Below are positions 1 through 64,000 of a stretch of 64,000 nucleotides of DNA, piece after piece. The notes beneath the pieces are model-generated. The model had not been told where the DNA came from. It saw only the letters and a program-made list of their open reading frames with translations, and did no database searches. Every line of letters begins with the position of its first letter. Positions within the stretch are counted from its first letter, which is position 1. Origin of the DNA: a virus; the IMG/VR virus record IMGVR_UViG_3300008267_012518; one strand, given 5' to 3'. The position numbers and the translations under genes are program-made.

Positions 1-1338
1 ATACAAATTCGATCTTATAGCGTGTCTTGGATATTTCCAGAAACCTCTCACCAACATATTTTTAGTACTTCGATAGGTGAAGAATTGGCCTGGTCCATCA
101 TAAGAGTATTCCCATTTTGTAGGATCGACTGGTGGTAATGTGAATACAGATTTGACGAGGTGACAATAACTCATTATTGATGAATTCCAGGATCCATAAG
201 GTATATTAATATTATCACAACTTTGATTAGCAATTGTCTCACCATTCGAACAACTATCCAAAACTCCTATGGGATTATTTTGATCGTCTTTCCATCCACA
301 CCAATGGGTATGACGGGAACCTAAATTATGTCCCAACTCATGAACAGCAGCAACTATAGGTAAATTATAGTTCGATGTTCCAACTGGATTTTGACTCAGT
401 TGTAATAAATTTTGAGTCGATCCAATATTTAAAACACTGTGACAAGTAGTTGGATAAATTTGGGGTGAAGTAGTTTCATATCCATTAGCTGAGTTGTTAG
501 CACCTAGGTTTCCGATACCACCTGCATTTTGATTGATGTCTAATAACATTTTGAAGTGACTTTCTGTATTGACTGGTGTGTTAGAGTTACTTCTTTGTCT
601 GAATATCTCCAATGTATTTTGTATAGAAGTGATTGTATAAAGATCCTGATTGGTATTTATGTAAACTTTTCTGAGACGAAAATAAATTCCTTCTCTGGCA
701 TATAAATTCTTAATCGATAAAAATAGATTTGAAACATAATTTATAGTTTCGGTTTCATTTGATCCAAATAACTGGTAAGATCTGTAACTTACCTCAATGT
801 ACAAATCGCAAATTTTGTTGATTGGTTTTAATCTATTGTAAAAATCTGAATTACCAAATTGGATATCTTGTATTGTTCTACTTTTTTTTATTGTAATATT
901 TTTTGTATCTTTTTTTGAGGTATCCAAAACCTCTACACATGTATTATCGACTGAAAATGTATCTAAATTAACCTTATTTGTCAAAGAATTGATAGAATAG
1001 TTTTTTCCATCTTTAGTTTTTGAGTACCCACTCCACCCACCCTTACCATTATGTGTGATAACACTCATTGTCTTTCTAGACACATAAGTTTGTGGTTTAT
1101 AAATATATTGACCCTTGGATGTCACCACCAATATAGAGGGTAATTCTATTTTATCATAAATGTCAATAGTGCCATCTGGTAAAGTCGACTCAAACGACTT
1201 TGGTAGATTTGACACACTCAAATTTTGTTGAGTTGTTTTACCCGCCTTCGGTGATTTGTTCCAAACATCCATTCTAACCTGTGAGAATAAGTTGTTTATA
1301 ATAAGTAGAGAAATTACTAGTCCTATAAATCTTTTCAT
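1..1338 (-). CDS. Secreted metzincin zinc metalloprotease (M12B/reprolysin-like), runs off the window edge
   Basis: Missing from the ORF track because no stop is in the window. Translated by hand from ATG at 1338: signal-peptide-like MKRFIGLVISLLIINNLFSQ, zinc motif HELGHNLGSRHTHWCGW (first His codon at 340-342), Met-turn SIMSYC; frame open to position 1. Confidence 0.88.
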   Translation of the reverse strand, partial: MKRFIGLVISLLIINNLFSQVRMDVWNKSPKAGKTTQQNLSVSNLPKSFESTLPDGTIDIYDKIELPSILVVTSKGQYIYKPQTYVSRKTMSVITHNGKGGWSGYSKTKDGKNYSINSLTNKVNLDTFSVDNTCVEVLDTSKKDTKNITIKKSRTIQDIQFGNSDFYNRLKPINKICDLYIEVSYRSYQLFGSNETETINYVSNLFLSIKNLYAREGIYFRLRKVYINTNQDLYTITSIQNTLEIFRQRSNSNTPVNTESHFKMLLDINQNAGGIGNLGANNSANGYETTSPQIYPTTCHSVLNIGSTQNLLQLSQNPVGTSNYNLPIVAAVHELGHNLGSRHTHWCGWKDDQNNPIGVLDSCSNGETIANQSCDNINIPYGSWNSSIMSYCHLVKSVFTLPPVDPTKWEYSYDGPGQFFTYRSTKNMLVRGFWKYPRHAIRSNLY

Positions 1339-1375
1339 ATAAAAATAGATTTTATTTTTATATATCAGATAATAT

Positions 1376-1404
1376 AAAAAAAAATCCACCAATTGGTGGA
1401 TTTT
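1376..1404 (-). terminator. Intrinsic terminator downstream of thioredoxin
   Basis: Inverted repeat AAAATCCACC-AATT-GGTGGATTTT followed by a T-run on the minus strand, just past the trx stop. Confidence 0.8.
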
Positions 1405-1408
1405 AGAG

Positions 1409-1729
1409 TTAAGAATTCTTCTCTATCATTTCCAAGATATCTTTCTTGGATTTTAGACCCGTTGTTCTATCAACTAATTCCCCATTTTTGAATAATAAAA
1501 GAGTTGGGATGTTTCTAACATTATATTCTTTACAGAAGTTCATATTTTCATCAGCGTCAACAACACCAACGGATACTTTTCCATATGTTTCAGAACTAAT
1601 CTCATCGATAATTGGGCTCAGTTGTTTACAAGGTCCACACCATTCTGCTTTGACGTCGATAAGAGATAGATCATTTTCTAAAAATGGTTTCAAATCCTCT
1701 TCTTTAAGTTTCTTTGTATAAATTACCAT
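1409..1729 (-). CDS. trxA: Thioredoxin
   Basis: WCGPC active site, NIPT cis-Pro loop, 106 aa. Confidence 0.95.
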   Translation of the reverse strand: MVIYTKKLKEEDLKPFLENDLSLIDVKAEWCGPCKQLSPIIDEISSETYGKVSVGVVDADENMNFCKEYNVRNIPTLLLFKNGELVDRTTGLKSKKDILEMIEKNS

Positions 1730-1766
1730 AACTAACTATTAATTTTTAGACAATATATATCTTATC

Positions 1767-2519
1767 ATGAAATTAACCTTTAGTTTGTTTTTTATTTTTC
1801 TTGTTACTTTAGTTAGATCTCAGACCAATAACTTCTCAATTGGTGGAAATTTAACCACAGGTAATCTATTAAGTTATGGTATAAATATTAGAGCAAATCT
1901 GAACACTAATCCTGAAAAATTAAACCAAATTGTATTTTCGCCAAGTTTTGATTATGGTAAGATTTCGGATCAGTCTGGTGAATTTCAATTAAGGAGAAAA
2001 GAAATACTAACTGTTCTAAATTATGAGAGGACAAAAAATAGATTTAAGTTTTATGTCTATAATGAATTCGAAAAATCATTTCTGAGGAAGATAAGGATAA
2101 GAGGTGCATTTGGTACAGGACTTTCGTATAGGATAGTAGAAAATGAAACTACCAATTTTGATGTGTCTCAGCTTATTTTGCCAGAATTTTTTCAGTCAAG
2201 TTTCACAAATAAAAGAGATAACTGGGCTTTAAGACTATCGACAAGGATACGATTATCCAAAAAATTTCCCAAGTATAGATATTCCTCACAATTATTGTTT
2301 CAACCAGCTGTTTATACAGAACTAAGTGATGGTACTGAAGTTGCACCAAAAAATAATACGACAGTCAGGATTAATAATTCCTACGAGTTTGTATTATCAA
2401 AAAATTTGTCTATAGGGTTCATGGGTGAAATGATCGTTCAAACATATACGAGTTATATCAATCCAACCGTTAAACCCTACGATACAAATTTAAATTTATT
2501 TATAAAGGGTAATTTCTAA
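1767..2519 (+). CDS. Outer-membrane beta-barrel protein (DUF481-like)
   Basis: N-terminal signal peptide, alternating amphipathic beta-strands, C-terminal Phe; IRIRGAFGTGLSYRI segment resembles DUF481. Confidence 0.65.
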   Translation: MKLTFSLFFIFLVTLVRSQTNNFSIGGNLTTGNLLSYGINIRANLNTNPEKLNQIVFSPSFDYGKISDQSGEFQLRRKEILTVLNYERTKNRFKFYVYNEFEKSFLRKIRIRGAFGTGLSYRIVENETTNFDVSQLILPEFFQSSFTNKRDNWALRLSTRIRLSKKFPKYRYSSQLLFQPAVYTELSDGTEVAPKNNTTVRINNSYEFVLSKNLSIGFMGEMIVQTYTSYINPTVKPYDTNLNLFIKGNF

Positions 2520-3130
2520 AGATACGTTTCATCTAAGAAATCAAATTCCTTTTTGGTTTCGGAAATAAGGATTAATCTACCGTTTCTAATTTGAGATTTG
2601 ATGGTAGATAGATTTTTACCCAATTCATCAGCAATGTCTTTATAAGCCATCTTTTTGATTTCTCTCATTTCGATAACCTTCCTATATGGTTCTTTGAGGT
2701 TTTGGATATGTTTCTTCATGATCTCGGCTTTTCGGTCCGAAACGTCATGTTTATTATTTTCCGAAACTTCTTCTTGTATAAAGTCCTTTAGGGTTGTACC
2801 CTCCTCGTCGATTTCAATGTCGATGGATACATTCTTTTTTGAGAGTTTTATGTCTTGGAGAAGAATATTCCTTGCGATGGTGAATAACCACGTTGAAAAT
2901 TGTGCCTTTTCTTTTTCATACTTGTCAATTTTTTCGAACGCTGTGAGGAATGATTCTGTAGTTACGTCTTCAGCTTTTTGGTGGTCTCCACACATTTTAG
3001 CCGTATAGTAAATTAACTTTGGATAATACTTTTTGTAAAAGAAAGTAAAGTCACTACCTGTTCTTTCTTTGAATAGAACTTCTTGTTCTGAGAATGATTT
3101 GACTGCCGTTGAATTGTACATATATTTCAT
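2516..3130 (-). CDS. ECF-type RNA polymerase sigma-70 factor
   Basis: Region 2 (AEDVTTESF...FSTWLFTIARN) and region 4 HTH (YKDIADELGKNLSTIKSQIRNGR). Confidence 0.92.
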   Translation of the reverse strand: MKYMYNSTAVKSFSEQEVLFKERTGSDFTFFYKKYYPKLIYYTAKMCGDHQKAEDVTTESFLTAFEKIDKYEKEKAQFSTWLFTIARNILLQDIKLSKKNVSIDIEIDEEGTTLKDFIQEEVSENNKHDVSDRKAEIMKKHIQNLKEPYRKVIEMREIKKMAYKDIADELGKNLSTIKSQIRNGRLILISETKKEFDFLDETYL

Positions 3131-3258
3131 TTAATTTTTTTTTAGATTGCCACGAATGTATAACAACAATTATACCATATTTATATCCTATTTATGAATA
3201 AAGTTTTGTCATCTCAGTAAATAAACCAAACAAATATTCATATAAAATTATAATTTTT

Positions 3259-5151
3259 ATGGTCACACTTAATATAATCACACGTTGTTCACGAACTACA
3301 AAGATAAGAGAAATTTTTGAAAGTTTTGATAAAAAAAATAAAAAATTTTCAATCAAATGGTTTGTGTTATTTGATCTGACATCACTACTCGAAATACCAA
3401 CTGACATATTGTCTTTTTTGAAAGACAGATCTGAAATTAGATTTTATGAATCCGATCCAAGTGATTATGGACATGACATGATTAACAAAACACTTGATGA
3501 AATACCTAATGGTTTAGTATATGTTTTAGATGACGATAATATTATACACCCAAACTTCATTGATCTGATAAATAATTGGATTGAAAATAATTTCTATTTT
3601 GATGGAATAATTTTCAGTCAAAAAATTGGAGGTATTGATTTTACCGGTCAAGACATAAGATTTGCTAACGAAGAAAATATCAAAGTTAGTAAAATTGATA
3701 TGGCTCAATTTTGTTTAAAGCGGGAATTAATTGGTGATAATAGAATTCCACCCAATCAATATGTTGGTGATGGTATTTTCATTGAGAATTTATTTGAAGA
3801 AAACAAAGATAAATTTTTAATCATAGATGAAATAGGATGTTATTATAATTACTTCAAACAAATTGAGAAAAAAGACTATTTTTTACCCAAAGTTTTAATT
3901 ATCGGAGAAGAAAATGATATTGAAATAAAATCTCATAAATATGCAAATTATGAAGATGATAGGTTGAAATCCATTTCCAACCTTACCGATGAAGGAATCC
4001 AAAAAATACTCCATGAGTTCAATCCCGATGGAATATTGACTACAGGAGATGATTGGCAAAATTATAAGGAATTATCAAACATGAATTTAGATTTTAGAAG
4101 AAAATGGATACATATCAAAAGGATTGATGATAATTCGGGTGAACTTATTTTTAATTGTCTAATGCAATCAATGTTAGATCCAATTTATGATAAAAATCCA
4201 CTTATCAGTGTATTTACACCGACTTATAACACCAAAGAGGTTCTTTATAGGAGTTATGAATCTTTAAAAAATCAAACTTATAATAATTGGGAATGGGTGG
4301 TTGTTGATGATTCCACTGATGGTGGTAAAACTCTGAAAATAGCCCAAGAAATTTCGAAAAAAGATCCTAGGGTCAAAGTTTATGAATTCAGAGATAAATC
4401 AGGTGGGGTTGTTGGAGAATCGAAGTACCGAGCAGCTTCATTGTGTTCCGGTAAATACCTAATTGAATTTGATCACGACGATTTGTTATTACCAGATGCG
4501 TTACTTTACACAGTAGAGGCTTTTCAAAGGTATCCAGATGCTAAATTTGTTTACTCGGACTGTGCTGAAATAGATCAGAATCACAATTCCCTTACTTATG
4601 GAGATGATTTTGCCTTTGGATATGGTTCATACCGTGATGAAGAATATAATGGTAAAATTTATAAAGCTGTCAATACTCAGAATATAAATCCAAAAACTAT
4701 AAGACACATAGTTGGTGTACCAAACCATTTAAGAGCATGGGATAGATTTTTCTATCATTCTATTGGTGGACATAATAGAAATTTATCCATAGCTGATGAT
4801 TATGAATTATTGGTTAGAACTTTCTTGAAAACTCGATTTGTTAGGATACCAAAAATGTTGTATCTCCAATTTTTCCATAGTTCGAATACACAGAATGATT
4901 CTAGATCTGATATACAAAGAAGAGTGAGAGTAATCTCTTCTTTTTATAATGAAAAAATCAAAAATAGGTTTGAGGAGTTGGGTTGCACAGATTGGGCCTA
5001 CGAAGGTAATCCTCAGTGGCCAACCAACACTCCGAGTAGGTTCGGTGTAGAAGAGTGTGCGGTCAACTACGTTATGGAAATAGATCCTGTTAAAAATTCG
5101 AACCTTGATTACAACTTCGATACTATGACTGGATTTTCAATATTAAATTGA
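3259..5151 (+). CDS. Two-domain GT-A (family 2-like) glycosyltransferase
   Basis: N-terminal domain with LDDDN DxD motif; C-terminal GT2 domain SVFTPTYN...VVDDS...FDHDD...DDYEL. Confidence 0.85.
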   Translation: MVTLNIITRCSRTTKIREIFESFDKKNKKFSIKWFVLFDLTSLLEIPTDILSFLKDRSEIRFYESDPSDYGHDMINKTLDEIPNGLVYVLDDDNIIHPNFIDLINNWIENNFYFDGIIFSQKIGGIDFTGQDIRFANEENIKVSKIDMAQFCLKRELIGDNRIPPNQYVGDGIFIENLFEENKDKFLIIDEIGCYYNYFKQIEKKDYFLPKVLIIGEENDIEIKSHKYANYEDDRLKSISNLTDEGIQKILHEFNPDGILTTGDDWQNYKELSNMNLDFRRKWIHIKRIDDNSGELIFNCLMQSMLDPIYDKNPLISVFTPTYNTKEVLYRSYESLKNQTYNNWEWVVVDDSTDGGKTLKIAQEISKKDPRVKVYEFRDKSGGVVGESKYRAASLCSGKYLIEFDHDDLLLPDALLYTVEAFQRYPDAKFVYSDCAEIDQNHNSLTYGDDFAFGYGSYRDEEYNGKIYKAVNTQNINPKTIRHIVGVPNHLRAWDRFFYHSIGGHNRNLSIADDYELLVRTFLKTRFVRIPKMLYLQFFHSSNTQNDSRSDIQRRVRVISSFYNEKIKNRFEELGCTDWAYEGNPQWPTNTPSRFGVEECAVNYVMEIDPVKNSNLDYNFDTMTGFSILN

Positions 5152-5166
5152 GATATTGATGTATTT

Positions 5167-5174
5167 AATATATA
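5167..5174 (+). promoter_or_regulatory. Putative phage late promoter AATATATA (representative of 18 exact sites before genes)
   Basis: Also on + at 1752, 15496, 16540, 18167, 28790, 40092, 46946, 52751, 53891, 56633 and on - at 28290, 33299, 35383, 40064, 42694, 43589, 45116; each lies 4-31 nt before a start codon. Confidence 0.7.
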
Positions 5175-5194
5175 AATAAAAAAAAATTGCACTT

Positions 5195-8100
5195 ATGGCA
5201 ATACAAAGTTCCTTTCCAAAAGTAGCTGATCAAATCATATCATTCAATAAAAATGTAATAGATTCTTTATCCAAAATAAACACACTTGTCACATCTTCGG
5301 ATCCATCTGTGACTGTTAGTATTATAGATACATCGGGTGTTACCCGTCAATTCAATCTACCTACTGTTGGTTACTTGAAATCCGAAATTGATAGGTTGAA
5401 TAACAACATCAACTCAATTTATTCGATAAATGAAGCTGGTGCTTTGATCCAACCGGTCAACGGGACAAAATTTAAGAAAGTTGTTACTGTTGATTTAAAT
5501 AAAGAACCAAATGACCTTGGTGATCTAAATTTAGTTACATTTTTCAAAAGTGGTAAAAACTGGTTTTTTGATTCTATGTTGAATCCACAGATTTTTATTG
5601 AACTTGATTTATCTAATAAAGTCGAAAATAACGTCAGAAAAATTGTTTGTAGGAGATATATTCCAGAGTTTGAACGTGACGGGAATGGAAATTTGACAAC
5701 AAATGGTCAAAAGGGATTGGATAGTTTCAATCTTTTATTCAGAAATAAAAATGATTTTTCCTTAGAAGCTTATCTCACTTGGCATGAAACAACATCAGGT
5801 GTTCTTAAACCATTTAATCCAAATTATGATGAACAAATGTTTGATTTGGAACCAAACATAGTCGAATATGATGGTACTTTTACTGTTTTAAAAGTTGAGG
5901 AGGATACTTTAAATAAAAAACTATTTTATCACTTAAATTCTTTGACATACGTCAAAAATCAGATGGGTCAAATGGGTGATATAATACAACAAGAAAAGGA
6001 ATTAGTTGTTGGTGATGAAATGATAATCAATACACCAGCATCTTATACTAGATATAAAATCTTAGAAATTTCTAAGACAGCACAAAATCCAAGAGTGAGG
6101 TTTGAGAGAGTGGAGGGTAATCAACCCATCCCATCTGGTGTTGTAGGGGTTCTTAAGGTTTATTCTCCGGTTGTCTATAACAAAAGGGTTAGGGTAAGTG
6201 TCGGATTTGATGAGAGAAATACCATCTTCATTAAAGCTCTAAACATGGATAACTATATTCTATCTAAAAATTGGAGTAGTGGTATCGGATTTTATACAAA
6301 CGATTTGTATGAATTCGATACTAGACAGAGCTTACCCGACTATTATAATTCAACAATTAATGATTATGGTGAGGTCCTCAAAGATTTAGTTAAGAAAAAA
6401 ACCCCTAACACCGCTGCTAGTAAGCCAAATTTTCCTGTTTTATCTGGTGGTGAATTCAAGGTGGTTCAGATCAATAAACATCAAACCGACTCACCGGATG
6501 CTTTGAGATTGAGAGATCTGAGTAATCAACAAAGGACACTCCAATCGGATATGCAACAATTATTAGCAGCAATCGATGATAAAAAGAAGCAAATAAGGTT
6601 GACAGCATTCGCGTCAGACGCTACGAGGTCACAGTTTGAGAACGAGATCCAACTTTTGAATGGTAAATATGAAAGTAAGCAAAAATTAGCGACATCAATC
6701 AATATTCAAATATTAGCTTTGTCGAATTCACTCTCTACTAAAATTGATCCTGTATACAGAATTCGAGGATTTTTCCCCCTTCCTGAACCAGCGATTAGAC
6801 CAGGTGGAAAAGTTCAAGAAGTGGTACAATTCAAAGTACAATATAGATATCTTTCTAAAAGTGGACAAGAGTCTCCTATAGAAACGTTCAGATTAGATAG
6901 TGGGAACAATAATTCCGATTTAGCCGCCTTTTCAAACTGGAATGAGTATTTATCACCAGTTCGTAAAAGAACATTCAATAAATCAACAGGTGAATATACT
7001 TGGGACACTGAGGAGATTTCGAACCCAGATGTACCAAATATAAACCAAGTTGATATACCAATTAAGGTTAATGAAAAAGTTGAAATGAGAGTAAAGTCAA
7101 TTTCTGAGGTTGGATATCCAGAGTCCCCAGTTGAATCCGATTGGAGTCAGTCCGTCACTGTGGAATTTCCCGACGAACTTGCGACAGTAGCTACTCAAAA
7201 TGATACCATTCGGTCGGAAGCTCAGAAGGAAGAACTTCAAGTTGCGGTCAGAGGTGACTTATCAGCTTTGGGTGTGATTCAACACGTATCCGAACAAGTT
7301 TCGATTGGAACTACAACATATTATCATACTACAGAGGGTATACTTTCTGGATTTAGAGACACAAACAATATTCCTATGGATTTGTTCACTTTCATGCAAA
7401 AACTTTTGGATAGAATTAAAGTCCTCGAAGACAAAGTTAATAGAGTTGCGGGTGAACTTGAAGTTACTGTTATACGAAATAGTGAGATATTTATTGTTAA
7501 AAACGGATCTGAATTATCTTTCAACGTCGAGTGTGAAGATTATTTAGATTTTTATCAATCACCTGGTGTACCAAGTGGTCGAGTTTATACAAACAGTATA
7601 TACGTTATAAAAGATTTCTTACTTAAAATACGCAATAAATCAGTTGAAAGTAGTTTGGGTCTTTTATCCAATAGGGCTTACAATTCTAGTACAAATGGTG
7701 CTGTATATAGTGCTGCTGCTCCTCAAGTATTTTGGGTTGATCAGCAAGATCAACTTTTAGTTTCCAATATCTCAGGTATTACTAAATCACAATTAGATAA
7801 CCAATTTATTTGGATGGTTAATTATGATGGATTGAACCAGAACACAGTCATGAAATTGGCACAAAGCGTACCAAGTGATCTACTTTTGCAACAGAATAAT
7901 TCAATAACAAAGGCTTTATCTTCAAATGAATACAATATTGGTTTTTCGGGTGTCTCTATTTTGAATTTTGTCGGTAATAATTTGTCACTTTTCGACAGAT
8001 CCAAATGGATTGATGCATTCCCATCGAGCACTTCGACTACAAAGTTATTGTCTACAATTCACCCAAGGGTCACAAATCTAGAACAGATACAAGAAACCAA

Positions 8101-8398
8101 TGCTGACAAAGTTTATTACCTTGATGGTGGTGCCGAGAATGATATAGACATTCCACTCAACATATATTTTAAAATGAACGCTATGGATAATAGTAAGCCT
8201 GGTTTAAATTTCGAATATATCAATTTGAATGGTGTTAAAAGTACAGTGAAACACATTAAAAAAATAAAATTTCTATTGGAAAATGAGAGTGATAATAAAC
8301 CATTTATTTTCACAATCAAATTTACATTAAATAGAGCGAAATTAGTTGTTAAGAAAACAATCGAATCAACTCCATTCGCAACAACTGCTAACAGATAA
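5195..8398 (+). CDS. Large virion structural protein with coiled coil and FN3-like domain
   Basis: 1067 aa; central coiled coil (LRLRDLSNQQ...), FN3-like FKVQYRY...EMRVKS...SDWS; AATATATA upstream; heads a coupled operon. Confidence 0.6.
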   Translation: MAIQSSFPKVADQIISFNKNVIDSLSKINTLVTSSDPSVTVSIIDTSGVTRQFNLPTVGYLKSEIDRLNNNINSIYSINEAGALIQPVNGTKFKKVVTVDLNKEPNDLGDLNLVTFFKSGKNWFFDSMLNPQIFIELDLSNKVENNVRKIVCRRYIPEFERDGNGNLTTNGQKGLDSFNLLFRNKNDFSLEAYLTWHETTSGVLKPFNPNYDEQMFDLEPNIVEYDGTFTVLKVEEDTLNKKLFYHLNSLTYVKNQMGQMGDIIQQEKELVVGDEMIINTPASYTRYKILEISKTAQNPRVRFERVEGNQPIPSGVVGVLKVYSPVVYNKRVRVSVGFDERNTIFIKALNMDNYILSKNWSSGIGFYTNDLYEFDTRQSLPDYYNSTINDYGEVLKDLVKKKTPNTAASKPNFPVLSGGEFKVVQINKHQTDSPDALRLRDLSNQQRTLQSDMQQLLAAIDDKKKQIRLTAFASDATRSQFENEIQLLNGKYESKQKLATSINIQILALSNSLSTKIDPVYRIRGFFPLPEPAIRPGGKVQEVVQFKVQYRYLSKSGQESPIETFRLDSGNNNSDLAAFSNWNEYLSPVRKRTFNKSTGEYTWDTEEISNPDVPNINQVDIPIKVNEKVEMRVKSISEVGYPESPVESDWSQSVTVEFPDELATVATQNDTIRSEAQKEELQVAVRGDLSALGVIQHVSEQVSIGTTTYYHTTEGILSGFRDTNNIPMDLFTFMQKLLDRIKVLEDKVNRVAGELEVTVIRNSEIFIVKNGSELSFNVECEDYLDFYQSPGVPSGRVYTNSIYVIKDFLLKIRNKSVESSLGLLSNRAYNSSTNGAVYSAAAPQVFWVDQQDQLLVSNISGITKSQLDNQFIWMVNYDGLNQNTVMKLAQSVPSDLLLQQNNSITKALSSNEYNIGFSGVSILNFVGNNLSLFDRSKWIDAFPSSTSTTKLLSTIHPRVTNLEQIQETNADKVYYLDGGAENDIDIPLNIYFKMNAMDNSKPGLNFEYINLNGVKSTVKHIKKIKFLLENESDNKPFIFTIKFTLNRAKLVVKKTIESTPFATTANR

Positions 8399-11300
8399 TG
8401 AAAAGTAGTGCAATATTAAGAACTAATGTGGGATTGACTACTAACGTGAAGTTAGTAGTTAGAAGTAACTATGGTCTTTATTTGGATTCTATTGTTTCTT
8501 CACCAGAATTATCCGAAAACAGATTCAAGAAATTCCAGATAGATAAGGACACATTTTGGGAGGATATAGTTCCAGTCTTTTTTCAAAAGACTCCTGTTGA
8601 TTTAGCATACAAAATAAAATATGATGGTGATGTAGATAAGATGTCTACCGATTTTACTAGCCAATTTGATGACTTATATCAATATGGGGCTAGAAATATT
8701 GTAGATAATAAATTTTATAGTGAGGAATTCGAATATTTTGCTCCACTATACATAAGTAAAAATAGTCTACCTAAAAATTTCATCATATTCCGTGTTGATG
8801 GTCCTGGTATTATAAACCTAACCAAGGATAATTTTAGATCAGAGATTCTGAATAAATTAAAAGTAGTAAAAAACTACGATTTAACACAAAAAAGTTATTT
8901 GGGTCAATGGATTAATAATAACATTACAAATAATAGATTTTATCCCAATAATAGTTTATACATTGATTTCAGAAGACTTGAGTTTTCTACTTGGCGTGGT
9001 ATAGATTATGAAAAGGGTGGGTATACCGAAAAAAACTTTCTTCTTGATAGTACACTTGAGTTTGAACTACCATATTATGAAATGGAAAAATTAATTTTGG
9101 AGGGTTATAAAAATAACAAAATTGTCTTTCCAAACATCATAAACTTCAGCTTTTTATTCGATGACACACCTGCTACACCCGATTCTCTTAGAAAGTGGTC
9201 GTTGAATAGATATTTGGGTTTCTATCTCGATGAGATGAAATTGGTAGATTCTTTTTCACCGAATAAGTTACCAACTCTGAAATCGGATGTTAAAATAGAT
9301 GATGAGAACATCCTTTCTAGTCCTAGTAGTCAATCCCCATTTCTAAATGAATGGGAAGTCAATGATTACCCATTCATAGAGGTAGATGGTGTTTACTATA
9401 GGTTGGAAAAATTCGAACAAGTCACATCGTCCGTAATTCAAAGAGTACAGAACACAAGAAATACCTACGAAGAACGCAGGGCTAGTAGTAATGTTATAAA
9501 ATATAAAGTAATTTCAGACATATCACTATCGGGTAAATCATTTTCCGACATCAATAATAAATTGATAATCATAAATTCAGACAAGACCATAGGTCTCCAA
9601 AATGGAAACACATTTATGATTAATGACTTTGGAAATGCTGATGTGTGGTTGATTGAAATTGATAATTTTTTACACCACTTGGTATTTGAAGATGGTAAAT
9701 ATAGAATATTGACTGATTATGGGTTTAGACAATCCGCTGAAAGATTTGATTATTACATAAATGGTATAAATTCTGATACATCTAAGAGCGTAAATTTAGT
9801 GACTAGTAAAGATTATGGTCCAGTGGAATTCAAAATCTACAAATGTAAATTTACTGACATCAAGGATTTTGATACAGATATTGTTGATACTACCTATTCC
9901 AAATATGAGTATATAAAGTCGGAAACTCTAACTGATACCGATGAGCCAAAAATGTATGTACAGGATTTGGAATCAACTAATCAACCAAAAGATTACGTTC
10001 AGTTCAAATTACAAAATAAAGTTGTTACTATACCAACATCTTCCGAATATACTGCAAATTCTGAAACTTTTAGAATAGAAGACAATAACCTCACACAATT
10101 ATGGAGAAAAAATTCTCAAAGATTGAAATGGGGGTTTGGGGGTTCTATATCATCCAATGATTATCCTTATTTACTTAATAATAGTATAATCTCCGAAGAT
10201 TATAATAAATCTCCAAATACAAAAGATGTTATACTACAACGAGAAAAAAGAAATCTAGACCACTTTTATACTATTAACTCTGATAGTAATCAATATTCTC
10301 ATCACACCCTTCACATTGAAGATTGGTCTAATGATAAATTGAATATTGATTTCAAATTTGAATTGGATAAATATCTAGGTATAGGATATAATTTGGATTA
10401 CTTTTCCTACTTTTTTGGTAAAAAGACTTATTTTGAGGAAGGTAAAGTTTCAAAGAGGACTGAGAAGTTTTCTTATTTTCAGAGTGGGGATGGATCAACT
10501 CCAAATATTACCCTATTCAAAGGATTGAAATTCAGTATTTCTGAAATAGATAATATAAATATAGTTGATGGTAAAATTGAAAAGATCAATTTAAGAAATT
10601 CAAACAAATTCGAAAGTTGGAGGTTTTCTGTTTTGTTGTCAAACAATTCTCACTTGATAGTTGGATCTGATACTGATCCAACCAACCCGAACGTTATTAA
10701 ATCTGAGACCGCACTCAAGTGGAGAGTTATTGATGAGTGGAAACACGATAAAGATTACTTCACCAACAGTTTGGTGTTGTACGAACAGACTTTGTACAAA
10801 AATACTGTTCATTCTAGGATAGTCGATCCGATATACAATCCAAAGAATACCACAGATTGGCAACTCTATACAAATCCAACAATATTTTACAGCCCACTTT
10901 TTGACGGAACCTCAACAAAAAATAACATGGTAGGATTTGGAGCTACAATTCCACCACTGATTTACAATGATGGTCAATATTATTTTTCAAACCCTTTTAA
11001 TAGTAATGATTTTTGGAATAGTTCTTTTACATATTCGGATTTTGATGTGGTGACTTACAAAAATAAAAATTGGGTATCCCTTACATCTAGCAATATAACT
11101 ATTCCAAGTGAAAACTCTGGTATCAATATTGGTGGTGAATTTTTTAGTACTTGGGAAGAGACAGGTGTGTCTGTGAGATGGAATCCAGTTAGTATTTGGA
11201 AATCTGATTTTGAATATGATGTATCTTCTTGGCAACAGAATTCTTTTGGGTTTGGTAATTATGTAATACACGATGACGTAGTTTATGGCAGCACATCGTC

Positions 11301-12453
11301 TCCAGTTTACGGTGTTCCACCACCACTTGACAATAATTGGAGAAGAATTTATAGTCTTGAACCAGATACCTCGTATTTTTATGGACCATCAATATCCAAT
11401 AATAATATTATTGAGATGAATGGTAAATATTATGAGTGTGTTGGGAATAATTTTAACGGTAGTTTATCTTCTGATACTTTAATAAATTATTCTATCGATA
11501 ATGGTATTTACATAGTAATCAATGAAAAATTCAAAAATGTTCTCATAAATATTTATGTGAATGACAATACTTATTCGGAAGTAAGTGAAATCTCACAAAG
11601 TGTGTGGGATGTGACAAGTAACAATGTCAAAAACACCAATAGGGATGATATTTACACTACTATATTTTCTAAGTTGTCCACGAATAATTTCATGAACTGT
11701 CTGAATGATTTGTCTAATAAATTTGGATTTAGTGACAACGTGAAATATGTTGTCGTGGGAGAAAGTGGTACAAAGTTGTATGATTTCAATAATCTAAAAT
11801 CAGTTGTAAATTTACCATATCTATTGACATGCTCTGGACCAGATGAGTTATTAGTAAGAACTCGTTCCAACATATATCAACCAATTACACTAAAGGGATC
11901 TGAAATTAAATCTAAAAGAATATTAAATGATTCGAATATAGAAAATTTATCCGAATTGAATTATTTTAATGAAATGCACTTAGCTTCCAAAATTTCAAAA
12001 AATGTTGAAAGTCCAATAATATTACCCAATTATAGTGGATTGAAAAATCAAATTTATTACAGACTTTATAGATTTTCAGGATACTATGGTCCAATTTTGA
12101 GAAACATAGAACTCTTTGACTCACCTAGTCTGACTCAAAGCGAAACAAATTATAGATTTGACACAGAATTAACGAATTTTGGCATCGTCAAGGAAAGAAT
12201 AGTTTCAAAGGTTAATAGGAAATCTAATTTATTGAGATTTGCTAATCAAACTAACTTAAAATCAATATATCCCATGATAGATGAATTTGGGTATCATACT
12301 GTTGATTATTTTATGTTTAAGTCTACTTGGGACCTTAATTATCACATTGAAACACAAGATTATGTTCCTGAATTACAGACAACACAATTAAAGCCAAATA
12401 ACCAAGATCTAAGTTCAAAGGAATTCAGAAATAATAACTCAAAATTACTATAA
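8398..12453 (+). CDS. Large putative virion (baseplate/tail) protein
   Basis: 1351 aa, beta-rich, start overlaps the previous stop; no enzyme motif seen. Confidence 0.55.
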   Translation: MKSSAILRTNVGLTTNVKLVVRSNYGLYLDSIVSSPELSENRFKKFQIDKDTFWEDIVPVFFQKTPVDLAYKIKYDGDVDKMSTDFTSQFDDLYQYGARNIVDNKFYSEEFEYFAPLYISKNSLPKNFIIFRVDGPGIINLTKDNFRSEILNKLKVVKNYDLTQKSYLGQWINNNITNNRFYPNNSLYIDFRRLEFSTWRGIDYEKGGYTEKNFLLDSTLEFELPYYEMEKLILEGYKNNKIVFPNIINFSFLFDDTPATPDSLRKWSLNRYLGFYLDEMKLVDSFSPNKLPTLKSDVKIDDENILSSPSSQSPFLNEWEVNDYPFIEVDGVYYRLEKFEQVTSSVIQRVQNTRNTYEERRASSNVIKYKVISDISLSGKSFSDINNKLIIINSDKTIGLQNGNTFMINDFGNADVWLIEIDNFLHHLVFEDGKYRILTDYGFRQSAERFDYYINGINSDTSKSVNLVTSKDYGPVEFKIYKCKFTDIKDFDTDIVDTTYSKYEYIKSETLTDTDEPKMYVQDLESTNQPKDYVQFKLQNKVVTIPTSSEYTANSETFRIEDNNLTQLWRKNSQRLKWGFGGSISSNDYPYLLNNSIISEDYNKSPNTKDVILQREKRNLDHFYTINSDSNQYSHHTLHIEDWSNDKLNIDFKFELDKYLGIGYNLDYFSYFFGKKTYFEEGKVSKRTEKFSYFQSGDGSTPNITLFKGLKFSISEIDNINIVDGKIEKINLRNSNKFESWRFSVLLSNNSHLIVGSDTDPTNPNVIKSETALKWRVIDEWKHDKDYFTNSLVLYEQTLYKNTVHSRIVDPIYNPKNTTDWQLYTNPTIFYSPLFDGTSTKNNMVGFGATIPPLIYNDGQYYFSNPFNSNDFWNSSFTYSDFDVVTYKNKNWVSLTSSNITIPSENSGINIGGEFFSTWEETGVSVRWNPVSIWKSDFEYDVSSWQQNSFGFGNYVIHDDVVYGSTSSPVYGVPPPLDNNWRRIYSLEPDTSYFYGPSISNNNIIEMNGKYYECVGNNFNGSLSSDTLINYSIDNGIYIVINEKFKNVLINIYVNDNTYSEVSEISQSVWDVTSNNVKNTNRDDIYTTIFSKLSTNNFMNCLNDLSNKFGFSDNVKYVVVGESGTKLYDFNNLKSVVNLPYLLTCSGPDELLVRTRSNIYQPITLKGSEIKSKRILNDSNIENLSELNYFNEMHLASKISKNVESPIILPNYSGLKNQIYYRLYRFSGYYGPILRNIELFDSPSLTQSETNYRFDTELTNFGIVKERIVSKVNRKSNLLRFANQTNLKSIYPMIDEFGYHTVDYFMFKSTWDLNYHIETQDYVPELQTTQLKPNNQDLSSKEFRNNNSKLL

Positions 12454-12456
12454 TAT

Positions 12457-13146
12457 ATGAGAAGAACTTTTATAAGTCCGGAATTCAAATATGTTTCTGT
12501 ATACGGAACACTAAATATGGAGGAAGAAAGTTCTTTTTTTGGATCCAAAATGCTCGAAATAGAAGATTTAATTACCATCGGTAATGAAAGTATATTATTC
12601 TATCAAAATGAAAAGGGGGAACAAATAGACTTTGAAAAGGAATATGATGCACCACCTATCATATATAATTCCAATGCAGACAAACAAAAATTACATACTT
12701 TGGTATTGGATGAATTTCAAACACAAATAGAAAAGAATAATTATACTAAATGGAAACTCACAATAAGTATACGGTCACTTTTGAAAAATTACCTATTCGC
12801 TACTTTAAAAAAATATAGAACTTTTGAGGGAGTATCCAATGAAATGACCTATAACAGAAATGTTGATTTTTCAATAAATGAGTATATACAGAGGAATGTA
12901 ATAAATAGGTACAAGTTTACAGGTGTGGATTTATATTTAGTACCCGTTGATTTATTGACTATAGGAAGCCTTAAATATCAGAATATTTGGGACCGAGAAA
13001 TCTCACAGGATCAATACAAATTTACAAAATTTTCTACAGTGACTGACTTCAAATTTGAAGACATACAAATTTTCTTTGCTCAAAATTTTTCAGCTAGTCA
13101 GTACGCGTTCAGATATTATTTCAATCTTAAATTTGAAAAATTATGA
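12457..13146 (+). CDS. Hypothetical protein, probably structural
   Basis: 229 aa ORF tightly packed in the structural operon. Confidence 0.55.
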   Translation: MRRTFISPEFKYVSVYGTLNMEEESSFFGSKMLEIEDLITIGNESILFYQNEKGEQIDFEKEYDAPPIIYNSNADKQKLHTLVLDEFQTQIEKNNYTKWKLTISIRSLLKNYLFATLKKYRTFEGVSNEMTYNRNVDFSINEYIQRNVINRYKFTGVDLYLVPVDLLTIGSLKYQNIWDREISQDQYKFTKFSTVTDFKFEDIQIFFAQNFSASQYAFRYYFNLKFEKL

Positions 13147-13544
13147 TGGAGAAGAAGGATTTATCTAAATATGAAAAAAACTTGGTTTGTTTTCTGAGAC
13201 TTTTTCAGAATAGACCTTTTCACTTGGCTAAATATTTATCAGATAATGATTGTTTTAGAGATGATTTCATAAAAAATATTACTGAAAGTAAAAAGTTAGG
13301 TGATTTAAGTCAAAAATACGATTTGGGTGAATTGCCAAATGTTTATTTTATGAACTTCAAGGAGATGTTAAAATTTTTTGAAAATATTTCACAAGATTAT
13401 AAGATAGAAGGTATGGATAATGAGAAAGTCCAAGAAGAACTTAATTCAAAATTAAATGAATTTATTAAATTGGAGAAGTACGAAGATGCGATTAAGATAA
13501 GAGATTTCATGATACAAAATAATATCAAAAGAAAAGAGTTTTAA
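13143..13544 (+). CDS. Protein with C-terminal UvrB/UvrC (UVR) motif
   Basis: C-terminal ELNSKLNEFIKLEKYEDAIKIRD fits the UVR helical hairpin. Confidence 0.65.
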   Translation: MMEKKDLSKYEKNLVCFLRLFQNRPFHLAKYLSDNDCFRDDFIKNITESKKLGDLSQKYDLGELPNVYFMNFKEMLKFFENISQDYKIEGMDNEKVQEELNSKLNEFIKLEKYEDAIKIRDFMIQNNIKRKEF

Positions 13545-13598
13545 TTATAAACTTGTTACTATTTTTATAATAAAAAAATAGTTTTAAACAAAAAAATT

Positions 13599-14684
13599 AT
13601 GGCAAAAAAAAATTATGGTGATCTCCGAACCTTACACGGAGACCTTTTCCAAAACACATCAAATGACATACAAACTGATAATGGTTTATTATCAAATGAT
13701 GAATTAAAAATGTTGTATGATCAATATGATGTAAATACCCCAACCATCGGAGAAGTTGTAAACGTGACTTATGTCGGATATTCCGCAGCTGGATATAATT
13801 TCGATGGTGGTTATAAAGATTTCGTCCGGGTTGAAGATAGACCCAATGAATCGAAATATCTTCAAAACATCGAAATTGGTGATAGTATAGATATTTTCAT
13901 AGTCAATATTGATGAGGATAACTACCACATCAGGGGTAGTCTTGTTGAACTTTATGAAAACAGAGCTAGAGAAATCCTCACCCAATTAGAAGAAGGCACT
14001 TCAGTTTTAGCTTATATTAAGGAAATGACACCAGCTGGATACAATGTCGACCTACATTTTGAGGGAGTGACTTTGGCTGGATTTATGCCAAACACACTAG
14101 CTGGTATAAATAAATTATATAATCCCGAATCAATTGTCAATACATCCTTTGAAGTAATGATTGAATCATATTCTAATGAGGAAGGTACCTACATCGTTAG
14201 TAGAAGAAAATACCTACAATCATTAATTCCAAATGCCATCAGGTCTTTGGAATCCGGTAAAATTTACCTCGGTAATGTCACTGGTACTACAGAATTTGGT
14301 GTTTTTGTAGAGTTTAACGAATGTTTGACTGGTATGATTCACAAAACAAATATGTCACCAGAGTGGTCAAATAAAATTAGTCAAATCACACCAGGATCGA
14401 GAATTGAATTTTATATAAAAGAGATTATTCGTGATAAAATTATTCTAACCCAAATATTAAGGGAAACCCTTTGGGACACAATAAAAATTGGTCAAACATT
14501 TGATGGTAAAATAAAAGATATAAAACCATTTGGAGCACTTATCAGTTTGGATGATGAAACGAATGGTCTAATACATACTTCTGAAATTGAAAAATCCAAT
14601 CAAAAGTTGACGGCTGGTAATACAGTAAAAGTAAAAGTGATTGCTGTCGATAGGATGAATAGAAAAATATTCCTTAGTCTATAA
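13599..14684 (+). CDS. rpsA: Ribosomal protein S1 homologue (about 4 S1 domains)
   Basis: Repeated OB-fold signatures (GxVxxxxxFGVFVE, GMIHKT, GKIKDIKPFGALISL...GLIHTSEI, VKVIAVD); N-terminal LxxLY helix. Confidence 0.88.
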   Translation: MAKKNYGDLRTLHGDLFQNTSNDIQTDNGLLSNDELKMLYDQYDVNTPTIGEVVNVTYVGYSAAGYNFDGGYKDFVRVEDRPNESKYLQNIEIGDSIDIFIVNIDEDNYHIRGSLVELYENRAREILTQLEEGTSVLAYIKEMTPAGYNVDLHFEGVTLAGFMPNTLAGINKLYNPESIVNTSFEVMIESYSNEEGTYIVSRRKYLQSLIPNAIRSLESGKIYLGNVTGTTEFGVFVEFNECLTGMIHKTNMSPEWSNKISQITPGSRIEFYIKEIIRDKIILTQILRETLWDTIKIGQTFDGKIKDIKPFGALISLDDETNGLIHTSEIEKSNQKLTAGNTVKVKVIAVDRMNRKIFLSL

Positions 14685-14685
14685 T

Positions 14686-14716
14686 AAAAAGGGGGGTCAT
14701 TGACCCCCCTTTTTTA
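14686..14716. terminator. Bidirectional intrinsic terminator
   Basis: AAAAAGGGGGGTC-ATT-GACCCCCCTTTTTT between the convergent S1 and 14714..15457 genes. Confidence 0.9.
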
Positions 14717-15457
14717 TTTCAATATTTGTAAGAATTCTTCAATGGTCAGACCAATTACGGATTCAAAGTCCTCACGAACTAATTTATACTGTTTCGCTGA
14801 TTTGGTGACTGCCCAATCTATAATATCCATTTGATTTCTGAATCTATCATTGGACGCGGATACAAGAAACTCAAGTAAGAGTTTTTTCTTATCATCATCT
14901 TCATAGTAGTCAATCTTTCTTTTGTGTTTATTTACTTTCTCGGTATTCGTTGCCTCATCAAATATTTCTTTTAATCCAATATCTCTTGTTTCTTGATTAG
15001 TACATCTTCTAAAATTCCAACTAGTGTACCAACGTTCAGATCCATCTAATTTTATTTTAATATCTGTCCAAGAAGTATAACCAGTTGAGGATTTGTGGTC
15101 ATTGAACTTAACCTCCTTAACTTTGTAAGTACGGCCTCGGATTAGTGTTTTGAGAGAATCATATAGTGGTATGACATAATCACCACTTTTCAATGTCTTA
15201 TCAATTTTAGTTTGCTCACGTTCATTGAGTAGAATTTGATAATCAGGACAGATCCAATTATTATTTGGGAAATCACCCCCATCCTCCATTGAAAAGTTTT
15301 GAAGTGGGAATGTTTGGATAGATCTATCGGTAAGATAAATTCTAATAATTGGTCTGAAGTATGGGGAACTTTTAGAATTTAAATTGTTGTAATTCGCAAT
15401 TTTATAGTCACCCCCCTTGACTAATTTTGATGTTGGTTTTATACAGATTGCCTTCAT
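14714..15457 (-). CDS. Hypothetical protein with two SH3/KOW-like segments
   Basis: Repeated KLVKGGDYKI / TLIRGRTYKV; TATATTTG (-7-like) on the minus strand at 15473-15480. Confidence 0.6.
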   Translation of the reverse strand: MKAICIKPTSKLVKGGDYKIANYNNLNSKSSPYFRPIIRIYLTDRSIQTFPLQNFSMEDGGDFPNNNWICPDYQILLNEREQTKIDKTLKSGDYVIPLYDSLKTLIRGRTYKVKEVKFNDHKSSTGYTSWTDIKIKLDGSERWYTSWNFRRCTNQETRDIGLKEIFDEATNTEKVNKHKRKIDYYEDDDKKKLLLEFLVSASNDRFRNQMDIIDWAVTKSAKQYKLVREDFESVIGLTIEEFLQILK

Positions 15458-15534
15458 ATCTTAAATTATATACAAATATAACAAATAAAATGAACAATAT
15501 ATATTTTTATAAATATAAATAAAAAAAAATTTTT

Positions 15535-15840
15535 ATGAAAACAGAAAAAATTTCTGCAGAGACAAAAGAAGAAACAGTGGGTTCAGTTTCCATGGAGCCA
15601 AACAATATACAAGTTGAACTCAGTGAAGAGGAGCAAGCAAGGATGGATGAGGTTAAGTCTCTAGTTGAGGCCGAGACCCTTGATCCTACCACATCCATGA
15701 ATATTTTAATAAATGCTGTTCAGTTAGCTTTTGATTCTGAAGTTTATAACGACTTAGACCGTTACTTAATTGCTAAGTCTCTGAATTGCTTCAAATCCCA
15801 CGTGGATAAGGGTGAGGATATTTTACTAAAAGTGGCTTAA
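15535..15840 (+). CDS. Hypothetical acidic protein
   Basis: 101 aa ORF with AATATATA upstream and an A-rich leader. Confidence 0.6.
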   Translation: MKTEKISAETKEETVGSVSMEPNNIQVELSEEEQARMDEVKSLVEAETLDPTTSMNILINAVQLAFDSEVYNDLDRYLIAKSLNCFKSHVDKGEDILLKVA

Positions 15841-16493
15841 TCCCATTCGATTTTATCGATGTCCGATGGATAGTGTGATTTTAAAACACTATCCATTTTT
15901 TTTGCCATAATTTTCTTATGTAGATTAAATACTTGGCTCTCGAGACCGACCACAACATCTGATTTGTGGTCCCCATTTTTATTATAATTGTTGATAACAA
16001 AGTCCGAATTACTATTTTTTACACTTTCATCCATTTCATTTGAAAGGATTTTTTCTATTAAACTTTTACTAAAAGATGTCAAATAACCCATATCGTACTT
16101 TCTTTGATATCTTGGTCTGTAACAAGATACATTGAAATTCATCAGATTATTCATACGGCGTTCAAAAATAAAGTCAAAATAAAATATTGTATAGAAATCA
16201 TTTTTGTGTTTAATTCTAAAAAGTTCATAGGATTTTAATATATCAAGTTCTATGATGTCAAATAGTTTATCGACTTTATCATTCGAATTCAACTTATTGA
16301 AATTAAGTAATCCAAGATTATAAATATCATCGCCGAATTCTGATTTAATTTTTCTAACGTGGTTTGGTGAGAAATTCAAAAGGAATTTTGTAACTAAATT
16401 TGCGTCAAAAACTGGTACATCAAAACCTTTTAAAATTTCAGAGACTTCGACTTGACCAGAATAATAATTTCCTGTGAGACCTACTTTGTACAT
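15837..16493 (-). CDS. Dephospho-CoA kinase (CoaE)-fold protein with degenerate P-loop
   Basis: MYKVGLTG...PVFDAN...SDFVINN follows the CoaE pattern, but Walker A reads GNYYSGQV rather than GxxGSGKS/T. Confidence 0.7.
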   Translation of the reverse strand: MYKVGLTGNYYSGQVEVSEILKGFDVPVFDANLVTKFLLNFSPNHVRKIKSEFGDDIYNLGLLNFNKLNSNDKVDKLFDIIELDILKSYELFRIKHKNDFYTIFYFDFIFERRMNNLMNFNVSCYRPRYQRKYDMGYLTSFSKSLIEKILSNEMDESVKNSNSDFVINNYNKNGDHKSDVVVGLESQVFNLHKKIMAKKMDSVLKSHYPSDIDKIEWD

Positions 16494-16499
16494 ATATTA

Positions 16500-16531
16500 C
16501 AAAAGTAAGTGATTTAGGTTTCATTTACAAA
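16500..16531 (-). promoter_or_regulatory. Bacteroidota-type primary-sigma promoter (CoaE-like gene)
   Basis: TTTG-N20-TACTTTTG; 6 nt to ATG. Confidence 0.75.
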
Positions 16532-16569
16532 CTTTAAAAAATATATATACTTTAAATCGAAAAATTTCC

Positions 16570-17043
16570 ATGAAAAGTAGTAAAATATTAGAATCTTATA
16601 GGAACGGTTATTTATTGAACGCGGAAGAACTTGATAAAGTACCCAGAGAATTTAAAATCGTTTTGATCGATTTTTTAAAAGAAAAGTATTTGGATAACAA
16701 TCTTAAGAATAAAAAAAGTATTGAAAAACTCTCCGACATTTTTGGAAAAAAGATCATAAATGAACACAACACTATGAAGGTTCCTTACTTTGACGTTCTC
16801 GAAAACATAAACCTGTGTATCGAAGTTGAAATGTCTGATCAGATTGTTGAAGAGGAGGGTTCACAAAAATTTGGAGAAACTAAATTTTCACAAATTTTAG
16901 AAAGTGGTATTTCAACTTCTAATCCGATAAATAGATTTGCAATATCTGAAAAAAGTTTCAAATCTTCGTTGGAAGATTTTATTTCTATTTACACTAATGA
17001 ATTTGAAGTTGTGGGAGATTCTATTAAAATAGAATTCAATTAA
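16570..17043 (+). CDS. Hypothetical protein
   Basis: 157 aa, AATATATA upstream, 1 nt from the M16 peptidase start. Confidence 0.6.
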   Translation: MKSSKILESYRNGYLLNAEELDKVPREFKIVLIDFLKEKYLDNNLKNKKSIEKLSDIFGKKIINEHNTMKVPYFDVLENINLCIEVEMSDQIVEEEGSQKFGETKFSQILESGISTSNPINRFAISEKSFKSSLEDFISIYTNEFEVVGDSIKIEFN

Positions 17044-17044
17044 C

Positions 17045-18151
17045 ATGATAATAAATCTCAAAAGTCAAACCGATTTATCTGGTTTTTATGTGGTTTTTTA
17101 TGGTTCAACGAACTTTGAAGAAAGGGGTATTTATGGTATTTCACATTTGATGGAACACCTTATTTGTAAAAATTTTGAACATTTGAGGGATGATTTTGAA
17201 AAAGAGGGTATTGAATGGAATGCCTACACAACTCAAAATGAAATTGTTTTTTATTTCACCGGATTGGATGAATACTTAATGAAACAAAAATATGAATTAG
17301 TTGAGTTGATTACTGATTTCAAAGTTTCGAAAGAACAATTTGAGAATGAGAGAAAGATTATACTACAAGAATATAAAAACCATTTTTCGGATCAATCAAA
17401 CTGCCATTTATCAAATCTGAGTAGAAAGTTATATAAAGATTATGACGCAATCGGTCTCAAAGAAGATCTCGAAACAATTAGATATATGGATTGTCTTAAT
17501 TTCTTTGAAAAACAATTCAAAAATCCATCGAAAATAATAAATGTTTCGAAAGGCCAACCCTTCAAAATTGATGTTGAGTTTTCTAATTCAGAGATCGATA
17601 AAAAATTTGAATTTGGTCCGTATAAAGATGTTATTTTGGAACCCACTCGAAATTATGGAGATAAGGTATCAATATGTTTAACATCCAAAACAATTGAGGA
17701 TGATTTCAGTTATGTAATTTTCATCAACAATATGTTGACACTTGGTCTATCTTCACCTTTTTACTCGGAGATAAGAGAAAAGAGGGGTTTGGTCTATCAT
17801 ATAGGGTGTCATCAATCAAGGATGAACGATCAAGGTGTGAATATTATAAGTACTGAAACATCTAATAAGAATGTTGAATTACTTATCGACAGTTTCAAGG
17901 ATGTGATGAAAAATCCTGATAAATTTATTTCAAAGAAACGTTTTGATTTAGTTAGAAGGTCTTATCTTATTAAATTCCAAAAAGATAAAATTAATAGATT
18001 TCAGAATATAAATAATTGGATTAATCCCACAGACTGGTCAGTCAAAGAAATAATCAAGACCATCAACTATGATAAAGTTATGGATGTCTATGATAAGTAT
18101 TTTAAATTTGATGATTTTTATATATCTAACGATAGAACAGAATTTAATTAG
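17045..18151 (+). CDS. M16 (insulinase/MPP-like) zinc peptidase
   Basis: Inverted zinc motif GISHLMEH, NAYT, downstream E in EQFENERKIILQE, C-domain EIREKRGLVY. Confidence 0.9.
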   Translation: MIINLKSQTDLSGFYVVFYGSTNFEERGIYGISHLMEHLICKNFEHLRDDFEKEGIEWNAYTTQNEIVFYFTGLDEYLMKQKYELVELITDFKVSKEQFENERKIILQEYKNHFSDQSNCHLSNLSRKLYKDYDAIGLKEDLETIRYMDCLNFFEKQFKNPSKIINVSKGQPFKIDVEFSNSEIDKKFEFGPYKDVILEPTRNYGDKVSICLTSKTIEDDFSYVIFINNMLTLGLSSPFYSEIREKRGLVYHIGCHQSRMNDQGVNIISTETSNKNVELLIDSFKDVMKNPDKFISKKRFDLVRRSYLIKFQKDKINRFQNINNWINPTDWSVKEIIKTINYDKVMDVYDKYFKFDDFYISNDRTEFN

Positions 18152-18199
18152 AATGATTGGTTAATTAATATATAAGTCAATAATTGTTTTTAATAATTA

Positions 18200-21100
18200 A
18201 TGGCTGTATTACAAAGATCTGTTTCTAATATTTCTTCTTCAAATCCACAACCGGTAGTTGGTCAGGTTTTGGTATCTTCTCAAATTCCTAACACGACTTT
18301 CTACTCATCTAGATTGGTAAATTATGTCGAGTCTATTGAGGTTGATGGTGTAATGAAGACTGCTTTTTTTTCTGAAGTTAATACCAATCTTAATGTTGGG
18401 GACAGAGTTTTTATTGTTAATGGGAATTATGATTCAGGATCCCTTATTAAAGATAACAAATACAAAAAATTTTCCGATGGGTACAGAGTACTTGCAATTA
18501 ACGGTTGTCGAGTAGTGCTCGACGTTGATTATACTGGTCTTTTACCATCCGTTGATTACACAAGTAAAAATTTTATTTATGTTCATGTGGTTACAAGTCA
18601 AAAAGATTTTGATTATGTGAATTCATTGTCAACGTCTTTGGATGGGACTCCCTTTATCAAAAGTGTGTTCAGTGGGAATATAGTTGATGGGGATTTGGTA
18701 CTGGAGTGTCAAAACATACTTTACACAAATGGTTCATTCCAAGGTAATCAAACAATCTCAGGCAATTATGGTAAAGTTAGTTCTGAGGGATTTTGGGTAA
18801 GAGTTGATGATGGTGTAAATAATGATTGGATTGATATTTCATATTATGTCCTGTCGAATAGGATTATTCAAAATCCAATATTTTCTGGTTCTGGTAAATT
18901 GAATATACTTGGTGCGGATTTCTCGTATGATGGTTCAATTTTCGAAAAGGGTGGTATCTATAAATATGATAACTATGAGTGGATTATAAGTAATGAAGAT
19001 TATCCATCTTATATTTCAAAACTCAATTTTAGGTCTGGTAAATTTAGAGGTGTTCATAATGATGGGATTTATGGTTCTTATAAGAATAAGTTAGATTGGA
19101 GTAAATCCGTTTGGAATTCTGGCGTTCTATTGAATGCAAACTGGAAGGATGGATACATGAATTCAAAACATACAGTAGAAGAAACATCCTTCCTGTGTGG
19201 TCTTCAAAAAGTCGGTAGTGTTGAGACGATTGTTCAATCCTTTGATAATACCGATAATCGTGGGTTTGGTTATAATTTTATAGAAAATTCTAATTTTTTC
19301 ACATATTCTATTGGTAATGGTAATTTTTTCAATTGTACATTTCTTACTCAGAGTCAAATGAAGTCAGCTTTGGATATTTACTACGGACTGGACACACCTT
19401 ACCTGAGTGTATCCAATGGTGGTAGATATGAATTCTGTGATATTTATGATTTGAGAGGTAATAACAGTGTTTTTGTAAACAGTTCGATTAGAAACTCAAA
19501 CTTATTAAGATCGAAAATCGTTAGCTCCGAAACAATAAACACATCGATAGAAAAGAGTAATTGGTCTTCTGATGGTGGAATAAAAATTATTGGGGCTGAT
19601 TTATGGGGATATGACCATGGGCAAAATGCTGTTTTATCTGGTACACAGGCTAGTATTTTTGGTACAATAAAACTTTATATCTCAGAGGAGGACTACTTTA
19701 AATTAAGCAAGGGAGATACTTTTTATATTTCGAAATTAAATAAAGAATTCATAAATAATATAATCGACGATGAAAACAAAATATTAAATATACTAGAAAA
19801 TAGATATTTGATAGAAAACTACGACGACCATGATATATCCTCGGGTAACCTATCCAAAATGTTTGTCTCATTGAAGAGTACGCAAGAAAATCTTTATAGG
19901 AGTTATATCAAAACTTCAAATACTACTGTAAATTATTACAAATATTCAATAAATGACACCGATACTTCAGCTTGGTATAAAATTCCAGCAGCGTTTGCTT
20001 TTTCTTCTACATACGCTCAAAATATCGGTTATATCCTAGGTGACTTTGTTTTTGTTGGTGACCCGATGGATATAAATAAAACTCTTTTTTTCCAATATTG
20101 GCCAGTTAATAAAGGTGATGTAGCCGACGGTAGAGTGGGGTCAAGAGCATTTCTAGGTGATTTTTCAAAAGCGGAACAGTATGGTGAAAATTGGAAGCAA
20201 TATGGTCCTTTGGATTCTAATGTTCCGTATTCTGGTGATTGGTTACAGGTTGGTATTTATAATGGTTATATTTTATCTGCCACCATGGCGATATGGGATC
20301 CAAGTACGTCTTATTTTGGTTTTACCAATCAAGAGATACTACTAACTCCTAATAGTAATTATTCACCTGCATATCCATACGGAGATATAATAAGAGATAA
20401 TGATATTGATAATAACTATTATATATTTGTCGGATATGATATCGGATTGACGAATTCATCTAAACAAATACTCACTTCTGTAGATTACTTAAGTCAAAAT
20501 ACGGTAACCTATTCAAACTTCAATTATCCATCAATCGACATATCATCAAACATATTTGGTTGGTATGAAAATATTGATGGTGAATTGGTTGGTACTTCTC
20601 GAAATAGAATATCTCCAATAGACGTTACAAATATTAATAATCTTTTTAAGGATACAATTCTAGTAAATGGTGATTTCAAAAGTGGTGTGATGTCAGATTC
20701 AAGTTGGGTAAGTGGTGACCATACAAACAACTATAGTAATGTAATTCAAAAAATAGCAAACCAACCACTCGATATAAAATTAGATACCTATTTATCCAAA
20801 AAGATTTTGGTATTGACACTTATAAATAAAAATTTATCATCTTTTGATCTTGAAGGGTATGATTATCGAGTTGGTGATTATGTCTGGTTGAAATCAATTA
20901 ATTACACAGAATTTACAGGAGCTACTGTGAGTTCAGTTTCTGGTCGATATAAAATAGTTAGATTTTTTCCCCTCAACTCAGAAGTGTGGTTAGAAAACTT
21001 AGACACTGTGAATAAAATTTCAAATTTAAATAGTGGTGGTACATTTTTTATCAATTCCGGTGATACTAATAATTACTTGTCTATACACAAAACAAATTTT

Positions 21101-23320
21101 GTTGACAGTAAAATAGTTTCAGGTAAATTTAAAAGGTCGGGTATAGAAAACTGTAAAATCGAAAATGAAAATTTCAAAAAGTATGTTTATCCAGCTAGTG
21201 ATTTGAAAAATACAGAACTTCTTAGATTAGTAAATATTATGTTCCAAGATACAAAAAATACCATAAAAAGTGGTTTAGTATACAAATCTCATTTTGTTAA
21301 TGATATTTTTGATGGGGGTAATTTTTATAATTCAATTTGGTTAGGTGGAACATTTTCAGATGGTCTCTTCAAATCAAGTGTTTGGACTGGTGGTAATTTC
21401 AATGGTGGAAAATTTGTCGACAGTAGAGAATCAACAGTTTTTACATTTGATTTCGATGTAACATCAAATATTAAACTTTGGCAAGGTGGTAATTTCAACG
21501 GTGGTGAATTTTATAATTCATTGTGGGTGCGGGGTAATTTCAATGGTGGTAGATTTTATTTTTCGGATTGGACAGGTGGAACTTGGAACAATGGTGTTTT
21601 GGGCAGTAAAAACATAAGAACTAGGGATACTACTATGGCTTATTTTGGACCAACCACATCATTTGGAGCGACCCACACAGTTTGGTATAATGGACTAGTT
21701 GAGAATGCTACTGTTGGGGGGTTTGGTTCAATAGATTGGTACGGCGGTAAAATGAGTGGTGGTGAATTTACAAGTGAGGGTAGGAATAGTTCCAATTATT
21801 CTATATGGCATGGTGGTGATTTCTACAGTAGTGCATTTACCAAACAAGCTTGGTGGTTGACAGGAAACTTTTACAGTGGTAAATTTCTAAGCGAGATCGG
21901 ATGGGATCAAGTTTCTTTATTATCACATCCAAGTGCGACTTTCAGTTATGGGTGGGTTAGTGGTAATTTATACGGAGGAGAGTTTGGTAATGGTTCAACA
22001 GGAACAAATTCAGTATGGTATGATGGTATAATGCATGGTGGTGTTTTTCAGGGTAAATTTTGGAGAGATGGTCTAGCGATCAATGGTAAATTTTATGGAA
22101 GTTTGGTAACACAGAGTGACATAAGTCAGTCTCTCCTATCTTATACTCAGAGTTTTTACGGAATTTGGAATAATGGGTACGTTGATAATATTATTTACAA
22201 TGTTAAAAAGGATAGATTAGTGACGACTGAAGACTTAGAAGTCAGTTCCAAAAAAATTAAACCCACCCTCAAGATGTTTGATATGTATAATGTGGTTTGG
22301 ATAAAGGGAACATTCTCGCATGAGCTTTCAACTTTCAACAATTCAGTTTGGTTGAGTGGAGAATTCAATTCTGGAAATTTTAATGATTCATACTTTAATC
22401 CTTACGTCGATCTCACGCTTGCCGGAGCTAATATAGAAGACTATGTCAGGTTTGAATACACGAAGATGATCTATGATTACGTAGATACTTTATTAAATGA
22501 TCAAGATTTTGTATTCGAAACAACGACATTCTTTTTACAAAGAATTATTGATTTCAAAAATACGTTGAATAACGATCCTATTATTAAGGGAGAATTTATT
22601 GTTGAATTTGCATTTTTCGATGGTCAAGTATCACCATATCCTCCCAATTACGGTGATATAGACTTTCCAGAATCTGATTATAATAATTTTTCAGCAAATG
22701 ATTTGAATAGTACAGTGGTTGTTCGAATTTATGAACCAAAAATATTTGTTAGATTTCCTAATGAATATGTCGGCATAACTCTTTTCAGACCACAGTCACC
22801 GGCACCGCCGGGTCCTGGTACGCCAATACCATCACTGATCTATACATATTTATATCCGAATTTACAGAATTCTGGTACTTTACCCTATTCATTCAACACT
22901 AATGAAGTTTGTATTTGGAAAGGTGGTAATTTTAACGGAGGTGAATTCAATTATTCAAAATGGTTGGGTGGAAACTTCAATAATGGTGTTATTAACGGAT
23001 CAATTTGGTTAGATGGTGTTTTCAACTATGGTGAAATGAACAACTGCTATTGGGAAAATGGAACTTGGAGAAATGGTAATTGGAACGGTAGTCCCTTCGA
23101 TTATACAAAATTAAAATTTGACACCAGTTCGAGCCTTTGGATCGTAGATGATAAAAAAACTGATCAGATCTTGAAAAATATTTATAATTATACCTCGAAT
23201 ACAAATTTACATTTGTCAAACGTAATCACAAAAGAACCGACTACTACAGAAGTAGTTCATACTTTTGATGCGTCTGACTTTGTTAGATGGAAAGTGGATA
23301 CAGAAAACTCAACACAATAA
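18200..23320 (+). CDS. Giant virion protein with G-x-(W/F)-x-x repeats
   Basis: 1706 aa; long runs such as GGNFYNSIWLGGTFSDGLFKSSVWTGGNFNGGKF; AATATATA upstream. Confidence 0.65.
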   Translation: MAVLQRSVSNISSSNPQPVVGQVLVSSQIPNTTFYSSRLVNYVESIEVDGVMKTAFFSEVNTNLNVGDRVFIVNGNYDSGSLIKDNKYKKFSDGYRVLAINGCRVVLDVDYTGLLPSVDYTSKNFIYVHVVTSQKDFDYVNSLSTSLDGTPFIKSVFSGNIVDGDLVLECQNILYTNGSFQGNQTISGNYGKVSSEGFWVRVDDGVNNDWIDISYYVLSNRIIQNPIFSGSGKLNILGADFSYDGSIFEKGGIYKYDNYEWIISNEDYPSYISKLNFRSGKFRGVHNDGIYGSYKNKLDWSKSVWNSGVLLNANWKDGYMNSKHTVEETSFLCGLQKVGSVETIVQSFDNTDNRGFGYNFIENSNFFTYSIGNGNFFNCTFLTQSQMKSALDIYYGLDTPYLSVSNGGRYEFCDIYDLRGNNSVFVNSSIRNSNLLRSKIVSSETINTSIEKSNWSSDGGIKIIGADLWGYDHGQNAVLSGTQASIFGTIKLYISEEDYFKLSKGDTFYISKLNKEFINNIIDDENKILNILENRYLIENYDDHDISSGNLSKMFVSLKSTQENLYRSYIKTSNTTVNYYKYSINDTDTSAWYKIPAAFAFSSTYAQNIGYILGDFVFVGDPMDINKTLFFQYWPVNKGDVADGRVGSRAFLGDFSKAEQYGENWKQYGPLDSNVPYSGDWLQVGIYNGYILSATMAIWDPSTSYFGFTNQEILLTPNSNYSPAYPYGDIIRDNDIDNNYYIFVGYDIGLTNSSKQILTSVDYLSQNTVTYSNFNYPSIDISSNIFGWYENIDGELVGTSRNRISPIDVTNINNLFKDTILVNGDFKSGVMSDSSWVSGDHTNNYSNVIQKIANQPLDIKLDTYLSKKILVLTLINKNLSSFDLEGYDYRVGDYVWLKSINYTEFTGATVSSVSGRYKIVRFFPLNSEVWLENLDTVNKISNLNSGGTFFINSGDTNNYLSIHKTNFVDSKIVSGKFKRSGIENCKIENENFKKYVYPASDLKNTELLRLVNIMFQDTKNTIKSGLVYKSHFVNDIFDGGNFYNSIWLGGTFSDGLFKSSVWTGGNFNGGKFVDSRESTVFTFDFDVTSNIKLWQGGNFNGGEFYNSLWVRGNFNGGRFYFSDWTGGTWNNGVLGSKNIRTRDTTMAYFGPTTSFGATHTVWYNGLVENATVGGFGSIDWYGGKMSGGEFTSEGRNSSNYSIWHGGDFYSSAFTKQAWWLTGNFYSGKFLSEIGWDQVSLLSHPSATFSYGWVSGNLYGGEFGNGSTGTNSVWYDGIMHGGVFQGKFWRDGLAINGKFYGSLVTQSDISQSLLSYTQSFYGIWNNGYVDNIIYNVKKDRLVTTEDLEVSSKKIKPTLKMFDMYNVVWIKGTFSHELSTFNNSVWLSGEFNSGNFNDSYFNPYVDLTLAGANIEDYVRFEYTKMIYDYVDTLLNDQDFVFETTTFFLQRIIDFKNTLNNDPIIKGEFIVEFAFFDGQVSPYPPNYGDIDFPESDYNNFSANDLNSTVVVRIYEPKIFVRFPNEYVGITLFRPQSPAPPGPGTPIPSLIYTYLYPNLQNSGTLPYSFNTNEVCIWKGGNFNGGEFNYSKWLGGNFNNGVINGSIWLDGVFNYGEMNNCYWENGTWRNGNWNGSPFDYTKLKFDTSSSLWIVDDKKTDQILKNIYNYTSNTNLHLSNVITKEPTTTEVVHTFDASDFVRWKVDTENSTQ

Positions 23321-23321
23321 C

Positions 23322-26216
23322 ATGGCAGAAATGGAATCATCATCGAACACATCAAATCAACCAACTGAGAGTTTGATAAGTACATTCAAAGCTTCTCCAG
23401 GTGGACCAGGACAAGGAGCTCAAGGTTCACCCGATTGGGTTTTGGGTGAAGAAGATCTGCTAGACTCAGACCTGAATAATTTCAGTAGACCACACTTTTA
23501 TAATTATGGTGTATTTGGTTCATATAAAATATTTCTATGTAATAACTTTGGGTCCAAAGATATATTTACCAATTTTCAGAAAGGATATAAGATAGACATA
23601 ACTTTAACCGCTAGGGAGTTCTTTAATGGGGTTTCAAACACATCTTATGGGGGATTCATCGACGTTGAATTCAATATGGGACATCTACCCCCTATCATTA
23701 AAAAGTTAAAGGTAACCGGATATGATAAATTTGTCAAATTTACATTTTTTCATCAACCGACAGATTTTGACCTAAGAAAAACCAATGGTAAAAATTTTTG
23801 GATCAGGAAGCTCACTCCTGGTAAACTGAAGATAATAGATTCTAGAGTTGAATTGACTGTTGTGTCATATGATAATATTTTAAATAATACATTATATAAT
23901 AGTTATGATACAAATTATGGATATTTCACAATACCATTTTATAGTGACAGTAGAGAAATAATTACCAATTTGGGAAATAAAATAGGTGGTGAAACCTCTA
24001 TAAAATTTGGAAATGGTCAATTTAAACAGGGTATTTGGAAAACTGGAGTTTGGAACGATGGGTGGAGGGCTCCTTGGGGTATCGAAGATATATTTTATTT
24101 TGAAAAAATAAATAGTAATACTTTTCAACTATCACCAAATATGTGGATGTTGAAGCTCGATTGCAATACGAATATAGAAAATGTAATTAACATTAGTGAC
24201 AATTTAAAAGTTAATGACTTTATTTCTATGGGTAATGTTGTTGGTATAGATATAAATGAGGAGAGGTATCTATTGAAAGATTATTATAGAATTTCTTCAA
24301 TTGAAACTTCTGGTGCTGTTATCACTCTCACAGTCGAGATACCCATCGCTAAATTTCCCCTTCGAAGATTTGAAATTGATTCCAACTCACATTTGATATA
24401 TGTTACAAAAAATATTTGGTTAGGTGGAACGTTTTTGAACGGATTATTCAGAGGTGTTTGGAATTATGGTTTATTTAAGGGGTTTCCTTTTACTACTGTA
24501 ATGAAAGATTCACATTTTGTTGACGGTATATTCGATGGTGGTCGATTCATATCATCTGTTGGTAGTATAACATCAAGTACCTCGGACGTGAAGACATACC
24601 AAACTGGACTAGTACAATTTTTTGAATTTTATGACAATAATATTTCGGAAACAGAGGGTTTCAGTGATTACATAGACAACACCTACCAATCTTGGATCGA
24701 TGTAAACTATTCGACACAATCATTTGTAAATTTGAATAGTTTGACTAGTATCTATGATGACAACTTTGGTAAAAAGGTACCGATACCAAATTTATATGGA
24801 TATCCAACAAATGATATTTTATCGAGTTACTCGAAATTCAAAAATACAAATGATACGGATGTTGATTTTTATAACCTCGGAACAAAGTATAAAGTGTTTA
24901 CAGATTACTTAGGTGATAATGGATATTTTAGAAAAGCTTTCAATAGTGAGGGCAGACCAGGAATTGATGAATTTAGAGGTGCTGGGTGGACTGCAAACAC
25001 TGGTAATTTTTATGGTACACCTACTGTGAGTTTCATATACAATTCAAATCTTACAAGAAGAAATGTAAATAGGTTTTCCATAATTCTAGCAACGTTTGGA
25101 TATAATGTACTTAATAATGATAATATCAGAGCTGAGGACAAAAAATATTCTATAGTAGAATATGATATGGAATACTTTCAAAGGGGATGGAATGAAGATG
25201 CACAGCAGTTCACAAATACCTTCTCAAAACCTCTCAATCTTTTGGGTAGTAATTATCCATCTACTACGAACATTTTCAAGAGTGGTCTTCTCAAAACCGA
25301 ATACTTCTTCAATAAAAATGCGCTGGATTTGATTCTCAGATATAATTCTGAATTTATTCCACCTTCTGATAGTATTGCAATGTACGGATTCAATTATACA
25401 CATTCTTTAAGCTCACCAACAGGTGAAGTAAGTGGTAGTTATTCCACAACCTACTCTTTCTTGATGCCACAGACGGCTGATGCATTCATAGGAACCGATG
25501 TTGTACCAGAGTTTTTCCTAGAAGATGTTCTCGCTGGTAATGTGACGTATAATAAGTATGATATTGTAAGAAGAGCTACAGGAGATGCATTTGGTCCATA
25601 TTTTATTTCACTAGTTGATAATAATCAATCTCCGTTAGCTGACACCACTGCTTGGGCTAAGACAGTAGTTGGATTTAACAATCCAGTCAAGGAAAATACA
25701 ATTTTCGAACAATCTGAAGTATTTGATTACTTCACATCGGTCAGAATTAATTATTTTAAGTTTCTCGAAGTTGACTCGATTCCATTTTTCAAGTATTGGG
25801 ATTATGAAATAAACTTTTCATCCACGTTCAAAGATGGTAATAGTAATAAATTGTCACTCGAATTCGCTAAACCACATGGATTGAAAACTGGTGACTTCAT
25901 AAGTATAAAACTAGATGAGACTAAATTCAATCCAGATTATGAACAAAGTAATATAAGAGTTGGTCTTGTCCAAGATGGTCCTGTTCGAATTAGGGGTCGA
26001 GCTGGGGATGTTGCTTACACTGTGAAACTAGACTTTCCTTATGGGAACACTGTTTCCTATTTGTCTGAGTCAGGTACGGTGACGAAAGATGGAAATAGAA
26101 TCGATAAAAGAATACAAACAAATTATTACGCTAGTGCTCCGAAAGTGGACGGACTAGATGAGAATTTCATTTATTTAGGAAATAATCAGATATTTGTAGA
26201 TAGAGACGCTTTTTGA
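23322..26216 (+). CDS. Virion protein with G-x-(W/F)-x-x repeats (paralog)
   Basis: GQFKQGIWKTGVWNDGW and WLGGTFLNGLFRGVWNYGLF; the ATG at 23322, 1 nt after the upstream stop, is preferred over 23265. Confidence 0.65.
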   Translation: MAEMESSSNTSNQPTESLISTFKASPGGPGQGAQGSPDWVLGEEDLLDSDLNNFSRPHFYNYGVFGSYKIFLCNNFGSKDIFTNFQKGYKIDITLTAREFFNGVSNTSYGGFIDVEFNMGHLPPIIKKLKVTGYDKFVKFTFFHQPTDFDLRKTNGKNFWIRKLTPGKLKIIDSRVELTVVSYDNILNNTLYNSYDTNYGYFTIPFYSDSREIITNLGNKIGGETSIKFGNGQFKQGIWKTGVWNDGWRAPWGIEDIFYFEKINSNTFQLSPNMWMLKLDCNTNIENVINISDNLKVNDFISMGNVVGIDINEERYLLKDYYRISSIETSGAVITLTVEIPIAKFPLRRFEIDSNSHLIYVTKNIWLGGTFLNGLFRGVWNYGLFKGFPFTTVMKDSHFVDGIFDGGRFISSVGSITSSTSDVKTYQTGLVQFFEFYDNNISETEGFSDYIDNTYQSWIDVNYSTQSFVNLNSLTSIYDDNFGKKVPIPNLYGYPTNDILSSYSKFKNTNDTDVDFYNLGTKYKVFTDYLGDNGYFRKAFNSEGRPGIDEFRGAGWTANTGNFYGTPTVSFIYNSNLTRRNVNRFSIILATFGYNVLNNDNIRAEDKKYSIVEYDMEYFQRGWNEDAQQFTNTFSKPLNLLGSNYPSTTNIFKSGLLKTEYFFNKNALDLILRYNSEFIPPSDSIAMYGFNYTHSLSSPTGEVSGSYSTTYSFLMPQTADAFIGTDVVPEFFLEDVLAGNVTYNKYDIVRRATGDAFGPYFISLVDNNQSPLADTTAWAKTVVGFNNPVKENTIFEQSEVFDYFTSVRINYFKFLEVDSIPFFKYWDYEINFSSTFKDGNSNKLSLEFAKPHGLKTGDFISIKLDETKFNPDYEQSNIRVGLVQDGPVRIRGRAGDVAYTVKLDFPYGNTVSYLSESGTVTKDGNRIDKRIQTNYYASAPKVDGLDENFIYLGNNQIFVDRDAF

Positions 26217-26217
26217 T

Positions 26218-26937
26218 TTATTTTTTTACTAACCACAAGTGACCAACCATTCCCATTTGGAATTTGTCAAAGTGTCCCATGGATTCAACTTTGTGGGATT
26301 TCTCATTTTTTGGAAATTTGATACCGGTTAATTTTTGTTTTCCGTAAATTCTTTTATCTCCATTACAGGTTTTACAAGGTGACCATCCAACCTGACCCTC
26401 TCCGTTACAGATCGTACAAGTTTTTCCAAATGGGTCTTTACCACTACCCTCACAAAAATCACATCCATCAGAACCATCAAATAGTTTCAATATATTTCCG
26501 AATTCATCTTTGATTTCTATTTTTGATTTTGTGTCCTTACCATTCCCCTTACAATCTTTACAGACAACCCATCTATCATATTCTATACTTCCATCAAAGC
26601 GATCATCGATTTTCAACAAAATATTCAAATCATTCTGATTCCATTGGCTTTCGAATTTCTCATTGTCGTAAGCAACATTTAGATTTTCATACTCATTACT
26701 CAATAGTTCTTTAGTTTCGTCATATGAGTTTCCAAACCTACTTCTGACATCATATTGTTTTCTAGTTTCATCAACTAATACATCATACGATTCGGTAATT
26801 TCGGCAAATAATATGGGGTCACCTCCTTTATCCGGATGGTGTGTGAATGAAAGCTTGTAATAGGCTTTCTTAATTTCTTTTTCTGATGATGTATTTGGAA
26901 CACCTAAAATTCCGTAATAATTCTTATTGAAGTTCAT
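26218..26937 (-). CDS. dnaJ: DnaJ-like co-chaperone (J domain plus zinc finger)
   Basis: J domain with HPD; CKDCKGNG, CDFCEGSG, CTICNGEG, CKTCNGDK; no G/F region; short C-terminus. Confidence 0.9.
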   Translation of the reverse strand: MNFNKNYYGILGVPNTSSEKEIKKAYYKLSFTHHPDKGGDPILFAEITESYDVLVDETRKQYDVRSRFGNSYDETKELLSNEYENLNVAYDNEKFESQWNQNDLNILLKIDDRFDGSIEYDRWVVCKDCKGNGKDTKSKIEIKDEFGNILKLFDGSDGCDFCEGSGKDPFGKTCTICNGEGQVGWSPCKTCNGDKRIYGKQKLTGIKFPKNEKSHKVESMGHFDKFQMGMVGHLWLVKK

Positions 26938-27118
26938 CTAGTTTACTTTGTCGCCACTTAGCTTTTTTAATTTCATTTCTCCTTTCAACAGATGGTTTTG
27001 TGAACTCCTTTCTGCGTCTCAGTTCCTTAGTAATTCCAATTTTATCAAACTTACGTTTGAACTTTTTCAAAGCTTTTTCAAGTCCATCTTTACCGCCTTG
27101 TACTTCAATTATAATCAT
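26924..27118 (-). CDS. rpsU: Ribosomal protein bS21, Bacteroidota type
   Basis: LEKALKKFKRKFDKIG...LRRRKEFTKPSVERR pattern; MIII start as in Bacteroidota S21. Confidence 0.95.
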   Translation of the reverse strand: MIIIEVQGGKDGLEKALKKFKRKFDKIGITKELRRRKEFTKPSVERRNEIKKAKWRQSKLDELQ

Positions 27119-27435
27119 TTGTCTTCAATTAATTTTTTTAGTTTCAAGTCTCTGATAAAACCTTTCTTTTCTTCTTTGGTCATTTCAGTAAACCTTTTAT
27201 AATCCATATCAATTCCCATAAATTGATAGAATATATCTATATATTCGATAATATCTGAATTCATAAAAACCCCATCACTCCAAGATATCGTATTATTCCC
27301 AGTAGTGAGGGTGGTTCCGCTAGTTACTGATGGATAAACATATCCTCCACTACCTGTAGTTGTCCCCCAATAATGTCCAATATTACTATTCAGTGAAACT
27401 GCGGGTAAGGTTGTTTTTAATTTTTTGATAGCCAC
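27115..27435 (-). CDS. Hypothetical protein (G/T/S-rich N-terminus, C-terminal RDxKL motif)
   Basis: ATGA overlap with rpsU; ends FIRDLKLKKLIEDK. Confidence 0.7.
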   Translation of the reverse strand: MAIKKLKTTLPAVSLNSNIGHYWGTTTGSGGYVYPSVTSGTTLTTGNNTISWSDGVFMNSDIIEYIDIFYQFMGIDMDYKRFTEMTKEEKKGFIRDLKLKKLIEDK

Positions 27436-27444
27436 ATAATTACA

Positions 27445-27696
27445 TTATTTTTTATCATGACAATACTCATGTTCACAAGATTTGTGTCTACATTTATATC
27501 CAGCCCAAATTGTTGGAACTAAACAACAAATGATGTGGTATTTGAATCCATAGAGTATCATGAGACCAAACCAACCCCAAGTCATCATTTTGAAATCAAA
27601 CCAAAAATATTGATTAAGAATGTATTCTAAAATTTCTGTCAGTATAAAACTGATTACAAATATCAGTATAAATTTTAGAATTATTTTTGATTTCAT
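27445..27696 (-). CDS. Small membrane protein with Cys/His tail (holin candidate)
   Basis: 2-3 hydrophobic segments; tail CRHKSCEHEYCHDKK; about 600 nt from the lysozyme. Confidence 0.5.
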   Translation of the reverse strand: MKSKIILKFILIFVISFILTEILEYILNQYFWFDFKMMTWGWFGLMILYGFKYHIICCLVPTIWAGYKCRHKSCEHEYCHDKK

Positions 27697-27725
27697 AATC
27701 TTTATATCGAATAAAGGATTATAGT

Positions 27726-28283
27726 TTAAATCTTATCAATACAAGCCTTAACAGCCTCTGGTGTTAATCCCATAATCCCATACTCAGAATGAAATGCACC
27801 TTCCTCAATTAACATCATAAAATCTTGACTAGACCATTCATCAGTAACACCGCTATCAGTAAAAGTTATCTTATACCTGTCCTCTAACTCATAATCAAAC
27901 CCACGACGCAGATGTGTAAATTGTTGGAAAACATGAGTATATTTATATTCAATACTTATGGGTATCTGATCTATCTCTAACTCGTCAATCTCTGGACCTT
28001 CTCCTAAATCATCCATCTTAGAAACCCAAAAGGTAGGAAAATCACAATGCCAAATTTTTCCCTTTCTATTAATTTGGTTGATAAAATTATTTATATTGAT
28101 CAAATTATCCTCCGAAAACTTATTGTAATCCTTGAAGTTTATATCTTTTATTTCAACAAAAATGTCGTGTTCATTTTTATATTCTTCGATTGTATCGAAG
28201 ATTTTATCCATCCTTATTTGTAATAATCTATCATACTCCTGTGATGAAGAGTACTCATTGATAGTAGTATAAATTCTTTTCAT
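27726..28283 (-). CDS. Hypothetical protein, putative internal head protein
   Basis: MKRIYTTINEY leader; AATATATA 6 nt upstream. Confidence 0.55.
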   Translation of the reverse strand: MKRIYTTINEYSSSQEYDRLLQIRMDKIFDTIEEYKNEHDIFVEIKDINFKDYNKFSEDNLININNFINQINRKGKIWHCDFPTFWVSKMDDLGEGPEIDELEIDQIPISIEYKYTHVFQQFTHLRRGFDYELEDRYKITFTDSGVTDEWSSQDFMMLIEEGAFHSEYGIMGLTPEAVKACIDKI

Positions 28284-28302
28284 TCGTGATATATATTAAT
28301 AA

Positions 28303-28758
28303 TTAACTGAAATATAAATCAGCCTCAGCATTTCTTCTTGTTACCAAACCCTTTAACACTCTACCACCGGCTTTAGTCCATTTACAAAATTCATTTCTTA
28401 TGGTTGGATCGTTCGGATTAGCGTTAACCTTTTTCAATAAGGTAGAATTTTTTAGATTATATGGTCCTAAGTTGAAAGCAAATGATACCAAAGCATCAAA
28501 TTGATTTTGATTGATATCATCACGACAATAAGTATCAACGTGCTTCTCAAATGTTTTCAATGTGTGTAGAAGTAGTTCTGTAGCTCTCTCTTCTGTTATA
28601 GGTTTATCTATCATCTGAACTTTTTTACCATCCTCATAAAAAGTGTTTCCATATCCTATTGTGGGGACTGCAGCAGGGCATAAGTATGGTTTTAATTTTA
28701 GACCTTCAAATCGTTTGATTAGATCAAGACCCTTCTGGCTTACTTTTGTGATTTTCAT
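28303..28758 (-). CDS. Phage lysozyme (GH24 endolysin)
   Basis: IKRFEGLKLKPYLCPAAVPTIGYG catalytic segment; NQNQFDALVSFAFNLG; GLVTRRNAE. Confidence 0.93.
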   Translation of the reverse strand: MKITKVSQKGLDLIKRFEGLKLKPYLCPAAVPTIGYGNTFYEDGKKVQMIDKPITEERATELLLHTLKTFEKHVDTYCRDDINQNQFDALVSFAFNLGPYNLKNSTLLKKVNANPNDPTIRNEFCKWTKAGGRVLKGLVTRRNAEADLYFS

Positions 28759-28802
28759 AGTATCAATTATTTTATAAGTATTTATTATTAATATATATCA
28801 TT

Positions 28803-29342
28803 ATGAAAAAGTTAATGACTTTCGAACTGTATAAATCAACTTATATGTCAGCAGCCAGTGAGTTGGAGAAGGGACATAAAAAAAGAGCTGAGCAACTCAG
28901 ACAACATGCCGCTGAAAAAGGTATAAGCGCATTTATGGGCAAAGAAGGATTTGATAGAATATATCACCACCCATTTGTTTTTGAAAACTATGGAGGTCTT
29001 GAAAACATGGAAAGGGCAAAGGGTAAGTTTTTTATTACAGATTTCAGATATCTTGGTACTGGTAGTTATCAAAGAGGTTATAATGGCGTTAATGTTATTA
29101 TGAAATCTGACTACGGTAATACAATTACACTTGAACTTGTTGTTGGTCCAAATAATTTTGTAAGATTGGATTTAGAATTTGAAGGTGGATATACAAATAG
29201 AAATTTCCTTTTCAATAATAGAAAAGATGCAATTGAATTTAGAAAGTTTGTATTGGAAATTGTAGAAGATGAAATTACAAATGGTGAATTGTATTTCAAT
29301 TTGGATACATTACCAATTAACAAACTTTACACAACAGAGTAA
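28803..29342 (+). CDS. Hypothetical protein, putative internal head protein
   Basis: MKKLMTFELY leader; AATATATA 5 nt upstream. Confidence 0.55.
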   Translation: MKKLMTFELYKSTYMSAASELEKGHKKRAEQLRQHAAEKGISAFMGKEGFDRIYHHPFVFENYGGLENMERAKGKFFITDFRYLGTGSYQRGYNGVNVIMKSDYGNTITLELVVGPNNFVRLDLEFEGGYTNRNFLFNNRKDAIEFRKFVLEIVEDEITNGELYFNLDTLPINKLYTTE

Positions 29343-31072
29343 TGTCCAACTCGGACCGATTTAGTGTCGACACTATCGTCCATCGATACTTCATTAATAC
29401 TTGTAAATACATCCTTATTGATCGATAATATCCTATCAAAGATTTCTTGATTTAATATTGCGTGGTGTACTACAAAAATGTTAATCTTATAATCATTTGC
29501 GAATGATTTCAAAAGATTTAGAATTGATTCACAGGATTCGATGTCCATACTTGAAAATACTTCATCCAAAAAAAGAATGTTGATGTGTTTTTTTGTTCTT
29601 ATGAGTTTCAGATAAGCAATTAGTATACATAGATTGACTTTTTTAGTTTCACCAGTACTCAAACTATCGTGGTCAATTGTGTTACCAAATTGTTTAATTT
29701 CAGCAGTGAATGTTTCATCCAACTTAACTTGAAATGGTAATAACATCTTTTTGATATTCTCTTGAATGAAGTGGTTTATTGGTTTAATTATACCAGCAAT
29801 GATTGATTTCTTCACACCATCCTCACCGAATATTTTGGATAACTCCTTATAATACAATTCCTTTTCTTTACAAACAGTTTGGTTGTCAACGCTTGATGAT
29901 TTCTTTTCTTCTAACTCTGATATAGCTTGTTCAAACTCTTGAATGTTTACATTTGATTTACCAGTATCATTATCTTTCTGTTGTTGTAACTTGTCTATTT
30001 GTGATTTGTAATTTCTAAGAAGATACGTAATATCATCAAAAGATTTTTTAGTTTTATCAGATATTGTTTGAAGTTTTGACTGTTTTTCTCTTATCGACTT
30101 GATATTTGTTTCCAAAACCAATTTGATATCATCCAGAGACTTCTTTTTATCAATCAATGATTGTTTCAGACCAATAAAATGGTCATTAAGAAAATCAGTT
30201 CCACAAGTTGGACATTTACCGGATTCGTATAAATCAATGTCCTTCTGAGCTGATTTGATATCATGTCCAATTTTAATATATTGTTCTTTCTCCGTTTCAA
30301 GTTCTGATTTGAGTTCATCATCTTTTTGTTTAATCTTATCGACTTTTTCTTTTAACTGTTGATACTCACCTTTTCTTGATTCCATATCATTTTTGATTTC
30401 ATCAATTTCGGATTGTATATTTAACTTTTCCTTTTCGATGGCTTTTTCAATAGATTGTTTTATTCTTTCTATTGAAGAATTGAGTGTTGATATTTCTGAA
30501 TCAAATTTAGCATTTTGTAATTTATTTGTTTTAACCAAATCCTTCAAAATGCCATTCAATAAGTTGATGACTTCAAGATTGAATAACTTATCAAGTAAAA
30601 GTTGTTTTTCTTCATTTGATAGACTAATAAAATTTTTGAAATCATTGATTGACATTGATATGAATGATTTGAATGTCTCAATATCCATACCAATATAGTT
30701 TTCGATCTTTTCATCTATATTAGCTTTTCCAGCTCTATCATTTTCCAAACCATTTTCAATCAATTTCAAAACACTTGGACCAATACCTCTGATTACTTCT
30801 ACTTCAGTACCATTAGATAAAAATTTAATTCTATTTTGAAGTTCACCATTAATTCTATTTGGTAGGGTTCCAAGTGTAGCCCACTTTTTCTTTTTCATAG
30901 ATTTGACCTTTCCATAGAGAACATATTCAAAACTTTCAATGAAACTACTTTTACCGTTACCATTCGATCCAGTCAAAAGAATTAACTCTCCTTTATCAGA
31001 GTTTAGTTTTAACGTTTGTTCGTTGTTTCCAAAACTTTTAAATCCACGGATCCCAATTTCTGATATTATCAT
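29327..31072 (-). CDS. SbcC/Rad50/T4 gp46-like recombination ATPase
   Basis: Walker A GSNGNGKSS, coiled coil with CPTCG zinc hook, LSTGE signature, LFLDE Walker B; ATG at 31072 preferred over TTG at 31087. Confidence 0.93.
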   Translation of the reverse strand: MIISEIGIRGFKSFGNNEQTLKLNSDKGELILLTGSNGNGKSSFIESFEYVLYGKVKSMKKKKWATLGTLPNRINGELQNRIKFLSNGTEVEVIRGIGPSVLKLIENGLENDRAGKANIDEKIENYIGMDIETFKSFISMSINDFKNFISLSNEEKQLLLDKLFNLEVINLLNGILKDLVKTNKLQNAKFDSEISTLNSSIERIKQSIEKAIEKEKLNIQSEIDEIKNDMESRKGEYQQLKEKVDKIKQKDDELKSELETEKEQYIKIGHDIKSAQKDIDLYESGKCPTCGTDFLNDHFIGLKQSLIDKKKSLDDIKLVLETNIKSIREKQSKLQTISDKTKKSFDDITYLLRNYKSQIDKLQQQKDNDTGKSNVNIQEFEQAISELEEKKSSSVDNQTVCKEKELYYKELSKIFGEDGVKKSIIAGIIKPINHFIQENIKKMLLPFQVKLDETFTAEIKQFGNTIDHDSLSTGETKKVNLCILIAYLKLIRTKKHINILFLDEVFSSMDIESCESILNLLKSFANDYKINIFVVHHAILNQEIFDRILSINKDVFTSINEVSMDDSVDTKSVRVGHYSVV

Positions 31073-31148
31073 ATTAAGTATACTCAAAATTAATCAAATG
31101 TTTGGGGGGATAAGTCTAATTGATATATAAGAAAATCCTTAAAATTTT

Positions 31149-31838
31149 GTGAATTTCGTTGGTTTAGACCCTTCTCTGATTTCTACTGGTTTAGTTGTTA
31201 ATGGTAAGTTATTTAACTATTGTAGAGAAAAAGATGCTATGAATAAAAGTGGATATAGTAAGTGGTTCAAATATTGTGAAGATAAAGTTACGTTTAGATT
31301 TATTGATTATAGACAAACAGAAAGTTACTCAGAAGGTGAATTAATCAAATTGAAAGACTATGATAAAATCACCGACCAGATTATCAAAGATATAGAGGAG
31401 AACATTGATAAATCAAAACCCACCAAGGTTGGTATTGAAGGATATTCATATTCTTCCGATGCGGGTGCTATTATTGACTTAGTAACTTTTTCTACCCTAT
31501 TGAGAAAAAAACTTTATGATTACATTTCCAAAGATATTACTGTCTTCTCTCCATCAACTCTGAAACTTGAGTCTTGTAAATTGACTTATCCACCAATTAA
31601 TGAGGGTAAGAAAAAAGAAAAATGGGTTTACAAAAATGCATATGGTATTAGTGGTGGTAACTTGACTAAACACGGTATGTTTATGTGTATAGTCGATAAT
31701 AATGAAATCAAAGATGATTGGTTGAACTTGTGTAGAACATTAAAAGATGATATAATGAATGCTAGTAAAGTCCCCAAGCCTTTTGAAGATCTTAACGATT
31801 CATTTTTATTGTACCATATTTTAAAGAAAAATTTGTAA
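31149..31838 (+). CDS. RuvC-like Holliday junction resolvase
   Basis: VGLDPSLISTG, IEGYS and DLNDS acidic RNase H-fold residues; GTG start. Confidence 0.75.
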   Translation: MNFVGLDPSLISTGLVVNGKLFNYCREKDAMNKSGYSKWFKYCEDKVTFRFIDYRQTESYSEGELIKLKDYDKITDQIIKDIEENIDKSKPTKVGIEGYSYSSDAGAIIDLVTFSTLLRKKLYDYISKDITVFSPSTLKLESCKLTYPPINEGKKKEKWVYKNAYGISGGNLTKHGMFMCIVDNNEIKDDWLNLCRTLKDDIMNASKVPKPFEDLNDSFLLYHILKKNL

Positions 31839-31863
31839 AGTCACCTAAACTTTCATATCTTTG
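31832..31863 (+). promoter_or_regulatory. Bacteroidota-type promoter (DUF6011 and M28 genes)
   Basis: TTTG-N20-TATCTTTG; 4 nt to ATG. Confidence 0.8.
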
Positions 31864-31867
31864 TATT

Positions 31868-32272
31868 ATGAAAGTAGGACAGATATCACACAACGTAGCC
31901 CCCGATTATATTCTTGGTGGAAAGGCTTTTGTAACCTTTCAAAACTCACAGACTGGTAATCGTTTCACCTACAAAGTGGTAAAACACAAAGTTGACGATA
32001 TTTATTTTGTTCACGTATTGACTAACCCAGATGTGTATATGTTTTTGGGTACCATTATCAATTATGGTTTCAGGCACTCTAAAAAATCAAAAATTGATCG
32101 TGATGCTAGGTCGGTTATAGTTTTTGATTATGTATTCCACCATTTAGGTATGGGAACACTCAACACATCTATTGAAATTTTTCACGATGGTCGGTGTGGA
32201 AAGTGTGGTCGTCAGCTAACAGATCCAATTTCAGTAGAAACCGGCCTTGGACCTTATTGTAGAAAAAAATAA
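31868..32272 (+). CDS. DUF6011-like protein with C-terminal zinc ribbon
   Basis: GRCGKCGRQLTDPISVETGLGPYC; N-terminal TFQNSQTGNRFTYKV. Confidence 0.75.
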   Translation: MKVGQISHNVAPDYILGGKAFVTFQNSQTGNRFTYKVVKHKVDDIYFVHVLTNPDVYMFLGTIINYGFRHSKKSKIDRDARSVIVFDYVFHHLGMGTLNTSIEIFHDGRCGKCGRQLTDPISVETGLGPYCRKK

Positions 32273-32273
32273 T

Positions 32274-33038
32274 ATGTATAATAAAATTTATGATTTTTGT
32301 AAAGTAAGAAATTACGGCAACATTTATAAAAATGATACTAACCAACCTCCACCCAGAGTTGAGTTTCTTTTGAATCTTCTCGAAGAAGAGGGTGTTGATT
32401 ATGAACTTGACAGATTTGATTCAAACAATGGGTGGTCTGGTAAAGATTGTATTGGATATAATATCATTTTAAAGGGCAATTCCTCAAAAATGGTGGTTGC
32501 TCATCATGATGTAAATAATCATAAAATTGACAATGCGAATGATAACTCAGCATCTGTCATAAACGCCATAATGGTAAAGAAACTAAAACCACAAATCAAT
32601 GTAGTTTTACTTGATGGTGAGGAAGTTGGTGGCATTGGATCGAAAAGAGTTTCTGAACAAATAAATAGGGGACAGTTTGGACAGATAGATTGGGTTCTAA
32701 ACTTGGAACTCACAGGCCGTGGGGGAAAGTATTTCTTTATTGGGGATTACCCAGGTAAACTCACAGACCATATCAAATCAATCTTTGATTGTCCTGTCTA
32801 TCAAACACCATATAATGATTCAGTAACATTTAGAGTTCATGGTATTGATTCTGTTGTTATCAATCCCATCCCTCCATTGAATGAGGGTAGAACATCGACT
32901 GTGAAATGGGACGAGAATACATATCTAGATAATAGTATGTTGAGAAACTGTCATTCTGAAAGAGATTCTATTGACACAATTGATGTAGATGATATGAAGG
33001 AATTCGTTGAGGGGGTTGTACTCAGGATATTAGAATAA
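32274..33038 (+). CDS. M28-family zinc aminopeptidase-like protein
   Basis: VAHHD, NANDNSAS, DGEEVG, LNLELTG, C-terminal His (CHSERD); ATG at 32274 preferred. Confidence 0.8.
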   Translation: MYNKIYDFCKVRNYGNIYKNDTNQPPPRVEFLLNLLEEEGVDYELDRFDSNNGWSGKDCIGYNIILKGNSSKMVVAHHDVNNHKIDNANDNSASVINAIMVKKLKPQINVVLLDGEEVGGIGSKRVSEQINRGQFGQIDWVLNLELTGRGGKYFFIGDYPGKLTDHIKSIFDCPVYQTPYNDSVTFRVHGIDSVVINPIPPLNEGRTSTVKWDENTYLDNSMLRNCHSERDSIDTIDVDDMKEFVEGVVLRILE

Positions 33039-33293
33039 CTTCTGTTCAAAACAATCAGTGTCTTTCCAGTAATTCCAAATAGTATCACCAATAGTATCTG
33101 TGATTATTATTGGTGATGGATTATCAATTATAGGATTTTCTCCACAAGAGACAATTTTGATCTTACTTTTCAAAGGATATCCGGGTATATCCTTATTAGT
33201 TGTTATCTCTATCTTTTGATAACAATCATAACATTTTTCCTTTTTACAGGCAATACATACCCACAAAACAAATAACACCATAAGAACCCTCAT
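33030..33293 (-). CDS. Lipoprotein
   Basis: Hydrophobic signal ending ...CIAC followed by KKEK; further Cys in CYDC, SCG, TDC. Confidence 0.7.
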   Translation of the reverse strand: MRVLMVLFVLWVCIACKKEKCYDCYQKIEITTNKDIPGYPLKSKIKIVSCGENPIIDNPSPIIITDTIGDTIWNYWKDTDCFEQKLF

Positions 33294-33307
33294 GGTGTTA
33301 TATATTT

Positions 33308-33700
33308 TTATTTATTTTGAAATTTTATCACATTATCTAAATAACCTTGGATATTCATTTTGCCAACAGGATTTTGTGAATGGACTACATAGTCAGGTAA
33401 TTTTTTATTATTATCGATACAAAAATTACCCAACCATTTAGCACAATCATATCCAGTTTTTTCCATTGGGATAGCATCTAGAATCCTAGAGAAGTCCATA
33501 ATATAATGTTCATCAGCTAAGTCGTGATCGAATGAAATGAAATCTGGTAATCCATTTTCAGAAATCCAATTAATAAACTCATTATAAGTCCTTACGATAA
33601 TCCAATCGTTTTCCCAATAAAATTTATTTAAGTGTGAGGGGACCAGACCATTCGCACAATCTTTTGGATTTCTTATATCGTCCAAGAATAACTTTTTCAT
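33308..33700 (-). CDS. Cyclic-phosphate-processing receiver-like (cREC) protein
   Basis: LFLDDIRNP, IVRTYNEF, ISFDHDL, TGYDCAKW, VHSQNPVG. Confidence 0.8.
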   Translation of the reverse strand: MKKLFLDDIRNPKDCANGLVPSHLNKFYWENDWIIVRTYNEFINWISENGLPDFISFDHDLADEHYIMDFSRILDAIPMEKTGYDCAKWLGNFCIDNNKKLPDYVVHSQNPVGKMNIQGYLDNVIKFQNK

Positions 33701-33704
33701 TCTA

Positions 33705-33736
33705 CAAAGATAATTAAAAATTATTAATTAAACAAA
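33705..33736 (-). promoter_or_regulatory. Bacteroidota-type promoter (cREC gene)
   Basis: TTTG-N20-TATCTTTG; 4 nt to ATG. Confidence 0.8.
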
Positions 33737-34947
33737 TCATCTGCTGATAGATCTTCTCTGAATTCATCATCAGAATTACCCATCAGATCATTGAGGTCCT
33801 TTTCAACTTCTTCAATTTCATCTAAAGATTTATATCTGAAGTAATCATTGACTATTGGTTCCATCTTCTTAAGAACCTCAGGTGTGAATACTTCCGGTGT
33901 GAATAGATTTTTCGTTGTTACGGATTTATCTAAGTGACTGATGTACCAACGAATACCGCCGGGATTAAAAGTCATTTCACCAGTTTTTTTATCTACTTCA
34001 ACCTTACCTTGTGCGATGCCGATTTGGTTGAAATATTCTGGTCTACAAAAAGCATCAAGACCTGTGTATGGATTCATACCATGATTGAATGAAATATCAA
34101 ATCTGATTTTCTTTGGTTTAGCGAGACGATTTTTTGCGGTTTTAAATAGTACTGTAATACCTGACTGTCCTAGATCCATATCATCTTCTTCACCAGTTTT
34201 TAGTTTTGACTTTGACATCATACCAATTACTGAAGCAGAGTAAACAAGGGATCTACCACCTTTGAGTACCTCTTGTGGAAACATATCTTGTGTCAGATAG
34301 GTATGATTACAAACAATCATAGGGATATCCAAAAATCCAAGGTCAGTATTGATTGAACGGAATAGTGAACCAATAGCTTTAGCTTTAGTCATATCTTGTT
34401 TGATATCGCCTTTTAACAAATCAGCTTTTTCTTTATTAGAAGCCATCTGTCCAATTGAATCCAAAACAATCATAAGTGGTTGGATTTCATTCCCTTTGAG
34501 TTTCTCTTCTTTTAGAGAATCAAGTAATTGTGTAAGTGTGATATTTATATCTTCTACTTTATTTGATCTCACTAGAATGAATTTCTGTGGGTCTGAATCA
34601 ATTCCATATTTTGAAATCTCATCCAATTCAACTGAATACTCAGTATCAATGTAAACAACACCATAACCTTCTTTTTGAGCATTTTTAGCTACAGAGTAAG
34701 CCAAAAATGATTTACCAGTTCCGGATTCACCTGCAAAACACGTAATTCGGTTTGTTTGTACTCCACCTCCTAAAAGTCTTGAGGAAAGTGCTGCATCAAG
34801 TAGATACACACCTGTTGAAATGAATTTTTTTTCTTTCACTTTATCATCGATGATGATGGGCACAGTCTTAGCAATACTAGACATAAGTGCACCTACTTTA
34901 CTGAATTCAAACTTTTTAGAGCCATTATCTTTCTTTTCTTTTGCCAT
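33724..34947 (-). CDS. recA: RecA/UvsX recombinase
   Basis: ISTGVYLLD, Walker A GESGTGKS, YIDTEYS, LDSIG, NHTY, GGRSLVYSAS, KNRL. Confidence 0.95.
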   Translation of the reverse strand: MAKEKKDNGSKKFEFSKVGALMSSIAKTVPIIIDDKVKEKKFISTGVYLLDAALSSRLLGGGVQTNRITCFAGESGTGKSFLAYSVAKNAQKEGYGVVYIDTEYSVELDEISKYGIDSDPQKFILVRSNKVEDINITLTQLLDSLKEEKLKGNEIQPLMIVLDSIGQMASNKEKADLLKGDIKQDMTKAKAIGSLFRSINTDLGFLDIPMIVCNHTYLTQDMFPQEVLKGGRSLVYSASVIGMMSKSKLKTGEEDDMDLGQSGITVLFKTAKNRLAKPKKIRFDISFNHGMNPYTGLDAFCRPEYFNQIGIAQGKVEVDKKTGEMTFNPGGIRWYISHLDKSVTTKNLFTPEVFTPEVLKKMEPIVNDYFRYKSLDEIEEVEKDLNDLMGNSDDEFREDLSADDLFN

Positions 34948-35001
34948 ATAAATAAAAATTAATTTAATATTTATATCAAAATCAAAAGTAAAAGATTTAA
35001 A

Positions 35002-35376
35002 TTATTGACCGATTCTAAATGAATTTGTTTGACTTGTTCCCCCTATTTTATTTGTTCTTGTAATACCATCGCCACCAGGTACTTTATAAGTCATGTAGTC
35101 TATTTCACCACCAATCAATTCGGGATTTCTTTTGAAATATTTGATAGCTTTATTTCTTAATTCTTCACCATATGCGTCCATGTCATCCGAAGATAAGTCT
35201 TTTGGGAATTTTTGACCTATTTTTTTAGCCAAATCTTCATATCTACCTTTAGTGCATAAACCATCGACATAATCTTGGATTTTAAGATCTAGCACTGGAT
35301 TGAAATCTGGTATCACTTCCCCACCATCGTCCACACCAGTTTGGTGAAACATTTCAAATTTTTTAATAAATTTCAT
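35002..35376 (-). CDS. Hypothetical protein, putative internal head protein
   Basis: MKFIKKFEMF leader; AATATATA 6 nt upstream. Confidence 0.55.
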   Translation of the reverse strand: MKFIKKFEMFHQTGVDDGGEVIPDFNPVLDLKIQDYVDGLCTKGRYEDLAKKIGQKFPKDLSSDDMDAYGEELRNKAIKYFKRNPELIGGEIDYMTYKVPGGDGITRTNKIGGTSQTNSFRIGQ

Positions 35377-35394
35377 ATTAATTATATATTAAAC

Positions 35395-35425
35395 TTTGTT
35401 TTTGTAAAAGGTAGTATTACCTTTG
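35395..35425 (+). promoter_or_regulatory. Bacteroidota-type promoter (phosphoesterase, greA, tRNA-Arg unit)
   Basis: TTTG-N19-TACCTTTG; 4 nt to ATG. Confidence 0.8.
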
Positions 35426-35429
35426 TACT

Positions 35430-36032
35430 ATGAACATATGGTTTACATCAGATACGCACTTCGGACACACCAACATTGCTGGTCCAAGTATATCTGTTTG
35501 GAAAGATGGATTTAGAAACTTCAATTCTGTTCAAGAAATGAACGATGCTCTTATCCACAATATAAATAAGATAGTTGGTGAAGATGATATCCTTTACCAC
35601 CTTGGTGATTGGAGCTTTGGTGGAGTTCATAATATCTACTATTTTAGGAAATCACTTATCTGTAAAAATATTCACCTAATTCTTGGTAACCACGACCAAC
35701 ATATCACAAATAAAGAAATCAAATTTCTTGATAGTTCATTCAACCCAATAGATTTGTTTAGTTCTGTTCAAGATGTTTTCACGGGAAAGATAGGTAAAAA
35801 CTATTTTCACCTCTCACATTATTCCCACCAAGTTTGGCCAGGAAGTCATAAAAATTTTATACACCTATTTGGACATAGCCACGGAAGTCTAAAAGGTCTT
35901 GGTAAGTCTATGGATGTTGGCGTTGATACTCACCCAGAATTCAGACCTTATCATATAAATGAAATTATCAAAATTATGGATAAGATACCTGTAAAATTTA
36001 TTGATCACCACGATGAAAGCACAAATGTTTGA
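35430..36032 (+). CDS. Calcineurin-like metallophosphoesterase
   Basis: SDTHFGH, HLGD, GNHD, SHY, GHSHG motifs. Confidence 0.92.
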   Translation: MNIWFTSDTHFGHTNIAGPSISVWKDGFRNFNSVQEMNDALIHNINKIVGEDDILYHLGDWSFGGVHNIYYFRKSLICKNIHLILGNHDQHITNKEIKFLDSSFNPIDLFSSVQDVFTGKIGKNYFHLSHYSHQVWPGSHKNFIHLFGHSHGSLKGLGKSMDVGVDTHPEFRPYHINEIIKIMDKIPVKFIDHHDESTNV

Positions 36033-36092
36033 AAATAAGCCAACTTTTATAAACTGATAAATATAACTGAAATTCAAAATAACTTAAATTAT

Positions 36093-36563
36093 ATGGCAAA
36101 AATACCTATGACCCGAGAAGGGTTTCAAAAATTAGAGCAAGAATTAAAGGATATGCGTGGTCCACAGTTGAGGGAACATATCCAAAATTTGGCAGAAGCA
36201 AAAGATAAAGGTGACCTTTCAGAAAATGCTGAATATGATGTCGCTAAAACAGCTATTGATGATTTAAATAGAAAAATCAATAAACTTTCACAGAAGTTAG
36301 CAGATGCTGAAATTATTGAAGGTATTATCGATGATGGTACAGTTCAACTACTTACTTGGGTTAAATTCAAAAATACTAAGAGTGGGGTTACGATCGAATA
36401 TCGAATTGTGCCAGAAAATGAAATTGATATTAAATCTGGTAAAATCTCGCACCTAAGTCCTATTGGAAGTGCTCTAATGGGTAATCGAGTTGGAGATAAA
36501 GTAATTGCAGAAGTACCTATTGGTAAAATGGAACTTGAGATTTTGGAAATCAGAGTTAAGTAA
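36093..36563 (+). CDS. greA: Transcription elongation factor GreA
   Basis: MTREGFQKL...GDLSENAEY (conserved D/E), ISHLSPIGSALMG. Confidence 0.95.
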   Translation: MAKIPMTREGFQKLEQELKDMRGPQLREHIQNLAEAKDKGDLSENAEYDVAKTAIDDLNRKINKLSQKLADAEIIEGIIDDGTVQLLTWVKFKNTKSGVTIEYRIVPENEIDIKSGKISHLSPIGSALMGNRVGDKVIAEVPIGKMELEILEIRVK

Positions 36564-36835
36564 TGATTGGTCTTTACAAGGGTCATGTATTTCAAGGATC
36601 TAATAAGATGTGGCAAGAGTATAGAATTGTTCATCTTGGTAAGTGGGATGGGAGTGATGAAGTTTTTTTTACAACCTACCACCACGAATTTCCAAATGAG
36701 AGATTACAAATCTATCTTCATAAATACAAACCTTTGTCAAGAACATTCAAAGCTAATATTGACCAGTATATGAAAAAAGATCCTTATTTTATTGAATTAA
36801 ACAGAGAAGAAAAATTAAACGATTTACTATCATGA
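36563..36835 (+). CDS. Hypothetical protein with C-terminal REEKL motif
   Basis: Start overlaps the greA stop; ends LNREEKLNDLLS. Confidence 0.65.
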   Translation: MIGLYKGHVFQGSNKMWQEYRIVHLGKWDGSDEVFFTTYHHEFPNERLQIYLHKYKPLSRTFKANIDQYMKKDPYFIELNREEKLNDLLS

Positions 36836-37209
36836 TAAAAATAGAAGTTGACTGTATAGACGAAAAAATTGAACTCCTTGATAGGATTAAAATCCTACAT
36901 AAGAAAATGAAAAAATCCCTAAATAAAGATGGGGATAAAATGTTTGATGAAGATGAACTTATAGATTTCCCATTCTATATTGATCCCTTTCATATTAAAG
37001 TAACAACAGAAGAATCTATTCAAAAAATGATTAATAAGTTAATTGATGAATATTGGGAAAATGTTGACTTCGATCTTGGATATGAAAATGAAAAGTATTA
37101 TGTTTGTCATAAGAAATCAAAACACGTAGTTGAACTGGACAAGGGTAGTACCTGGGACGACTATAGGGATGAAAGAATTAAATTGAAGAACTTTTTTGAA
37201 AGTATTTGA
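36832..37209 (+). CDS. Hypothetical protein
   Basis: 125 aa, ATGA-coupled to the previous gene. Confidence 0.65.
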   Translation: MIKIEVDCIDEKIELLDRIKILHKKMKKSLNKDGDKMFDEDELIDFPFYIDPFHIKVTTEESIQKMINKLIDEYWENVDFDLGYENEKYYVCHKKSKHVVELDKGSTWDDYRDERIKLKNFFESI

Positions 37210-37224
37210 TATAAGAAAACTAAT

Positions 37225-37300
37225 GGTTCCGTAGCTCAGCCCGGATAGCAGCAACTCACTTCTAATGAGTAGGTCATAGGTTCGAATCCTATCGGAACTA
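37225..37300 (+). tRNA. tRNA-Arg(UCU)
   Basis: Acceptor GGTTCCG/CGGAACT, anticodon arm ACTCA-CTTCTAA-TGAGT, T arm ATAGG-TTCGAAT-CCTAT; CCA not encoded. Confidence 0.93.
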
Positions 37301-37301
37301 C

Positions 37302-37333
37302 AAAGGAACTCTAAATGAGTTCCTTTTTCTTTT
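37302..37333 (+). terminator. Intrinsic terminator after tRNA-Arg
   Basis: AAAGGAACTC-TAAAT-GAGTTCCTTT followed by TTCTTTT. Confidence 0.85.
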
Positions 37334-37334
37334 C

Positions 37335-37466
37335 ATTTATTTAATCCATAAATCTTGGGATTTTTGGTATGATTATCAAAATGATTTACATAGAATAAGA
37401 GAAGAAAAGATAAATGAGATATTTGGTATAGGTAAGGAAACTTTAAAAGATATTTGGCCAGAGTAA
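37335..37466 (+). pseudogene. ATG-less open frame encoding an REEKINEIF motif peptide
   Basis: Frame reads IYLIHKSWDFWYDYQNDLHRIREEKINEIFGIGKETLKDIWPE*; no ATG back to the in-frame TGA at 37266; the start coordinate is a guess (ATT). Confidence 0.45.
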
Positions 37467-37484
37467 AACTTTATATTACCTTTG
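37453..37484 (+). promoter_or_regulatory. Bacteroidota-type promoter (54-aa ORF and tRNA-Cys)
   Basis: TTTG-N20-TACCTTTG; 4 nt to ATG. Confidence 0.8.
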
Positions 37485-37488
37485 TATT

Positions 37489-37653
37489 ATGAATTCTGAA
37501 CAATACCTCAACTATCTACAAGAATCTCAACATATTGCACTTGAGTCCTATAATTACATAGGTGAAATGTATAATTCTTACATGACTAGTCAACTCTATG
37601 ACGAATATCTTCAACTTCAGAGGGATGAAAAGATTGATGAAATACTAAACTAA
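37489..37653 (+). CDS. 54-aa hypothetical protein with C-terminal RDEKI motif
   Basis: Translated by hand: MNSEQYLNYLQESQHIALESYNYIGEMYNSYMTSQLYDEYLQLQRDEKIDEILN; host-type promoter 4 nt upstream. Confidence 0.75.
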   Translation: MNSEQYLNYLQESQHIALESYNYIGEMYNSYMTSQLYDEYLQLQRDEKIDEILN

Positions 37654-37724
37654 GGTCCGTTGTCAGAGCGGTTATGTCGAGGACTGCAAATCCTTTTAGC
37701 CTGGTTCGACTCCAGGACGGACCT
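37654..37724 (+). tRNA. tRNA-Cys(GCA)
   Basis: Acceptor GGTCCGT/ACGGACC with U discriminator, anticodon arm GAGGA-CTGCAAA-TCCTT, T arm CCTGG-TTCGACT-CCAGG; CCA not encoded. Confidence 0.93.
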
Positions 37725-37725
37725 C

Positions 37726-38835
37726 TTAATTTAATCTATCTACTGCAAACTGCAGATTTCCTCTAACCCTATCATAATAATGATGTGGTATTTTATTCTC
37801 TGTAAGTAATTGTTCACACGCTTTTTTGGATTCCTCGAAATAACCTGAGTAATAAGATATGATTGAAAATTCGTCGAGTATACCGTAATCATAAATCCAA
37901 TCTTCGGAAAATAAACTATTTGATGGTTTAGTGATATTCAGAGCTTGTTTTCCGAAAATATATCCCATTTGATGTAGACCATGTATCCTACAATAATGTA
38001 ATAAATGATAAAGACACTCTGCTCTATTCGGGCAAGATTCGTGCCCCTTCAAATAATTAAAAATGATCTTTTCTGGTGGGTAATTCAACTCATTCATCAA
38101 ATTTCCTACGTTAACATAACTTATAAAAACTTCTTCATTCCAAAAACCCATTTCACCGCGCTTCAAATAGAATTCTAAAGATTCCTCACGTCTTTGAAGA
38201 TCTCTTAGTGATTGTGCAAGATAAAATGTATATCTCGATTTGAACCACAAATCCTCTGTTTCATCTATGGCTTGTTTCAAAAGTATAACATCTTGTTCGA
38301 ATTTATTACCACTCCTATTTCTATTGCTGTCTTGTATTGGTTGATTGTAAAAACCGTTAGCAGTTTTTCTTGTCTCAACTTCACCTGTTAGAAACTCATG
38401 AATAACACCCTCATACCGATAATTTTTTTTATTAGAACTAATTTGTGGTCTCACATAGGTTATACCACCCATTTTTGTGGTGATATCATATAAATCAACA
38501 TCCATAGTATTTTTAAATTCTGATACATCAAAATCCTCATCAAATATTAAAATTTCGTCAGCATCAATCATCAAAGCATAGTCTACATTTTGATGATCTC
38601 TCAATTTTTCCAATGCTAAACTTCTGTTGTGTGCAAAATTTTTCCAAGGTTCTGAATATACAAATCCAGGTATTTGATTTTTGGTTAGCCAGTTATTTAT
38701 AACTTCGGTTGTTTCATCTGTAGAACCAGTGTCTTGAATTATTACTGCGTCTATCAATGGCTTCACTGAATTCAAACATCGTTCCATGACGTGTGATTCA
38801 TTTTTTACAATCATGCATAAAGCTATTGTTTTCAT
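37726..38835 (-). CDS. GT2 glycosyltransferase with C-terminal TPR-like repeats
   Basis: LCMIVKNE, DTGSTD, NFAHNRS, IDADE, YEGVIHE; helical FYLAQS...GEMGFWNEE repeats. Confidence 0.9.
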   Translation of the reverse strand: MKTIALCMIVKNESHVMERCLNSVKPLIDAVIIQDTGSTDETTEVINNWLTKNQIPGFVYSEPWKNFAHNRSLALEKLRDHQNVDYALMIDADEILIFDEDFDVSEFKNTMDVDLYDITTKMGGITYVRPQISSNKKNYRYEGVIHEFLTGEVETRKTANGFYNQPIQDSNRNRSGNKFEQDVILLKQAIDETEDLWFKSRYTFYLAQSLRDLQRREESLEFYLKRGEMGFWNEEVFISYVNVGNLMNELNYPPEKIIFNYLKGHESCPNRAECLYHLLHYCRIHGLHQMGYIFGKQALNITKPSNSLFSEDWIYDYGILDEFSIISYYSGYFEESKKACEQLLTENKIPHHYYDRVRGNLQFAVDRLN

Positions 38836-38856
38836 TCAGATATTTTTTTATATTTG
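38825..38856 (+). promoter_or_regulatory. Bacteroidota-type promoter (ligase)
   Basis: ATTG-N20-TATATTTG; 4 nt to ATG at 38861. Confidence 0.7.
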
Positions 38857-38860
38857 TAGT

Positions 38861-39487
38861 ATGATTAAATATCAAAGTTTCCAATATATTTATCCACCTA
38901 GACCCAAAAACCCCATACCTTCTACTGATTTGAATATTTGGGATAATGGTATGATGTTGGCTCAACCTAAAATCAATGGATCAAATTGTACCATCTATAC
39001 AAATGGTAAAGATATTTATGTTTATAATCGTCATGGACAAAGACTTACTGGTTTTGATATTCCCAAAGAAGAAATATTGAATTTATATCGCGGTAACGGG
39101 TGGTGGGTTTTGAATGGTGAGTATACAAATAAATCTAAACAAAATGAAAATGGAAGTGTTTTTTCACACAAATTCTGTTTGTTTGATATTCTTGTTAAAA
39201 ATGGTGAGTATTTAATTGGTACAACATTTCAACAAAGAGTGGATATGATGTTAGAACTTTATGGTAGTCCCAAAGATTACATTAGTCAAATAACTGAAAA
39301 TACTTTCGTTATCAAATCTTTCTATAATGATTTCACCACAATATTCAATGACTTATCAAAAATTGATATGATTGAGGGTTTAGTTCTAAAAAGAAAGTCA
39401 GCTAAACTTGAAACTGGGACGAGTGAAAACAATAATTCAAAAAGTCAGATCAAATCTAGGAAAGCTACAAAAAATTATAAGTATTAA
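38861..39487 (+). CDS. ATP-dependent ligase, nucleotidyltransferase domain only
   Basis: Motifs I QPKINGS, Ia NRHG, III LNGE, IIIa FDIL, IV IEGLVLK, V QIKSRK; ends with no OB domain; ATG at 38861 chosen because of the upstream promoter. Confidence 0.8.
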   Translation: MIKYQSFQYIYPPRPKNPIPSTDLNIWDNGMMLAQPKINGSNCTIYTNGKDIYVYNRHGQRLTGFDIPKEEILNLYRGNGWWVLNGEYTNKSKQNENGSVFSHKFCLFDILVKNGEYLIGTTFQQRVDMMLELYGSPKDYISQITENTFVIKSFYNDFTTIFNDLSKIDMIEGLVLKRKSAKLETGTSENNNSKSQIKSRKATKNYKY

Positions 39488-40059
39488 TTGAATTTAGCTC
39501 TGGTTTCCCAAAAATCAAATGGTATGATTTTATCAAGTATTTCATCAGAAAATCCATAAAATTTATATACGTTATCCCCAAGATCTTCAAGGAATATATC
39601 CAAAACCTCTGGTTGTCCTGGAGTCAAAAAGAAAACTCTTTCTTCCCTATCATAATACATAAATAGTGGATAGGTTTCATCAAGATAAGTCACATCTAAA
39701 TCTAAAACCACATAGTCTTGTTGAAAATGTTTCGACCTGACTAGGACTGTGAACGGTCCTTTCATAAAATTTTTATTCAGATCCATGTCACTAAAGAAAT
39801 AGTCTGTATCATCTTGTTTGGTTGATAATTTATCTAAGTCCAAGGCAAAATAATCATCGATGTCTACTAATTCTTCGTATAATAGTATTTTACTTTCGTC
39901 GATTTTAAAATCTTTTATCTTACCCTTTGAAGATAAAAATTTCAATATATCTAATACTTTGTCTAACTCTATACCAGTTTCTTGTGATATAAATTCCGGG
40001 TCTTGAGAAGTATCCATCCACAGAGAATGTATTGTGTCTATTTCGTCATTCTTAAACAT
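39484..40059 (-). CDS. Hypothetical acidic protein with N-terminal HTH-like segment
   Basis: PEFISQETGIELDKVLDILKFL; AATATATA 4 nt upstream. Confidence 0.6.
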   Translation of the reverse strand: MFKNDEIDTIHSLWMDTSQDPEFISQETGIELDKVLDILKFLSSKGKIKDFKIDESKILLYEELVDIDDYFALDLDKLSTKQDDTDYFFSDMDLNKNFMKGPFTVLVRSKHFQQDYVVLDLDVTYLDETYPLFMYYDREERVFFLTPGQPEVLDIFLEDLGDNVYKFYGFSDEILDKIIPFDFWETRAKFN

Positions 40060-40061
40060 AG

Positions 40062-40101
40062 ATTATATATTATTTTCAGCAGACTAAAAATAATATATAA
40101 A
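40062..40101. promoter_or_regulatory. Back-to-back inverted AATATATA promoters
   Basis: TTATATATTATTTT ... AAAATAATATATAA inverted repeat between the divergent genes 39484..40059 and 40118..40678. Confidence 0.7.
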
Positions 40102-40117
40102 TAAATCGGAGTAAAAA

Positions 40118-40678
40118 ATGGAAAAGTTTTCTAAGATAAAACCAAAAGAAAAATTACAAAAAGAAGAAGTCTTATTTAAGGGAGATGATTTCAAGGTCGT
40201 TCAGTTTGAAGAGTGGCCTATTATTGAAAAAAGAGATTTTGTGATTTGTATTCCGTATTTATTAGAAGAAAATAAATTTATAATACGTGAAGAATATATC
40301 CCATCATATAAATATAAGGAGGGCCAACAAATGCATTTAGCTTGTGTTGGGGGTCGTATCGAAAAGGGTGAAACACCAGAAGAGGCTTTAATAAGAGAAT
40401 TGCAAGAAGAAGCTGGTATTGTTTTAAGAGACGATATCAAAATTGAATTTGACAAACCCCTTTTTGTTGGCAAAGACTCAACTCAGAAATTCTACCCTTG
40501 TGTTCTACCCTTAATGTCAAAAGACTATGATGAAATCACAATCCATGGTGATGGTAGTTTACTTGAGAAAATGAGTAATACCGCAAAAGTCGATAAAAGA
40601 TATGTTCAATCTATGATACCATCAGATGTTGTAACTGAGTTTATGATGATGAAACTCAAGTCTTTCCTAAACCTGTAA
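40118..40678 (+). CDS. Nudix hydrolase
   Basis: Nudix box GGRIEKGETPEEALIRELQEEAG. Confidence 0.92.
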   Translation: MEKFSKIKPKEKLQKEEVLFKGDDFKVVQFEEWPIIEKRDFVICIPYLLEENKFIIREEYIPSYKYKEGQQMHLACVGGRIEKGETPEEALIRELQEEAGIVLRDDIKIEFDKPLFVGKDSTQKFYPCVLPLMSKDYDEITIHGDGSLLEKMSNTAKVDKRYVQSMIPSDVVTEFMMMKLKSFLNL

Positions 40679-42041
40679 TTGGTTCTCTACCCTTTTTTTC
40701 AATACCATTGATTGCCATTGACTTAACGTCGTTATTAAATTGATTATGGTCCGCATCTTCCATATAATCTATATGAACTCGCAATCTATTATCATCAAGG
40801 TAATTATTTGAAATGTATTCGTGAATGATATATCCCATCCACTCATCTTCACCTTCATATCTTTCTAACCAATCTATATTAAATTTCATAGTCAAATAAG
40901 GCGTTCCATCTTTCCATTCAGTTTTGGTGACTTTGGTTTGTAGTTGTTCTTTTATAACATCTTCAAGTGATGACACAATTTCATCTTGGAGTATATCAAC
41001 TGTTGCACTTACTCCCATATCAGTCCACATAGACCTGATATCGCTAATATAATCGGAGTCAATCTCATCTAATAGTTTTCCAATATTGACTAATCCCACT
41101 TTTTGAACTCTTTCTATTAGTTGTTCTTTTGTGGTAATACCAACACCTTTTAGTGTTTCATATTCATCCTCATCTACCTCTTTAATTTGTTCAAAATCAT
41201 CAACTAATAAATCAACTAATAATTTTACTGTATCTACATTAAGATGGTATTGGAATAATGTCTCTACGCTTACTTGATCTGAATAATCCCAATATCTTTC
41301 CCAGAGAGCATCAAAACCATTTTTATCTGTTAGTATGTTATAATACTCATCTTTATGAGAAATTAACCACTCAGCGTATTTTTCTGCAGGATAAGTTAAA
41401 TAAGCTTGTTCTTTATCATCATAAGTTATATCCACTTTATCGTCCAAATTATGATATTCGATAATCATTTTATCTGTGAGGTAAACTGGCTTGTACCAAA
41501 TCAGATTAATGTTCAATTCTGAAATTGTCATGATATCATCTGGTTCTAATTCATAATCAAGACCACCTTTTATTGTAATGTCCTTTAGATTTAAAGAACC
41601 TTCATCATCATAAAATTCTATATTTTTGAATTTAGGTTTAACCCTTTTCACAAATGAAGTAAGCACATAAGTTAAATCCTCATCAGATACTTGGTTTGGT
41701 TCAGATCCCCTTGATATTTTTGGGAAAATTTCCACCCTTATACAAGGTGTCAATTCCCTTTTGTTTCCTGGAACTGCCAAATTTTTAGGACCTTCATCTT
41801 TATTTGACTCATCTATGAATGAATAGAATATGTTGATATCATATCCACCTTCTTCTAACTCGAATAATAAATCCTCAATTTCTTCTAAGGATATTGGCCA
41901 AAATTTTTGATCACTTTCTGGTCCACCTCCCACTCTCCTTCCATATTTCAATTCTGGTCGTTCCCATCTAGTACCAGTGAAAAGGTCTAGTTGTTTTTCT
42001 TGTAACAAAAAAGTTTTCCAATCTTTGAGATGATTTGACAT
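40656..42041 (-). CDS. Hypothetical acidic protein, putative internal head protein
   Basis: MSNHLKDWKTFLLQE leader; 14 nt downstream of 42056..42688. Confidence 0.55.
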   Translation of the reverse strand: MSNHLKDWKTFLLQEKQLDLFTGTRWERPELKYGRRVGGGPESDQKFWPISLEEIEDLLFELEEGGYDINIFYSFIDESNKDEGPKNLAVPGNKRELTPCIRVEIFPKISRGSEPNQVSDEDLTYVLTSFVKRVKPKFKNIEFYDDEGSLNLKDITIKGGLDYELEPDDIMTISELNINLIWYKPVYLTDKMIIEYHNLDDKVDITYDDKEQAYLTYPAEKYAEWLISHKDEYYNILTDKNGFDALWERYWDYSDQVSVETLFQYHLNVDTVKLLVDLLVDDFEQIKEVDEDEYETLKGVGITTKEQLIERVQKVGLVNIGKLLDEIDSDYISDIRSMWTDMGVSATVDILQDEIVSSLEDVIKEQLQTKVTKTEWKDGTPYLTMKFNIDWLERYEGEDEWMGYIIHEYISNNYLDDNRLRVHIDYMEDADHNQFNNDVKSMAINGIEKKGREPITGLGKT

Positions 42042-42055
42042 AGAAGAATTTTTTT

Positions 42056-42688
42056 TTATTCAGGACTCCAAGAACCATCCCTACCACTTTTTTGGAAACC
42101 GGTTCTTCTTATTATCACTTCAAATTCATTCACTTCATATCTGTCTTTCCCTGCTTCTAATTTATTATAAAATCCATTTAACCTTTCTGCTTTGGATAGT
42201 GTGGATTTTAGTGGGCTAACATTTAATCTTTTTACTCTTTCACCCAGTGATTTTGTGTATTTTACAAAACTATCAAGGGTATCATCGTATTTATAGATTT
42301 TTATTTTATATTCGTACTGACTACTATAAACTATAAATGAATAATCATCATCAATAATATCTAAAAAAATATCTTCTATTTCAGCAACTGTGGGGAAAGC
42401 ACTTCTTTCCTCTCTTATCATAGTATAAACTTGGAACATATTGTCTCTGAATTCGAGACTACCTTTATTGACCTCTCCATAAAGTTTCTGTGTGGCTTCC
42501 TTATACTCATCATATCCACTTTCATAAAAGTTAAATAAATTATGAGTTTCTGGATTATTAAAAAAAAGATTTGATATTGATTTTGTTGGTTTGGAATCTT
42601 CAGAGAAATAATAAACAATTTCCATTGCCATTTCCTCTGTGAACCTACCACCAGTGTTTTCATTAAATTTTTTCCACCCCTTTATCAT
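42056..42688 (-). CDS. Hypothetical protein, putative internal head protein
   Basis: MIKGWKKFNE leader; AATATATA 5 nt upstream. Confidence 0.55.
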   Translation of the reverse strand: MIKGWKKFNENTGGRFTEEMAMEIVYYFSEDSKPTKSISNLFFNNPETHNLFNFYESGYDEYKEATQKLYGEVNKGSLEFRDNMFQVYTMIREERSAFPTVAEIEDIFLDIIDDDYSFIVYSSQYEYKIKIYKYDDTLDSFVKYTKSLGERVKRLNVSPLKSTLSKAERLNGFYNKLEAGKDRYEVNEFEVIIRRTGFQKSGRDGSWSPE

Positions 42689-42714
42689 AAGGGTATATAT
42701 TAAGATGGATAATT

Positions 42715-43143
42715 TTAATTTCTGCCGTCAAAAATAACCACCATTGAATCGTGCATTCCTGGTTTATCACTTACCCACTCACCCTTAGTATTTACACCAG
42801 AAAATTTAACCCTACCTTTAATAAATCTAATGTCTGTCTGATTTGGTAATATCCATTCATGAAATAATTTAGTTGATGTAGAAACTGGTAGTAACATTAC
42901 ACAAAGTTTACCTTTCTTAGATTCCTCAATTGCTTTTACCACAAATGATTCTTTCAATTTCTGTGAATATGGTGGGTTAATAAAATTTCTTTGACCCCAA
43001 TCAATTTTCAACCCATCCCACTTATTTATATCATGTTGGAATGGACAAGGATCAAAATCAAAATTAAATTCTTTATCAAGTTCAGTATAAAAAGATGTGG
43101 GTGTTGCCCAATCGTCTTTATGATCAAGATTTCGGTTCTTCAT
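42715..43143 (-). CDS. Phage DNA N6-adenine methyltransferase (small Dam-like family)
   Basis: DDWATP, FDPC, FINPPY, MLLP, RFIKGRVKF. Confidence 0.88.
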   Translation of the reverse strand: MKNRNLDHKDDWATPTSFYTELDKEFNFDFDPCPFQHDINKWDGLKIDWGQRNFINPPYSQKLKESFVVKAIEESKKGKLCVMLLPVSTSTKLFHEWILPNQTDIRFIKGRVKFSGVNTKGEWVSDKPGMHDSMVVIFDGRN

Positions 43144-43148
43144 TTAAT

Positions 43149-43562
43149 TTATATGTAAGAAGCATCAAAAGTTACTTCACTTGAAACTCTCGGAAATTCC
43201 TTACCTCTCTGAATTAAATTTCTTTCAAATTTAGTAGGTTTAAATAAGTCAATAATAAACTTTTCAGCTTTTTCAACATCAAATGGTTTACAAGAAAACA
43301 TATCAATGAATGTATAACCTTTATCTTCGAAGGAATGTATTGATAGATGACTTTCCGCGATAATTACAATGCCTGTAATCCCTTTATCTTCGGGTACTAA
43401 ACCGGAATATGGAAAAACGTATGGTTGTGTAATTGGTGTCATACCAATCATTTCAGGCAATTCTTTTAATAAATTAAAATGTAAATTATAATCTTGTAAT
43501 ACTTCTTTTGGACATCCAATTAAATCAAGTGTAAGGTGTGGTCCAAATGGTTCGTTTGTCAT
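43149..43562 (-). CDS. speD: S-adenosylmethionine decarboxylase proenzyme (pyruvoyl-dependent)
   Basis: GPHLTLDL, autocleavage site IAESHLSIH, DMFSC. Confidence 0.9.
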   Translation of the reverse strand: MTNEPFGPHLTLDLIGCPKEVLQDYNLHFNLLKELPEMIGMTPITQPYVFPYSGLVPEDKGITGIVIIAESHLSIHSFEDKGYTFIDMFSCKPFDVEKAEKFIIDLFKPTKFERNLIQRGKEFPRVSSEVTFDASYI

Positions 43563-43661
43563 CTATTTATGAATTATTTTTAAAAAAGTATATATTCATG
43601 TGAGGTTCTTTGTTTGTAAAATTTTTCCAAATTAACATTTTTTCAAAAAAACGAAACTTTA

Positions 43662-43693
43662 TTTGGCATTTCATTAATAAAGTATTATCTTTG
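43662..43693 (+). promoter_or_regulatory. Bacteroidota-type promoter (zinc peptidase)
   Basis: TTTG-N20-TATCTTTG; 36-nt leader to ATG at 43730. Confidence 0.78.
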
Positions 43694-43729
43694 TATTAAG
43701 AAAAGGAACGCACATTTTAAAACCAAAAT

Positions 43730-44908
43730 ATGATGGATATAAAAAGAAAATTTTTGAAACTAACTAAACGAACCTACCCTTATGGAACAGAGGGACAATT
43801 GGCCTCACATCTGCCACAAGGATATTTTAAGGATACTCATGGAAACTACTATTATAAAATAGGTAATTCGAGGACCGCTTTCACTTGTCACTTGGATACT
43901 GCTTGTAAAACTCAAGTTACTGTTAACCACAAGTTTGATAAAAACATCATTTCAACTGATGGGAAATCTATTCTTGGTGCTGATGATAAAGCCGGTATGA
44001 CAGTTATTCTTTATATGATTGAAAAAAGAATTCCTGGTTTATATTGTTTCTTCATAGGTGAAGAAGTTGGTTGTATTGGTTCGGGTAAGGCTTGTGATGA
44101 TGATGTATTTAAAAACTATGATAGGATGGTGTCCTTCGATAGAAGGGGTACAAAATCAATAATCACATACCAATCTTCAAAAAGGTGTTGTTCTGACGAA
44201 TTCGCTACTGAACTTTCAAATCAATTGAACAGACACGGAATGAGTATGGAACCAGATGATACTGGTGTGTATACAGATTCGGCTGAGTTTGTTCACGTAA
44301 TTCCTGAATGTACTAACATATCGGTTGGATATTATAAAGAACATACCTACTTTGAACATCAAGATATTGACCATTTGGTCAAACTGTGTGTCGCAGTAAC
44401 CAAAATCGATTGGGAAATTCTTCCGACCAAAAGGGATCCAAATAAAATTGATTATAAATCTTACTCATATAAATCCTATGGATATTCCACATATGATAAG
44501 GAGTATAAGAAATCCGAAAGTGGATATAGTACTTATGATTCTTGGTCAGGTTGGGATAAGTCACCAGCTAGATCTAGAAGAAAAAAGTATCAAAAGACCT
44601 ATGGATACTATGATGATTTTTATTTGGAAAATGACGACCACTTTGTTCCATCAGTTGATGTGACAAAACCAGGTAAAGTTTATGTGAATGATTTGGATAA
44701 TGACTTTAGTGAAGAATACTATCATAGAAATTATGATCATTATTCAAAAGAATGTGGTAATAAATATGAATCTTTAAAACAAGAATTGTTCAAAGATAAT
44801 TTTACTCAGCAAGAAAAAAACATAATCAAAGAACAATACTTGGATACTTCGACAGATTATGACGAAGCTTTCGTATATGAATTTATGAAGGATGATTTTC
44901 CTTTCTGA
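43730..44908 (+). CDS. M28/M20-like zinc peptidase with Tyr-rich tail
   Basis: CHLDTA, GADDKAG, GEEVG, FDRRG, YTDSAE, EHT; low-complexity Y/S/D C-terminal third. Confidence 0.8.
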   Translation: MMDIKRKFLKLTKRTYPYGTEGQLASHLPQGYFKDTHGNYYYKIGNSRTAFTCHLDTACKTQVTVNHKFDKNIISTDGKSILGADDKAGMTVILYMIEKRIPGLYCFFIGEEVGCIGSGKACDDDVFKNYDRMVSFDRRGTKSIITYQSSKRCCSDEFATELSNQLNRHGMSMEPDDTGVYTDSAEFVHVIPECTNISVGYYKEHTYFEHQDIDHLVKLCVAVTKIDWEILPTKRDPNKIDYKSYSYKSYGYSTYDKEYKKSESGYSTYDSWSGWDKSPARSRRKKYQKTYGYYDDFYLENDDHFVPSVDVTKPGKVYVNDLDNDFSEEYYHRNYDHYSKECGNKYESLKQELFKDNFTQQEKNIIKEQYLDTSTDYDEAFVYEFMKDDFPF

Positions 44909-45110
44909 AAATAGATATTATGTCAGATTTTTTTAATAACTCGTCTGGGGCATTTTGTATTTTTGAACCCGCAACCTTATGTGTTATTAAATATTTTCTA
45001 CCCTTTTTCTCTAATATCTTTACTGGTGTGACCATATTGTTATACCAGTATTCAATCAGAACAACATCACCTTCCTGAAAAAAAAGTTTGTACTCTAAAA
45101 TGAATTTCAT
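44883..45110 (-). CDS. Small SH3/KOW-like protein
   Basis: MKFILEYKLFFQEGDVVLIEY...VKILEKKGRKYLI; ATG at 45110 has AATATATA 5 nt upstream. Confidence 0.6.
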   Translation of the reverse strand: MKFILEYKLFFQEGDVVLIEYWYNNMVTPVKILEKKGRKYLITHKVAGSKIQNAPDELLKKSDIISIFRKENHPS

Positions 45111-45133
45111 ACCTTTATATATTAATTTAGAAT

Positions 45134-46114
45134 ATGTCACAGAAATCCATCAAAGTATCAAAAAATCTGTATGTCGATCAAGAATTTTTTCAATTTTTAT
45201 TGAATAATGAAAGTATTATATCTACTTTACTTATCAATCTTGATCTTGGTCAACAAATGAATTATTTATCACCAACAGGAGTGTCTGATAAAGTATCATA
45301 TTTACCTATGGATAAATTCTCTGATAACTATGATTTTGACCCCTATGCTAAGGGTGTTGGTAGAGTCACACTCAAAATAGGTAGATTTATCAATAAATTT
45401 TTATCTGATGAAATTATTAAAAGATTTAGTATTACCAAATCCCATGTTGAGAAATTTGTTAATTTATATAAATCTTGGTTTGATAACACTAAGTATGTAT
45501 TGAAAGTTGTTGATGGGGAAGAAATAAAAAAATGGTATAATCAAATATACTATTTTACTGTAAATGGTAATCAACTTGGTACCTTGTGGAACTCATGTAT
45601 GAGATATGAAAATCGAATTAAGTTTTTAGATTTGTATTGTAAAAATCCAAACATAAAGATGTTGGTCATGTTACAACAAGTAGATGATGAGTGGTATGTT
45701 AGAAGTAGAGCACTTCTTTGGGAAGATGTTGATGTGACAAAGGATTTTTCAAATACATTACCAGAAAAAATTAAAGTTATGGATAGAATTTACTCGGTCT
45801 TTGACTCTGATGTTAATACATTCAAAAAGTGGGCGAATGAAAATGGTTACATACCCAAGTTTGAACAAAATGCTAAATCACATCAATTTTTCGACATCAA
45901 GGGGGAAGTCGTTAGATTAAGGTGTGTGGTTAAATTAGATAATTCTAACTTGAATTACTATCCATATTTGGATACATTTCCATTTTTCAATTGGGTTGAT
46001 AAACAAATCTCAAATGATGAATTTGGATTTAGTTGGGATTATAAATTGGTTCAAGCCGATGGAACTTTGGAAAGACAAACACATGAAGAGGAGAATGACG
46101 AAGATACTTGGTAA
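45134..46114 (+). CDS. Hypothetical protein with SCMR / RALLW / MDRIY motifs
   Basis: GTLWNSCMRY, RSRALLWE, MDRIYS, YPYLDTF look like an enzyme-type motif set; function unknown. Confidence 0.65.
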   Translation: MSQKSIKVSKNLYVDQEFFQFLLNNESIISTLLINLDLGQQMNYLSPTGVSDKVSYLPMDKFSDNYDFDPYAKGVGRVTLKIGRFINKFLSDEIIKRFSITKSHVEKFVNLYKSWFDNTKYVLKVVDGEEIKKWYNQIYYFTVNGNQLGTLWNSCMRYENRIKFLDLYCKNPNIKMLVMLQQVDDEWYVRSRALLWEDVDVTKDFSNTLPEKIKVMDRIYSVFDSDVNTFKKWANENGYIPKFEQNAKSHQFFDIKGEVVRLRCVVKLDNSNLNYYPYLDTFPFFNWVDKQISNDEFGFSWDYKLVQADGTLERQTHEEENDEDTW

Positions 46115-46116
46115 GA

Positions 46117-46896
46117 TTAGCTTGTCTTATATCTCTTCATGATCTCAATCAAAAATGGATCCCTAACAATTTCATCTTCGGTGAATTCTATAAATCCTAT
46201 ACCAGGTACACCTTCTAGTCTATTGATTGCATCTTCCAATCCACACTTTTCACCTTTATTGAGTTTTAGATCTATCTGATCAATATCGCCCAATATCACC
46301 AATTTAGAATTTTCCCCCATCCTCGATATGAATGTTTTCATTTCAGTGATGGTACAATTTTGACTTTCGTCAAATATACAAAATGAACCAACAGATTGTC
46401 CATCGGACGTATATTGTCCGAAAGTGGAACCACGTAAAAAATTCAAAATAGTTTCTTTTATAAAACCATTATCTTTTAAATATTTGGTTTGATAACTCCC
46501 TATCAATTTTATTAAATTATCGTAGAAGTGTGTATAGTAAGCAAGAGTTTTTTCATTTATATCACCAGGTAATGCACCCAATCCTCTTTGTGATGTAATT
46601 TCTACTATTGGTTTAGTTAAAATAATCTGACCAATATTCATATCCTTGTCTTTAAGACATTCAAGACCAGCCATCAAAGAAATTAAAGTTTTTCCTGTAC
46701 CAGCCGAACCTCTGACAAAAGTAATTCGGTTTGATAGAATCGTATCGAATAATTGTTTTTGTTTTTTGTTCTTGAATTTGCAGTTGATTTTATACTGAAA
46801 TGTGCGTAATTGATCTTTGAGATAGTTATCCATCTCTTGCATTTCCTGCAATTCTTGCTCGATAGTTTTTTTGGATTTCAATCTAGGTTTTGACAT
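46117..46896 (-). CDS. phoH: PhoH family ATPase
   Basis: GSAGTGKT, KPIVE, LGALPG, FLRGSTF, DESQN, SRMGENSKLVILGDIDQID. Confidence 0.93.
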   Translation of the reverse strand: MSKPRLKSKKTIEQELQEMQEMDNYLKDQLRTFQYKINCKFKNKKQKQLFDTILSNRITFVRGSAGTGKTLISLMAGLECLKDKDMNIGQIILTKPIVEITSQRGLGALPGDINEKTLAYYTHFYDNLIKLIGSYQTKYLKDNGFIKETILNFLRGSTFGQYTSDGQSVGSFCIFDESQNCTITEMKTFISRMGENSKLVILGDIDQIDLKLNKGEKCGLEDAINRLEGVPGIGFIEFTEDEIVRDPFLIEIMKRYKTS

Positions 46897-46970
46897 ATTC
46901 GATAGATGAGTTATATATATGGTCGTAGGTCGCCCCTCATTTATTAATATATAATCAAAATGTTTTCAAG

Positions 46971-47186
46971 ATGAAAGATAGGGACGATTTAATTTATGAT
47001 CTTATATTTTCTGAAAAGAGTGAATTTGATATAAATGTTTCAGATTATATTGAGAACATTTACAAATATGAGACGTTCATCAAAGACATCAAGGAGATTT
47101 TGAAAAAGTCTAAAGTCTCTATAGTCAAAGAGGGAATTGAGCTTAGTCCTAGCTCGGCTTTATGGATTTTAAAAGTTAAAAAATAA
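46971..47186 (+). CDS. Small hypothetical protein
   Basis: 71 aa, AATATATA upstream, 2 nt before the giant virion gene. Confidence 0.6.
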   Translation: MKDRDDLIYDLIFSEKSEFDINVSDYIENIYKYETFIKDIKEILKKSKVSIVKEGIELSPSSALWILKVKK

Positions 47187-47188
47187 AT

Positions 47189-50100
47189 ATGTGGATCAGA
47201 AATTTAGACACTGGTAAATGGGGATTACAGGTGGATCAACTACCCAAGGATTATTATGATGGTTTAAAACAAGATATTGAAGCTGTAAAACTCTATTCCA
47301 AGTGTTTGAGTGGTGCTGTTTATATAAGTATAGATAATTTTGACAATATCTATAACACACTTCAAATTGATAAGTTAGGGTACTATATAGATGATAATTA
47401 TGCCAACATCAATTTACCAACAATTGATCCGAAATTGAGTTTAAATTCGAGTAATTATGAGGAATTCTATCAAAAATATTTGAAAGAAAACGCATTTACA
47501 ATTAAAAATCTTTTTACCCCCACAAAGTTAATTAACACTGAAATTTCTAATTTTTCTATTGTTGATGTGTGTACCACCGAATATATCAAAGGACTTACTC
47601 TTTCAAAACCTGTTTTATCTATCGATGGGGTTCGATTGATAGATGGTCATCGTGTATTGGTGAAAGACCAGATGACAGAAGTGACTATTCCCATAACACA
47701 AAATGCAAATACCTACTTTACACAAGTGGAATTAGTAAGTGAATATTTTTTTGTAGAGACAAATGTCACTGATGTGACATATAAATTCTACAATGAGGAA
47801 AATGGTGTTTACCTATACACCAACGGTAGGTTGATAAAACAAGATGATTTAAGTACTTATGAAAAATCCTATAAGCTCAAAGTCAATGTAAAATACGGAA
47901 ATACAAATAACGATAAAGAGTTTCACCTAAAAAGATTGAATAATAATTATTATCCTGTCAATGGACAGAATGTATCATTTGTAGAAAATCAAAATTGGAT
48001 TTTAAGACACAGATTAGATTACAACAATGTTCTAGATTTGAATCATTATGATTTAATCAAAAGTAATCCAACTTCAGTGTATTCTAAAATTGAAGATTTT
48101 ACTTATTCAATACCCGAGAGACTTATAGCTGTTGGTGAATTTGGGGTTATCATAAACAATCAAGATAAATTGGATGTAAACGCGACGTATAGTAACTCAA
48201 CAATTATAGACACCAAATACAAACTTAATCTCAGAAGTGTTTCCGAAACTAACGACTATTATTGGATTTGTGGTGATGAAGGAACACTCCTAAAAGTTTA
48301 CAAACCAGATTTTTCAATTGAGAGAATTGAATTAAATATTTTTTCTCAATTAACATCAGTTTCATTTTTTGACAATTTGAATGGATTTGTTGTTGGGAAA
48401 TTTAATCAAATATTCCACACAACCGACGGTGGTATTAAGTGGAATCGGTTGAATTATCCTGAATATGAATCGTTTTCATATACTAAAGTCGTTTATAGAG
48501 ATTTTAATAAAGTTTATATTTCTGGATCCACGGGATTATTTTTGGAACTCACAAGAGATGTTGAAACTTGGATCTCATATAAAAGACAAATTTTTAAATT
48601 ATCTCAAGGAGATAATTATGTTCTTGTAGATGATATCTATGATTTATTACCATTAAAATGGACAACTGTCAAAGATTTTACTTATGTGAATGATCAAGAA
48701 AGTAGTGATTTTGCTAAATCATTAAATTTTAATTTCGCTATAGACCCCTTAAGGTATGATACCCTTATAATTGATGTTGAGACCAAATACACAGGAAACC
48801 CTATTTTTGATTATAGTGAGTTTTATGTAGATGTGAGTTTATCGGGTAAATTCAGTGGTGTTGTTTATGAAGATAATATAAATACACCGGGTGTTTTTAT
48901 TCCAAATGAATATACATTCTACAGGGGTATAACTCCGTCTAATATAAAATTTTCACAGGCCGTCAAACTTCCATTGGATACGAATGGAAATCTACTGGCA
49001 GATTCTTTTAGTTTATCAGCAAGTGTTTTTTATAATTATGATGGGGATAGTGACACAAAAGTTCAAAACTTTTTTTACCGAGATTTAAAAATTGACTTTC
49101 AAATTCAAGAATCGGAGATAGTATTGATAAGTACCGATGACACAATAATTGTATATGATGTTGAAAATAAATTGTATGAATATAATAATGATTTTATTTA
49201 TATAGAATTCAATAAAAAAATTGGTGACATACGGACAATAACTAAACCAAAAATATCCTCTGATGATAGAGTTTATATAGGAGCGGACAAAGTTTATTAT
49301 TTCAAACTAGGGGATTTAAAAAATTACAAGACTATCGGAGAAAATCTTTCAACATCTAAATTAATCAATGGTCCAGATCTATATGTGAATAAATTGATAT
49401 CTGATGATAAACTATATCTCGCTGGTAACGAAGCTCTGTTAAGACAAATCGATATACCCAATATTGGAATTAATAATCAAACCCAACTTTGGGATCCAAC
49501 TTTTATTAACAAATATAAATCCAAATTTTTATTTTTGGATTATGATATTGCCTCGAAGGTAAATTTCTTTACAGATCTTGGTCAATATAGAATGCCAGAA
49601 ACTGTATCAATCCCACATTTTGATTTGACTGGATCGAATGCTTTTTTTGAAATGATCAGCATTACTGATCAAACAAGTTGGATTGACTATTATAAAGATG
49701 GTGAGAAAACCTTTGAATACTACACTTTTATTGGGGATGATAAAAAAGTAGAATTTTCCACTAAATTTAATTTTGCATTTAACACTTCTGACTTCAATCT
49801 GATAAATAATCAGTTCTCAAGTAATCTTGTTGATATTTCTAAATTTGCACCATCTCTACTCAGCGCAACAACTTCTGAATTTTTGGAAGGGCCTGTGTCA
49901 ATAATTCAAGATATTACTGGATTGACAATTCCTGATGTGATGGTATACAAAAATATAATAATTTTTAAAAGACCATTTGGAGATGAGACCGAAGTTGGTG
50001 ATACTTTGAGAATTGAAAGTGATATTTTGGATTGTAACTTATTGGTAAATAAAATTGTTTATTATTATCAAATATCTGGTGGTACATTTGGTTTGACCAA

Positions 50101-52747
50101 TTCCCCACCTCAATCACTAGCTCAGGGATCACGATTTGAAAAATATGTTTATTGTTACAATAGTTTTAATCAGAATATAGTAAATAACCTATTAACAACA
50201 GTGTCATCAATAGCGGTTAAAAATCTTAACAGATACACAGATGTATCGGACTTGGTCAATAAATTGGACGTTCATTCTGTTGGGATGGGTTACAAATTTA
50301 CAGATGATGGTCAAAGTCTTATAGTATCTCCTAGATTCAATAATAAAACGGCATATTATAATCTCGCAATCGAAGTCAAGACTATAACAGGTGATTCAAA
50401 AATGGATTATGCTAAATCCTTTTTAACATTTGGTTTTAGTCCTAATTACAATGTACTTGATGTCTTGAATAGAATTGACAATGTTATTTTCGATGGGACA
50501 AAAAAATTCTCAATACTGCCGGAATACTTCAATCTACCAGCCGCCACATTTTCAACAAGCACTACCGTACAAGTTGTAGAAGATAACTTTAGTAATAAAT
50601 TAGTATTTGGGGAACAATTCAAGTTTCAGTGGGAAAGTTTATTGGTCTGGACTTTTGTCGATTTTAATTGTTTTAATATAAACGGAGATTCCTTTTATAA
50701 TAACAGATTATTGATAATAGACAAATATTATGAAGCGACATCAAATGGATATGTTATAGAGTTTCACAAAAGTATTAAATACCCTGATATTAGTATCGGT
50801 GTTCAAACCATAGATATAATTTCCAGGAATACCCTATCTCAAATAAGTAGTGATTTGCAGATGTTGAATAATATCCAAAGATCATCATCTGAAAAAACAA
50901 TTAACTCAACTTATAGCTTTACACAATATGAGAATGAAGTTAAATTCAAATTTCCAACAGATTCTTATTTGAAAGTTTTGGTATCAGATTTTGATATTCA
51001 ACAAAAGGTCACATCAATTGTGTATACCGATTATGATTATCAACTCGCAATGAACATACTAAACGTGGAAAAAGAATTGACCTATGAGTTTGATTCAATC
51101 ACACAAGTTACAGGGCTGACCTTTAGTAATAAAGTCAGATACTCCCTTACGACCATACCACAAGGAGAGTTTCAGGTTGGTGATTTGATCAATATTGAGT
51201 TGACTGGAAATACACAAAGTTCAAGAGTAATCAACCCACAATATCAAGGATTACAAACTATATTGGATATACAGAAACAATTTATCATAACATCGATGGA
51301 TTTTGGTACTGTTTCCAATTCGTTGGATACGGGTAAATTTACATTTATTAAAAGAGATAAATTTTTAAATTATCTACCAATTGATTTATATAGTGTGGGT
51401 GGTGATCGAAAACCAAAAAGAGGAGTTGAGATTTTACCAGAGATGGTTAATTTAAATAAAACCATTTTTAGTCTCAATAATGTAAATGTAAATAAATACA
51501 AAATCCAATTTGTTGACGGACTATTTCTTCAAGATATCGAACAAAATTTTTCTTGGTTCTTACAAGCGGAAACTTCTAATGCAATTGTTGGAAAAAACGA
51601 CAACGGTATTGTCTGGTACTCGGGTGTTTGGAAGTGTGGTAGATGGTTTGGTGGGACTTGGATATCCGGTGAGTGGTTAAGTGGGGATTGGTATGGTGGA
51701 GATTGGTATTCATCACCAGTCAAGAGTAATATTTTATCCGTACAAGTGAGTGCAAATAACACCGATAACAGTTTGTCAAAATGGCAAGATGGTAGATGGT
51801 TTGGGGGGAATTGGTATGGGGGTACTTGGTACAATGGTAGGAGATATGGGGGGAATTGGTTTGGTGGTATTTGGTTCAATGGAGTTTGGAATGATGGTGA
51901 TTGGTACGGTGGAAATTTCCAAGGTGGTATTTGGGTTCTTGGTAAATGGTATGGTGGTGTATTCAACTGTGACTCTAGACTATCTTATTGGTTAGATGGT
52001 GTTTTTGAATCAGGAGATTTTGAAAATGGTATCTGGTATAATGGACAATTTGGAAACGATCGTAATCTTTTAGTGAGATTTGGTACAAGATCAATTAATA
52101 CTAGAATTTCAATTTGGCATGGTGGTAAATGGTTAGGTGGTGAGTTTCATTCCAATCTTAATATTGATCCTAACACTCAATTACCAATAGTTTCGGATAT
52201 ACATAGTTTGAGTGTTTGGAAAACTGGTATTTGGCTTAATGGTGGTTTTTATGGAGGTGTAGCTTATAATATCGATTTTAGAGGGGGTATCTGGTATGGG
52301 GGTATATTAGAGGAGATTCAGGTTGTTGGTGTTGATGCTATCTATCCCGGTACTACCTCAAATAATAAAATTTATGTAAATGGTGTGTTCAAATTCAATC
52401 CTGGTGATGTAATCTATATTATAGATGACTCCAAGGGTGGTTCATTTTCAGCAATTGGTTCTAATGACCTCATACGAAATTATAGAATTAATAAAATTGA
52501 TGAAGATGAAATAAATGAAAGAACTTCTCTTTATCTTAATTATAACCTTTCAGGACTTCAACCACCAGTTGGTACACAAAGTGGTAGTATTGATTGGTAT
52601 GATTTAGAAACAAATTTGAGAGTTGTAAGTCATTTTTCAGAATCGATTTGGAAATCTGGTCATTGGACTAACGGATATTTTGAAAATGGTAATTTTGAAT
52701 CTGGCGTTTGGTATAATGGTGTTTTTGAAGGAAATTGGGGTTCATAA
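47189..52747 (+). CDS. Giant virion protein: Asp-box/YCF48-like propeller plus G-x-W-x-x repeats
   Basis: 1852 aa; IDGVRLIDGHRVLVKDQ...EENGVY; Asp-box TTDGGIKW; C-terminal GGTWISGEWLSGDWYGGDW arrays. Confidence 0.7.
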   Translation: MWIRNLDTGKWGLQVDQLPKDYYDGLKQDIEAVKLYSKCLSGAVYISIDNFDNIYNTLQIDKLGYYIDDNYANINLPTIDPKLSLNSSNYEEFYQKYLKENAFTIKNLFTPTKLINTEISNFSIVDVCTTEYIKGLTLSKPVLSIDGVRLIDGHRVLVKDQMTEVTIPITQNANTYFTQVELVSEYFFVETNVTDVTYKFYNEENGVYLYTNGRLIKQDDLSTYEKSYKLKVNVKYGNTNNDKEFHLKRLNNNYYPVNGQNVSFVENQNWILRHRLDYNNVLDLNHYDLIKSNPTSVYSKIEDFTYSIPERLIAVGEFGVIINNQDKLDVNATYSNSTIIDTKYKLNLRSVSETNDYYWICGDEGTLLKVYKPDFSIERIELNIFSQLTSVSFFDNLNGFVVGKFNQIFHTTDGGIKWNRLNYPEYESFSYTKVVYRDFNKVYISGSTGLFLELTRDVETWISYKRQIFKLSQGDNYVLVDDIYDLLPLKWTTVKDFTYVNDQESSDFAKSLNFNFAIDPLRYDTLIIDVETKYTGNPIFDYSEFYVDVSLSGKFSGVVYEDNINTPGVFIPNEYTFYRGITPSNIKFSQAVKLPLDTNGNLLADSFSLSASVFYNYDGDSDTKVQNFFYRDLKIDFQIQESEIVLISTDDTIIVYDVENKLYEYNNDFIYIEFNKKIGDIRTITKPKISSDDRVYIGADKVYYFKLGDLKNYKTIGENLSTSKLINGPDLYVNKLISDDKLYLAGNEALLRQIDIPNIGINNQTQLWDPTFINKYKSKFLFLDYDIASKVNFFTDLGQYRMPETVSIPHFDLTGSNAFFEMISITDQTSWIDYYKDGEKTFEYYTFIGDDKKVEFSTKFNFAFNTSDFNLINNQFSSNLVDISKFAPSLLSATTSEFLEGPVSIIQDITGLTIPDVMVYKNIIIFKRPFGDETEVGDTLRIESDILDCNLLVNKIVYYYQISGGTFGLTNSPPQSLAQGSRFEKYVYCYNSFNQNIVNNLLTTVSSIAVKNLNRYTDVSDLVNKLDVHSVGMGYKFTDDGQSLIVSPRFNNKTAYYNLAIEVKTITGDSKMDYAKSFLTFGFSPNYNVLDVLNRIDNVIFDGTKKFSILPEYFNLPAATFSTSTTVQVVEDNFSNKLVFGEQFKFQWESLLVWTFVDFNCFNINGDSFYNNRLLIIDKYYEATSNGYVIEFHKSIKYPDISIGVQTIDIISRNTLSQISSDLQMLNNIQRSSSEKTINSTYSFTQYENEVKFKFPTDSYLKVLVSDFDIQQKVTSIVYTDYDYQLAMNILNVEKELTYEFDSITQVTGLTFSNKVRYSLTTIPQGEFQVGDLINIELTGNTQSSRVINPQYQGLQTILDIQKQFIITSMDFGTVSNSLDTGKFTFIKRDKFLNYLPIDLYSVGGDRKPKRGVEILPEMVNLNKTIFSLNNVNVNKYKIQFVDGLFLQDIEQNFSWFLQAETSNAIVGKNDNGIVWYSGVWKCGRWFGGTWISGEWLSGDWYGGDWYSSPVKSNILSVQVSANNTDNSLSKWQDGRWFGGNWYGGTWYNGRRYGGNWFGGIWFNGVWNDGDWYGGNFQGGIWVLGKWYGGVFNCDSRLSYWLDGVFESGDFENGIWYNGQFGNDRNLLVRFGTRSINTRISIWHGGKWLGGEFHSNLNIDPNTQLPIVSDIHSLSVWKTGIWLNGGFYGGVAYNIDFRGGIWYGGILEEIQVVGVDAIYPGTTSNNKIYVNGVFKFNPGDVIYIIDDSKGGSFSAIGSNDLIRNYRINKIDEDEINERTSLYLNYNLSGLQPPVGTQSGSIDWYDLETNLRVVSHFSESIWKSGHWTNGYFENGNFESGVWYNGVFEGNWGS

Positions 52748-52762
52748 GTTAATATATAACTT

Positions 52763-52963
52763 ATGAAACATCTGTCTAGTTTTCTTGAAAAAAATACAGA
52801 AAAAGTCGATAATTTAAAAGATTGTCCATCGTTTGGTGATTTTGATATCAAAATCCAAGAGTTAAAATCTATCGTAAAAAAAATAAAATCAGAGATGAAA
52901 GGGGGCACTTACGATGAGATTGATGATTATATTGAATACAAAATTTTCGGCAGAGATATATAA
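52763..52963 (+). CDS. Small putative internal head protein
   Basis: MKHLSSFLE leader; AATATATA 4 nt upstream. Confidence 0.55.
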   Translation: MKHLSSFLEKNTEKVDNLKDCPSFGDFDIKIQELKSIVKKIKSEMKGGTYDEIDDYIEYKIFGRDI

Positions 52964-52972
52964 TTTTATAAT

Positions 52973-53416
52973 ATGAAAAAAATATTTAGATATAAAGACT
53001 ATTCAAGGGGTATAAATGAGGATTTAATATCTGATCTTACATCAAAAATTTCCGAAACAAATAAAGATATCAAGGAAGACTTGATAAAAATGATTCAAAA
53101 AACAATAAACTCTGATGATGAGGATACATTTATAGAAACTTTAAGTTCAGTTGTGAGAAATCCTAAAGAAATGTCTATAGTTGGATTGATGCAAGATGCC
53201 GATCTTTATGAGTTTTATCTTAAATATAGAAATGAGATTGATGAGAAATTGAACGAAGATGGTTTCTTTGAAAAATTACAAGATTTTCAAAAAGAAAATA
53301 ATTCAATAAGTCTTTATGATTTCATAGTTAAAGGTACTCTGGTAAGTGTTGTGAGTATTCTTAAAGAAATGGATGAAGAACTGTCATCACAAAAGACTCA
53401 ACAACAACCTGAATAG
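52973..53416 (+). CDS. Acidic helical protein, putative internal head protein
   Basis: MKKIFRYKDYSRGINE leader; 9 nt after the previous gene. Confidence 0.55.
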   Translation: MKKIFRYKDYSRGINEDLISDLTSKISETNKDIKEDLIKMIQKTINSDDEDTFIETLSSVVRNPKEMSIVGLMQDADLYEFYLKYRNEIDEKLNEDGFFEKLQDFQKENNSISLYDFIVKGTLVSVVSILKEMDEELSSQKTQQQPE

Positions 53417-53827
53417 ATCTAGGTGTAAATGAAAATGATTTATTGCTAGTATAAAAATTAAAATTGTAATAGTCACAATTTTAAGTAGGAAAATTAATTT
53501 GGATAAATTTTTGAATTGTCCAATCATGTAGATTAGAAAGTCTAACAGGTAAGAAAAAAGAAGAATAATCATAAAAATTTTCCAACTAGCTGATAACAAT
53601 CCGAAAAATAACCAAAGTAAATTAAGGTTTACCACCCCACCTAATTTTTTATATTTTTGTAAATCACCCTTTCTAAAATCCTTATCAGATGGGTTTCTAT
53701 TGGTGATTTTTTGATAAGAAATTAACCACTCCCTTATTCTAAGAAAATTGAAGATTTCATATATGAAGTTTATGTTTGTTAAAAATATCAACAAACCTAT
53801 GAAGTAATAAAAATGGCCAATAATCAT
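53387..53827 (-). CDS. Membrane protein (about 4 TM segments)
   Basis: Four long hydrophobic stretches in 146 aa. Confidence 0.65.
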   Translation of the reverse strand: MIIGHFYYFIGLLIFLTNINFIYEIFNFLRIREWLISYQKITNRNPSDKDFRKGDLQKYKKLGGVVNLNLLWLFFGLLSASWKIFMIILLFSYLLDFLIYMIGQFKNLSKLIFLLKIVTITILIFILAINHFHLHLDLFRLLLSLL

Positions 53828-53926
53828 GTTGAACTTATAAAGTATAAGTCAGTATTTGTTTAAGTTGTATCAATTGAGATTGGATTTTGTAATATATACA
53901 AAAAACTATGAATTCGATTTCATCTC

Positions 53927-56608
53927 ATGACACCGTTATATAAATTTCTCAAACCCAACGGAACTTCTTTTTATGCATTTCCAGGAGCAGCTGAAGATAT
54001 CTCAGCTGCTTATCAAAATCAAAACTATAAGATGTATTTTTCCAAGTACATTTTATTGAACTTTCCAAAACAAAACTTTGAACCAGGTATTGGAATCAAT
54101 TCAAAACAAGTTTATTGGGATTTTGAAGCTGCTTTTGAAAGATCAAATCAGTCCACTCCAGCAACATCATATAAGGATCAGATGGTTGAATCTCTGCGAA
54201 ATTATGTAGCAAACTTCGAAGTCACTTTAAAGGAATCGAGAATGAATATGACCGAATATTATTATGATAATAATGTGTTGGACACACCCACTGAAAAAAT
54301 ATTTTGGAAATGGTGCAAATCTTTGAATTTGATAGATTTTGAAACCGCTTTGGATGGTGACCAATATTTTGGTAATTTGACTGAATTTGAAAGTAATAAT
54401 GTTAATGATCCAACTTACTTTCCTGAAATTTTATGGAGAGAAAGAACATCTGAAGTTTATGATATTTTGAGATTTTACCAAACTGGATTTTCATCATTGT
54501 TGGTGATGGAGATTGAATTTGTTGGAACAACCAATTTCAAAGTTGGTGATGTGATCAAAATTAGTGATTTCACAAAAGATGATGCTTCTTTTTTATTTGG
54601 TACTCAATCAACTGTTAGAATATTAGAAATGATTGAGGCTGATAGTAATAACGGACAAAGAGCTGTAACGGATTACGATTACACTGCTGGTCAGATAGAT
54701 GATTCTGGTGTTCCTATTGGTAAGGCTCAATTAATTTATCACAGATTAGTACAATACGTTGGAGAGGTAAATGGTATAAATAATGTTCAAGATAAGACAA
54801 GGTCTTACACAGAAGTGTATGCTCATATACCTGATCACACGGGACAAACACCAGATGTTCTATTCAGAACAAAATCAGATAAGAACTATAAACCAAATTT
54901 AGTTTTTCCTATACTAGCTGCTCAATATCAACCCGAAATAGTTGGTGCGGAACTATTTAATAGTCCGATAGTAAGTTCTCCTCAAAATTATCCAGGTAGT
55001 CATTATGGTCAGTTTGATACTGAAGATTTTACATATGAATTATCAAGTGGTGATAGTATAAGACGTAGTGGAGATTATTATGGTGTTACTGGAGATATTA
55101 ATAGCCGCATAATAAATTCTGCGTTGATTGATGGTATATCCGTGGATTTTGATACAGCTCACTATGCTAAGATGAATATTAGAAATAGAGTATTGACAAA
55201 CTTCGAACAGTTTAATGCCTTGATAATAAATAATCAACCACCAAAAGATTTTGAATTCAATGCTATACTTTGGTATTACACAGTTGAGGATTTGAATGGT
55301 AACCAAACTAATAATCTATATGGGATTTCAATTTTGGATAATCCAGACAACAATACAAATAGTGATGAAATTTTTGATGGGAATGGATTGAGAATACCAC
55401 TTTATAAGAAATTGGCAGCAAATGATGACCAAGATGGTACATCTTACGCATTTTCTTTAAATTTGAATTTTGCTATAATCAATGAAAATCCACAAGATAC
55501 TTTTAATCCTGAAGCCATAAATTCCTTATTTAGTTTCAATTTGTTTAATCAGGCGATGACAAATCTTGCTAGAGTAAACGAATCTTTCAATACAATTCTA
55601 TCTAATCAAAGTAAAGTTGAGGAAGATGTTATGAATTTAAAAAAATTATTTTATTCACAAACAGATTTACAATTAATCAATAATAAAATAGCGAATCTAG
55701 AATCTTTGCTCAAATTATACTCTACAAATCAACTATACAATTCTGAAAGTATCACCGTGACTACAGATGTTACCAAAAGTCCCCCACAAATTACACTTAA
55801 CACTAGGGATACGGACTATGATACAATATATCCGGTTCTTACTAGAAATTTATACAGTCCAACAGGTAATGTGCCTTATACTATCAACGTACCAGAAAAC
55901 AAAAATTTCTTGGTCCACATTATAAATAATGATTTGACAAATTTGACATTACCAAATAATCAAAAACTGGAGATAATTTTCAATTCCGATTTAAATTATA
56001 AACAAAGTGTTGATATTATTATTGATGCAAATGACACCGCAACACAGAATAAACAATTAGATATCTACATAAATTATAAATTCGGTGAATCTACACCTAT
56101 AGAGACAAAATTACTTGAGACTATAGATTTACCAATTTATTATAATACTGTAACACAGTTATCGAATAGTGCGAGAAATTGGAAAGATATGGGTTTCGAT
56201 ATAGATCTCAACAGACCTATAAGATTGAACACTGGTTCTATTCTTGAGATTCCAATCTCTTCATCAAATGATTTAGTTTTCAATTCATTCAAAAGAGGAG
56301 ATACTTACTTGATTAATGACTTTCTAATAGGCACCGTGAGTAGGGTTGACTTTTCTGGACAGTATCCTGTGAGTTTTGTCGGAAATGATGGTTATATTTA
56401 TTTCAACGTTTCTAATAATACCACACTAATAACATATGGTGCATCTCAAAGTTTACCTCTTCAATTTAATGCCACCCAATCATATTTGTTATCGAATGTT
56501 CCAAAATTAAGATTGAACAAGGGAATCAAATTCAAAATTACAAGAATTTCTAATTCTGCTACTTCAGAGTTGAAAGAGAGATATTTTATACAAAGGCAGA
56601 TGTATTAA
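53927..56608 (+). CDS. Large virion structural protein
   Basis: 893 aa, AATATATA upstream, short coiled coil (NQSKVEEDVMNLKK...). Confidence 0.55.
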   Translation: MTPLYKFLKPNGTSFYAFPGAAEDISAAYQNQNYKMYFSKYILLNFPKQNFEPGIGINSKQVYWDFEAAFERSNQSTPATSYKDQMVESLRNYVANFEVTLKESRMNMTEYYYDNNVLDTPTEKIFWKWCKSLNLIDFETALDGDQYFGNLTEFESNNVNDPTYFPEILWRERTSEVYDILRFYQTGFSSLLVMEIEFVGTTNFKVGDVIKISDFTKDDASFLFGTQSTVRILEMIEADSNNGQRAVTDYDYTAGQIDDSGVPIGKAQLIYHRLVQYVGEVNGINNVQDKTRSYTEVYAHIPDHTGQTPDVLFRTKSDKNYKPNLVFPILAAQYQPEIVGAELFNSPIVSSPQNYPGSHYGQFDTEDFTYELSSGDSIRRSGDYYGVTGDINSRIINSALIDGISVDFDTAHYAKMNIRNRVLTNFEQFNALIINNQPPKDFEFNAILWYYTVEDLNGNQTNNLYGISILDNPDNNTNSDEIFDGNGLRIPLYKKLAANDDQDGTSYAFSLNLNFAIINENPQDTFNPEAINSLFSFNLFNQAMTNLARVNESFNTILSNQSKVEEDVMNLKKLFYSQTDLQLINNKIANLESLLKLYSTNQLYNSESITVTTDVTKSPPQITLNTRDTDYDTIYPVLTRNLYSPTGNVPYTINVPENKNFLVHIINNDLTNLTLPNNQKLEIIFNSDLNYKQSVDIIIDANDTATQNKQLDIYINYKFGESTPIETKLLETIDLPIYYNTVTQLSNSARNWKDMGFDIDLNRPIRLNTGSILEIPISSSNDLVFNSFKRGDTYLINDFLIGTVSRVDFSGQYPVSFVGNDGYIYFNVSNNTTLITYGASQSLPLQFNATQSYLLSNVPKLRLNKGIKFKITRISNSATSELKERYFIQRQMY

Positions 56609-56662
56609 GTTACTATTTAAGTTTTATATTTTAATATATAAATTTAAAATAAACTTAAATAG

Positions 56663-58609
56663 ATGGGTTGTGCTATTGGACAAAATTCTCTATTCGGAGG
56701 CACCAATAATTATATAAAGTTTCATGGAGGTGATTTAATTGCTGTAGAAGGACCAAACACCGTCGAAAGACAGATGTTGTCCGATTTGAGATTTAACTAT
56801 AAACAATTATTGAGAGGTAGAGTAATCCTCAAACCAGGTCAGGTTAATTACTTGATGAACCACTTAGGTTTGGGAGACAACGCAACTTTTGTATCTTTAG
56901 CCGCTAGATATGACACAAAATCGAAGATTGAAGAGGATAACTATATAAATTGGTCTTTTTACGATGATTTGACAAAAATTTACCCGATGTCAAACTATAT
57001 GTGTTTGACGGGAAATTCTACAAATCGTGTTAAGCAACTATATTTAACAAATCCAAATGTTGATTATTCTGTGACCATCGATGTTATGGTGGCTGTCCTA
57101 GACGATTCTTATAATTTCTTCACGGATGTTGTTAATCAATCTGGTACTTCTTTTGTGAACTTGAAGTATACAGATCTAAAAACTTATGTGATTGGTGAAT
57201 CAATTAAGTTCTTGGACTCACAGGGTAGAGAATTAATTTATATCATACTTAATAATATTAATGCCATAGAAATCTCTGGAAAAATTCTAACCATAGATGA
57301 TAACGCTTTAGGTAGATTATTTTTTCAGTTCGTTTCCGAATATGATGCTAGACAAGTAAATTCAATATTGAATTTGATTTTAGATAATCCATTTATCAAT
57401 ATTGATGATCTATCGCCAGATAATAGTTCACCGATCATATATTGGTATAGCAATGTAAATAATTCTTCCACGGCTTCGATTATTTCTCTCAATGGTCAGA
57501 CAGAGGGTCGTCCATATGATACAACAGATGGGCTAACTTTCTCTACTACAATAAATTTACTCGAATTTGGTGGTCAAAATAATATTATTTCTAAATTGGG
57601 CTTGATTGATTTATTAATTGATAAAATAGTAGATAATAGAGATGGTACGATGTCTATCATAGGAAATAATATATTATTGACTGGTACACAAGGGTCTGTG
57701 AATGAATTAACTTCAGGTGGAAATTATAAAATGAAGTTTCAGTTAAATGATTTCGCTGGTAATGACTTGTCCAACGTTGAAATGTCACTGAACGTAATAG
57801 ACTATGACACAAGACCTCCTGTTGTATATTGGTATAGTAATGTTGACGATGACGTGACACAACCTCACATTGAATTCAATGGAGATTCAACTGGTGCTCC
57901 TTATAACAGTGAAATAGGTAAAACTTTCTCAACATTTGTATTGTTCTCACAATTTTCTGAGGGTGGTGAAATCACAAAGCAAAAACTTGTTGATATACTA
58001 GTAGACAAGGTTATTGACTATAATGATGGACAAATTCCAATTTTTGACTTCAATTTAGTAATATTTGATCAAAATGGTGGTGATGTCTTTACTATTTTTG
58101 AGACAGGTGACTATACAATCACATTTAATATTTCTGATCAATCTGAAAATTCTCTTTATAATAAAGTAATTTTACAATTACACGTCGTTGATCAGTTGCC
58201 TGATGGTAATCCACCAACAATATATTTCTTCAGTACAGTAGGAGAATTGTCAGATACTAGTTTGATTACGTTGTATGGTGGACTAAATCCATATGGATTT
58301 CCTCTGAATACATTACAGGCTGACGTATTTGAGACTTACATGACATTTTCAAATTTTGCACAAGATTCGATAATTGATAAAACTAATTTGATTAATAATT
58401 TAGTTGATTATGTCTTAGATGATACCGATGGTCCTATTCAGTTGACTGATAATAACATCAAATTAACAGTCAATAATATAGATATACCACACATTTCTGG
58501 TCCGGGCTTATATACACTAACATTCATATTGTCCGATACAATAGGTAATGAATTACAAAATAAAATAATTTATTTGTTTATAGAGAGTGATGCGGCTGTT
58601 TTTGATTAA
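56663..58609 (+). CDS. Virion protein with three tandem Ig-like (DUF5011-like) domains
   Basis: Three roughly 130-aa repeats starting D..PP.(I/V)Y(W/F) with D..DG and G.Y...F...D..(G/E)N. Confidence 0.65.
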   Translation: MGCAIGQNSLFGGTNNYIKFHGGDLIAVEGPNTVERQMLSDLRFNYKQLLRGRVILKPGQVNYLMNHLGLGDNATFVSLAARYDTKSKIEEDNYINWSFYDDLTKIYPMSNYMCLTGNSTNRVKQLYLTNPNVDYSVTIDVMVAVLDDSYNFFTDVVNQSGTSFVNLKYTDLKTYVIGESIKFLDSQGRELIYIILNNINAIEISGKILTIDDNALGRLFFQFVSEYDARQVNSILNLILDNPFINIDDLSPDNSSPIIYWYSNVNNSSTASIISLNGQTEGRPYDTTDGLTFSTTINLLEFGGQNNIISKLGLIDLLIDKIVDNRDGTMSIIGNNILLTGTQGSVNELTSGGNYKMKFQLNDFAGNDLSNVEMSLNVIDYDTRPPVVYWYSNVDDDVTQPHIEFNGDSTGAPYNSEIGKTFSTFVLFSQFSEGGEITKQKLVDILVDKVIDYNDGQIPIFDFNLVIFDQNGGDVFTIFETGDYTITFNISDQSENSLYNKVILQLHVVDQLPDGNPPTIYFFSTVGELSDTSLITLYGGLNPYGFPLNTLQADVFETYMTFSNFAQDSIIDKTNLINNLVDYVLDDTDGPIQLTDNNIKLTVNNIDIPHISGPGLYTLTFILSDTIGNELQNKIIYLFIESDAAVFD

Positions 58610-58625
58610 AAAATATTTATAAAAG

Positions 58626-61600
58626 ATGACATTTACCTATGATAGTTTTTTGAGGCCTTCTACTACAAATGATAAGAATATTATCATACAGGATCCCAAT
58701 GGTAAAATTATTCATACTATTAATCCTTATGCGGTCATCAACACATTTGTAAATAATAATTTATTGAAGATAAGTTTGTCTAGTGATAGAGTAATCACTT
58801 TGAATTTTTTACAACCTGATTTTGCAAAACAAGCTTTAAATGTTCTACAAAATAGAATCACTTCTTTAAAAGTTGATACACCAAAGTTTATCGATAAGCA
58901 GGTTGAAAATTATGTTGAATCTAAAATATCTGAAAATACCGCACTAAAGGTACTCAATCTTATAAATTCTGATGGTACAATTAATTATATTCCGAAATGG
59001 ATTACAGCTACTGCAATTTCAGCAACTAGTTCGATTTATGATAATATAGGTAGAGTTTCCATTGGTAGTACATCGAGTGTAGCAACTTTGGGTGTATTTG
59101 GGAGACCAAAATATTTCGATTACAATATTGATTGGGATCCATATACAAATGAAAAATTTTCGGATATTCCTTGGAGACAGGGGGGGTATGGTATGTCATC
59201 ATCAGCTTTGTTTGTTGAAGGTGTTGTAGATGGTTCATCAGAAAAAAATTCTATATTAGAATTTGGTATCGGTGGTGAGATAATTAATTACCCATTCATT
59301 CCAGATCCAAGACCACTTGTTCATATATCTGCATCTGGATACGGAACTCCACTTTTTGTTGAAAACCCAACACCTAGAGTAAATTCTAAACAGGGAACAA
59401 TTCAAATAAGTGGTTCGGATACTGTTGTCACCCACTTCAAAGGTCCGAATCCTACATTTATATGGGAGGATAGTAATAATACACCTAATGATTTTTTCTC
59501 ACGTCAACTTCGGTTATTCAGGACAGGTCTTGGTTGGGAAATCTCATCAATACCCCAAGGTAAACAAGCAACTCCATATTCCCACATCTCATTCCAAAGG
59601 TCCGGATTTCAAAAGACTTATGTCATTTCGGCGACAGTAAACGCTGGCAATACATTTTTACCAGTATTTGGTGGTGAATTTTATTTTGCATCACAAAATA
59701 TAATCAATGCTCCACTTTCTGTCAATAACACTTCTTTATATCCATCAGAAAATCAAACTGAATTATCAAGACAAATAAGGTTTTCGAATATATCGGGAAC
59801 CCAAAGTGTTGTGTCTGGTATGATAGTGCCATTACCTGGTGAATTTTCAGAGGTCAATAGGAGATACTTTCCAAACTTTGTAGCTCCTCCTAGAACTGGT
59901 GGAACCGGACCCAAATTTGATAATTTGTTCAGATCAAATACAATCGTTCAGGATGTAATTGGTGACACTGTGATTCTATCCGCAACACCATCTTATCCGA
60001 TACTAACTTCAGATTTGATTACCTTTGGTGGTATATCCGCACCCGACACAAGAGCTATTGGTAGATGGTTTATTAGATTGGATGGAAATGGTAATGTTAC
60101 AGGAGATAGTCAAAATGGGAATATTGGTGCTGGTATAAAGATTGTCGCTTTGAAAATAAATAAGCCACTGTTAAGGGCGGTTTATCCTGGTGATACTTTT
60201 ACAGTAAATTTTCCATCTGGAGGTGTTGGTATAGGTGCTGCTGGAATACAATCTTATAAATTGAATGTACAAGGAGGTGCAATATTCGATAGTAATATAA
60301 TTTTACAAGGTACAAAATTAACTACACCGCTCTTTAAAATGTCTTTTGGTACACCACTTCAATCAAATTTTAATTTGATGGTTGGTGACCAATATGGTGA
60401 TAGTAGATGGGTACCAGCGGGTCAAGTAGTTGGTTCTGGATTTACTGGTACGTCAAGTACGGAATTGACAATAGGAACAGTTGGTAGTTATTTCAAAATA
60501 AAGACACAACCATTTTTATCATTCACACCAGGTCAAGTTGTAGTTTTATATGATAATCTAGATGCTCTTTACCCAGATGCTGAATATCAAGAGGGGTTTA
60601 ATAAAAATAGGATTATTGCTGAAATTGATTCATATAGTTTTAGTGGAGGTACTATGTCACTTGTTACGTTATCTGCGAGAAACGTAGGAAGTGTATCAAG
60701 TAATTGGAATATTAATCTTACTGGTGCTGTTGGTCCACAAGGTCCAGCTGGTTTCAATCAAGGTACATTTTCAGTCACTGGGGATATCATACCAGCTGAT
60801 GACTATACTTATAATCTCGGAAGTACAAATTCAAGATGGAATAATATTTATGTAAAAGACGCGATAGTAGCTTCGCAGTCACTCTATCTTGGAGATGTGA
60901 AGATTTCCACTGAGGAAAAGGTCGTGAAGGTCGATGATAGAGCAATAAACAAATACGATGGTACATCAAGAACTGATTTTGCAATTGGTCCTGTTGGTAG
61001 TATAGTAGCTCTAAAAACAGATTTATATCTATCCTACATAAGAGGAGATTCTGTTAAAATACAAAATATCTTTAAGAACTATTATGAAGAGGTAGGATAT
61101 TCAGAAGAAAGTATACACGGGTATTTCATAGGTGTGGTTGATATTTATGAGCCAACCAATGGATATATGGAAGTTATAGTGACATTCACTGAGAATGTAG
61201 GATTTTACTCTGATAGTTGGGTACTTAAATTAAATAGTGATACTTTAGGATTTGAGAATATTTCTTCAATTAGTTTGGATGGATTGAGAATTACTGGTAC
61301 ATCAAGTGATGTGATTTCTATCCCAATGGTTGGTCATTTTCGCCAGATAAATACTCAAGCTAAACTTGGATTTAAAGCTGGACAGGAGGTCATAGTCTAT
61401 TCTGAATTACCGAATAATTATGAAGACGACGATTACTTGGATGATGGAAATTCATATTTTATTGGGAGGATAGATTACTATGATTATGACACAGGACATA
61501 TGTCTGTTGTATGTGATTATTCTGTTGGTACTTACAGTCAATCGGATTGGATAATTACTTTAACAAGTTTGAGTAGTCCAAATAATGTGAATATAAACCC

Positions 61601-62162
61601 TCTAGAAAATAATTTATTATTGAATGGAAGTGGATATGACTTGATAGCAGTAAACTTTGAAAATATTTCGATAACGTCATCAATTTTTGACGTGGCATCC
61701 CAAATTATAAGTCTAGATAGTAATGAGAACATTCAAATATTAGCAAATCAAGATATCAACATTTTAGCTGGAGGTGTATTGAATTTGGTAGGCCACTTGA
61801 ACTTGCAATCTTTTTCTCAAAAAGTTCAAGACAATATTACAATTACCAGTTCCACAGTTAATTACGATTTTTATTACAGTCAGATTTGGAATCATGATAA
61901 TTTGACTTCTGATTACACTGCCAATTTCATAAATTTACCAACCTATAATAATACATCAATTCAAGCTCGAATTATAATAAATCAAGGTCCGATAGCTTAT
62001 ATGCCACTTTCATTGACTATTGGTGGTAATAGTCAAACAATTTATTGGAAAGATGGTTTGAGCGCAGGAACTATCAATAGCACCGATATTATTGAGTTTG
62101 AATTTTTAAGGACAGGTGGTACTTGGTCCAAGGTTTTTGGAAAGATTGATAATTATGTTTGA
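58626..62162 (+). CDS. Tail fibre-like protein with three repeated domains
   Basis: Three GTS....I..VG...G(Q/D).V...Y...G.M...W...L repeats, a short GAVGPQGPAG collagen-like stretch, and a fibre-type C-terminal domain. Confidence 0.65.
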   Translation: MTFTYDSFLRPSTTNDKNIIIQDPNGKIIHTINPYAVINTFVNNNLLKISLSSDRVITLNFLQPDFAKQALNVLQNRITSLKVDTPKFIDKQVENYVESKISENTALKVLNLINSDGTINYIPKWITATAISATSSIYDNIGRVSIGSTSSVATLGVFGRPKYFDYNIDWDPYTNEKFSDIPWRQGGYGMSSSALFVEGVVDGSSEKNSILEFGIGGEIINYPFIPDPRPLVHISASGYGTPLFVENPTPRVNSKQGTIQISGSDTVVTHFKGPNPTFIWEDSNNTPNDFFSRQLRLFRTGLGWEISSIPQGKQATPYSHISFQRSGFQKTYVISATVNAGNTFLPVFGGEFYFASQNIINAPLSVNNTSLYPSENQTELSRQIRFSNISGTQSVVSGMIVPLPGEFSEVNRRYFPNFVAPPRTGGTGPKFDNLFRSNTIVQDVIGDTVILSATPSYPILTSDLITFGGISAPDTRAIGRWFIRLDGNGNVTGDSQNGNIGAGIKIVALKINKPLLRAVYPGDTFTVNFPSGGVGIGAAGIQSYKLNVQGGAIFDSNIILQGTKLTTPLFKMSFGTPLQSNFNLMVGDQYGDSRWVPAGQVVGSGFTGTSSTELTIGTVGSYFKIKTQPFLSFTPGQVVVLYDNLDALYPDAEYQEGFNKNRIIAEIDSYSFSGGTMSLVTLSARNVGSVSSNWNINLTGAVGPQGPAGFNQGTFSVTGDIIPADDYTYNLGSTNSRWNNIYVKDAIVASQSLYLGDVKISTEEKVVKVDDRAINKYDGTSRTDFAIGPVGSIVALKTDLYLSYIRGDSVKIQNIFKNYYEEVGYSEESIHGYFIGVVDIYEPTNGYMEVIVTFTENVGFYSDSWVLKLNSDTLGFENISSISLDGLRITGTSSDVISIPMVGHFRQINTQAKLGFKAGQEVIVYSELPNNYEDDDYLDDGNSYFIGRIDYYDYDTGHMSVVCDYSVGTYSQSDWIITLTSLSSPNNVNINPLENNLLLNGSGYDLIAVNFENISITSSIFDVASQIISLDSNENIQILANQDINILAGGVLNLVGHLNLQSFSQKVQDNITITSSTVNYDFYYSQIWNHDNLTSDYTANFINLPTYNNTSIQARIIINQGPIAYMPLSLTIGGNSQTIYWKDGLSAGTINSTDIIEFEFLRTGGTWSKVFGKIDNYV

Positions 62163-62202
62163 TTAGTATTTTATATATATGATATAAAATATAATTCCAA
62201 AC

Positions 62203-63726
62203 ATGAAGAGAATTCTTTTTCAAGAAACAGATTTCAACAATTTACCTACACCACCAGAGGGATTTAGATATATTGGATTTGATGGTCCCAAATTTAGTGA
62301 AAAGGGTGATGATGGTGTAACTAGTCAAGCTAGTGGAGGTGGTGTTAGTCTACCAGATACCTTCGTAGCAATCGGAGGTGGTTTGACCGGTTCAGCAACT
62401 GGTTCACAATTATTCACATTCGATAGTACTTGTAAAAATCTTATTGTAGGAAATGGTCACACCAAAAATGACACTGATAATGGTGTTATTATAGGTGGTT
62501 ATACAAACACCCTAGATGGTGGTGGTGAGGGTTTATTTAATTCATCAATTATTGGTGGACATTATAATAAAATCTGTTATAGATCTGACGAATCTTCAAT
62601 CATAGGTGGATATGAAAACCGTATTGAATACTATAGTTGTCGTTCATCTATATTGGGTGGACGTTATAACTGTGTTATAGACAATTCTCGTGAAAGTACT
62701 ATTATAGGGGGTGCGTATAATACAATTTGTAATGATAGTTGTTGTTCTTCTATAATGGGTGGATGTTATAACTGCATTGAAAATAGTTGCCGTTCTTCTG
62801 TAATAGGTGGTAGATGTAGTGAAATTTACAATGATTCAAATGATTCATCAATAATGGGTGGATGTTGTAACTGCATCGAGGATAGTTGCCGTTCTTCTGT
62901 AATAGGTGGTAGATGTAATGAAATTTGTACTGGTACAAATGATTCATCTATATTGGGTGGTTATGGTAACCGTATGAACGATTCATCAAGTTGTTCTTCT
63001 TTAATAGGTGGTTATTATAACTGTGTGTGTGATAATTCAAAAAACTCTTCAATAGTTGGTGGGGAATATAATGTAATTTGTGGATACTCTTGTCATTCAT
63101 CAATAATGGGTGGGTGTTGTAATAGTATTTGTGGCAAATATGGAATTACCCAATCTAATGGTTACTGTTTTGGTTCTTGTCATTCATCAGTTATTGGTGG
63201 ATGTTACAATAGTATTTGTGATGAATCTAGGAGGTCATCTATCTTGGGCGGTTCTTGTAACAAAATTGTTTGTCAAAGTTGCGATTCATCTATAATAGGT
63301 GGTTATAGAAGTATTATAGATTTATCATCTTGTAACTCATCTATTATTGGTGGATATTGTAATCAAATTTGTGGTTCTACCGCTGGTGGTTATTATGGTG
63401 GAACTGGCTCAAATAACTCATCTATTATTGGTGGATGTTGTAATCAAATAGTATATAATTCTCGTAACTCATCAATTATTGGTGGAGTTTGTAATAAAGT
63501 TTTTGGAGATTATGGTTCTGGAGTTAACTCGATTATAGCTGGGTGTGATAACATAATTTGTTGTTCAGATCACTCGACAATTATTGGGGGTGAATGTAAC
63601 AAAATTTATGGAGAATCTGATTATTCTGTTATAATTGGTGGTTCTGATGGTTTGATTTGTGAAACACAATACTCTGCTATAATTGCTGGATGTTGTAATA
63701 GAATATGTATTGGTTTATACCGTTAA
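62203..63726 (+). CDS. Cys-rich SSIIGG-repeat beta-helix fibre protein, 5' part
   Basis: About 25 units of S-S-I-I-G-G-x-x-N at 16-17 aa spacing; the repeat continues past the stop in the +1 frame. Confidence 0.7.
   Translation: MKRILFQETDFNNLPTPPEGFRYIGFDGPKFSEKGDDGVTSQASGGGVSLPDTFVAIGGGLTGSATGSQLFTFDSTCKNLIVGNGHTKNDTDNGVIIGGYTNTLDGGGEGLFNSSIIGGHYNKICYRSDESSIIGGYENRIEYYSCRSSILGGRYNCVIDNSRESTIIGGAYNTICNDSCCSSIMGGCYNCIENSCRSSVIGGRCSEIYNDSNDSSIMGGCCNCIEDSCRSSVIGGRCNEICTGTNDSSILGGYGNRMNDSSSCSSLIGGYYNCVCDNSKNSSIVGGEYNVICGYSCHSSIMGGCCNSICGKYGITQSNGYCFGSCHSSVIGGCYNSICDESRRSSILGGSCNKIVCQSCDSSIIGGYRSIIDLSSCNSSIIGGYCNQICGSTAGGYYGGTGSNNSSIIGGCCNQIVYNSRNSSIIGGVCNKVFGDYGSGVNSIIAGCDNIICCSDHSTIIGGECNKIYGESDYSVIIGGSDGLICETQYSAIIAGCCNRICIGLYR
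62752..62949 (+). repeat. Tandem 99-nt duplication inside the fibre gene
   Basis: Units 62752-62850 and 62851-62949; 11 mismatches in 99 nt by hand count. Confidence 0.85.
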
Positions 63727-64000
63727 ACTTGGGGGTAACTCAATTATAGGAGGTCTTACAAATAGTATTGTTAACTCTGAAAACTCAGTTATATTGGGTG
63801 GTTATGATAATGATATTACAGATTGTTCTATTAATAGTTCCATAATTGGTGGGTATAATAACTGCATAGGAATAACCTCAAGTGCACCAGTTTGTAATTC
63901 AGGTATATTTGGTGGTCAAAATAACTTTATTCAAAATTATACTTGTGATTCAGCTATCATAGGTGGTAGTAATAATGAAATTTCTGGTGACTTTGAAGTT
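63722..64000 (+). CDS. Frameshifted continuation of the SSIIGG-repeat protein (partial)
   Basis: +1 frame reads VKLGGNSIIGGLTNSIVNSENSVILGGYDNDITDCSINSSIIGGYNNCI... to the window end with no ATG of its own. Confidence 0.75.

Follow-up and report, generated by a model that had tools for sequence, protein, structure and literature searches.

S1 and bS21 of a Mahaphage-like jumbo phage look like spare parts for host ribosomes, not one late reprogramming switch

Genes for S1 and bS21 in phages of Bacteroidota are a known kind of phage gene, described in 2020 (PMC7162821) and 2022 (PMC9723584). Putative rpS1 was found by Al-Shayeb et al. in huge phages, among them the Mahaphage clade that includes the Lak phages; the passages of that study dealing with rpS1 tie it to genomes rarely having SD sequences, propose substitution of the host protein, and caution that confirming a 'true' rpS1 is difficult (PMC7162821). 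bS21 was described by Chen et al. in freshwater Bacteroidota myophages of clades a–e, in whose curated genomes it is the sole ribosomal protein gene (PMC9723584). On the host side, Bacteroidia are already SD-blind (PMC7797042), and in Flavobacterium johnsoniae SD-less mRNA is handled by bS21 and bS1 in cooperation (PMC13000457, PMC9976891), bS1 boosting SD-less initiation only with intact bS21 (PMC13000457). The two proteins are in mutual contact at the mRNA exit (PMC10123108).

The window, the whole stretch of 64,000 nucleotides analysed here, is part of the genome of a Mahaphage/Lak-like jumbo phage of Bacteroidota, and carries working-looking copies of both of these loosely bound ribosomal proteins, S1 as well as bS21 being present, which sets it apart from the genomes of Chen et al. 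We favour, at a probability of roughly 0.55, the reading that the phage supplies exchangeable 30S platform proteins in the middle-to-late period, keeping host ribosomes initiating on SD-less mRNA. Relative to the passages on S1 in PMC7162821, a residue-level docking check, a promoter assignment and a count of S1/S21 co-occurrence are added here. The S1 locus comprises the following features.

5167–5174, plus strand: late-class motif AATATATA, heading the 5195–13544 genes, with possible read-through into S1
5195–13544, plus strand: four syntenic genes 5′ of S1, encoding proteins of 1067, 1351, 229 and 133 aa
13549–13576, plus strand: S1's own promoter-like element of the middle-like class (AAACTT at 13549–13554, N15, weak −10 ATAAAAA at 13570–13576)
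13599–14684, plus strand: S1, bS1-derived, 361 aa, with an N-terminal helix and OB domains 1–4
14686–14716, both strands: bidirectional intrinsic terminator after S1, a strong two-way hairpin with its stem at 14691–14708

Phage S1 belongs to the same protein family as the huge-phage rpS1 (PMC7162821), with identities of 61% to LR745206, 55% to LR756502, 44% to LR756501 (735 kb) and 34% to the Lak phages (MK250015-29). The proposal of roughly four domains holds: the protein is collinear with bS1 domains 1–4, linkers included, in one continuous match (E. coli residues 19–345, F. johnsoniae residues 33–370), and its predicted structure has four OB folds, with bS1 on the 30S subunit as the best Foldseek match (E 1e-20). 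It departs from the six-domain layout of Gram-negative hosts, having four domains in 361 aa, and falls below the full-length cut-off of TIGR00717 (106 bits versus 577), a threshold also missed by 14 genuine Bacteroidota bS1 proteins (387–567 bits). Domains 5–6 are dispensable in E. coli, which is viable without them, and domains 1–3 still bind 30S (PMC3858243). Domain order and uS2 contacts are common to the phage and to the host bS1/bS21 of Bacteroidia, as described for F. johnsoniae (PMC7797042, PMC9976891, PMC13000457).

Contact with uS2 is made in E. coli bS1 by F5, F9 and K43, the last entering the uS2 zinc pocket (PMC10123108). Aligned with these uS2-docking residues are L36, Y40 and K73 of phage S1; across 66 S1 homologues K73 never varies and conservation of Y40 is 90% or more, and a predicted helix at residues 33–42 occupies the position of the uS2-docking helix. 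Aromatic and histidine positions of OB3 and OB4 are also kept (F233, F236, H248, F311 and H326), which we take to be the RNA-binding positions of these domains. A complex prediction of S1 residues 1–130 with F. johnsoniae uS2 scored 0.22 (mark 0.32) and carries no weight either way.

Other features of S1 have diverged. K117 is changed to P and F293 to L, both phage-specific changes, and the Bacteroidota F[DN]W anchor helix, which in Bacteroidia contacts uS8 from the N terminus of bS1 (PMC13000457), is reduced to GDLF in this S1 and eroded in its subclade, although Lak-like and other deep members of the phage S1 family have it. In the S1 tree the phage proteins form a single clade (support 100/100), separated from every bacterial bS1 by about 4 substitutions per site, a branch so long that the tree names no donor; S1 is an old phage-only lineage. 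Its strong conservation among phages, together with the distance from host bS1, the phage-specific changes and the eroded anchor helix, suggests specialisation more than simple replacement. The long branch and the eroded helix would also suit an S1 whose main work is away from the ribosome, as a cofactor or RNA chaperone of the kind that host S1 provides to T4 RegB or Qβ replicase, with bS21 an unrelated accessory; extra-ribosomal S1 roles in phages are summarised in PMC13157829, and the caution about a 'true' rpS1 points the same way. The only known use of the invariant K73, the conserved Y40 and the predicted helix 33–42 is uS2 docking, and we regard this explanation as improbable.

The bS21 gene lies 12 kb away on the opposite strand, in a unit whose features, with those of the sigma gene discussed below, are as follows.

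2516–3130, minus strand: ECF-type sigma factor of the phage, a candidate for reading the middle-like class, with a middle-like motif upstream at 3180–3206
26218–26937, minus strand: DnaJ-like co-chaperone, overlapping the bS21 stop
26924–27118, minus strand: bS21, 64 aa, Bacteroidia-type, with Trp55 at the Tyr54 position and no SD, its start overlapping the upstream stop (ATGA)
27115–27696, minus strand: two small ORFs (83 aa and 106 aa) upstream of bS21, with no family match
27238–27245, minus strand: late-class motif AATATATA, hidden within the coding region of the 106-aa ORF and lying some 120 nt ahead of the start of bS21
27701–27727, minus strand: middle-like promoter element (AAACTA at 27727–27722, N14, ATATAAA at 27707–27701), containing GATATAAA and heading the 83 aa/106 aa/bS21/DnaJ unit
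28290–28297, minus strand: late-class motif before a 185-aa gene, with possible read-through to bS21

The bS21 profile score (48 bits) is above the cut-offs of both PF01165 and TIGR00030 (27 and 29), and the protein is nearer to Bacteroidota (51 bits to the bS21 of PDB 7JIL, from F. johnsoniae, versus 29 to that of E. coli); all 80 of its 80 genome matches are to Bacteroidota, and identity to Bacteroidota proteins is about 58–60%. Phage W55 aligns with Y54 of 7JIL, as the sequence-only reading had proposed. Among 92 close bS21 homologues this position is W in 48 and Y in 42, and among 73 host bS21 proteins it is Y in 69 and W in none; judged from these alignments, W55 is a derived state. In clades a–e as in this phage, bS21 is Bacteroidia-type and position 54 is aromatic, being Tyr, His or Phe in Chen et al. 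and Trp here (PMC9723584). The aromatic anti-SD stacking position and the context of SD-less initiation are likewise common to phage bS21 and that of Bacteroidia hosts. In the bS21 tree 14 of the 15 phage rows cluster (SH-aLRT 93), in an alignment not long enough to tell how many origins there were; a tblastn search with bS21 against GenBank phages gave no match, probably a sensitivity limit at 64 aa. Since ribosome-docking features are kept in both proteins, phage S1 and bS21 are likely to enter host 30S subunits.

The claimed lack of an SD before the minus-strand bS21 gene is borne out by a duplex of −1.7 kcal/mol, versus −21 for Flavobacterium rpsU. In Flavobacteriales rpsU is autoregulated through its SD, and in F. 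johnsoniae its translation is driven by bS21-free ribosomes (PMC9976891), so that an SD-less phage rpsU would fit a role in which phage bS21 occupies ribosomes free of bS21 and thereby silences SD-dependent translation of host rpsU, or in which the phage copies stand in for host proteins removed or modified by a defence system. Counter-defence was raised by Chen et al. (PMC9723584), and the patchy distribution of bS21, of IF3 (4/12 near-complete S1 carriers) and of IF1 (1/12) fits turnover under conflict. Neither a defence target nor a link to a protease was found, however, and the most similar host bS21 genes, those of Saprospiraceae and Crocinitomicaceae, mostly have no rpsU SD themselves, so this feedback may be absent from the host; we consider this pair of explanations unlikely.

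Three promoter-like classes were recognised in the genome from sequence, late and middle-like ones among them. The motif at 5167, put forward from the window alone, is real: AATATATA stands before 43 genes versus 4.4 in shuffles, and in a near-complete relative (A/T)ATATATA is found ahead of the portal gene and of the gene for the major capsid protein. The middle-like class, AAACWW-N14-16-ATATAA, precedes replication genes and the phage ECF sigma gene. In the sigma-factor cascade of Bacillus phage SPO1, host sigma serves early genes and phage sigmas the middle and late ones (PMC13401047); judged by sequence, this phage resembles it in having two sigma genes of its own and promoter-like elements of three classes. 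The T4 late box TATAAATA, considered at 5171, was rejected, showing no enrichment upstream of genes (8 versus 4.5). A generic sigma-70 scan gave fewer sites than in shuffles, and a literature search for an AAACTT promoter in Bacteroidetes returned no match.

Both S1 and bS21 stand behind middle-like elements in this genome, and bS21 also behind late-class motifs. The element before S1 is weak here (p 0.039), and its −35 hexamer precedes S1 in 49 of 65 relatives versus 13 expected. Before the bS21 unit, none of 1000 shuffles scores as high as the AAACTA-N14-ATATAAA element, which two relatives also have ahead of their orthologous 85-aa gene. GATATAAA, placed at 27701–27708 as a late signal, is present there, but as the −10 box of this element rather than a late motif. 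Late-type input survives for bS21, through AATATATA at 27238–27245, and gives way for S1 to a conserved middle-like promoter. Shared late control finds no support: the late-class motif occurs in 6 of 15 bS21 leaders versus 1 of 65 S1 leaders (chance expectation 8.4), late read-through into S1 from the 5167 motif being possible. The timing proposed for both genes is read from which genes share a motif.

S1 is, as stated earlier, the last co-oriented gene of 5195–14684 and is followed by a terminator, with similar hairpins 3′ of S1 in 8 of 9 relatives examined. The description of this run as a virion operon finds no support, no upstream protein having a structural-protein match: the 5195–13544 proteins gave no Pfam match and a single PHROG match, of unknown function, and an Atlas lead to a tail fibre family was rejected at 0.78, under 0.9. 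The 229-aa protein has no fold match (best Z 3.7), and the 133-aa protein, the last before S1, has a weak UVR motif.

The single coordinated system that had been proposed for the two genes is likewise not supported. Of 12 near-complete genomes with S1, 7 also have bS21, two of the seven being near-identical, and in the other five it is not detectable; its presence changes 5 times on the S1 tree, some changes involving incomplete records, and the S1 and bS21 trees differ greatly in depth. The genes also lie well apart and on opposite strands. In the favoured reading they were acquired separately and are regulated separately, S1 being an old lineage and bS21 a patchy accessory.

Coordinated reprogramming would have S1 and bS21 build specialised ribosomes that prefer phage mRNAs, leaderless or with short A-rich leaders, over host mRNAs. 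The bS1–bS21 contact at the mRNA exit, the middle-like class common to both genes and the phage-specific substitutions in both proteins are in its favour, as are phage leaders somewhat richer in A/T than the host sample (0.83 versus 0.75). That sample is small, however (193 genes from two Bacteroidota genomes that may not represent the phage's host), and in it SD-level pairing is found at 0–1.3% of starts versus 1.0–1.8% in phages, with a mean A content at −20 to −1 of 0.40–0.41 versus 0.46–0.48. Sampled host leaders being equally SD-less and nearly as A-rich, in hosts already SD-blind, a protein swap would discriminate little, and the suggested selection for phage SD-less, A-rich leaders is not supported.

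The link to leaderless mRNAs divides between the two proteins. For S1 it is not supported: leaderless mRNA does not need bS1 (PMC9031893), and the ribosomes that in E. coli favour a leaderless mRNA are without uS2, bS1 and bS21 (PMC10491246). For bS21 an association is seen. Among near-complete genomes, late-class leaderless-type starts above control have a median of 13.8 per 100 kb in bS21 carriers versus 7.8 in non-carriers, and host-class ones stand at 1.3 versus 0.3, in a comparison of related, not independent, genomes whose gap host differences could explain. Non-carriers have such starts too: G035, lacking bS21, has 10.9 late ones per 100 kb. A larger gap in partial genomes (22% versus 3–12%) was overstated, the first 200 kb of G035 being rich in such genes, and was set aside for whole-genome counts. 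The association is quantitative, not exclusive, and plain supply leaves it unexplained. Leaderless genes with host promoters would, moreover, be translated before phage bS21 exists, and we hold coordinated reprogramming to be quite unlikely.

If the phage does supply exchangeable 30S proteins, its own S1 and bS21 would maintain SD-less initiation by host ribosomes through a long infection. Synthesis would begin during the replication phase, with the phage ECF sigma as its probable driver, and continue late, for S1 by read-through and for bS21 from late promoters. Exchanged into 30S subunits, phage bS21 would keep the anti-SD in its pocket and steady bS1, which would recruit leadered A-rich mRNA; the need of F. 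johnsoniae bS1 for intact bS21 in SD-less stimulation (PMC13000457) is one reason for a phage to have the two genes. Any preference for phage mRNA would mainly reflect how abundant that mRNA is, with modest tuning at most, and supply would be free of host feedback. A bolder version, which we think very doubtful, is that in one branch of the Mahaphage-like phages the ECF sigma co-induces a specialised four-domain S1 and Trp55 bS21, that hybrid 30S subunits alter mRNA choice, and that bS21 permitted the shift of many genes to leaderless starts; if true, the virus would be making its own specialised ribosomes in a host that is SD-blind.

Ribosomal proteins of phages have been recognised in sequence, and this family allows a concrete test of whether ribosomes are kept running or mRNA choice is changed. 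F. johnsoniae offers genetics, purified initiation assays and cryo-EM structures for both proteins, and the key residues are Y40 and K73 of S1 and W55 of bS21. Modest details that add to the cited papers are the residue-level support for a huge-phage S1 as true bS1, the separate middle-like S1 promoter, the late bS21 promoter hidden in coding sequence, the Trp variant and the statistical link between bS21 and leaderless-type starts.

The surroundings of bS21 also differ from those in clades a–e, where the gene is antisense in the terminase–portal–capsid head module, whereas here it adjoins DnaJ and small ORFs; gp23 was not found on this fragment, and in the relative G001 the capsid gene is more than 100 kb from bS21. 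Late-associated expression of bS21 was proposed for those clades, as for this phage, and LPS-type sugar cassettes and chaperones are common to their genomes and this one (PMC9723584).

Of the two ribosomal protein genes studied in the window, one encodes a four-domain form of bS1 and the other a bS21:
13599–14684, plus strand: S1 (bS1 domains 1–4), 361 residues
26924–27118, minus strand: bS21, above the Pfam and NCBIfam cut-offs

The sequence-only reading of S1 as a protein of roughly four domains is borne out. A profile from 66 S1 homologues aligns, in one stretch each, to residues 19–345 of E. coli bS1 and 33–370 of Flavobacterium johnsoniae bS1, and the structure model comprises four OB folds and an N-terminal helix (residues 33–42), with bS1 on the 30S subunit as top structural match (E 1e-20). 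E. coli bS1 is anchored to uS2 via F5, F9 and K43 (PMC10123108). Aligned with these are L36, Y40 (at least 90% conserved in the 66 homologues) and K73 (invariant in them), the last position being lysine in 27 of 29 phage rows and 23 of 23 bacterial rows of the alignment. The aromatic and histidine positions of OB3 and OB4 are retained except F293, replaced by leucine. The F[DN]W helix, by which Bacteroidia bS1 touches uS8 in F. johnsoniae (PMC13000457), is seen in deep phage S1 members and eroded in the present one. Owing to the profile and fold matches, the retention of the uS2-anchor residues and the dispensability of domains 5–6 in E. coli bS1 (PMC3858243), S1 is bS1-derived and is predicted probably to dock on the ribosome; action of S1 off the ribosome is the least probable reading considered here. 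In the tree, phage S1 proteins form a single clade (support 100/100) that is separated from every bacterial bS1 by about 4 substitutions per site; the acquisition is thus old, and the tree points to no particular donor.

Among solved structures, bS21 is nearest the F. johnsoniae protein, and alignment to it places W55 opposite Y54, as had been proposed. This position holds W in 48 and Y in 42 of 92 close homologues, and Y in 69 and W in none of 73 host bS21 proteins. Two phage bS21 (loci L136 and L129, in relatives G052 and G032) carry Arg or His there, which makes at least one exception to the aromatic rule in the phage clade. The bS21 start codon overlaps the preceding gene's stop, and the gene indeed has no SD (anti-SD pairing of −1.7 kcal/mol, versus −21 for Flavobacterium rpsU). 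The upstream ORF (27115–27435, minus strand) ends in RDLKLKKLIEDK, and R-D-x-K-I-x-x-I-like tails are encoded immediately upstream of bS21 in several relatives.

The window is the final 64 kb of a 178-kb linear virus record (32% GC). Given S1 gene identities of 61% to LR745206 (634 kb), 44% to LR756501 (735 kb) and 34% to Prevotella Lak phages, and IMG/VR relatives of up to 676 kb, the record is by similarity a piece of a Mahaphage/Lak-like jumbo phage. Its host is a Bacteroidota bacterium, since all 80 bacterial bS21 matches are Bacteroidota and TTG-N18-21-TAnnTTTG, the promoter pattern of Bacteroidota, stands before 16 genes (0.5 in shuffles).

Enriched upstream of genes are three motifs whose overlap is mostly absent: the host type, AATATATA (43 genes, 4.4 in shuffles) and AAACWW-N14-16-ATATAA (8 genes, 0.4 in shuffles). 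We refer to the second as late because in G001, a near-complete relative, (A/T)ATATATA heads the genes for the portal and the major capsid protein, and to the third as middle-like because of the genes behind it (GreA, Dam, 5′-3′ exonuclease, deoxyhypusine synthase and an RpoD-like sigma in the source genome; clamp loader, helicase, ribonucleotide reductase and SbcD-like nuclease in G001), both timing labels deriving from gene content alone. The middle-like motif AAACTT-N14-ATATAAA, on which a literature search turned up no paper, also lies upstream of a phage ECF sigma gene and several of its orthologues:
2516–3130, minus strand: ECF sigma factor, middle-like motif in its leader (3180–3206)
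Autoregulation is expected of ECF regulons, and we infer a putative autoregulated regulon of this sigma and the middle-like class. Every near-complete relative that was searched has the gene, and S1 is often some 10 kb away from it. The second, RpoD-like sigma (source genome 29465–30193) is likewise of the middle-like class; a three-step sigma cascade is a candidate arrangement.

Both genes of interest have middle-like elements. That of S1 (13549–13576; p 0.039) is weaker than that of bS21; across 65 distinct S1 leaders the −35 hexamer of the class occurs in 49 (13 expected) and the late motif in 1 (8.4 expected). Late read-through into S1 from the motif at 5167 is possible, as a lone weak hairpin (7734) lies between. 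In many S1 leaders (L033–L112), (T/G)TAAC and then runs of T and A stand some 20 nt 5′ of the ATG; they may form a strong-leader element or an autoregulatory one. For bS21, GATATAAA, formerly taken as its late motif, is the −10 box of the middle-like element (27727–27701), whose score 0 of 1000 shuffles reach. The late-type input claimed for it comes from elsewhere, the late motif lying within 45 nt in 6 of 15 related bS21 leaders. AATATATA also occurs at 27245–27238, inside the upstream ORF. Coding DNA is poor in this motif (3 versus 13.6 expected in the source genome, 7 versus 44 in G001); the in-ORF copy is retained in the 3 genomes with the ORF directly before bS21, and in G001, whose bS21 has a copy of its own, a synonymous substitution has removed it. 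In these small numbers, it fits a putative working promoter for bS21.

SD-level pairing is found at 1.0–1.8% of phage starts versus 0–1.3% in two Bacteroidota samples, and A content 5′ of the start is 0.46–0.48 versus 0.40–0.41. Since Bacteroidia ribosomes are SD-blind anyway and make use of upstream adenines (PMC13000457), the leaders of the phage appear to be adapted to the host system. Leaderless-type starts are common, as about 40–55% of motifs in each promoter class end within 9 nt of the ATG. These starts bear on the earlier proposal that S1 and bS21 together reprogramme initiation, which we consider improbable. They are more frequent in bS21 carriers: in whole-genome counts (window plus 21 related genomes), near-complete carriers and non-carriers have, per 100 kb above control, 13.8 versus 7.8 of the late class (nominal p 0.002) and 1.3 versus 0.3 of the host class (nominal p 0.015), a difference of degree rather than an exclusive one, in which kinship and host are confounders. 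However, leaderless mRNAs do not need bS1 (PMC9031893), and E. coli mutant ribosomes favouring one leaderless mRNA are without uS2, bS1 and bS21 (PMC10491246). For the host promoter TATCTTTG, leaderless-type starts number 78 versus 22 in the control among bS21 carriers, and 32 versus 30 in genomes without bS21; bS21 hardly explains the host-class excess, because early genes would be read before phage bS21 is made.

The reading we favour, at a probability of roughly 0.55, is a top-up by the phage of two exchangeable platform proteins, which would cooperate in SD-less initiation; supply of both would start in the replication phase and continue, and the phage copies would escape host feedback. 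A counter-defence role is unlikely, ranking next after this top-up. Phage S1, S21 and the idea of substituting for host proteins already appear in published work (PMC7162821, PMC9723584). Of the 12 S1-bearing genomes with a completeness of 90% or more, 7 yielded a bS21 gene (two of these genomes are near-identical) and 5 did not, the fetched genome parts being re-checked by HMM. Other translation genes are as patchy (IF3 4/12, L7/L12-like matches 4/12, IF1 1/12). The S1 neighbourhood is conserved among the relatives inspected; bS21 has variable neighbours and a variable promoter.

A relative of 658 kb has an L7/L12-domain gene (L024:13626–14102) three genes from S1, and partial L12 matches lie close to S1 in G002, G014 and G017. 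The window also encodes GreA (36093–36563), tRNA-Arg(TCT) (37225–37301) and tRNA-Cys(GCA) (37654–37725), and a conserved 229-residue protein (12457–13146, plus strand; 950 homologues) with a confident fold (pTM 0.77), for which structural comparison gave nothing above Z 3.7. Elsewhere in the source genome are an ORF judged NusG-like by eye (41346–41873) and, downstream of middle-like promoters, a deoxyhypusine synthase-like gene (110101–111072; L118:10101–11072) and a RuBisCO-like gene (76498–77727; L116:16498–17727). Many ORFs begin alike (MK(H/N)(L/I)KxFxxF...E type; for example, window 40656–42041, 42056–42688 and 52763–52963), mostly preceded by late motifs near the ATG.

What the first reader, a model, noticed from the sequence alone, without database searches (positions are those of the whole stretch)
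31832..38863. Host-type promoters placed exactly 4 nt before the ATG: a leaderless early regulon
Seen: five promoters (31832-63, 33705-36 on minus, 35395-425, 37453-84, 38825-56) read (T/A)TTG-N19/20-TAnnTTTG followed by exactly 4 nt and then ATG; a sixth (16500-31) has 6 nt. Established: TTTG(-33)/TAnnTTTG(-7) is the Bacteroidota primary-sigma consensus, and transcription starts a few nt after the final G. Inference: the start site falls on or next to the A of AUG, so DUF6011, cREC, the phosphoesterase, the 54-aa ORF and the ligase are made from leaderless mRNAs right after infection. Such mRNAs load on 70S ribosomes without needing S1 or an SD/anti-SD interaction, which could let these genes be translated while host initiation is disabled.
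Basis: partly seen in the sequence, partly recalled or inferred. Interest (0 to 1): 0.82.

Follow-up and report, generated by a model that had tools for sequence, protein, structure and literature searches.

The report
Leaderless genes behind host-type phage promoters
A large phage of Bacteroidota places the host's standard promoter box exactly four bases before the start codon of about a dozen genes, so these messages probably have no leader at all; this layout is rare in host-type bacteria but dominant in this phage and many uncultured relatives.

Summary

- **This phage (178 kb):** ATG sits 4 nt after the box 21 times against about 6 at other offsets. Twelve of these open real ORFs against about 1.4 expected (p = 4e-8).
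- **Relatives (1.28 Mb of IMG/VR phage DNA):** the peak is 71-93 genes. Offsets 6-11 are almost empty, and a low hump follows at 12-26.
- **Host-type genomes (Flavobacterium, Chryseobacterium):** the pattern is inverted, with the mode at 17-30 nt and only about 3% at 4 nt.

Published start-site maps put the box at -12 to -5, so +1 falls on the A of ATG.

The "leaderless" reading is well supported but has no start-site data behind it. "Early" is plausible: the phage has two sigma factors and a second promoter family, AATATATA. That second family also abuts start codons, so leaderless design is genome-wide rather than an early-gene speciality. The Shine-Dalgarno argument is moot, because neither the phage nor Bacteroidota use SD.

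The trait is lineage-specific. It is absent from cultured Flavobacterium phage immuto and Cellulophaga phage phi17:2, and it tends to co-occur with phage bS21.

This scan has noted box-N4-ATG and start-codon-fused promoters before, in other Bacteroidota phages. I found no paper describing the layout.

The parts
31832..31870 (+). Host-type promoter (TTTG-N20-TATCTTTG) plus a 4-nt spacer and the ATG of the DUF6011 gene (31868-32272). The -33 element overlaps the stop codon of the upstream gene.
   Evidence: The same box-tatt-ATG is kept in relatives L035 and L036 although the upstream sequence differs.
33698..33736 (-). Host-type promoter plus a 4-nt spacer and the ATG of the cREC_REC gene (33308-33700).
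   Evidence: The MKKLFLDD start is conserved. Close relatives have the box at 4 or 5 nt (L036, L043, L083, L035); others have it at 30-35 nt or lack it.
35395..35432 (+). Host-type promoter plus a 4-nt spacer and the ATG of the calcineurin-like phosphoesterase (35430-36032). It lies in a 53-nt divergent gap shared with an AATATATA promoter on the other strand.
   Evidence: The MNIWF start is conserved in nearly all of 34 homologue loci. Bacteroidota-type relatives have the box at exactly 4 nt (9 loci) or at 16-23 nt (8 loci), and none in between.
37453..37725 (+). Host-type promoter plus a 4-nt spacer, a conserved 54-aa ORF (37489-37653) and tRNA-Cys (37654-37725) directly abutting its stop codon.
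   Evidence: The ORF, the box-N4-ATG and the abutting tRNA are kept in L035 and L036.
38825..38863 (+). Host-type promoter (ATTG-N20-TATATTTG) plus a 4-nt spacer and the ATG of a nucleotidyltransferase-type ligase (38861-39487). The promoter lies inside the 5' coding end of the divergent GT2 gene (37726-38835, minus strand).
   Evidence: Homologues in huge phages start at the same residue, with the box at 3 nt (LR745206) or 17 nt (LR756502).
16491..16531 (-). Host-type promoter with a 6-nt spacer before the ATG of a CoaE-like P-loop kinase gene (15837-16493). The predicted leader is about 2 nt.
35377..35392 (-). Example of the second, phage-specific promoter family: AATATATA plus 6 nt and the ATG of gene 35002-35376. 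Other copies abut starts at window 1767, 28283, 28803, 33293, 40059, 42688, 45110 and 52763.
2516..3130 (-). Phage sigma-70-family factor (regions 2 and 4_2), a candidate reader of the AATATATA family. A second sigma gene lies outside the window at genome 29465-30193 (minus strand).
26924..27118 (-). Phage-encoded ribosomal protein bS21. Context for any effect on translation initiation.

Best explanation
These are promoters of the host's primary sigma factor (sigma-ABfr type: -33 TTG, -7 TAnnTTTG). They sit so that transcription starts on the A of the start codon. The first gene of each unit is therefore made from an mRNA with no 5' untranslated region, which ribosomes must initiate on through its 5'-terminal AUG.

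In this phage about 12 genes have the exact 4-nt layout and about 8 more have 2-7 nt. Together these are roughly two thirds of its well-formed host-type promoters. They drive non-structural genes: two ligases, a phosphoesterase, cREC, a P-loop kinase, a GmrSD-like nuclease, UvdE and small ORFs. These genes are probably expressed before the phage's own sigma factors take over.

The same promoter-against-ATG design is repeated in the phage-specific AATATATA promoter family. Leaderless initiation therefore looks like a general expression strategy of this phage lineage.

**Shown:** the motifs, spacings, statistics, true N-termini, conservation in relatives and contrast with host-type genomes.

**Inferred:** the position of +1, which sigma reads the box, the timing, and any selective advantage.
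For: **Sites and statistics**
- Sites and sequence.
- Sharp peak at offset 4 in the phage: 21 ATGs against 5.9, and 12 real ORFs against 1.43.
- A -33 TTG at 19-20 nt in 10 of 12 sites.
- Of about 22 intergenic boxes with a -33 TTG, 14 lie no more than 7 nt from an ATG.

**Position of +1**
- Published TSS maps put the box at T-12...G-5, with 4 or 5 nt to +1, in F. johnsoniae and F. psychrophilum.

**True N-termini**
- The MNIWF start is kept in nearly all of the 34 phosphoesterase homologue loci, including SD-using phages.
- Pfam and PHROG profiles start within a few residues of these ATGs.
- Ligase homologues start at the same residue.

**Bimodality expected of leaderless against leadered initiation**
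- Phosphoesterase orthologues have the box at 4 nt (9 loci) or 16-23 nt (8 loci), never in between.
- The relatives' histogram is 4:71, 5:9, 3:4, offsets 6-11: 3 in all, then a hump at 12-26.
- The same gap is reported for mapped leaders in Lactococcus cremoris.

**Start codon**
- AUG 71, GUG 8, UUG 0 at offset 4, as expected for a purine +1 and a 5'-terminal start codon.

**Contrast with host-type genomes**
- The mode is 17-30 nt and only 3 of about 90 lie at 4 nt.
- Density of box-N4-ATG is 101-117 per Mb in the phage and relatives, against 20-32 per Mb in bacteria; the reversed-pattern controls give 11-17 per Mb.

**Temporal programme**
- Two phage sigma genes and a distinct AATATATA family in front of the very large ORFs.
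Against: - There are no transcription start data for this phage or its relatives, and the host is unknown. Bacteroidota is inferred from the motifs and from relatives.
- In F. johnsoniae the start lies 4 or 5 nt after the box. A 5-nt start would begin the RNA at the U of AUG and lose the start codon.
- Two of the five promoters lie in 23-29-nt gaps behind a co-directional gene, so read-through transcripts could also carry these cistrons.
- The box could be read by one of the two phage sigma factors rather than by the host sigma.
- Cultured Flavobacteriia phages (immuto, phi17:2) and some relatives lack the pattern. It is therefore not required for infecting such hosts.
- Whether leaderless mRNAs are translated well in Bacteroidota has not been measured, to my knowledge.
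Confidence: 0.72

Rival explanations
1. The promoters are real, but the first cistron is mainly translated from longer read-through or upstream transcripts. The box-proximal start gives RNAs that begin within or just after the AUG, or that serve downstream genes or tRNA-Cys. The 4-nt spacing would then reflect packing of signals, not leaderless translation.
For: - Promoters at 31832 and 33736 sit in 23-29-nt gaps after co-directional genes.
- The 54-aa ORF is followed at once by tRNA-Cys.
- The published spacing is '4 or 5 nt'.
Against: - Packing alone would not give a one-base-sharp peak with an empty zone at 6-11 nt across hundreds of unrelated genes.
- It would not explain the strong preference for AUG and purine at that base.
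- Divergent cases (35430, 38861) have no upstream co-directional gene.
Confidence: 0.12
2. The box is read by a phage-encoded sigma factor that mimics the host consensus. These genes would then be middle or late rather than early.
For: The phage encodes two sigma-70-family proteins. One has regions 1.2, 2 and 4.
Against: - The motif, the -33 spacing and the A-tract are the same as in bacterial promoters.
- A separate motif, AATATATA, is abundant in the phage and absent from gene fronts in host-type genomes. It is the better candidate for the phage sigma factors.
- The genes served are non-structural.
Confidence: 0.1
3. The conserved element is not a promoter. It would be a start-codon-associated operator for translation control, in the manner of the start-associated sequences of Cluster K mycobacteriophages.
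For: The fixed register to the ATG.
Against: - The same box with the same -33 partner also occurs 16-40 nt upstream of other genes, including orthologues of these very genes.
- It is the mapped promoter consensus of the host phylum.
Confidence: 0.04
4. A chance or compositional effect in an AT-rich genome.
For: The genome is 32% G+C, and TAnnTTTG is common: 149 copies in the window.
Against: - Comparison with the other offsets gives p = 4e-8 in the phage and 2e-71 in the relatives.
- Reversed-pattern controls are 4-9 times lower.
- Host-type genomes of the same G+C content show no such peak.
Confidence: 0.01

Closest known systems
Bacteroidota primary-sigma (sigma-ABfr) promoters: -33 TTTG / -7 TAnnTTTG (literature cited in PMC6847099; Baez 2019; Guerin 2021; Ryan 2020)
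   Same: Identical -7 box, a -33 TTG at 19-20 nt, and an AT-rich tract near -18. The box is expected at -12..-5.
   Different: In bacteria the box mostly lies 17-30 nt before the ATG. Reported short or absent leaders are 5.5% leaderless in F. psychrophilum, 3.7% with 5' UTRs under 10 nt in B. thetaiotaomicron, and 13% with leaders of 10 nt or less in F. johnsoniae. In this phage about two thirds of such promoters abut the ATG.
Leaderless genes of Actinobacteria, Deinococcus and archaea, and phage lambda cI from PRM (own knowledge; PMC3160421 and PMC10491246 appeared but were not read)
   Same: A promoter element at a fixed short distance from the start codon, a 5'-terminal AUG, and a bimodal distribution of leader lengths.
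   Different: In those cases leaderless genes are either common in the host or a single regulatory case. Here a phage lineage uses them on a large scale in a phylum where hosts rarely do, and from two promoter classes.
bS21-encoding phages of freshwater Bacteroidota (Chen 2022, PMC9723584) and huge phages (Al-Shayeb 2020, PMC7162821)
   Same: - A large genome, a phage bS21 gene and a predicted Bacteroidota host.
- The window's ligase is closest to uncultured-phage records of 635-735 kb. By size alone I take these to be the >634-kb Bacteroidetes phages of PMC7162821; the accessions do not appear in that paper's main text.
- Two of these three records show the same enrichment.
   Different: Those papers propose that phage bS21 favours phage transcripts, but they name no distinguishing feature of those transcripts. 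The word 'leaderless' does not occur in either main text.
Phage late promoters read by phage sigma factors (T4 gp55 with TATAAATA; phiEco32 and 7-11 sigma factors)
   Same: The AATATATA family looks like such a phage-specific class, and it goes with phage sigma genes.
   Different: About half of its copies sit 4-7 nt from the ATG.

Membership tests
sigma-ABfr-type (Bacteroidota housekeeping) promoter | -7 element TAnnTTTG (TAHHTTTG) | tested here: met
   All six sites match; the two variable positions are never G.
sigma-ABfr-type (Bacteroidota housekeeping) promoter | -33 TTG/TTTG about 20 nt upstream of the -7 element | tested here: met
   A TTG lies at 19-20 nt in 10 of 12 sites in the phage and 55 of 93 in the relatives, against about 8-10% of other boxes.
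sigma-ABfr-type (Bacteroidota housekeeping) promoter | Transcription by host RNAP-sigmaA starting 4-5 nt after the final G | not testable with these tools
   Known only from published maps of F. johnsoniae and F. psychrophilum. There are no data for this phage.
Leaderless mRNA gene | Transcription start within about 0-5 nt of the start codon | not testable with these tools
   Inferred from the 4-nt spacer and the published box position of -12..-5.
Leaderless mRNA gene | The ATG next to the promoter is the true N-terminus | tested here: met
   - It is the first start of the ORF for four of the five genes.
- N-termini are conserved for the phosphoesterase, cREC, the ligase and the 54-aa ORF.
- Profile alignments begin at residues 1-7.
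Leaderless mRNA gene | Start codon AUG (rarely GUG); none needs a UUG | tested here: met
   At offset 4: ATG 71, GTG 8, TTG 0 in the relatives; ATG 9, GTG 0, TTG 0 in the phage.
Leaderless mRNA gene | Bimodal leader lengths with an avoided zone of about 5-12 nt | tested here: met
   Offsets 6-11 hold 3 genes, against 84 at offsets 3-5. Orthologues switch between 4 nt and 16-23 nt only.
Early (host-polymerase-dependent) phage regulon | A separate phage-specific promoter class and phage transcription factors for later genes | tested here: met
   The AATATATA family has 54 copies, about 40 of them at gene fronts, and does not sit before genes in the host-type genomes sampled. Two sigma genes are present.
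Early (host-polymerase-dependent) phage regulon | Expression in the first minutes of infection, independent of phage protein synthesis | not testable with these tools
   No cultured host and no expression data.
Early (host-polymerase-dependent) phage regulon | Leaderless layout specific to the early class | tested here: not met
   16-18 AATATATA copies also lie 4-7 nt from start codons.

The most novel reading that the evidence does not exclude
In this lineage of large Bacteroidota phages, the leaderless 5' end is the feature that marks phage messages for preferential translation. This could work through ribosomes that have taken up the phage bS21, or during a phage-imposed block of normal 30S-dependent initiation. 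That would supply the missing 'address label' in the bS21-hijack hypothesis of Al-Shayeb 2020 and Chen 2022.

Support is limited to co-occurrence. Records with bS21 have a higher excess of box-N4-ATG: median 3.7 against 1.25 per 100 kb, Mann-Whitney p = 0.003. This is uncorrected for relatedness and has clear exceptions in both directions.
Probability: 0.15. Interest if true: 0.85.

Novelty: new member of a known kind. Interest (0 to 1): 0.6.

Why it matters
- **Translation in Bacteroidota.** This phylum initiates translation without Shine-Dalgarno pairing, and how its phages compete for ribosomes is open. A phage lineage in which most host-type promoters, and about half of the phage-type ones, are fused to start codons gives a concrete, testable difference between phage and host messages. 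Hosts have about 3-6% leaderless messages.
- **Links to existing work.** The lineage connects to the unexplained phage bS21 genes and to published huge-phage genomes.
- **Practical use.** The box-N4-ATG rule fixes true start codons, which gene callers often extend upstream. The ligase here is an example: 38861, not 38786.
- **A compact tool.** The element is about 36 bp and combines promoter and start for expression in Flavobacteriia.

Tried and rejected
- **Near relatives by DNA.** A megablast of 9 kb against GenBank phages found only a tRNA match.
- **Ligase relatives in IMG/VR.** None found. tblastn against GenBank phages later gave five huge-phage homologues.
- **'Relatives' search.** Host-type genomes were reached instead through a Cytophaga-Flavobacterium 16S probe sequence.
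- **Chance or composition.** Rejected.
- **Upstream start for the ligase (38786 or 38813).** Rejected. It would overlap the divergent GT2 gene, and homologues start at 38861.
- **A general trait of Flavobacteriia phages.** Rejected. Box-N4-ATG against the reversed control is 1 vs 6 for immuto, 3 vs 1 for phi17:2 and 5 vs 3 for G008.
- **A strict link to bS21.** Rejected. G014 and G027 are enriched without bS21, and G026 has bS21 without enrichment.
- **SD-independence as the advantage.** Rejected as an argument, because the phage's leadered genes lack SD too.
- **The 7-nt class as a general second mode.** It is seen in this phage (5-6 genes) but not in the relatives (2), so it is left as 'near-leaderless, uncertain'.

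Full report
**1. What is at the coordinates.**

- On the plus strand, a TTTG or ATTG at 31832, 35395, 37453 and 38825 is followed after 19-20 nt by TATCTTTG, TACCTTTG, TACCTTTG and TATATTTG. Exactly four bases follow (tatt, tact, tatt, tagt), and then the ATG at 31868, 35430, 37489 and 38861.
- On the minus strand the box at 33712-33705 is followed by taga and the ATG at 33700.
- The sixth box, at 16507-16500 on the minus strand, has six bases before the ATG at 16493.

The window is bases 114340-178052 of a 178,052-bp virus contig of 32% G+C.

**2. More than chance.**

I took every TAnnTTTG in the whole genome and asked at which offset an ATG follows.
- Offset 4 has 21 ATGs. The other sixty offsets average 5.9, with a maximum of 15.
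- Counting only ATGs that open at least 50 codons, offset 4 has 12 against a mean of 1.43 (Poisson p = 4e-8).
- Besides the five window genes, the same layout heads genes at genome positions 1897, 5462, 8925, 18618, 20337, 30926 and 49229. About eight more genes have spacers of 2, 3, 5, 6 or 7 nt.
- Ten of the twelve 4-nt sites have a TTG exactly 19-20 nt upstream of the box, against about 8% of other boxes.
- The consensus is AATTTG, about 19 nt rich in A/T with an A-tract, then TAtcTTTGTAnTATG.
- Among about 22 intergenic boxes that have the -33 partner, 14 lie no more than 7 nt from an ATG. Only five to eight are leadered, at 18-40 nt.

**3. Where transcription should start.**

Three transcriptome papers give the reference.
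[quoted passage not shown] 87% of leaders exceed 10 nt (PMC6847099).
- In F. psychrophilum the box is at -12 to -5 and 5.5% of mRNAs are leaderless (PMC9723704).
- In B. thetaiotaomicron 3.7% of 5' UTRs are shorter than 10 nt (PMC7366714).

With G at -5, a four-base spacer places +1 on the A of ATG. This is an inference from the host phylum's maps, not a measurement on the phage.

**4. The ATGs are the real starts.**
- For four of the five genes the ATG is the first possible start in the ORF.
- The phosphoesterase begins MNIWF in nearly all of its 34 homologue loci, including phages that use a plain GGAGG ribosome-binding site.
- The cREC protein begins MKKLFLDD in its close homologues.
- The Pfam and PHROG alignments start at residues 1-7.
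- The 54-aa ORF is conserved as a protein in two relatives.
- The ligase ORF could be extended to 38786 or 38813. That extension would overlap the divergent glycosyltransferase gene (start 38835), and homologues in three huge phages begin at the residue encoded at 38861.

**5. Relatives.**

Phosphoesterase orthologues in Bacteroidota-style IMG/VR phages carry the box either exactly 4 nt (9 loci) or 16-23 nt (8 loci) before the same ATG, with nothing in between. The ligase orthologues repeat this, at 3 nt in LR745206 and 17 nt in LR756502.

Around 80 cREC homologues I collected 1.28 Mb of phage DNA.
- With duplicates removed, and counting only the first ATG of ORFs of at least 60 codons, the offsets are 3:4, 4:71, 5:9 and 6-11: three in all. 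A low hump follows at 12-26.
- Without the first-ATG filter, offset 4 has 93 against a mean of 6.6 (p = 2e-71).
- At offset 4 the start codon is ATG 71 times, GTG 8 times and TTG never. This fits a purine +1 and the known dependence of leaderless initiation on a 5'-terminal AUG.
- An empty zone between leaderless and leadered classes has been reported from mapped 5' ends in Lactococcus cremoris (PMC10986495).

**6. Host-type genomes show the opposite.**

I sampled 400 kb each of a Flavobacterium (33% G+C) and a Chryseobacterium genome, reached through a 16S probe search.
- The box-to-ATG distance peaks at 17-30 nt. Only 3 of about 90 gene-proximal boxes lie at 4 nt, in line with the published 4-6%.
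- Box-N4-ATG density is 101 per Mb in the phage and 117 in the relatives. It is 20 and 32 in the two bacteria. The reversed-pattern controls give 11-17.
- Five whole Bacteroidota genomes give 15-24 per Mb.

**7. Not universal among such phages.**

Whole-record counts of box-N4-ATG against the reversed-pattern control:

| Record | Count vs control |
|---|---|
| G006 (465 kb) | 32 vs 7 |
| G007 (476 kb) | 30 vs 7 |
| G011 | 17 vs 0 |
| G014 | 19 vs 5 |
| G018 | 20 vs 4 |
| LR745206 (635 kb) | 33 vs 7 |
| LR756502 (642 kb) | 17 vs 5 |
| Flavobacterium phage immuto | 1 vs 6 |
| Cellulophaga phage phi17:2 | 3 vs 1 |
| G008 | 5 vs 3 |
| LR756501 (735 kb) | 10 vs 16 |

The layout is therefore a lineage trait, not a necessity of the host.

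**8. Gene content and programme.**

The host-type, start-fused promoters serve non-structural genes:
- a T4 Rnl1-like RNA ligase (genome 30926);
- the second ligase;
- the calcineurin-like phosphoesterase;
- a cyclic-phosphate-processing receiver domain protein (cREC);
- a CoaE-like P-loop kinase;
- a GmrSD-like nuclease;
- UvdE;
- a zinc-ribbon/TM2 protein;
- DUF6011;
- small ORFs.

Several of these together look like an RNA-repair set. The leadered host-type promoters serve an HNH-type protein, an ATPase and two peptidases.

The phage has two sigma-70-family genes. It also has a second motif, AATATATA, in 54 copies. About 40 of these precede genes, including the very large ORFs, and the motif does not precede genes in the host-type genomes sampled. 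This supports a switch from host sigma to phage sigma, and so an early role for the TAnnTTTG units. Timing itself remains inferred.

**9. Leaderless design is not confined to the early class.**

The AATATATA family is bimodal as well. 16-18 genes have it 4-7 nt from the ATG and about 22 have it at 16-34 nt, with two in between. In the relatives its peak is at 4 nt (27 genes). An earlier first-reader note on this window had listed these spacers, and my counts reproduce its list. Taking both classes together, roughly 35-40 of about 195 genes would be first cistrons of leaderless or nearly leaderless messages.

**10. The proposed advantage.**

- SD-like 4-mers precede 8 of 195 phage genes, against 8% of random windows. 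The host phylum also lacks SD use. SD-independence therefore cannot distinguish phage messages from host messages.
- What could distinguish them is the leaderless 5' end itself.
- The phage encodes bS21. Two papers on large Bacteroidota phages propose that phage bS21 favours phage transcripts without naming a feature, and neither main text contains the word 'leaderless' (PMC7162821, PMC9723584).
- Across 32 records, those with bS21 have a higher excess of box-N4-ATG: median 3.7 against 1.25 per 100 kb, Mann-Whitney p = 0.003.
- Those records are related to each other, and many are fragments. There are exceptions both ways: G014 and G027 are enriched without bS21, and G026 has bS21 without enrichment.
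- I treat this as a lead, not a result.

**11. Known or new.**
- Full-text searches combining leaderless with TAnnTTTG, with bacteriophage plus Flavobacterium, with phage plus Bacteroidetes, and with early genes plus phage plus transcription start site, and a search for TAnnTTTG plus phage, found no description of this layout in phages of Bacteroidota.
- For comparison, phage phiKZ has no leaderless transcript (PMC8244752).
- Leaderless genes as such, and promoter boxes at a fixed distance from the start codon, are well known in other phyla and in single phage genes. This is my own knowledge; PMC3160421 surfaced but I did not read it. The mechanism is therefore not new.
- What is new is its scale, its use from two promoter classes, and its contrast with the hosts.
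- Notes from this scan report the same box-N4-ATG in a crAss-like phage and start-codon-fused late promoters in other Bacteroidota phages. I did not test those.

**12. Verdict.**
- The leaderless reading is the best explanation, with a confidence of about 0.7.
- The 'early regulon' reading is plausible but too narrow.
- A translational-takeover advantage is unproven.
- I classify the finding as a new member of a known kind, with a moderately high interest score of 0.6. It offers a simple, testable discriminator between phage and host messages in a phylum with unusual translation initiation.

Noticed in passing
window 1767, 28283, 28803, 33293, 35376, 40059, 42688, 45110, 52763 (4-7 nt) and 5195, 15535, 16570, 18200, 40118, 46971, 53927, 56663 (17-31 nt): A second, phage-specific promoter-like family, (T)AATATATA(A), has 54 copies in the genome. 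About 40 precede genes, with a bimodal spacer to the ATG. It does not precede genes in the Flavobacterium and Chryseobacterium samples. In relatives its peak lies at 4 nt. It is probably read by one of the phage sigma factors.
   Followed up: partly
window 26924-27118 (-): A phage-encoded ribosomal protein bS21 (Pfam E = 8.5e-13). Across 32 related records, bS21 presence goes with a higher excess of box-N4-ATG (p = 0.003, not corrected for relatedness), with exceptions.
   Followed up: partly
window 2516-3130 (-); genome 29465-30193 (-) = L278:11465-12193: Two sigma-70-family genes. One is ECF-like (regions 2 and 4_2, 204 aa). The other has regions 1.2, 2 and 4 (242 aa).
   Followed up: partly
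genome 30926-32020 (L278:12926-14020); window 38861-39487, 35430-36032, 33308-33700, 15837-16493: A possible RNA-repair toolkit: T4 Rnl1-like RNA ligase, a second ligase, a phosphoesterase, cREC (a cyclic-phosphate-processing receiver) and a P-loop kinase. All are headed by start-fused host-type promoters. This may be a counter-measure to host anticodon nucleases.
   Followed up: no
window 37489-37725: The 54-aa ORF ends one base before tRNA-Cys. The ORF, its C-terminal QRDEKIxEIL motif and the abutting tRNA are all kept in relatives L035 and L036. The promoter may serve both the small protein and the tRNA.
   Followed up: partly
window 38835-38861: The start codons of the divergent GT2 glycosyltransferase gene (minus strand) and the ligase gene (plus strand) are only 25 nt apart. 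The ligase promoter lies inside the GT2 coding region, and the GT2 promoter must lie inside the ligase gene or be start-fused as well.
   Followed up: no
genome 58816, 55865, 105215 (L280, L279, L282): The leadered host-type promoters have a fuller TTGACA-like -33 element than the start-fused ones.
   Followed up: no
L285 (LR745206.1), L286 (LR756502.1), L287 (LR756501.1): The window's ligase is closest to genes of uncultured phages of 635-735 kb. By their sizes these look like the >634-kb Bacteroidetes phages of Al-Shayeb 2020. Two of the three show the same box-N4-ATG enrichment.
   Followed up: partly
genome 18618-20276 (L278:618-2276): A GmrSD-like (DUF262) nuclease gene of 552 aa lies in the phage behind a start-fused host-type promoter. 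Three consecutive ATGs give spacers of 1, 4 and 7 nt.
   Followed up: no
window 63714-64000: The last 287 bases of the window are not part of the held contig, and they do not match the contig's first bases.
   Followed up: no
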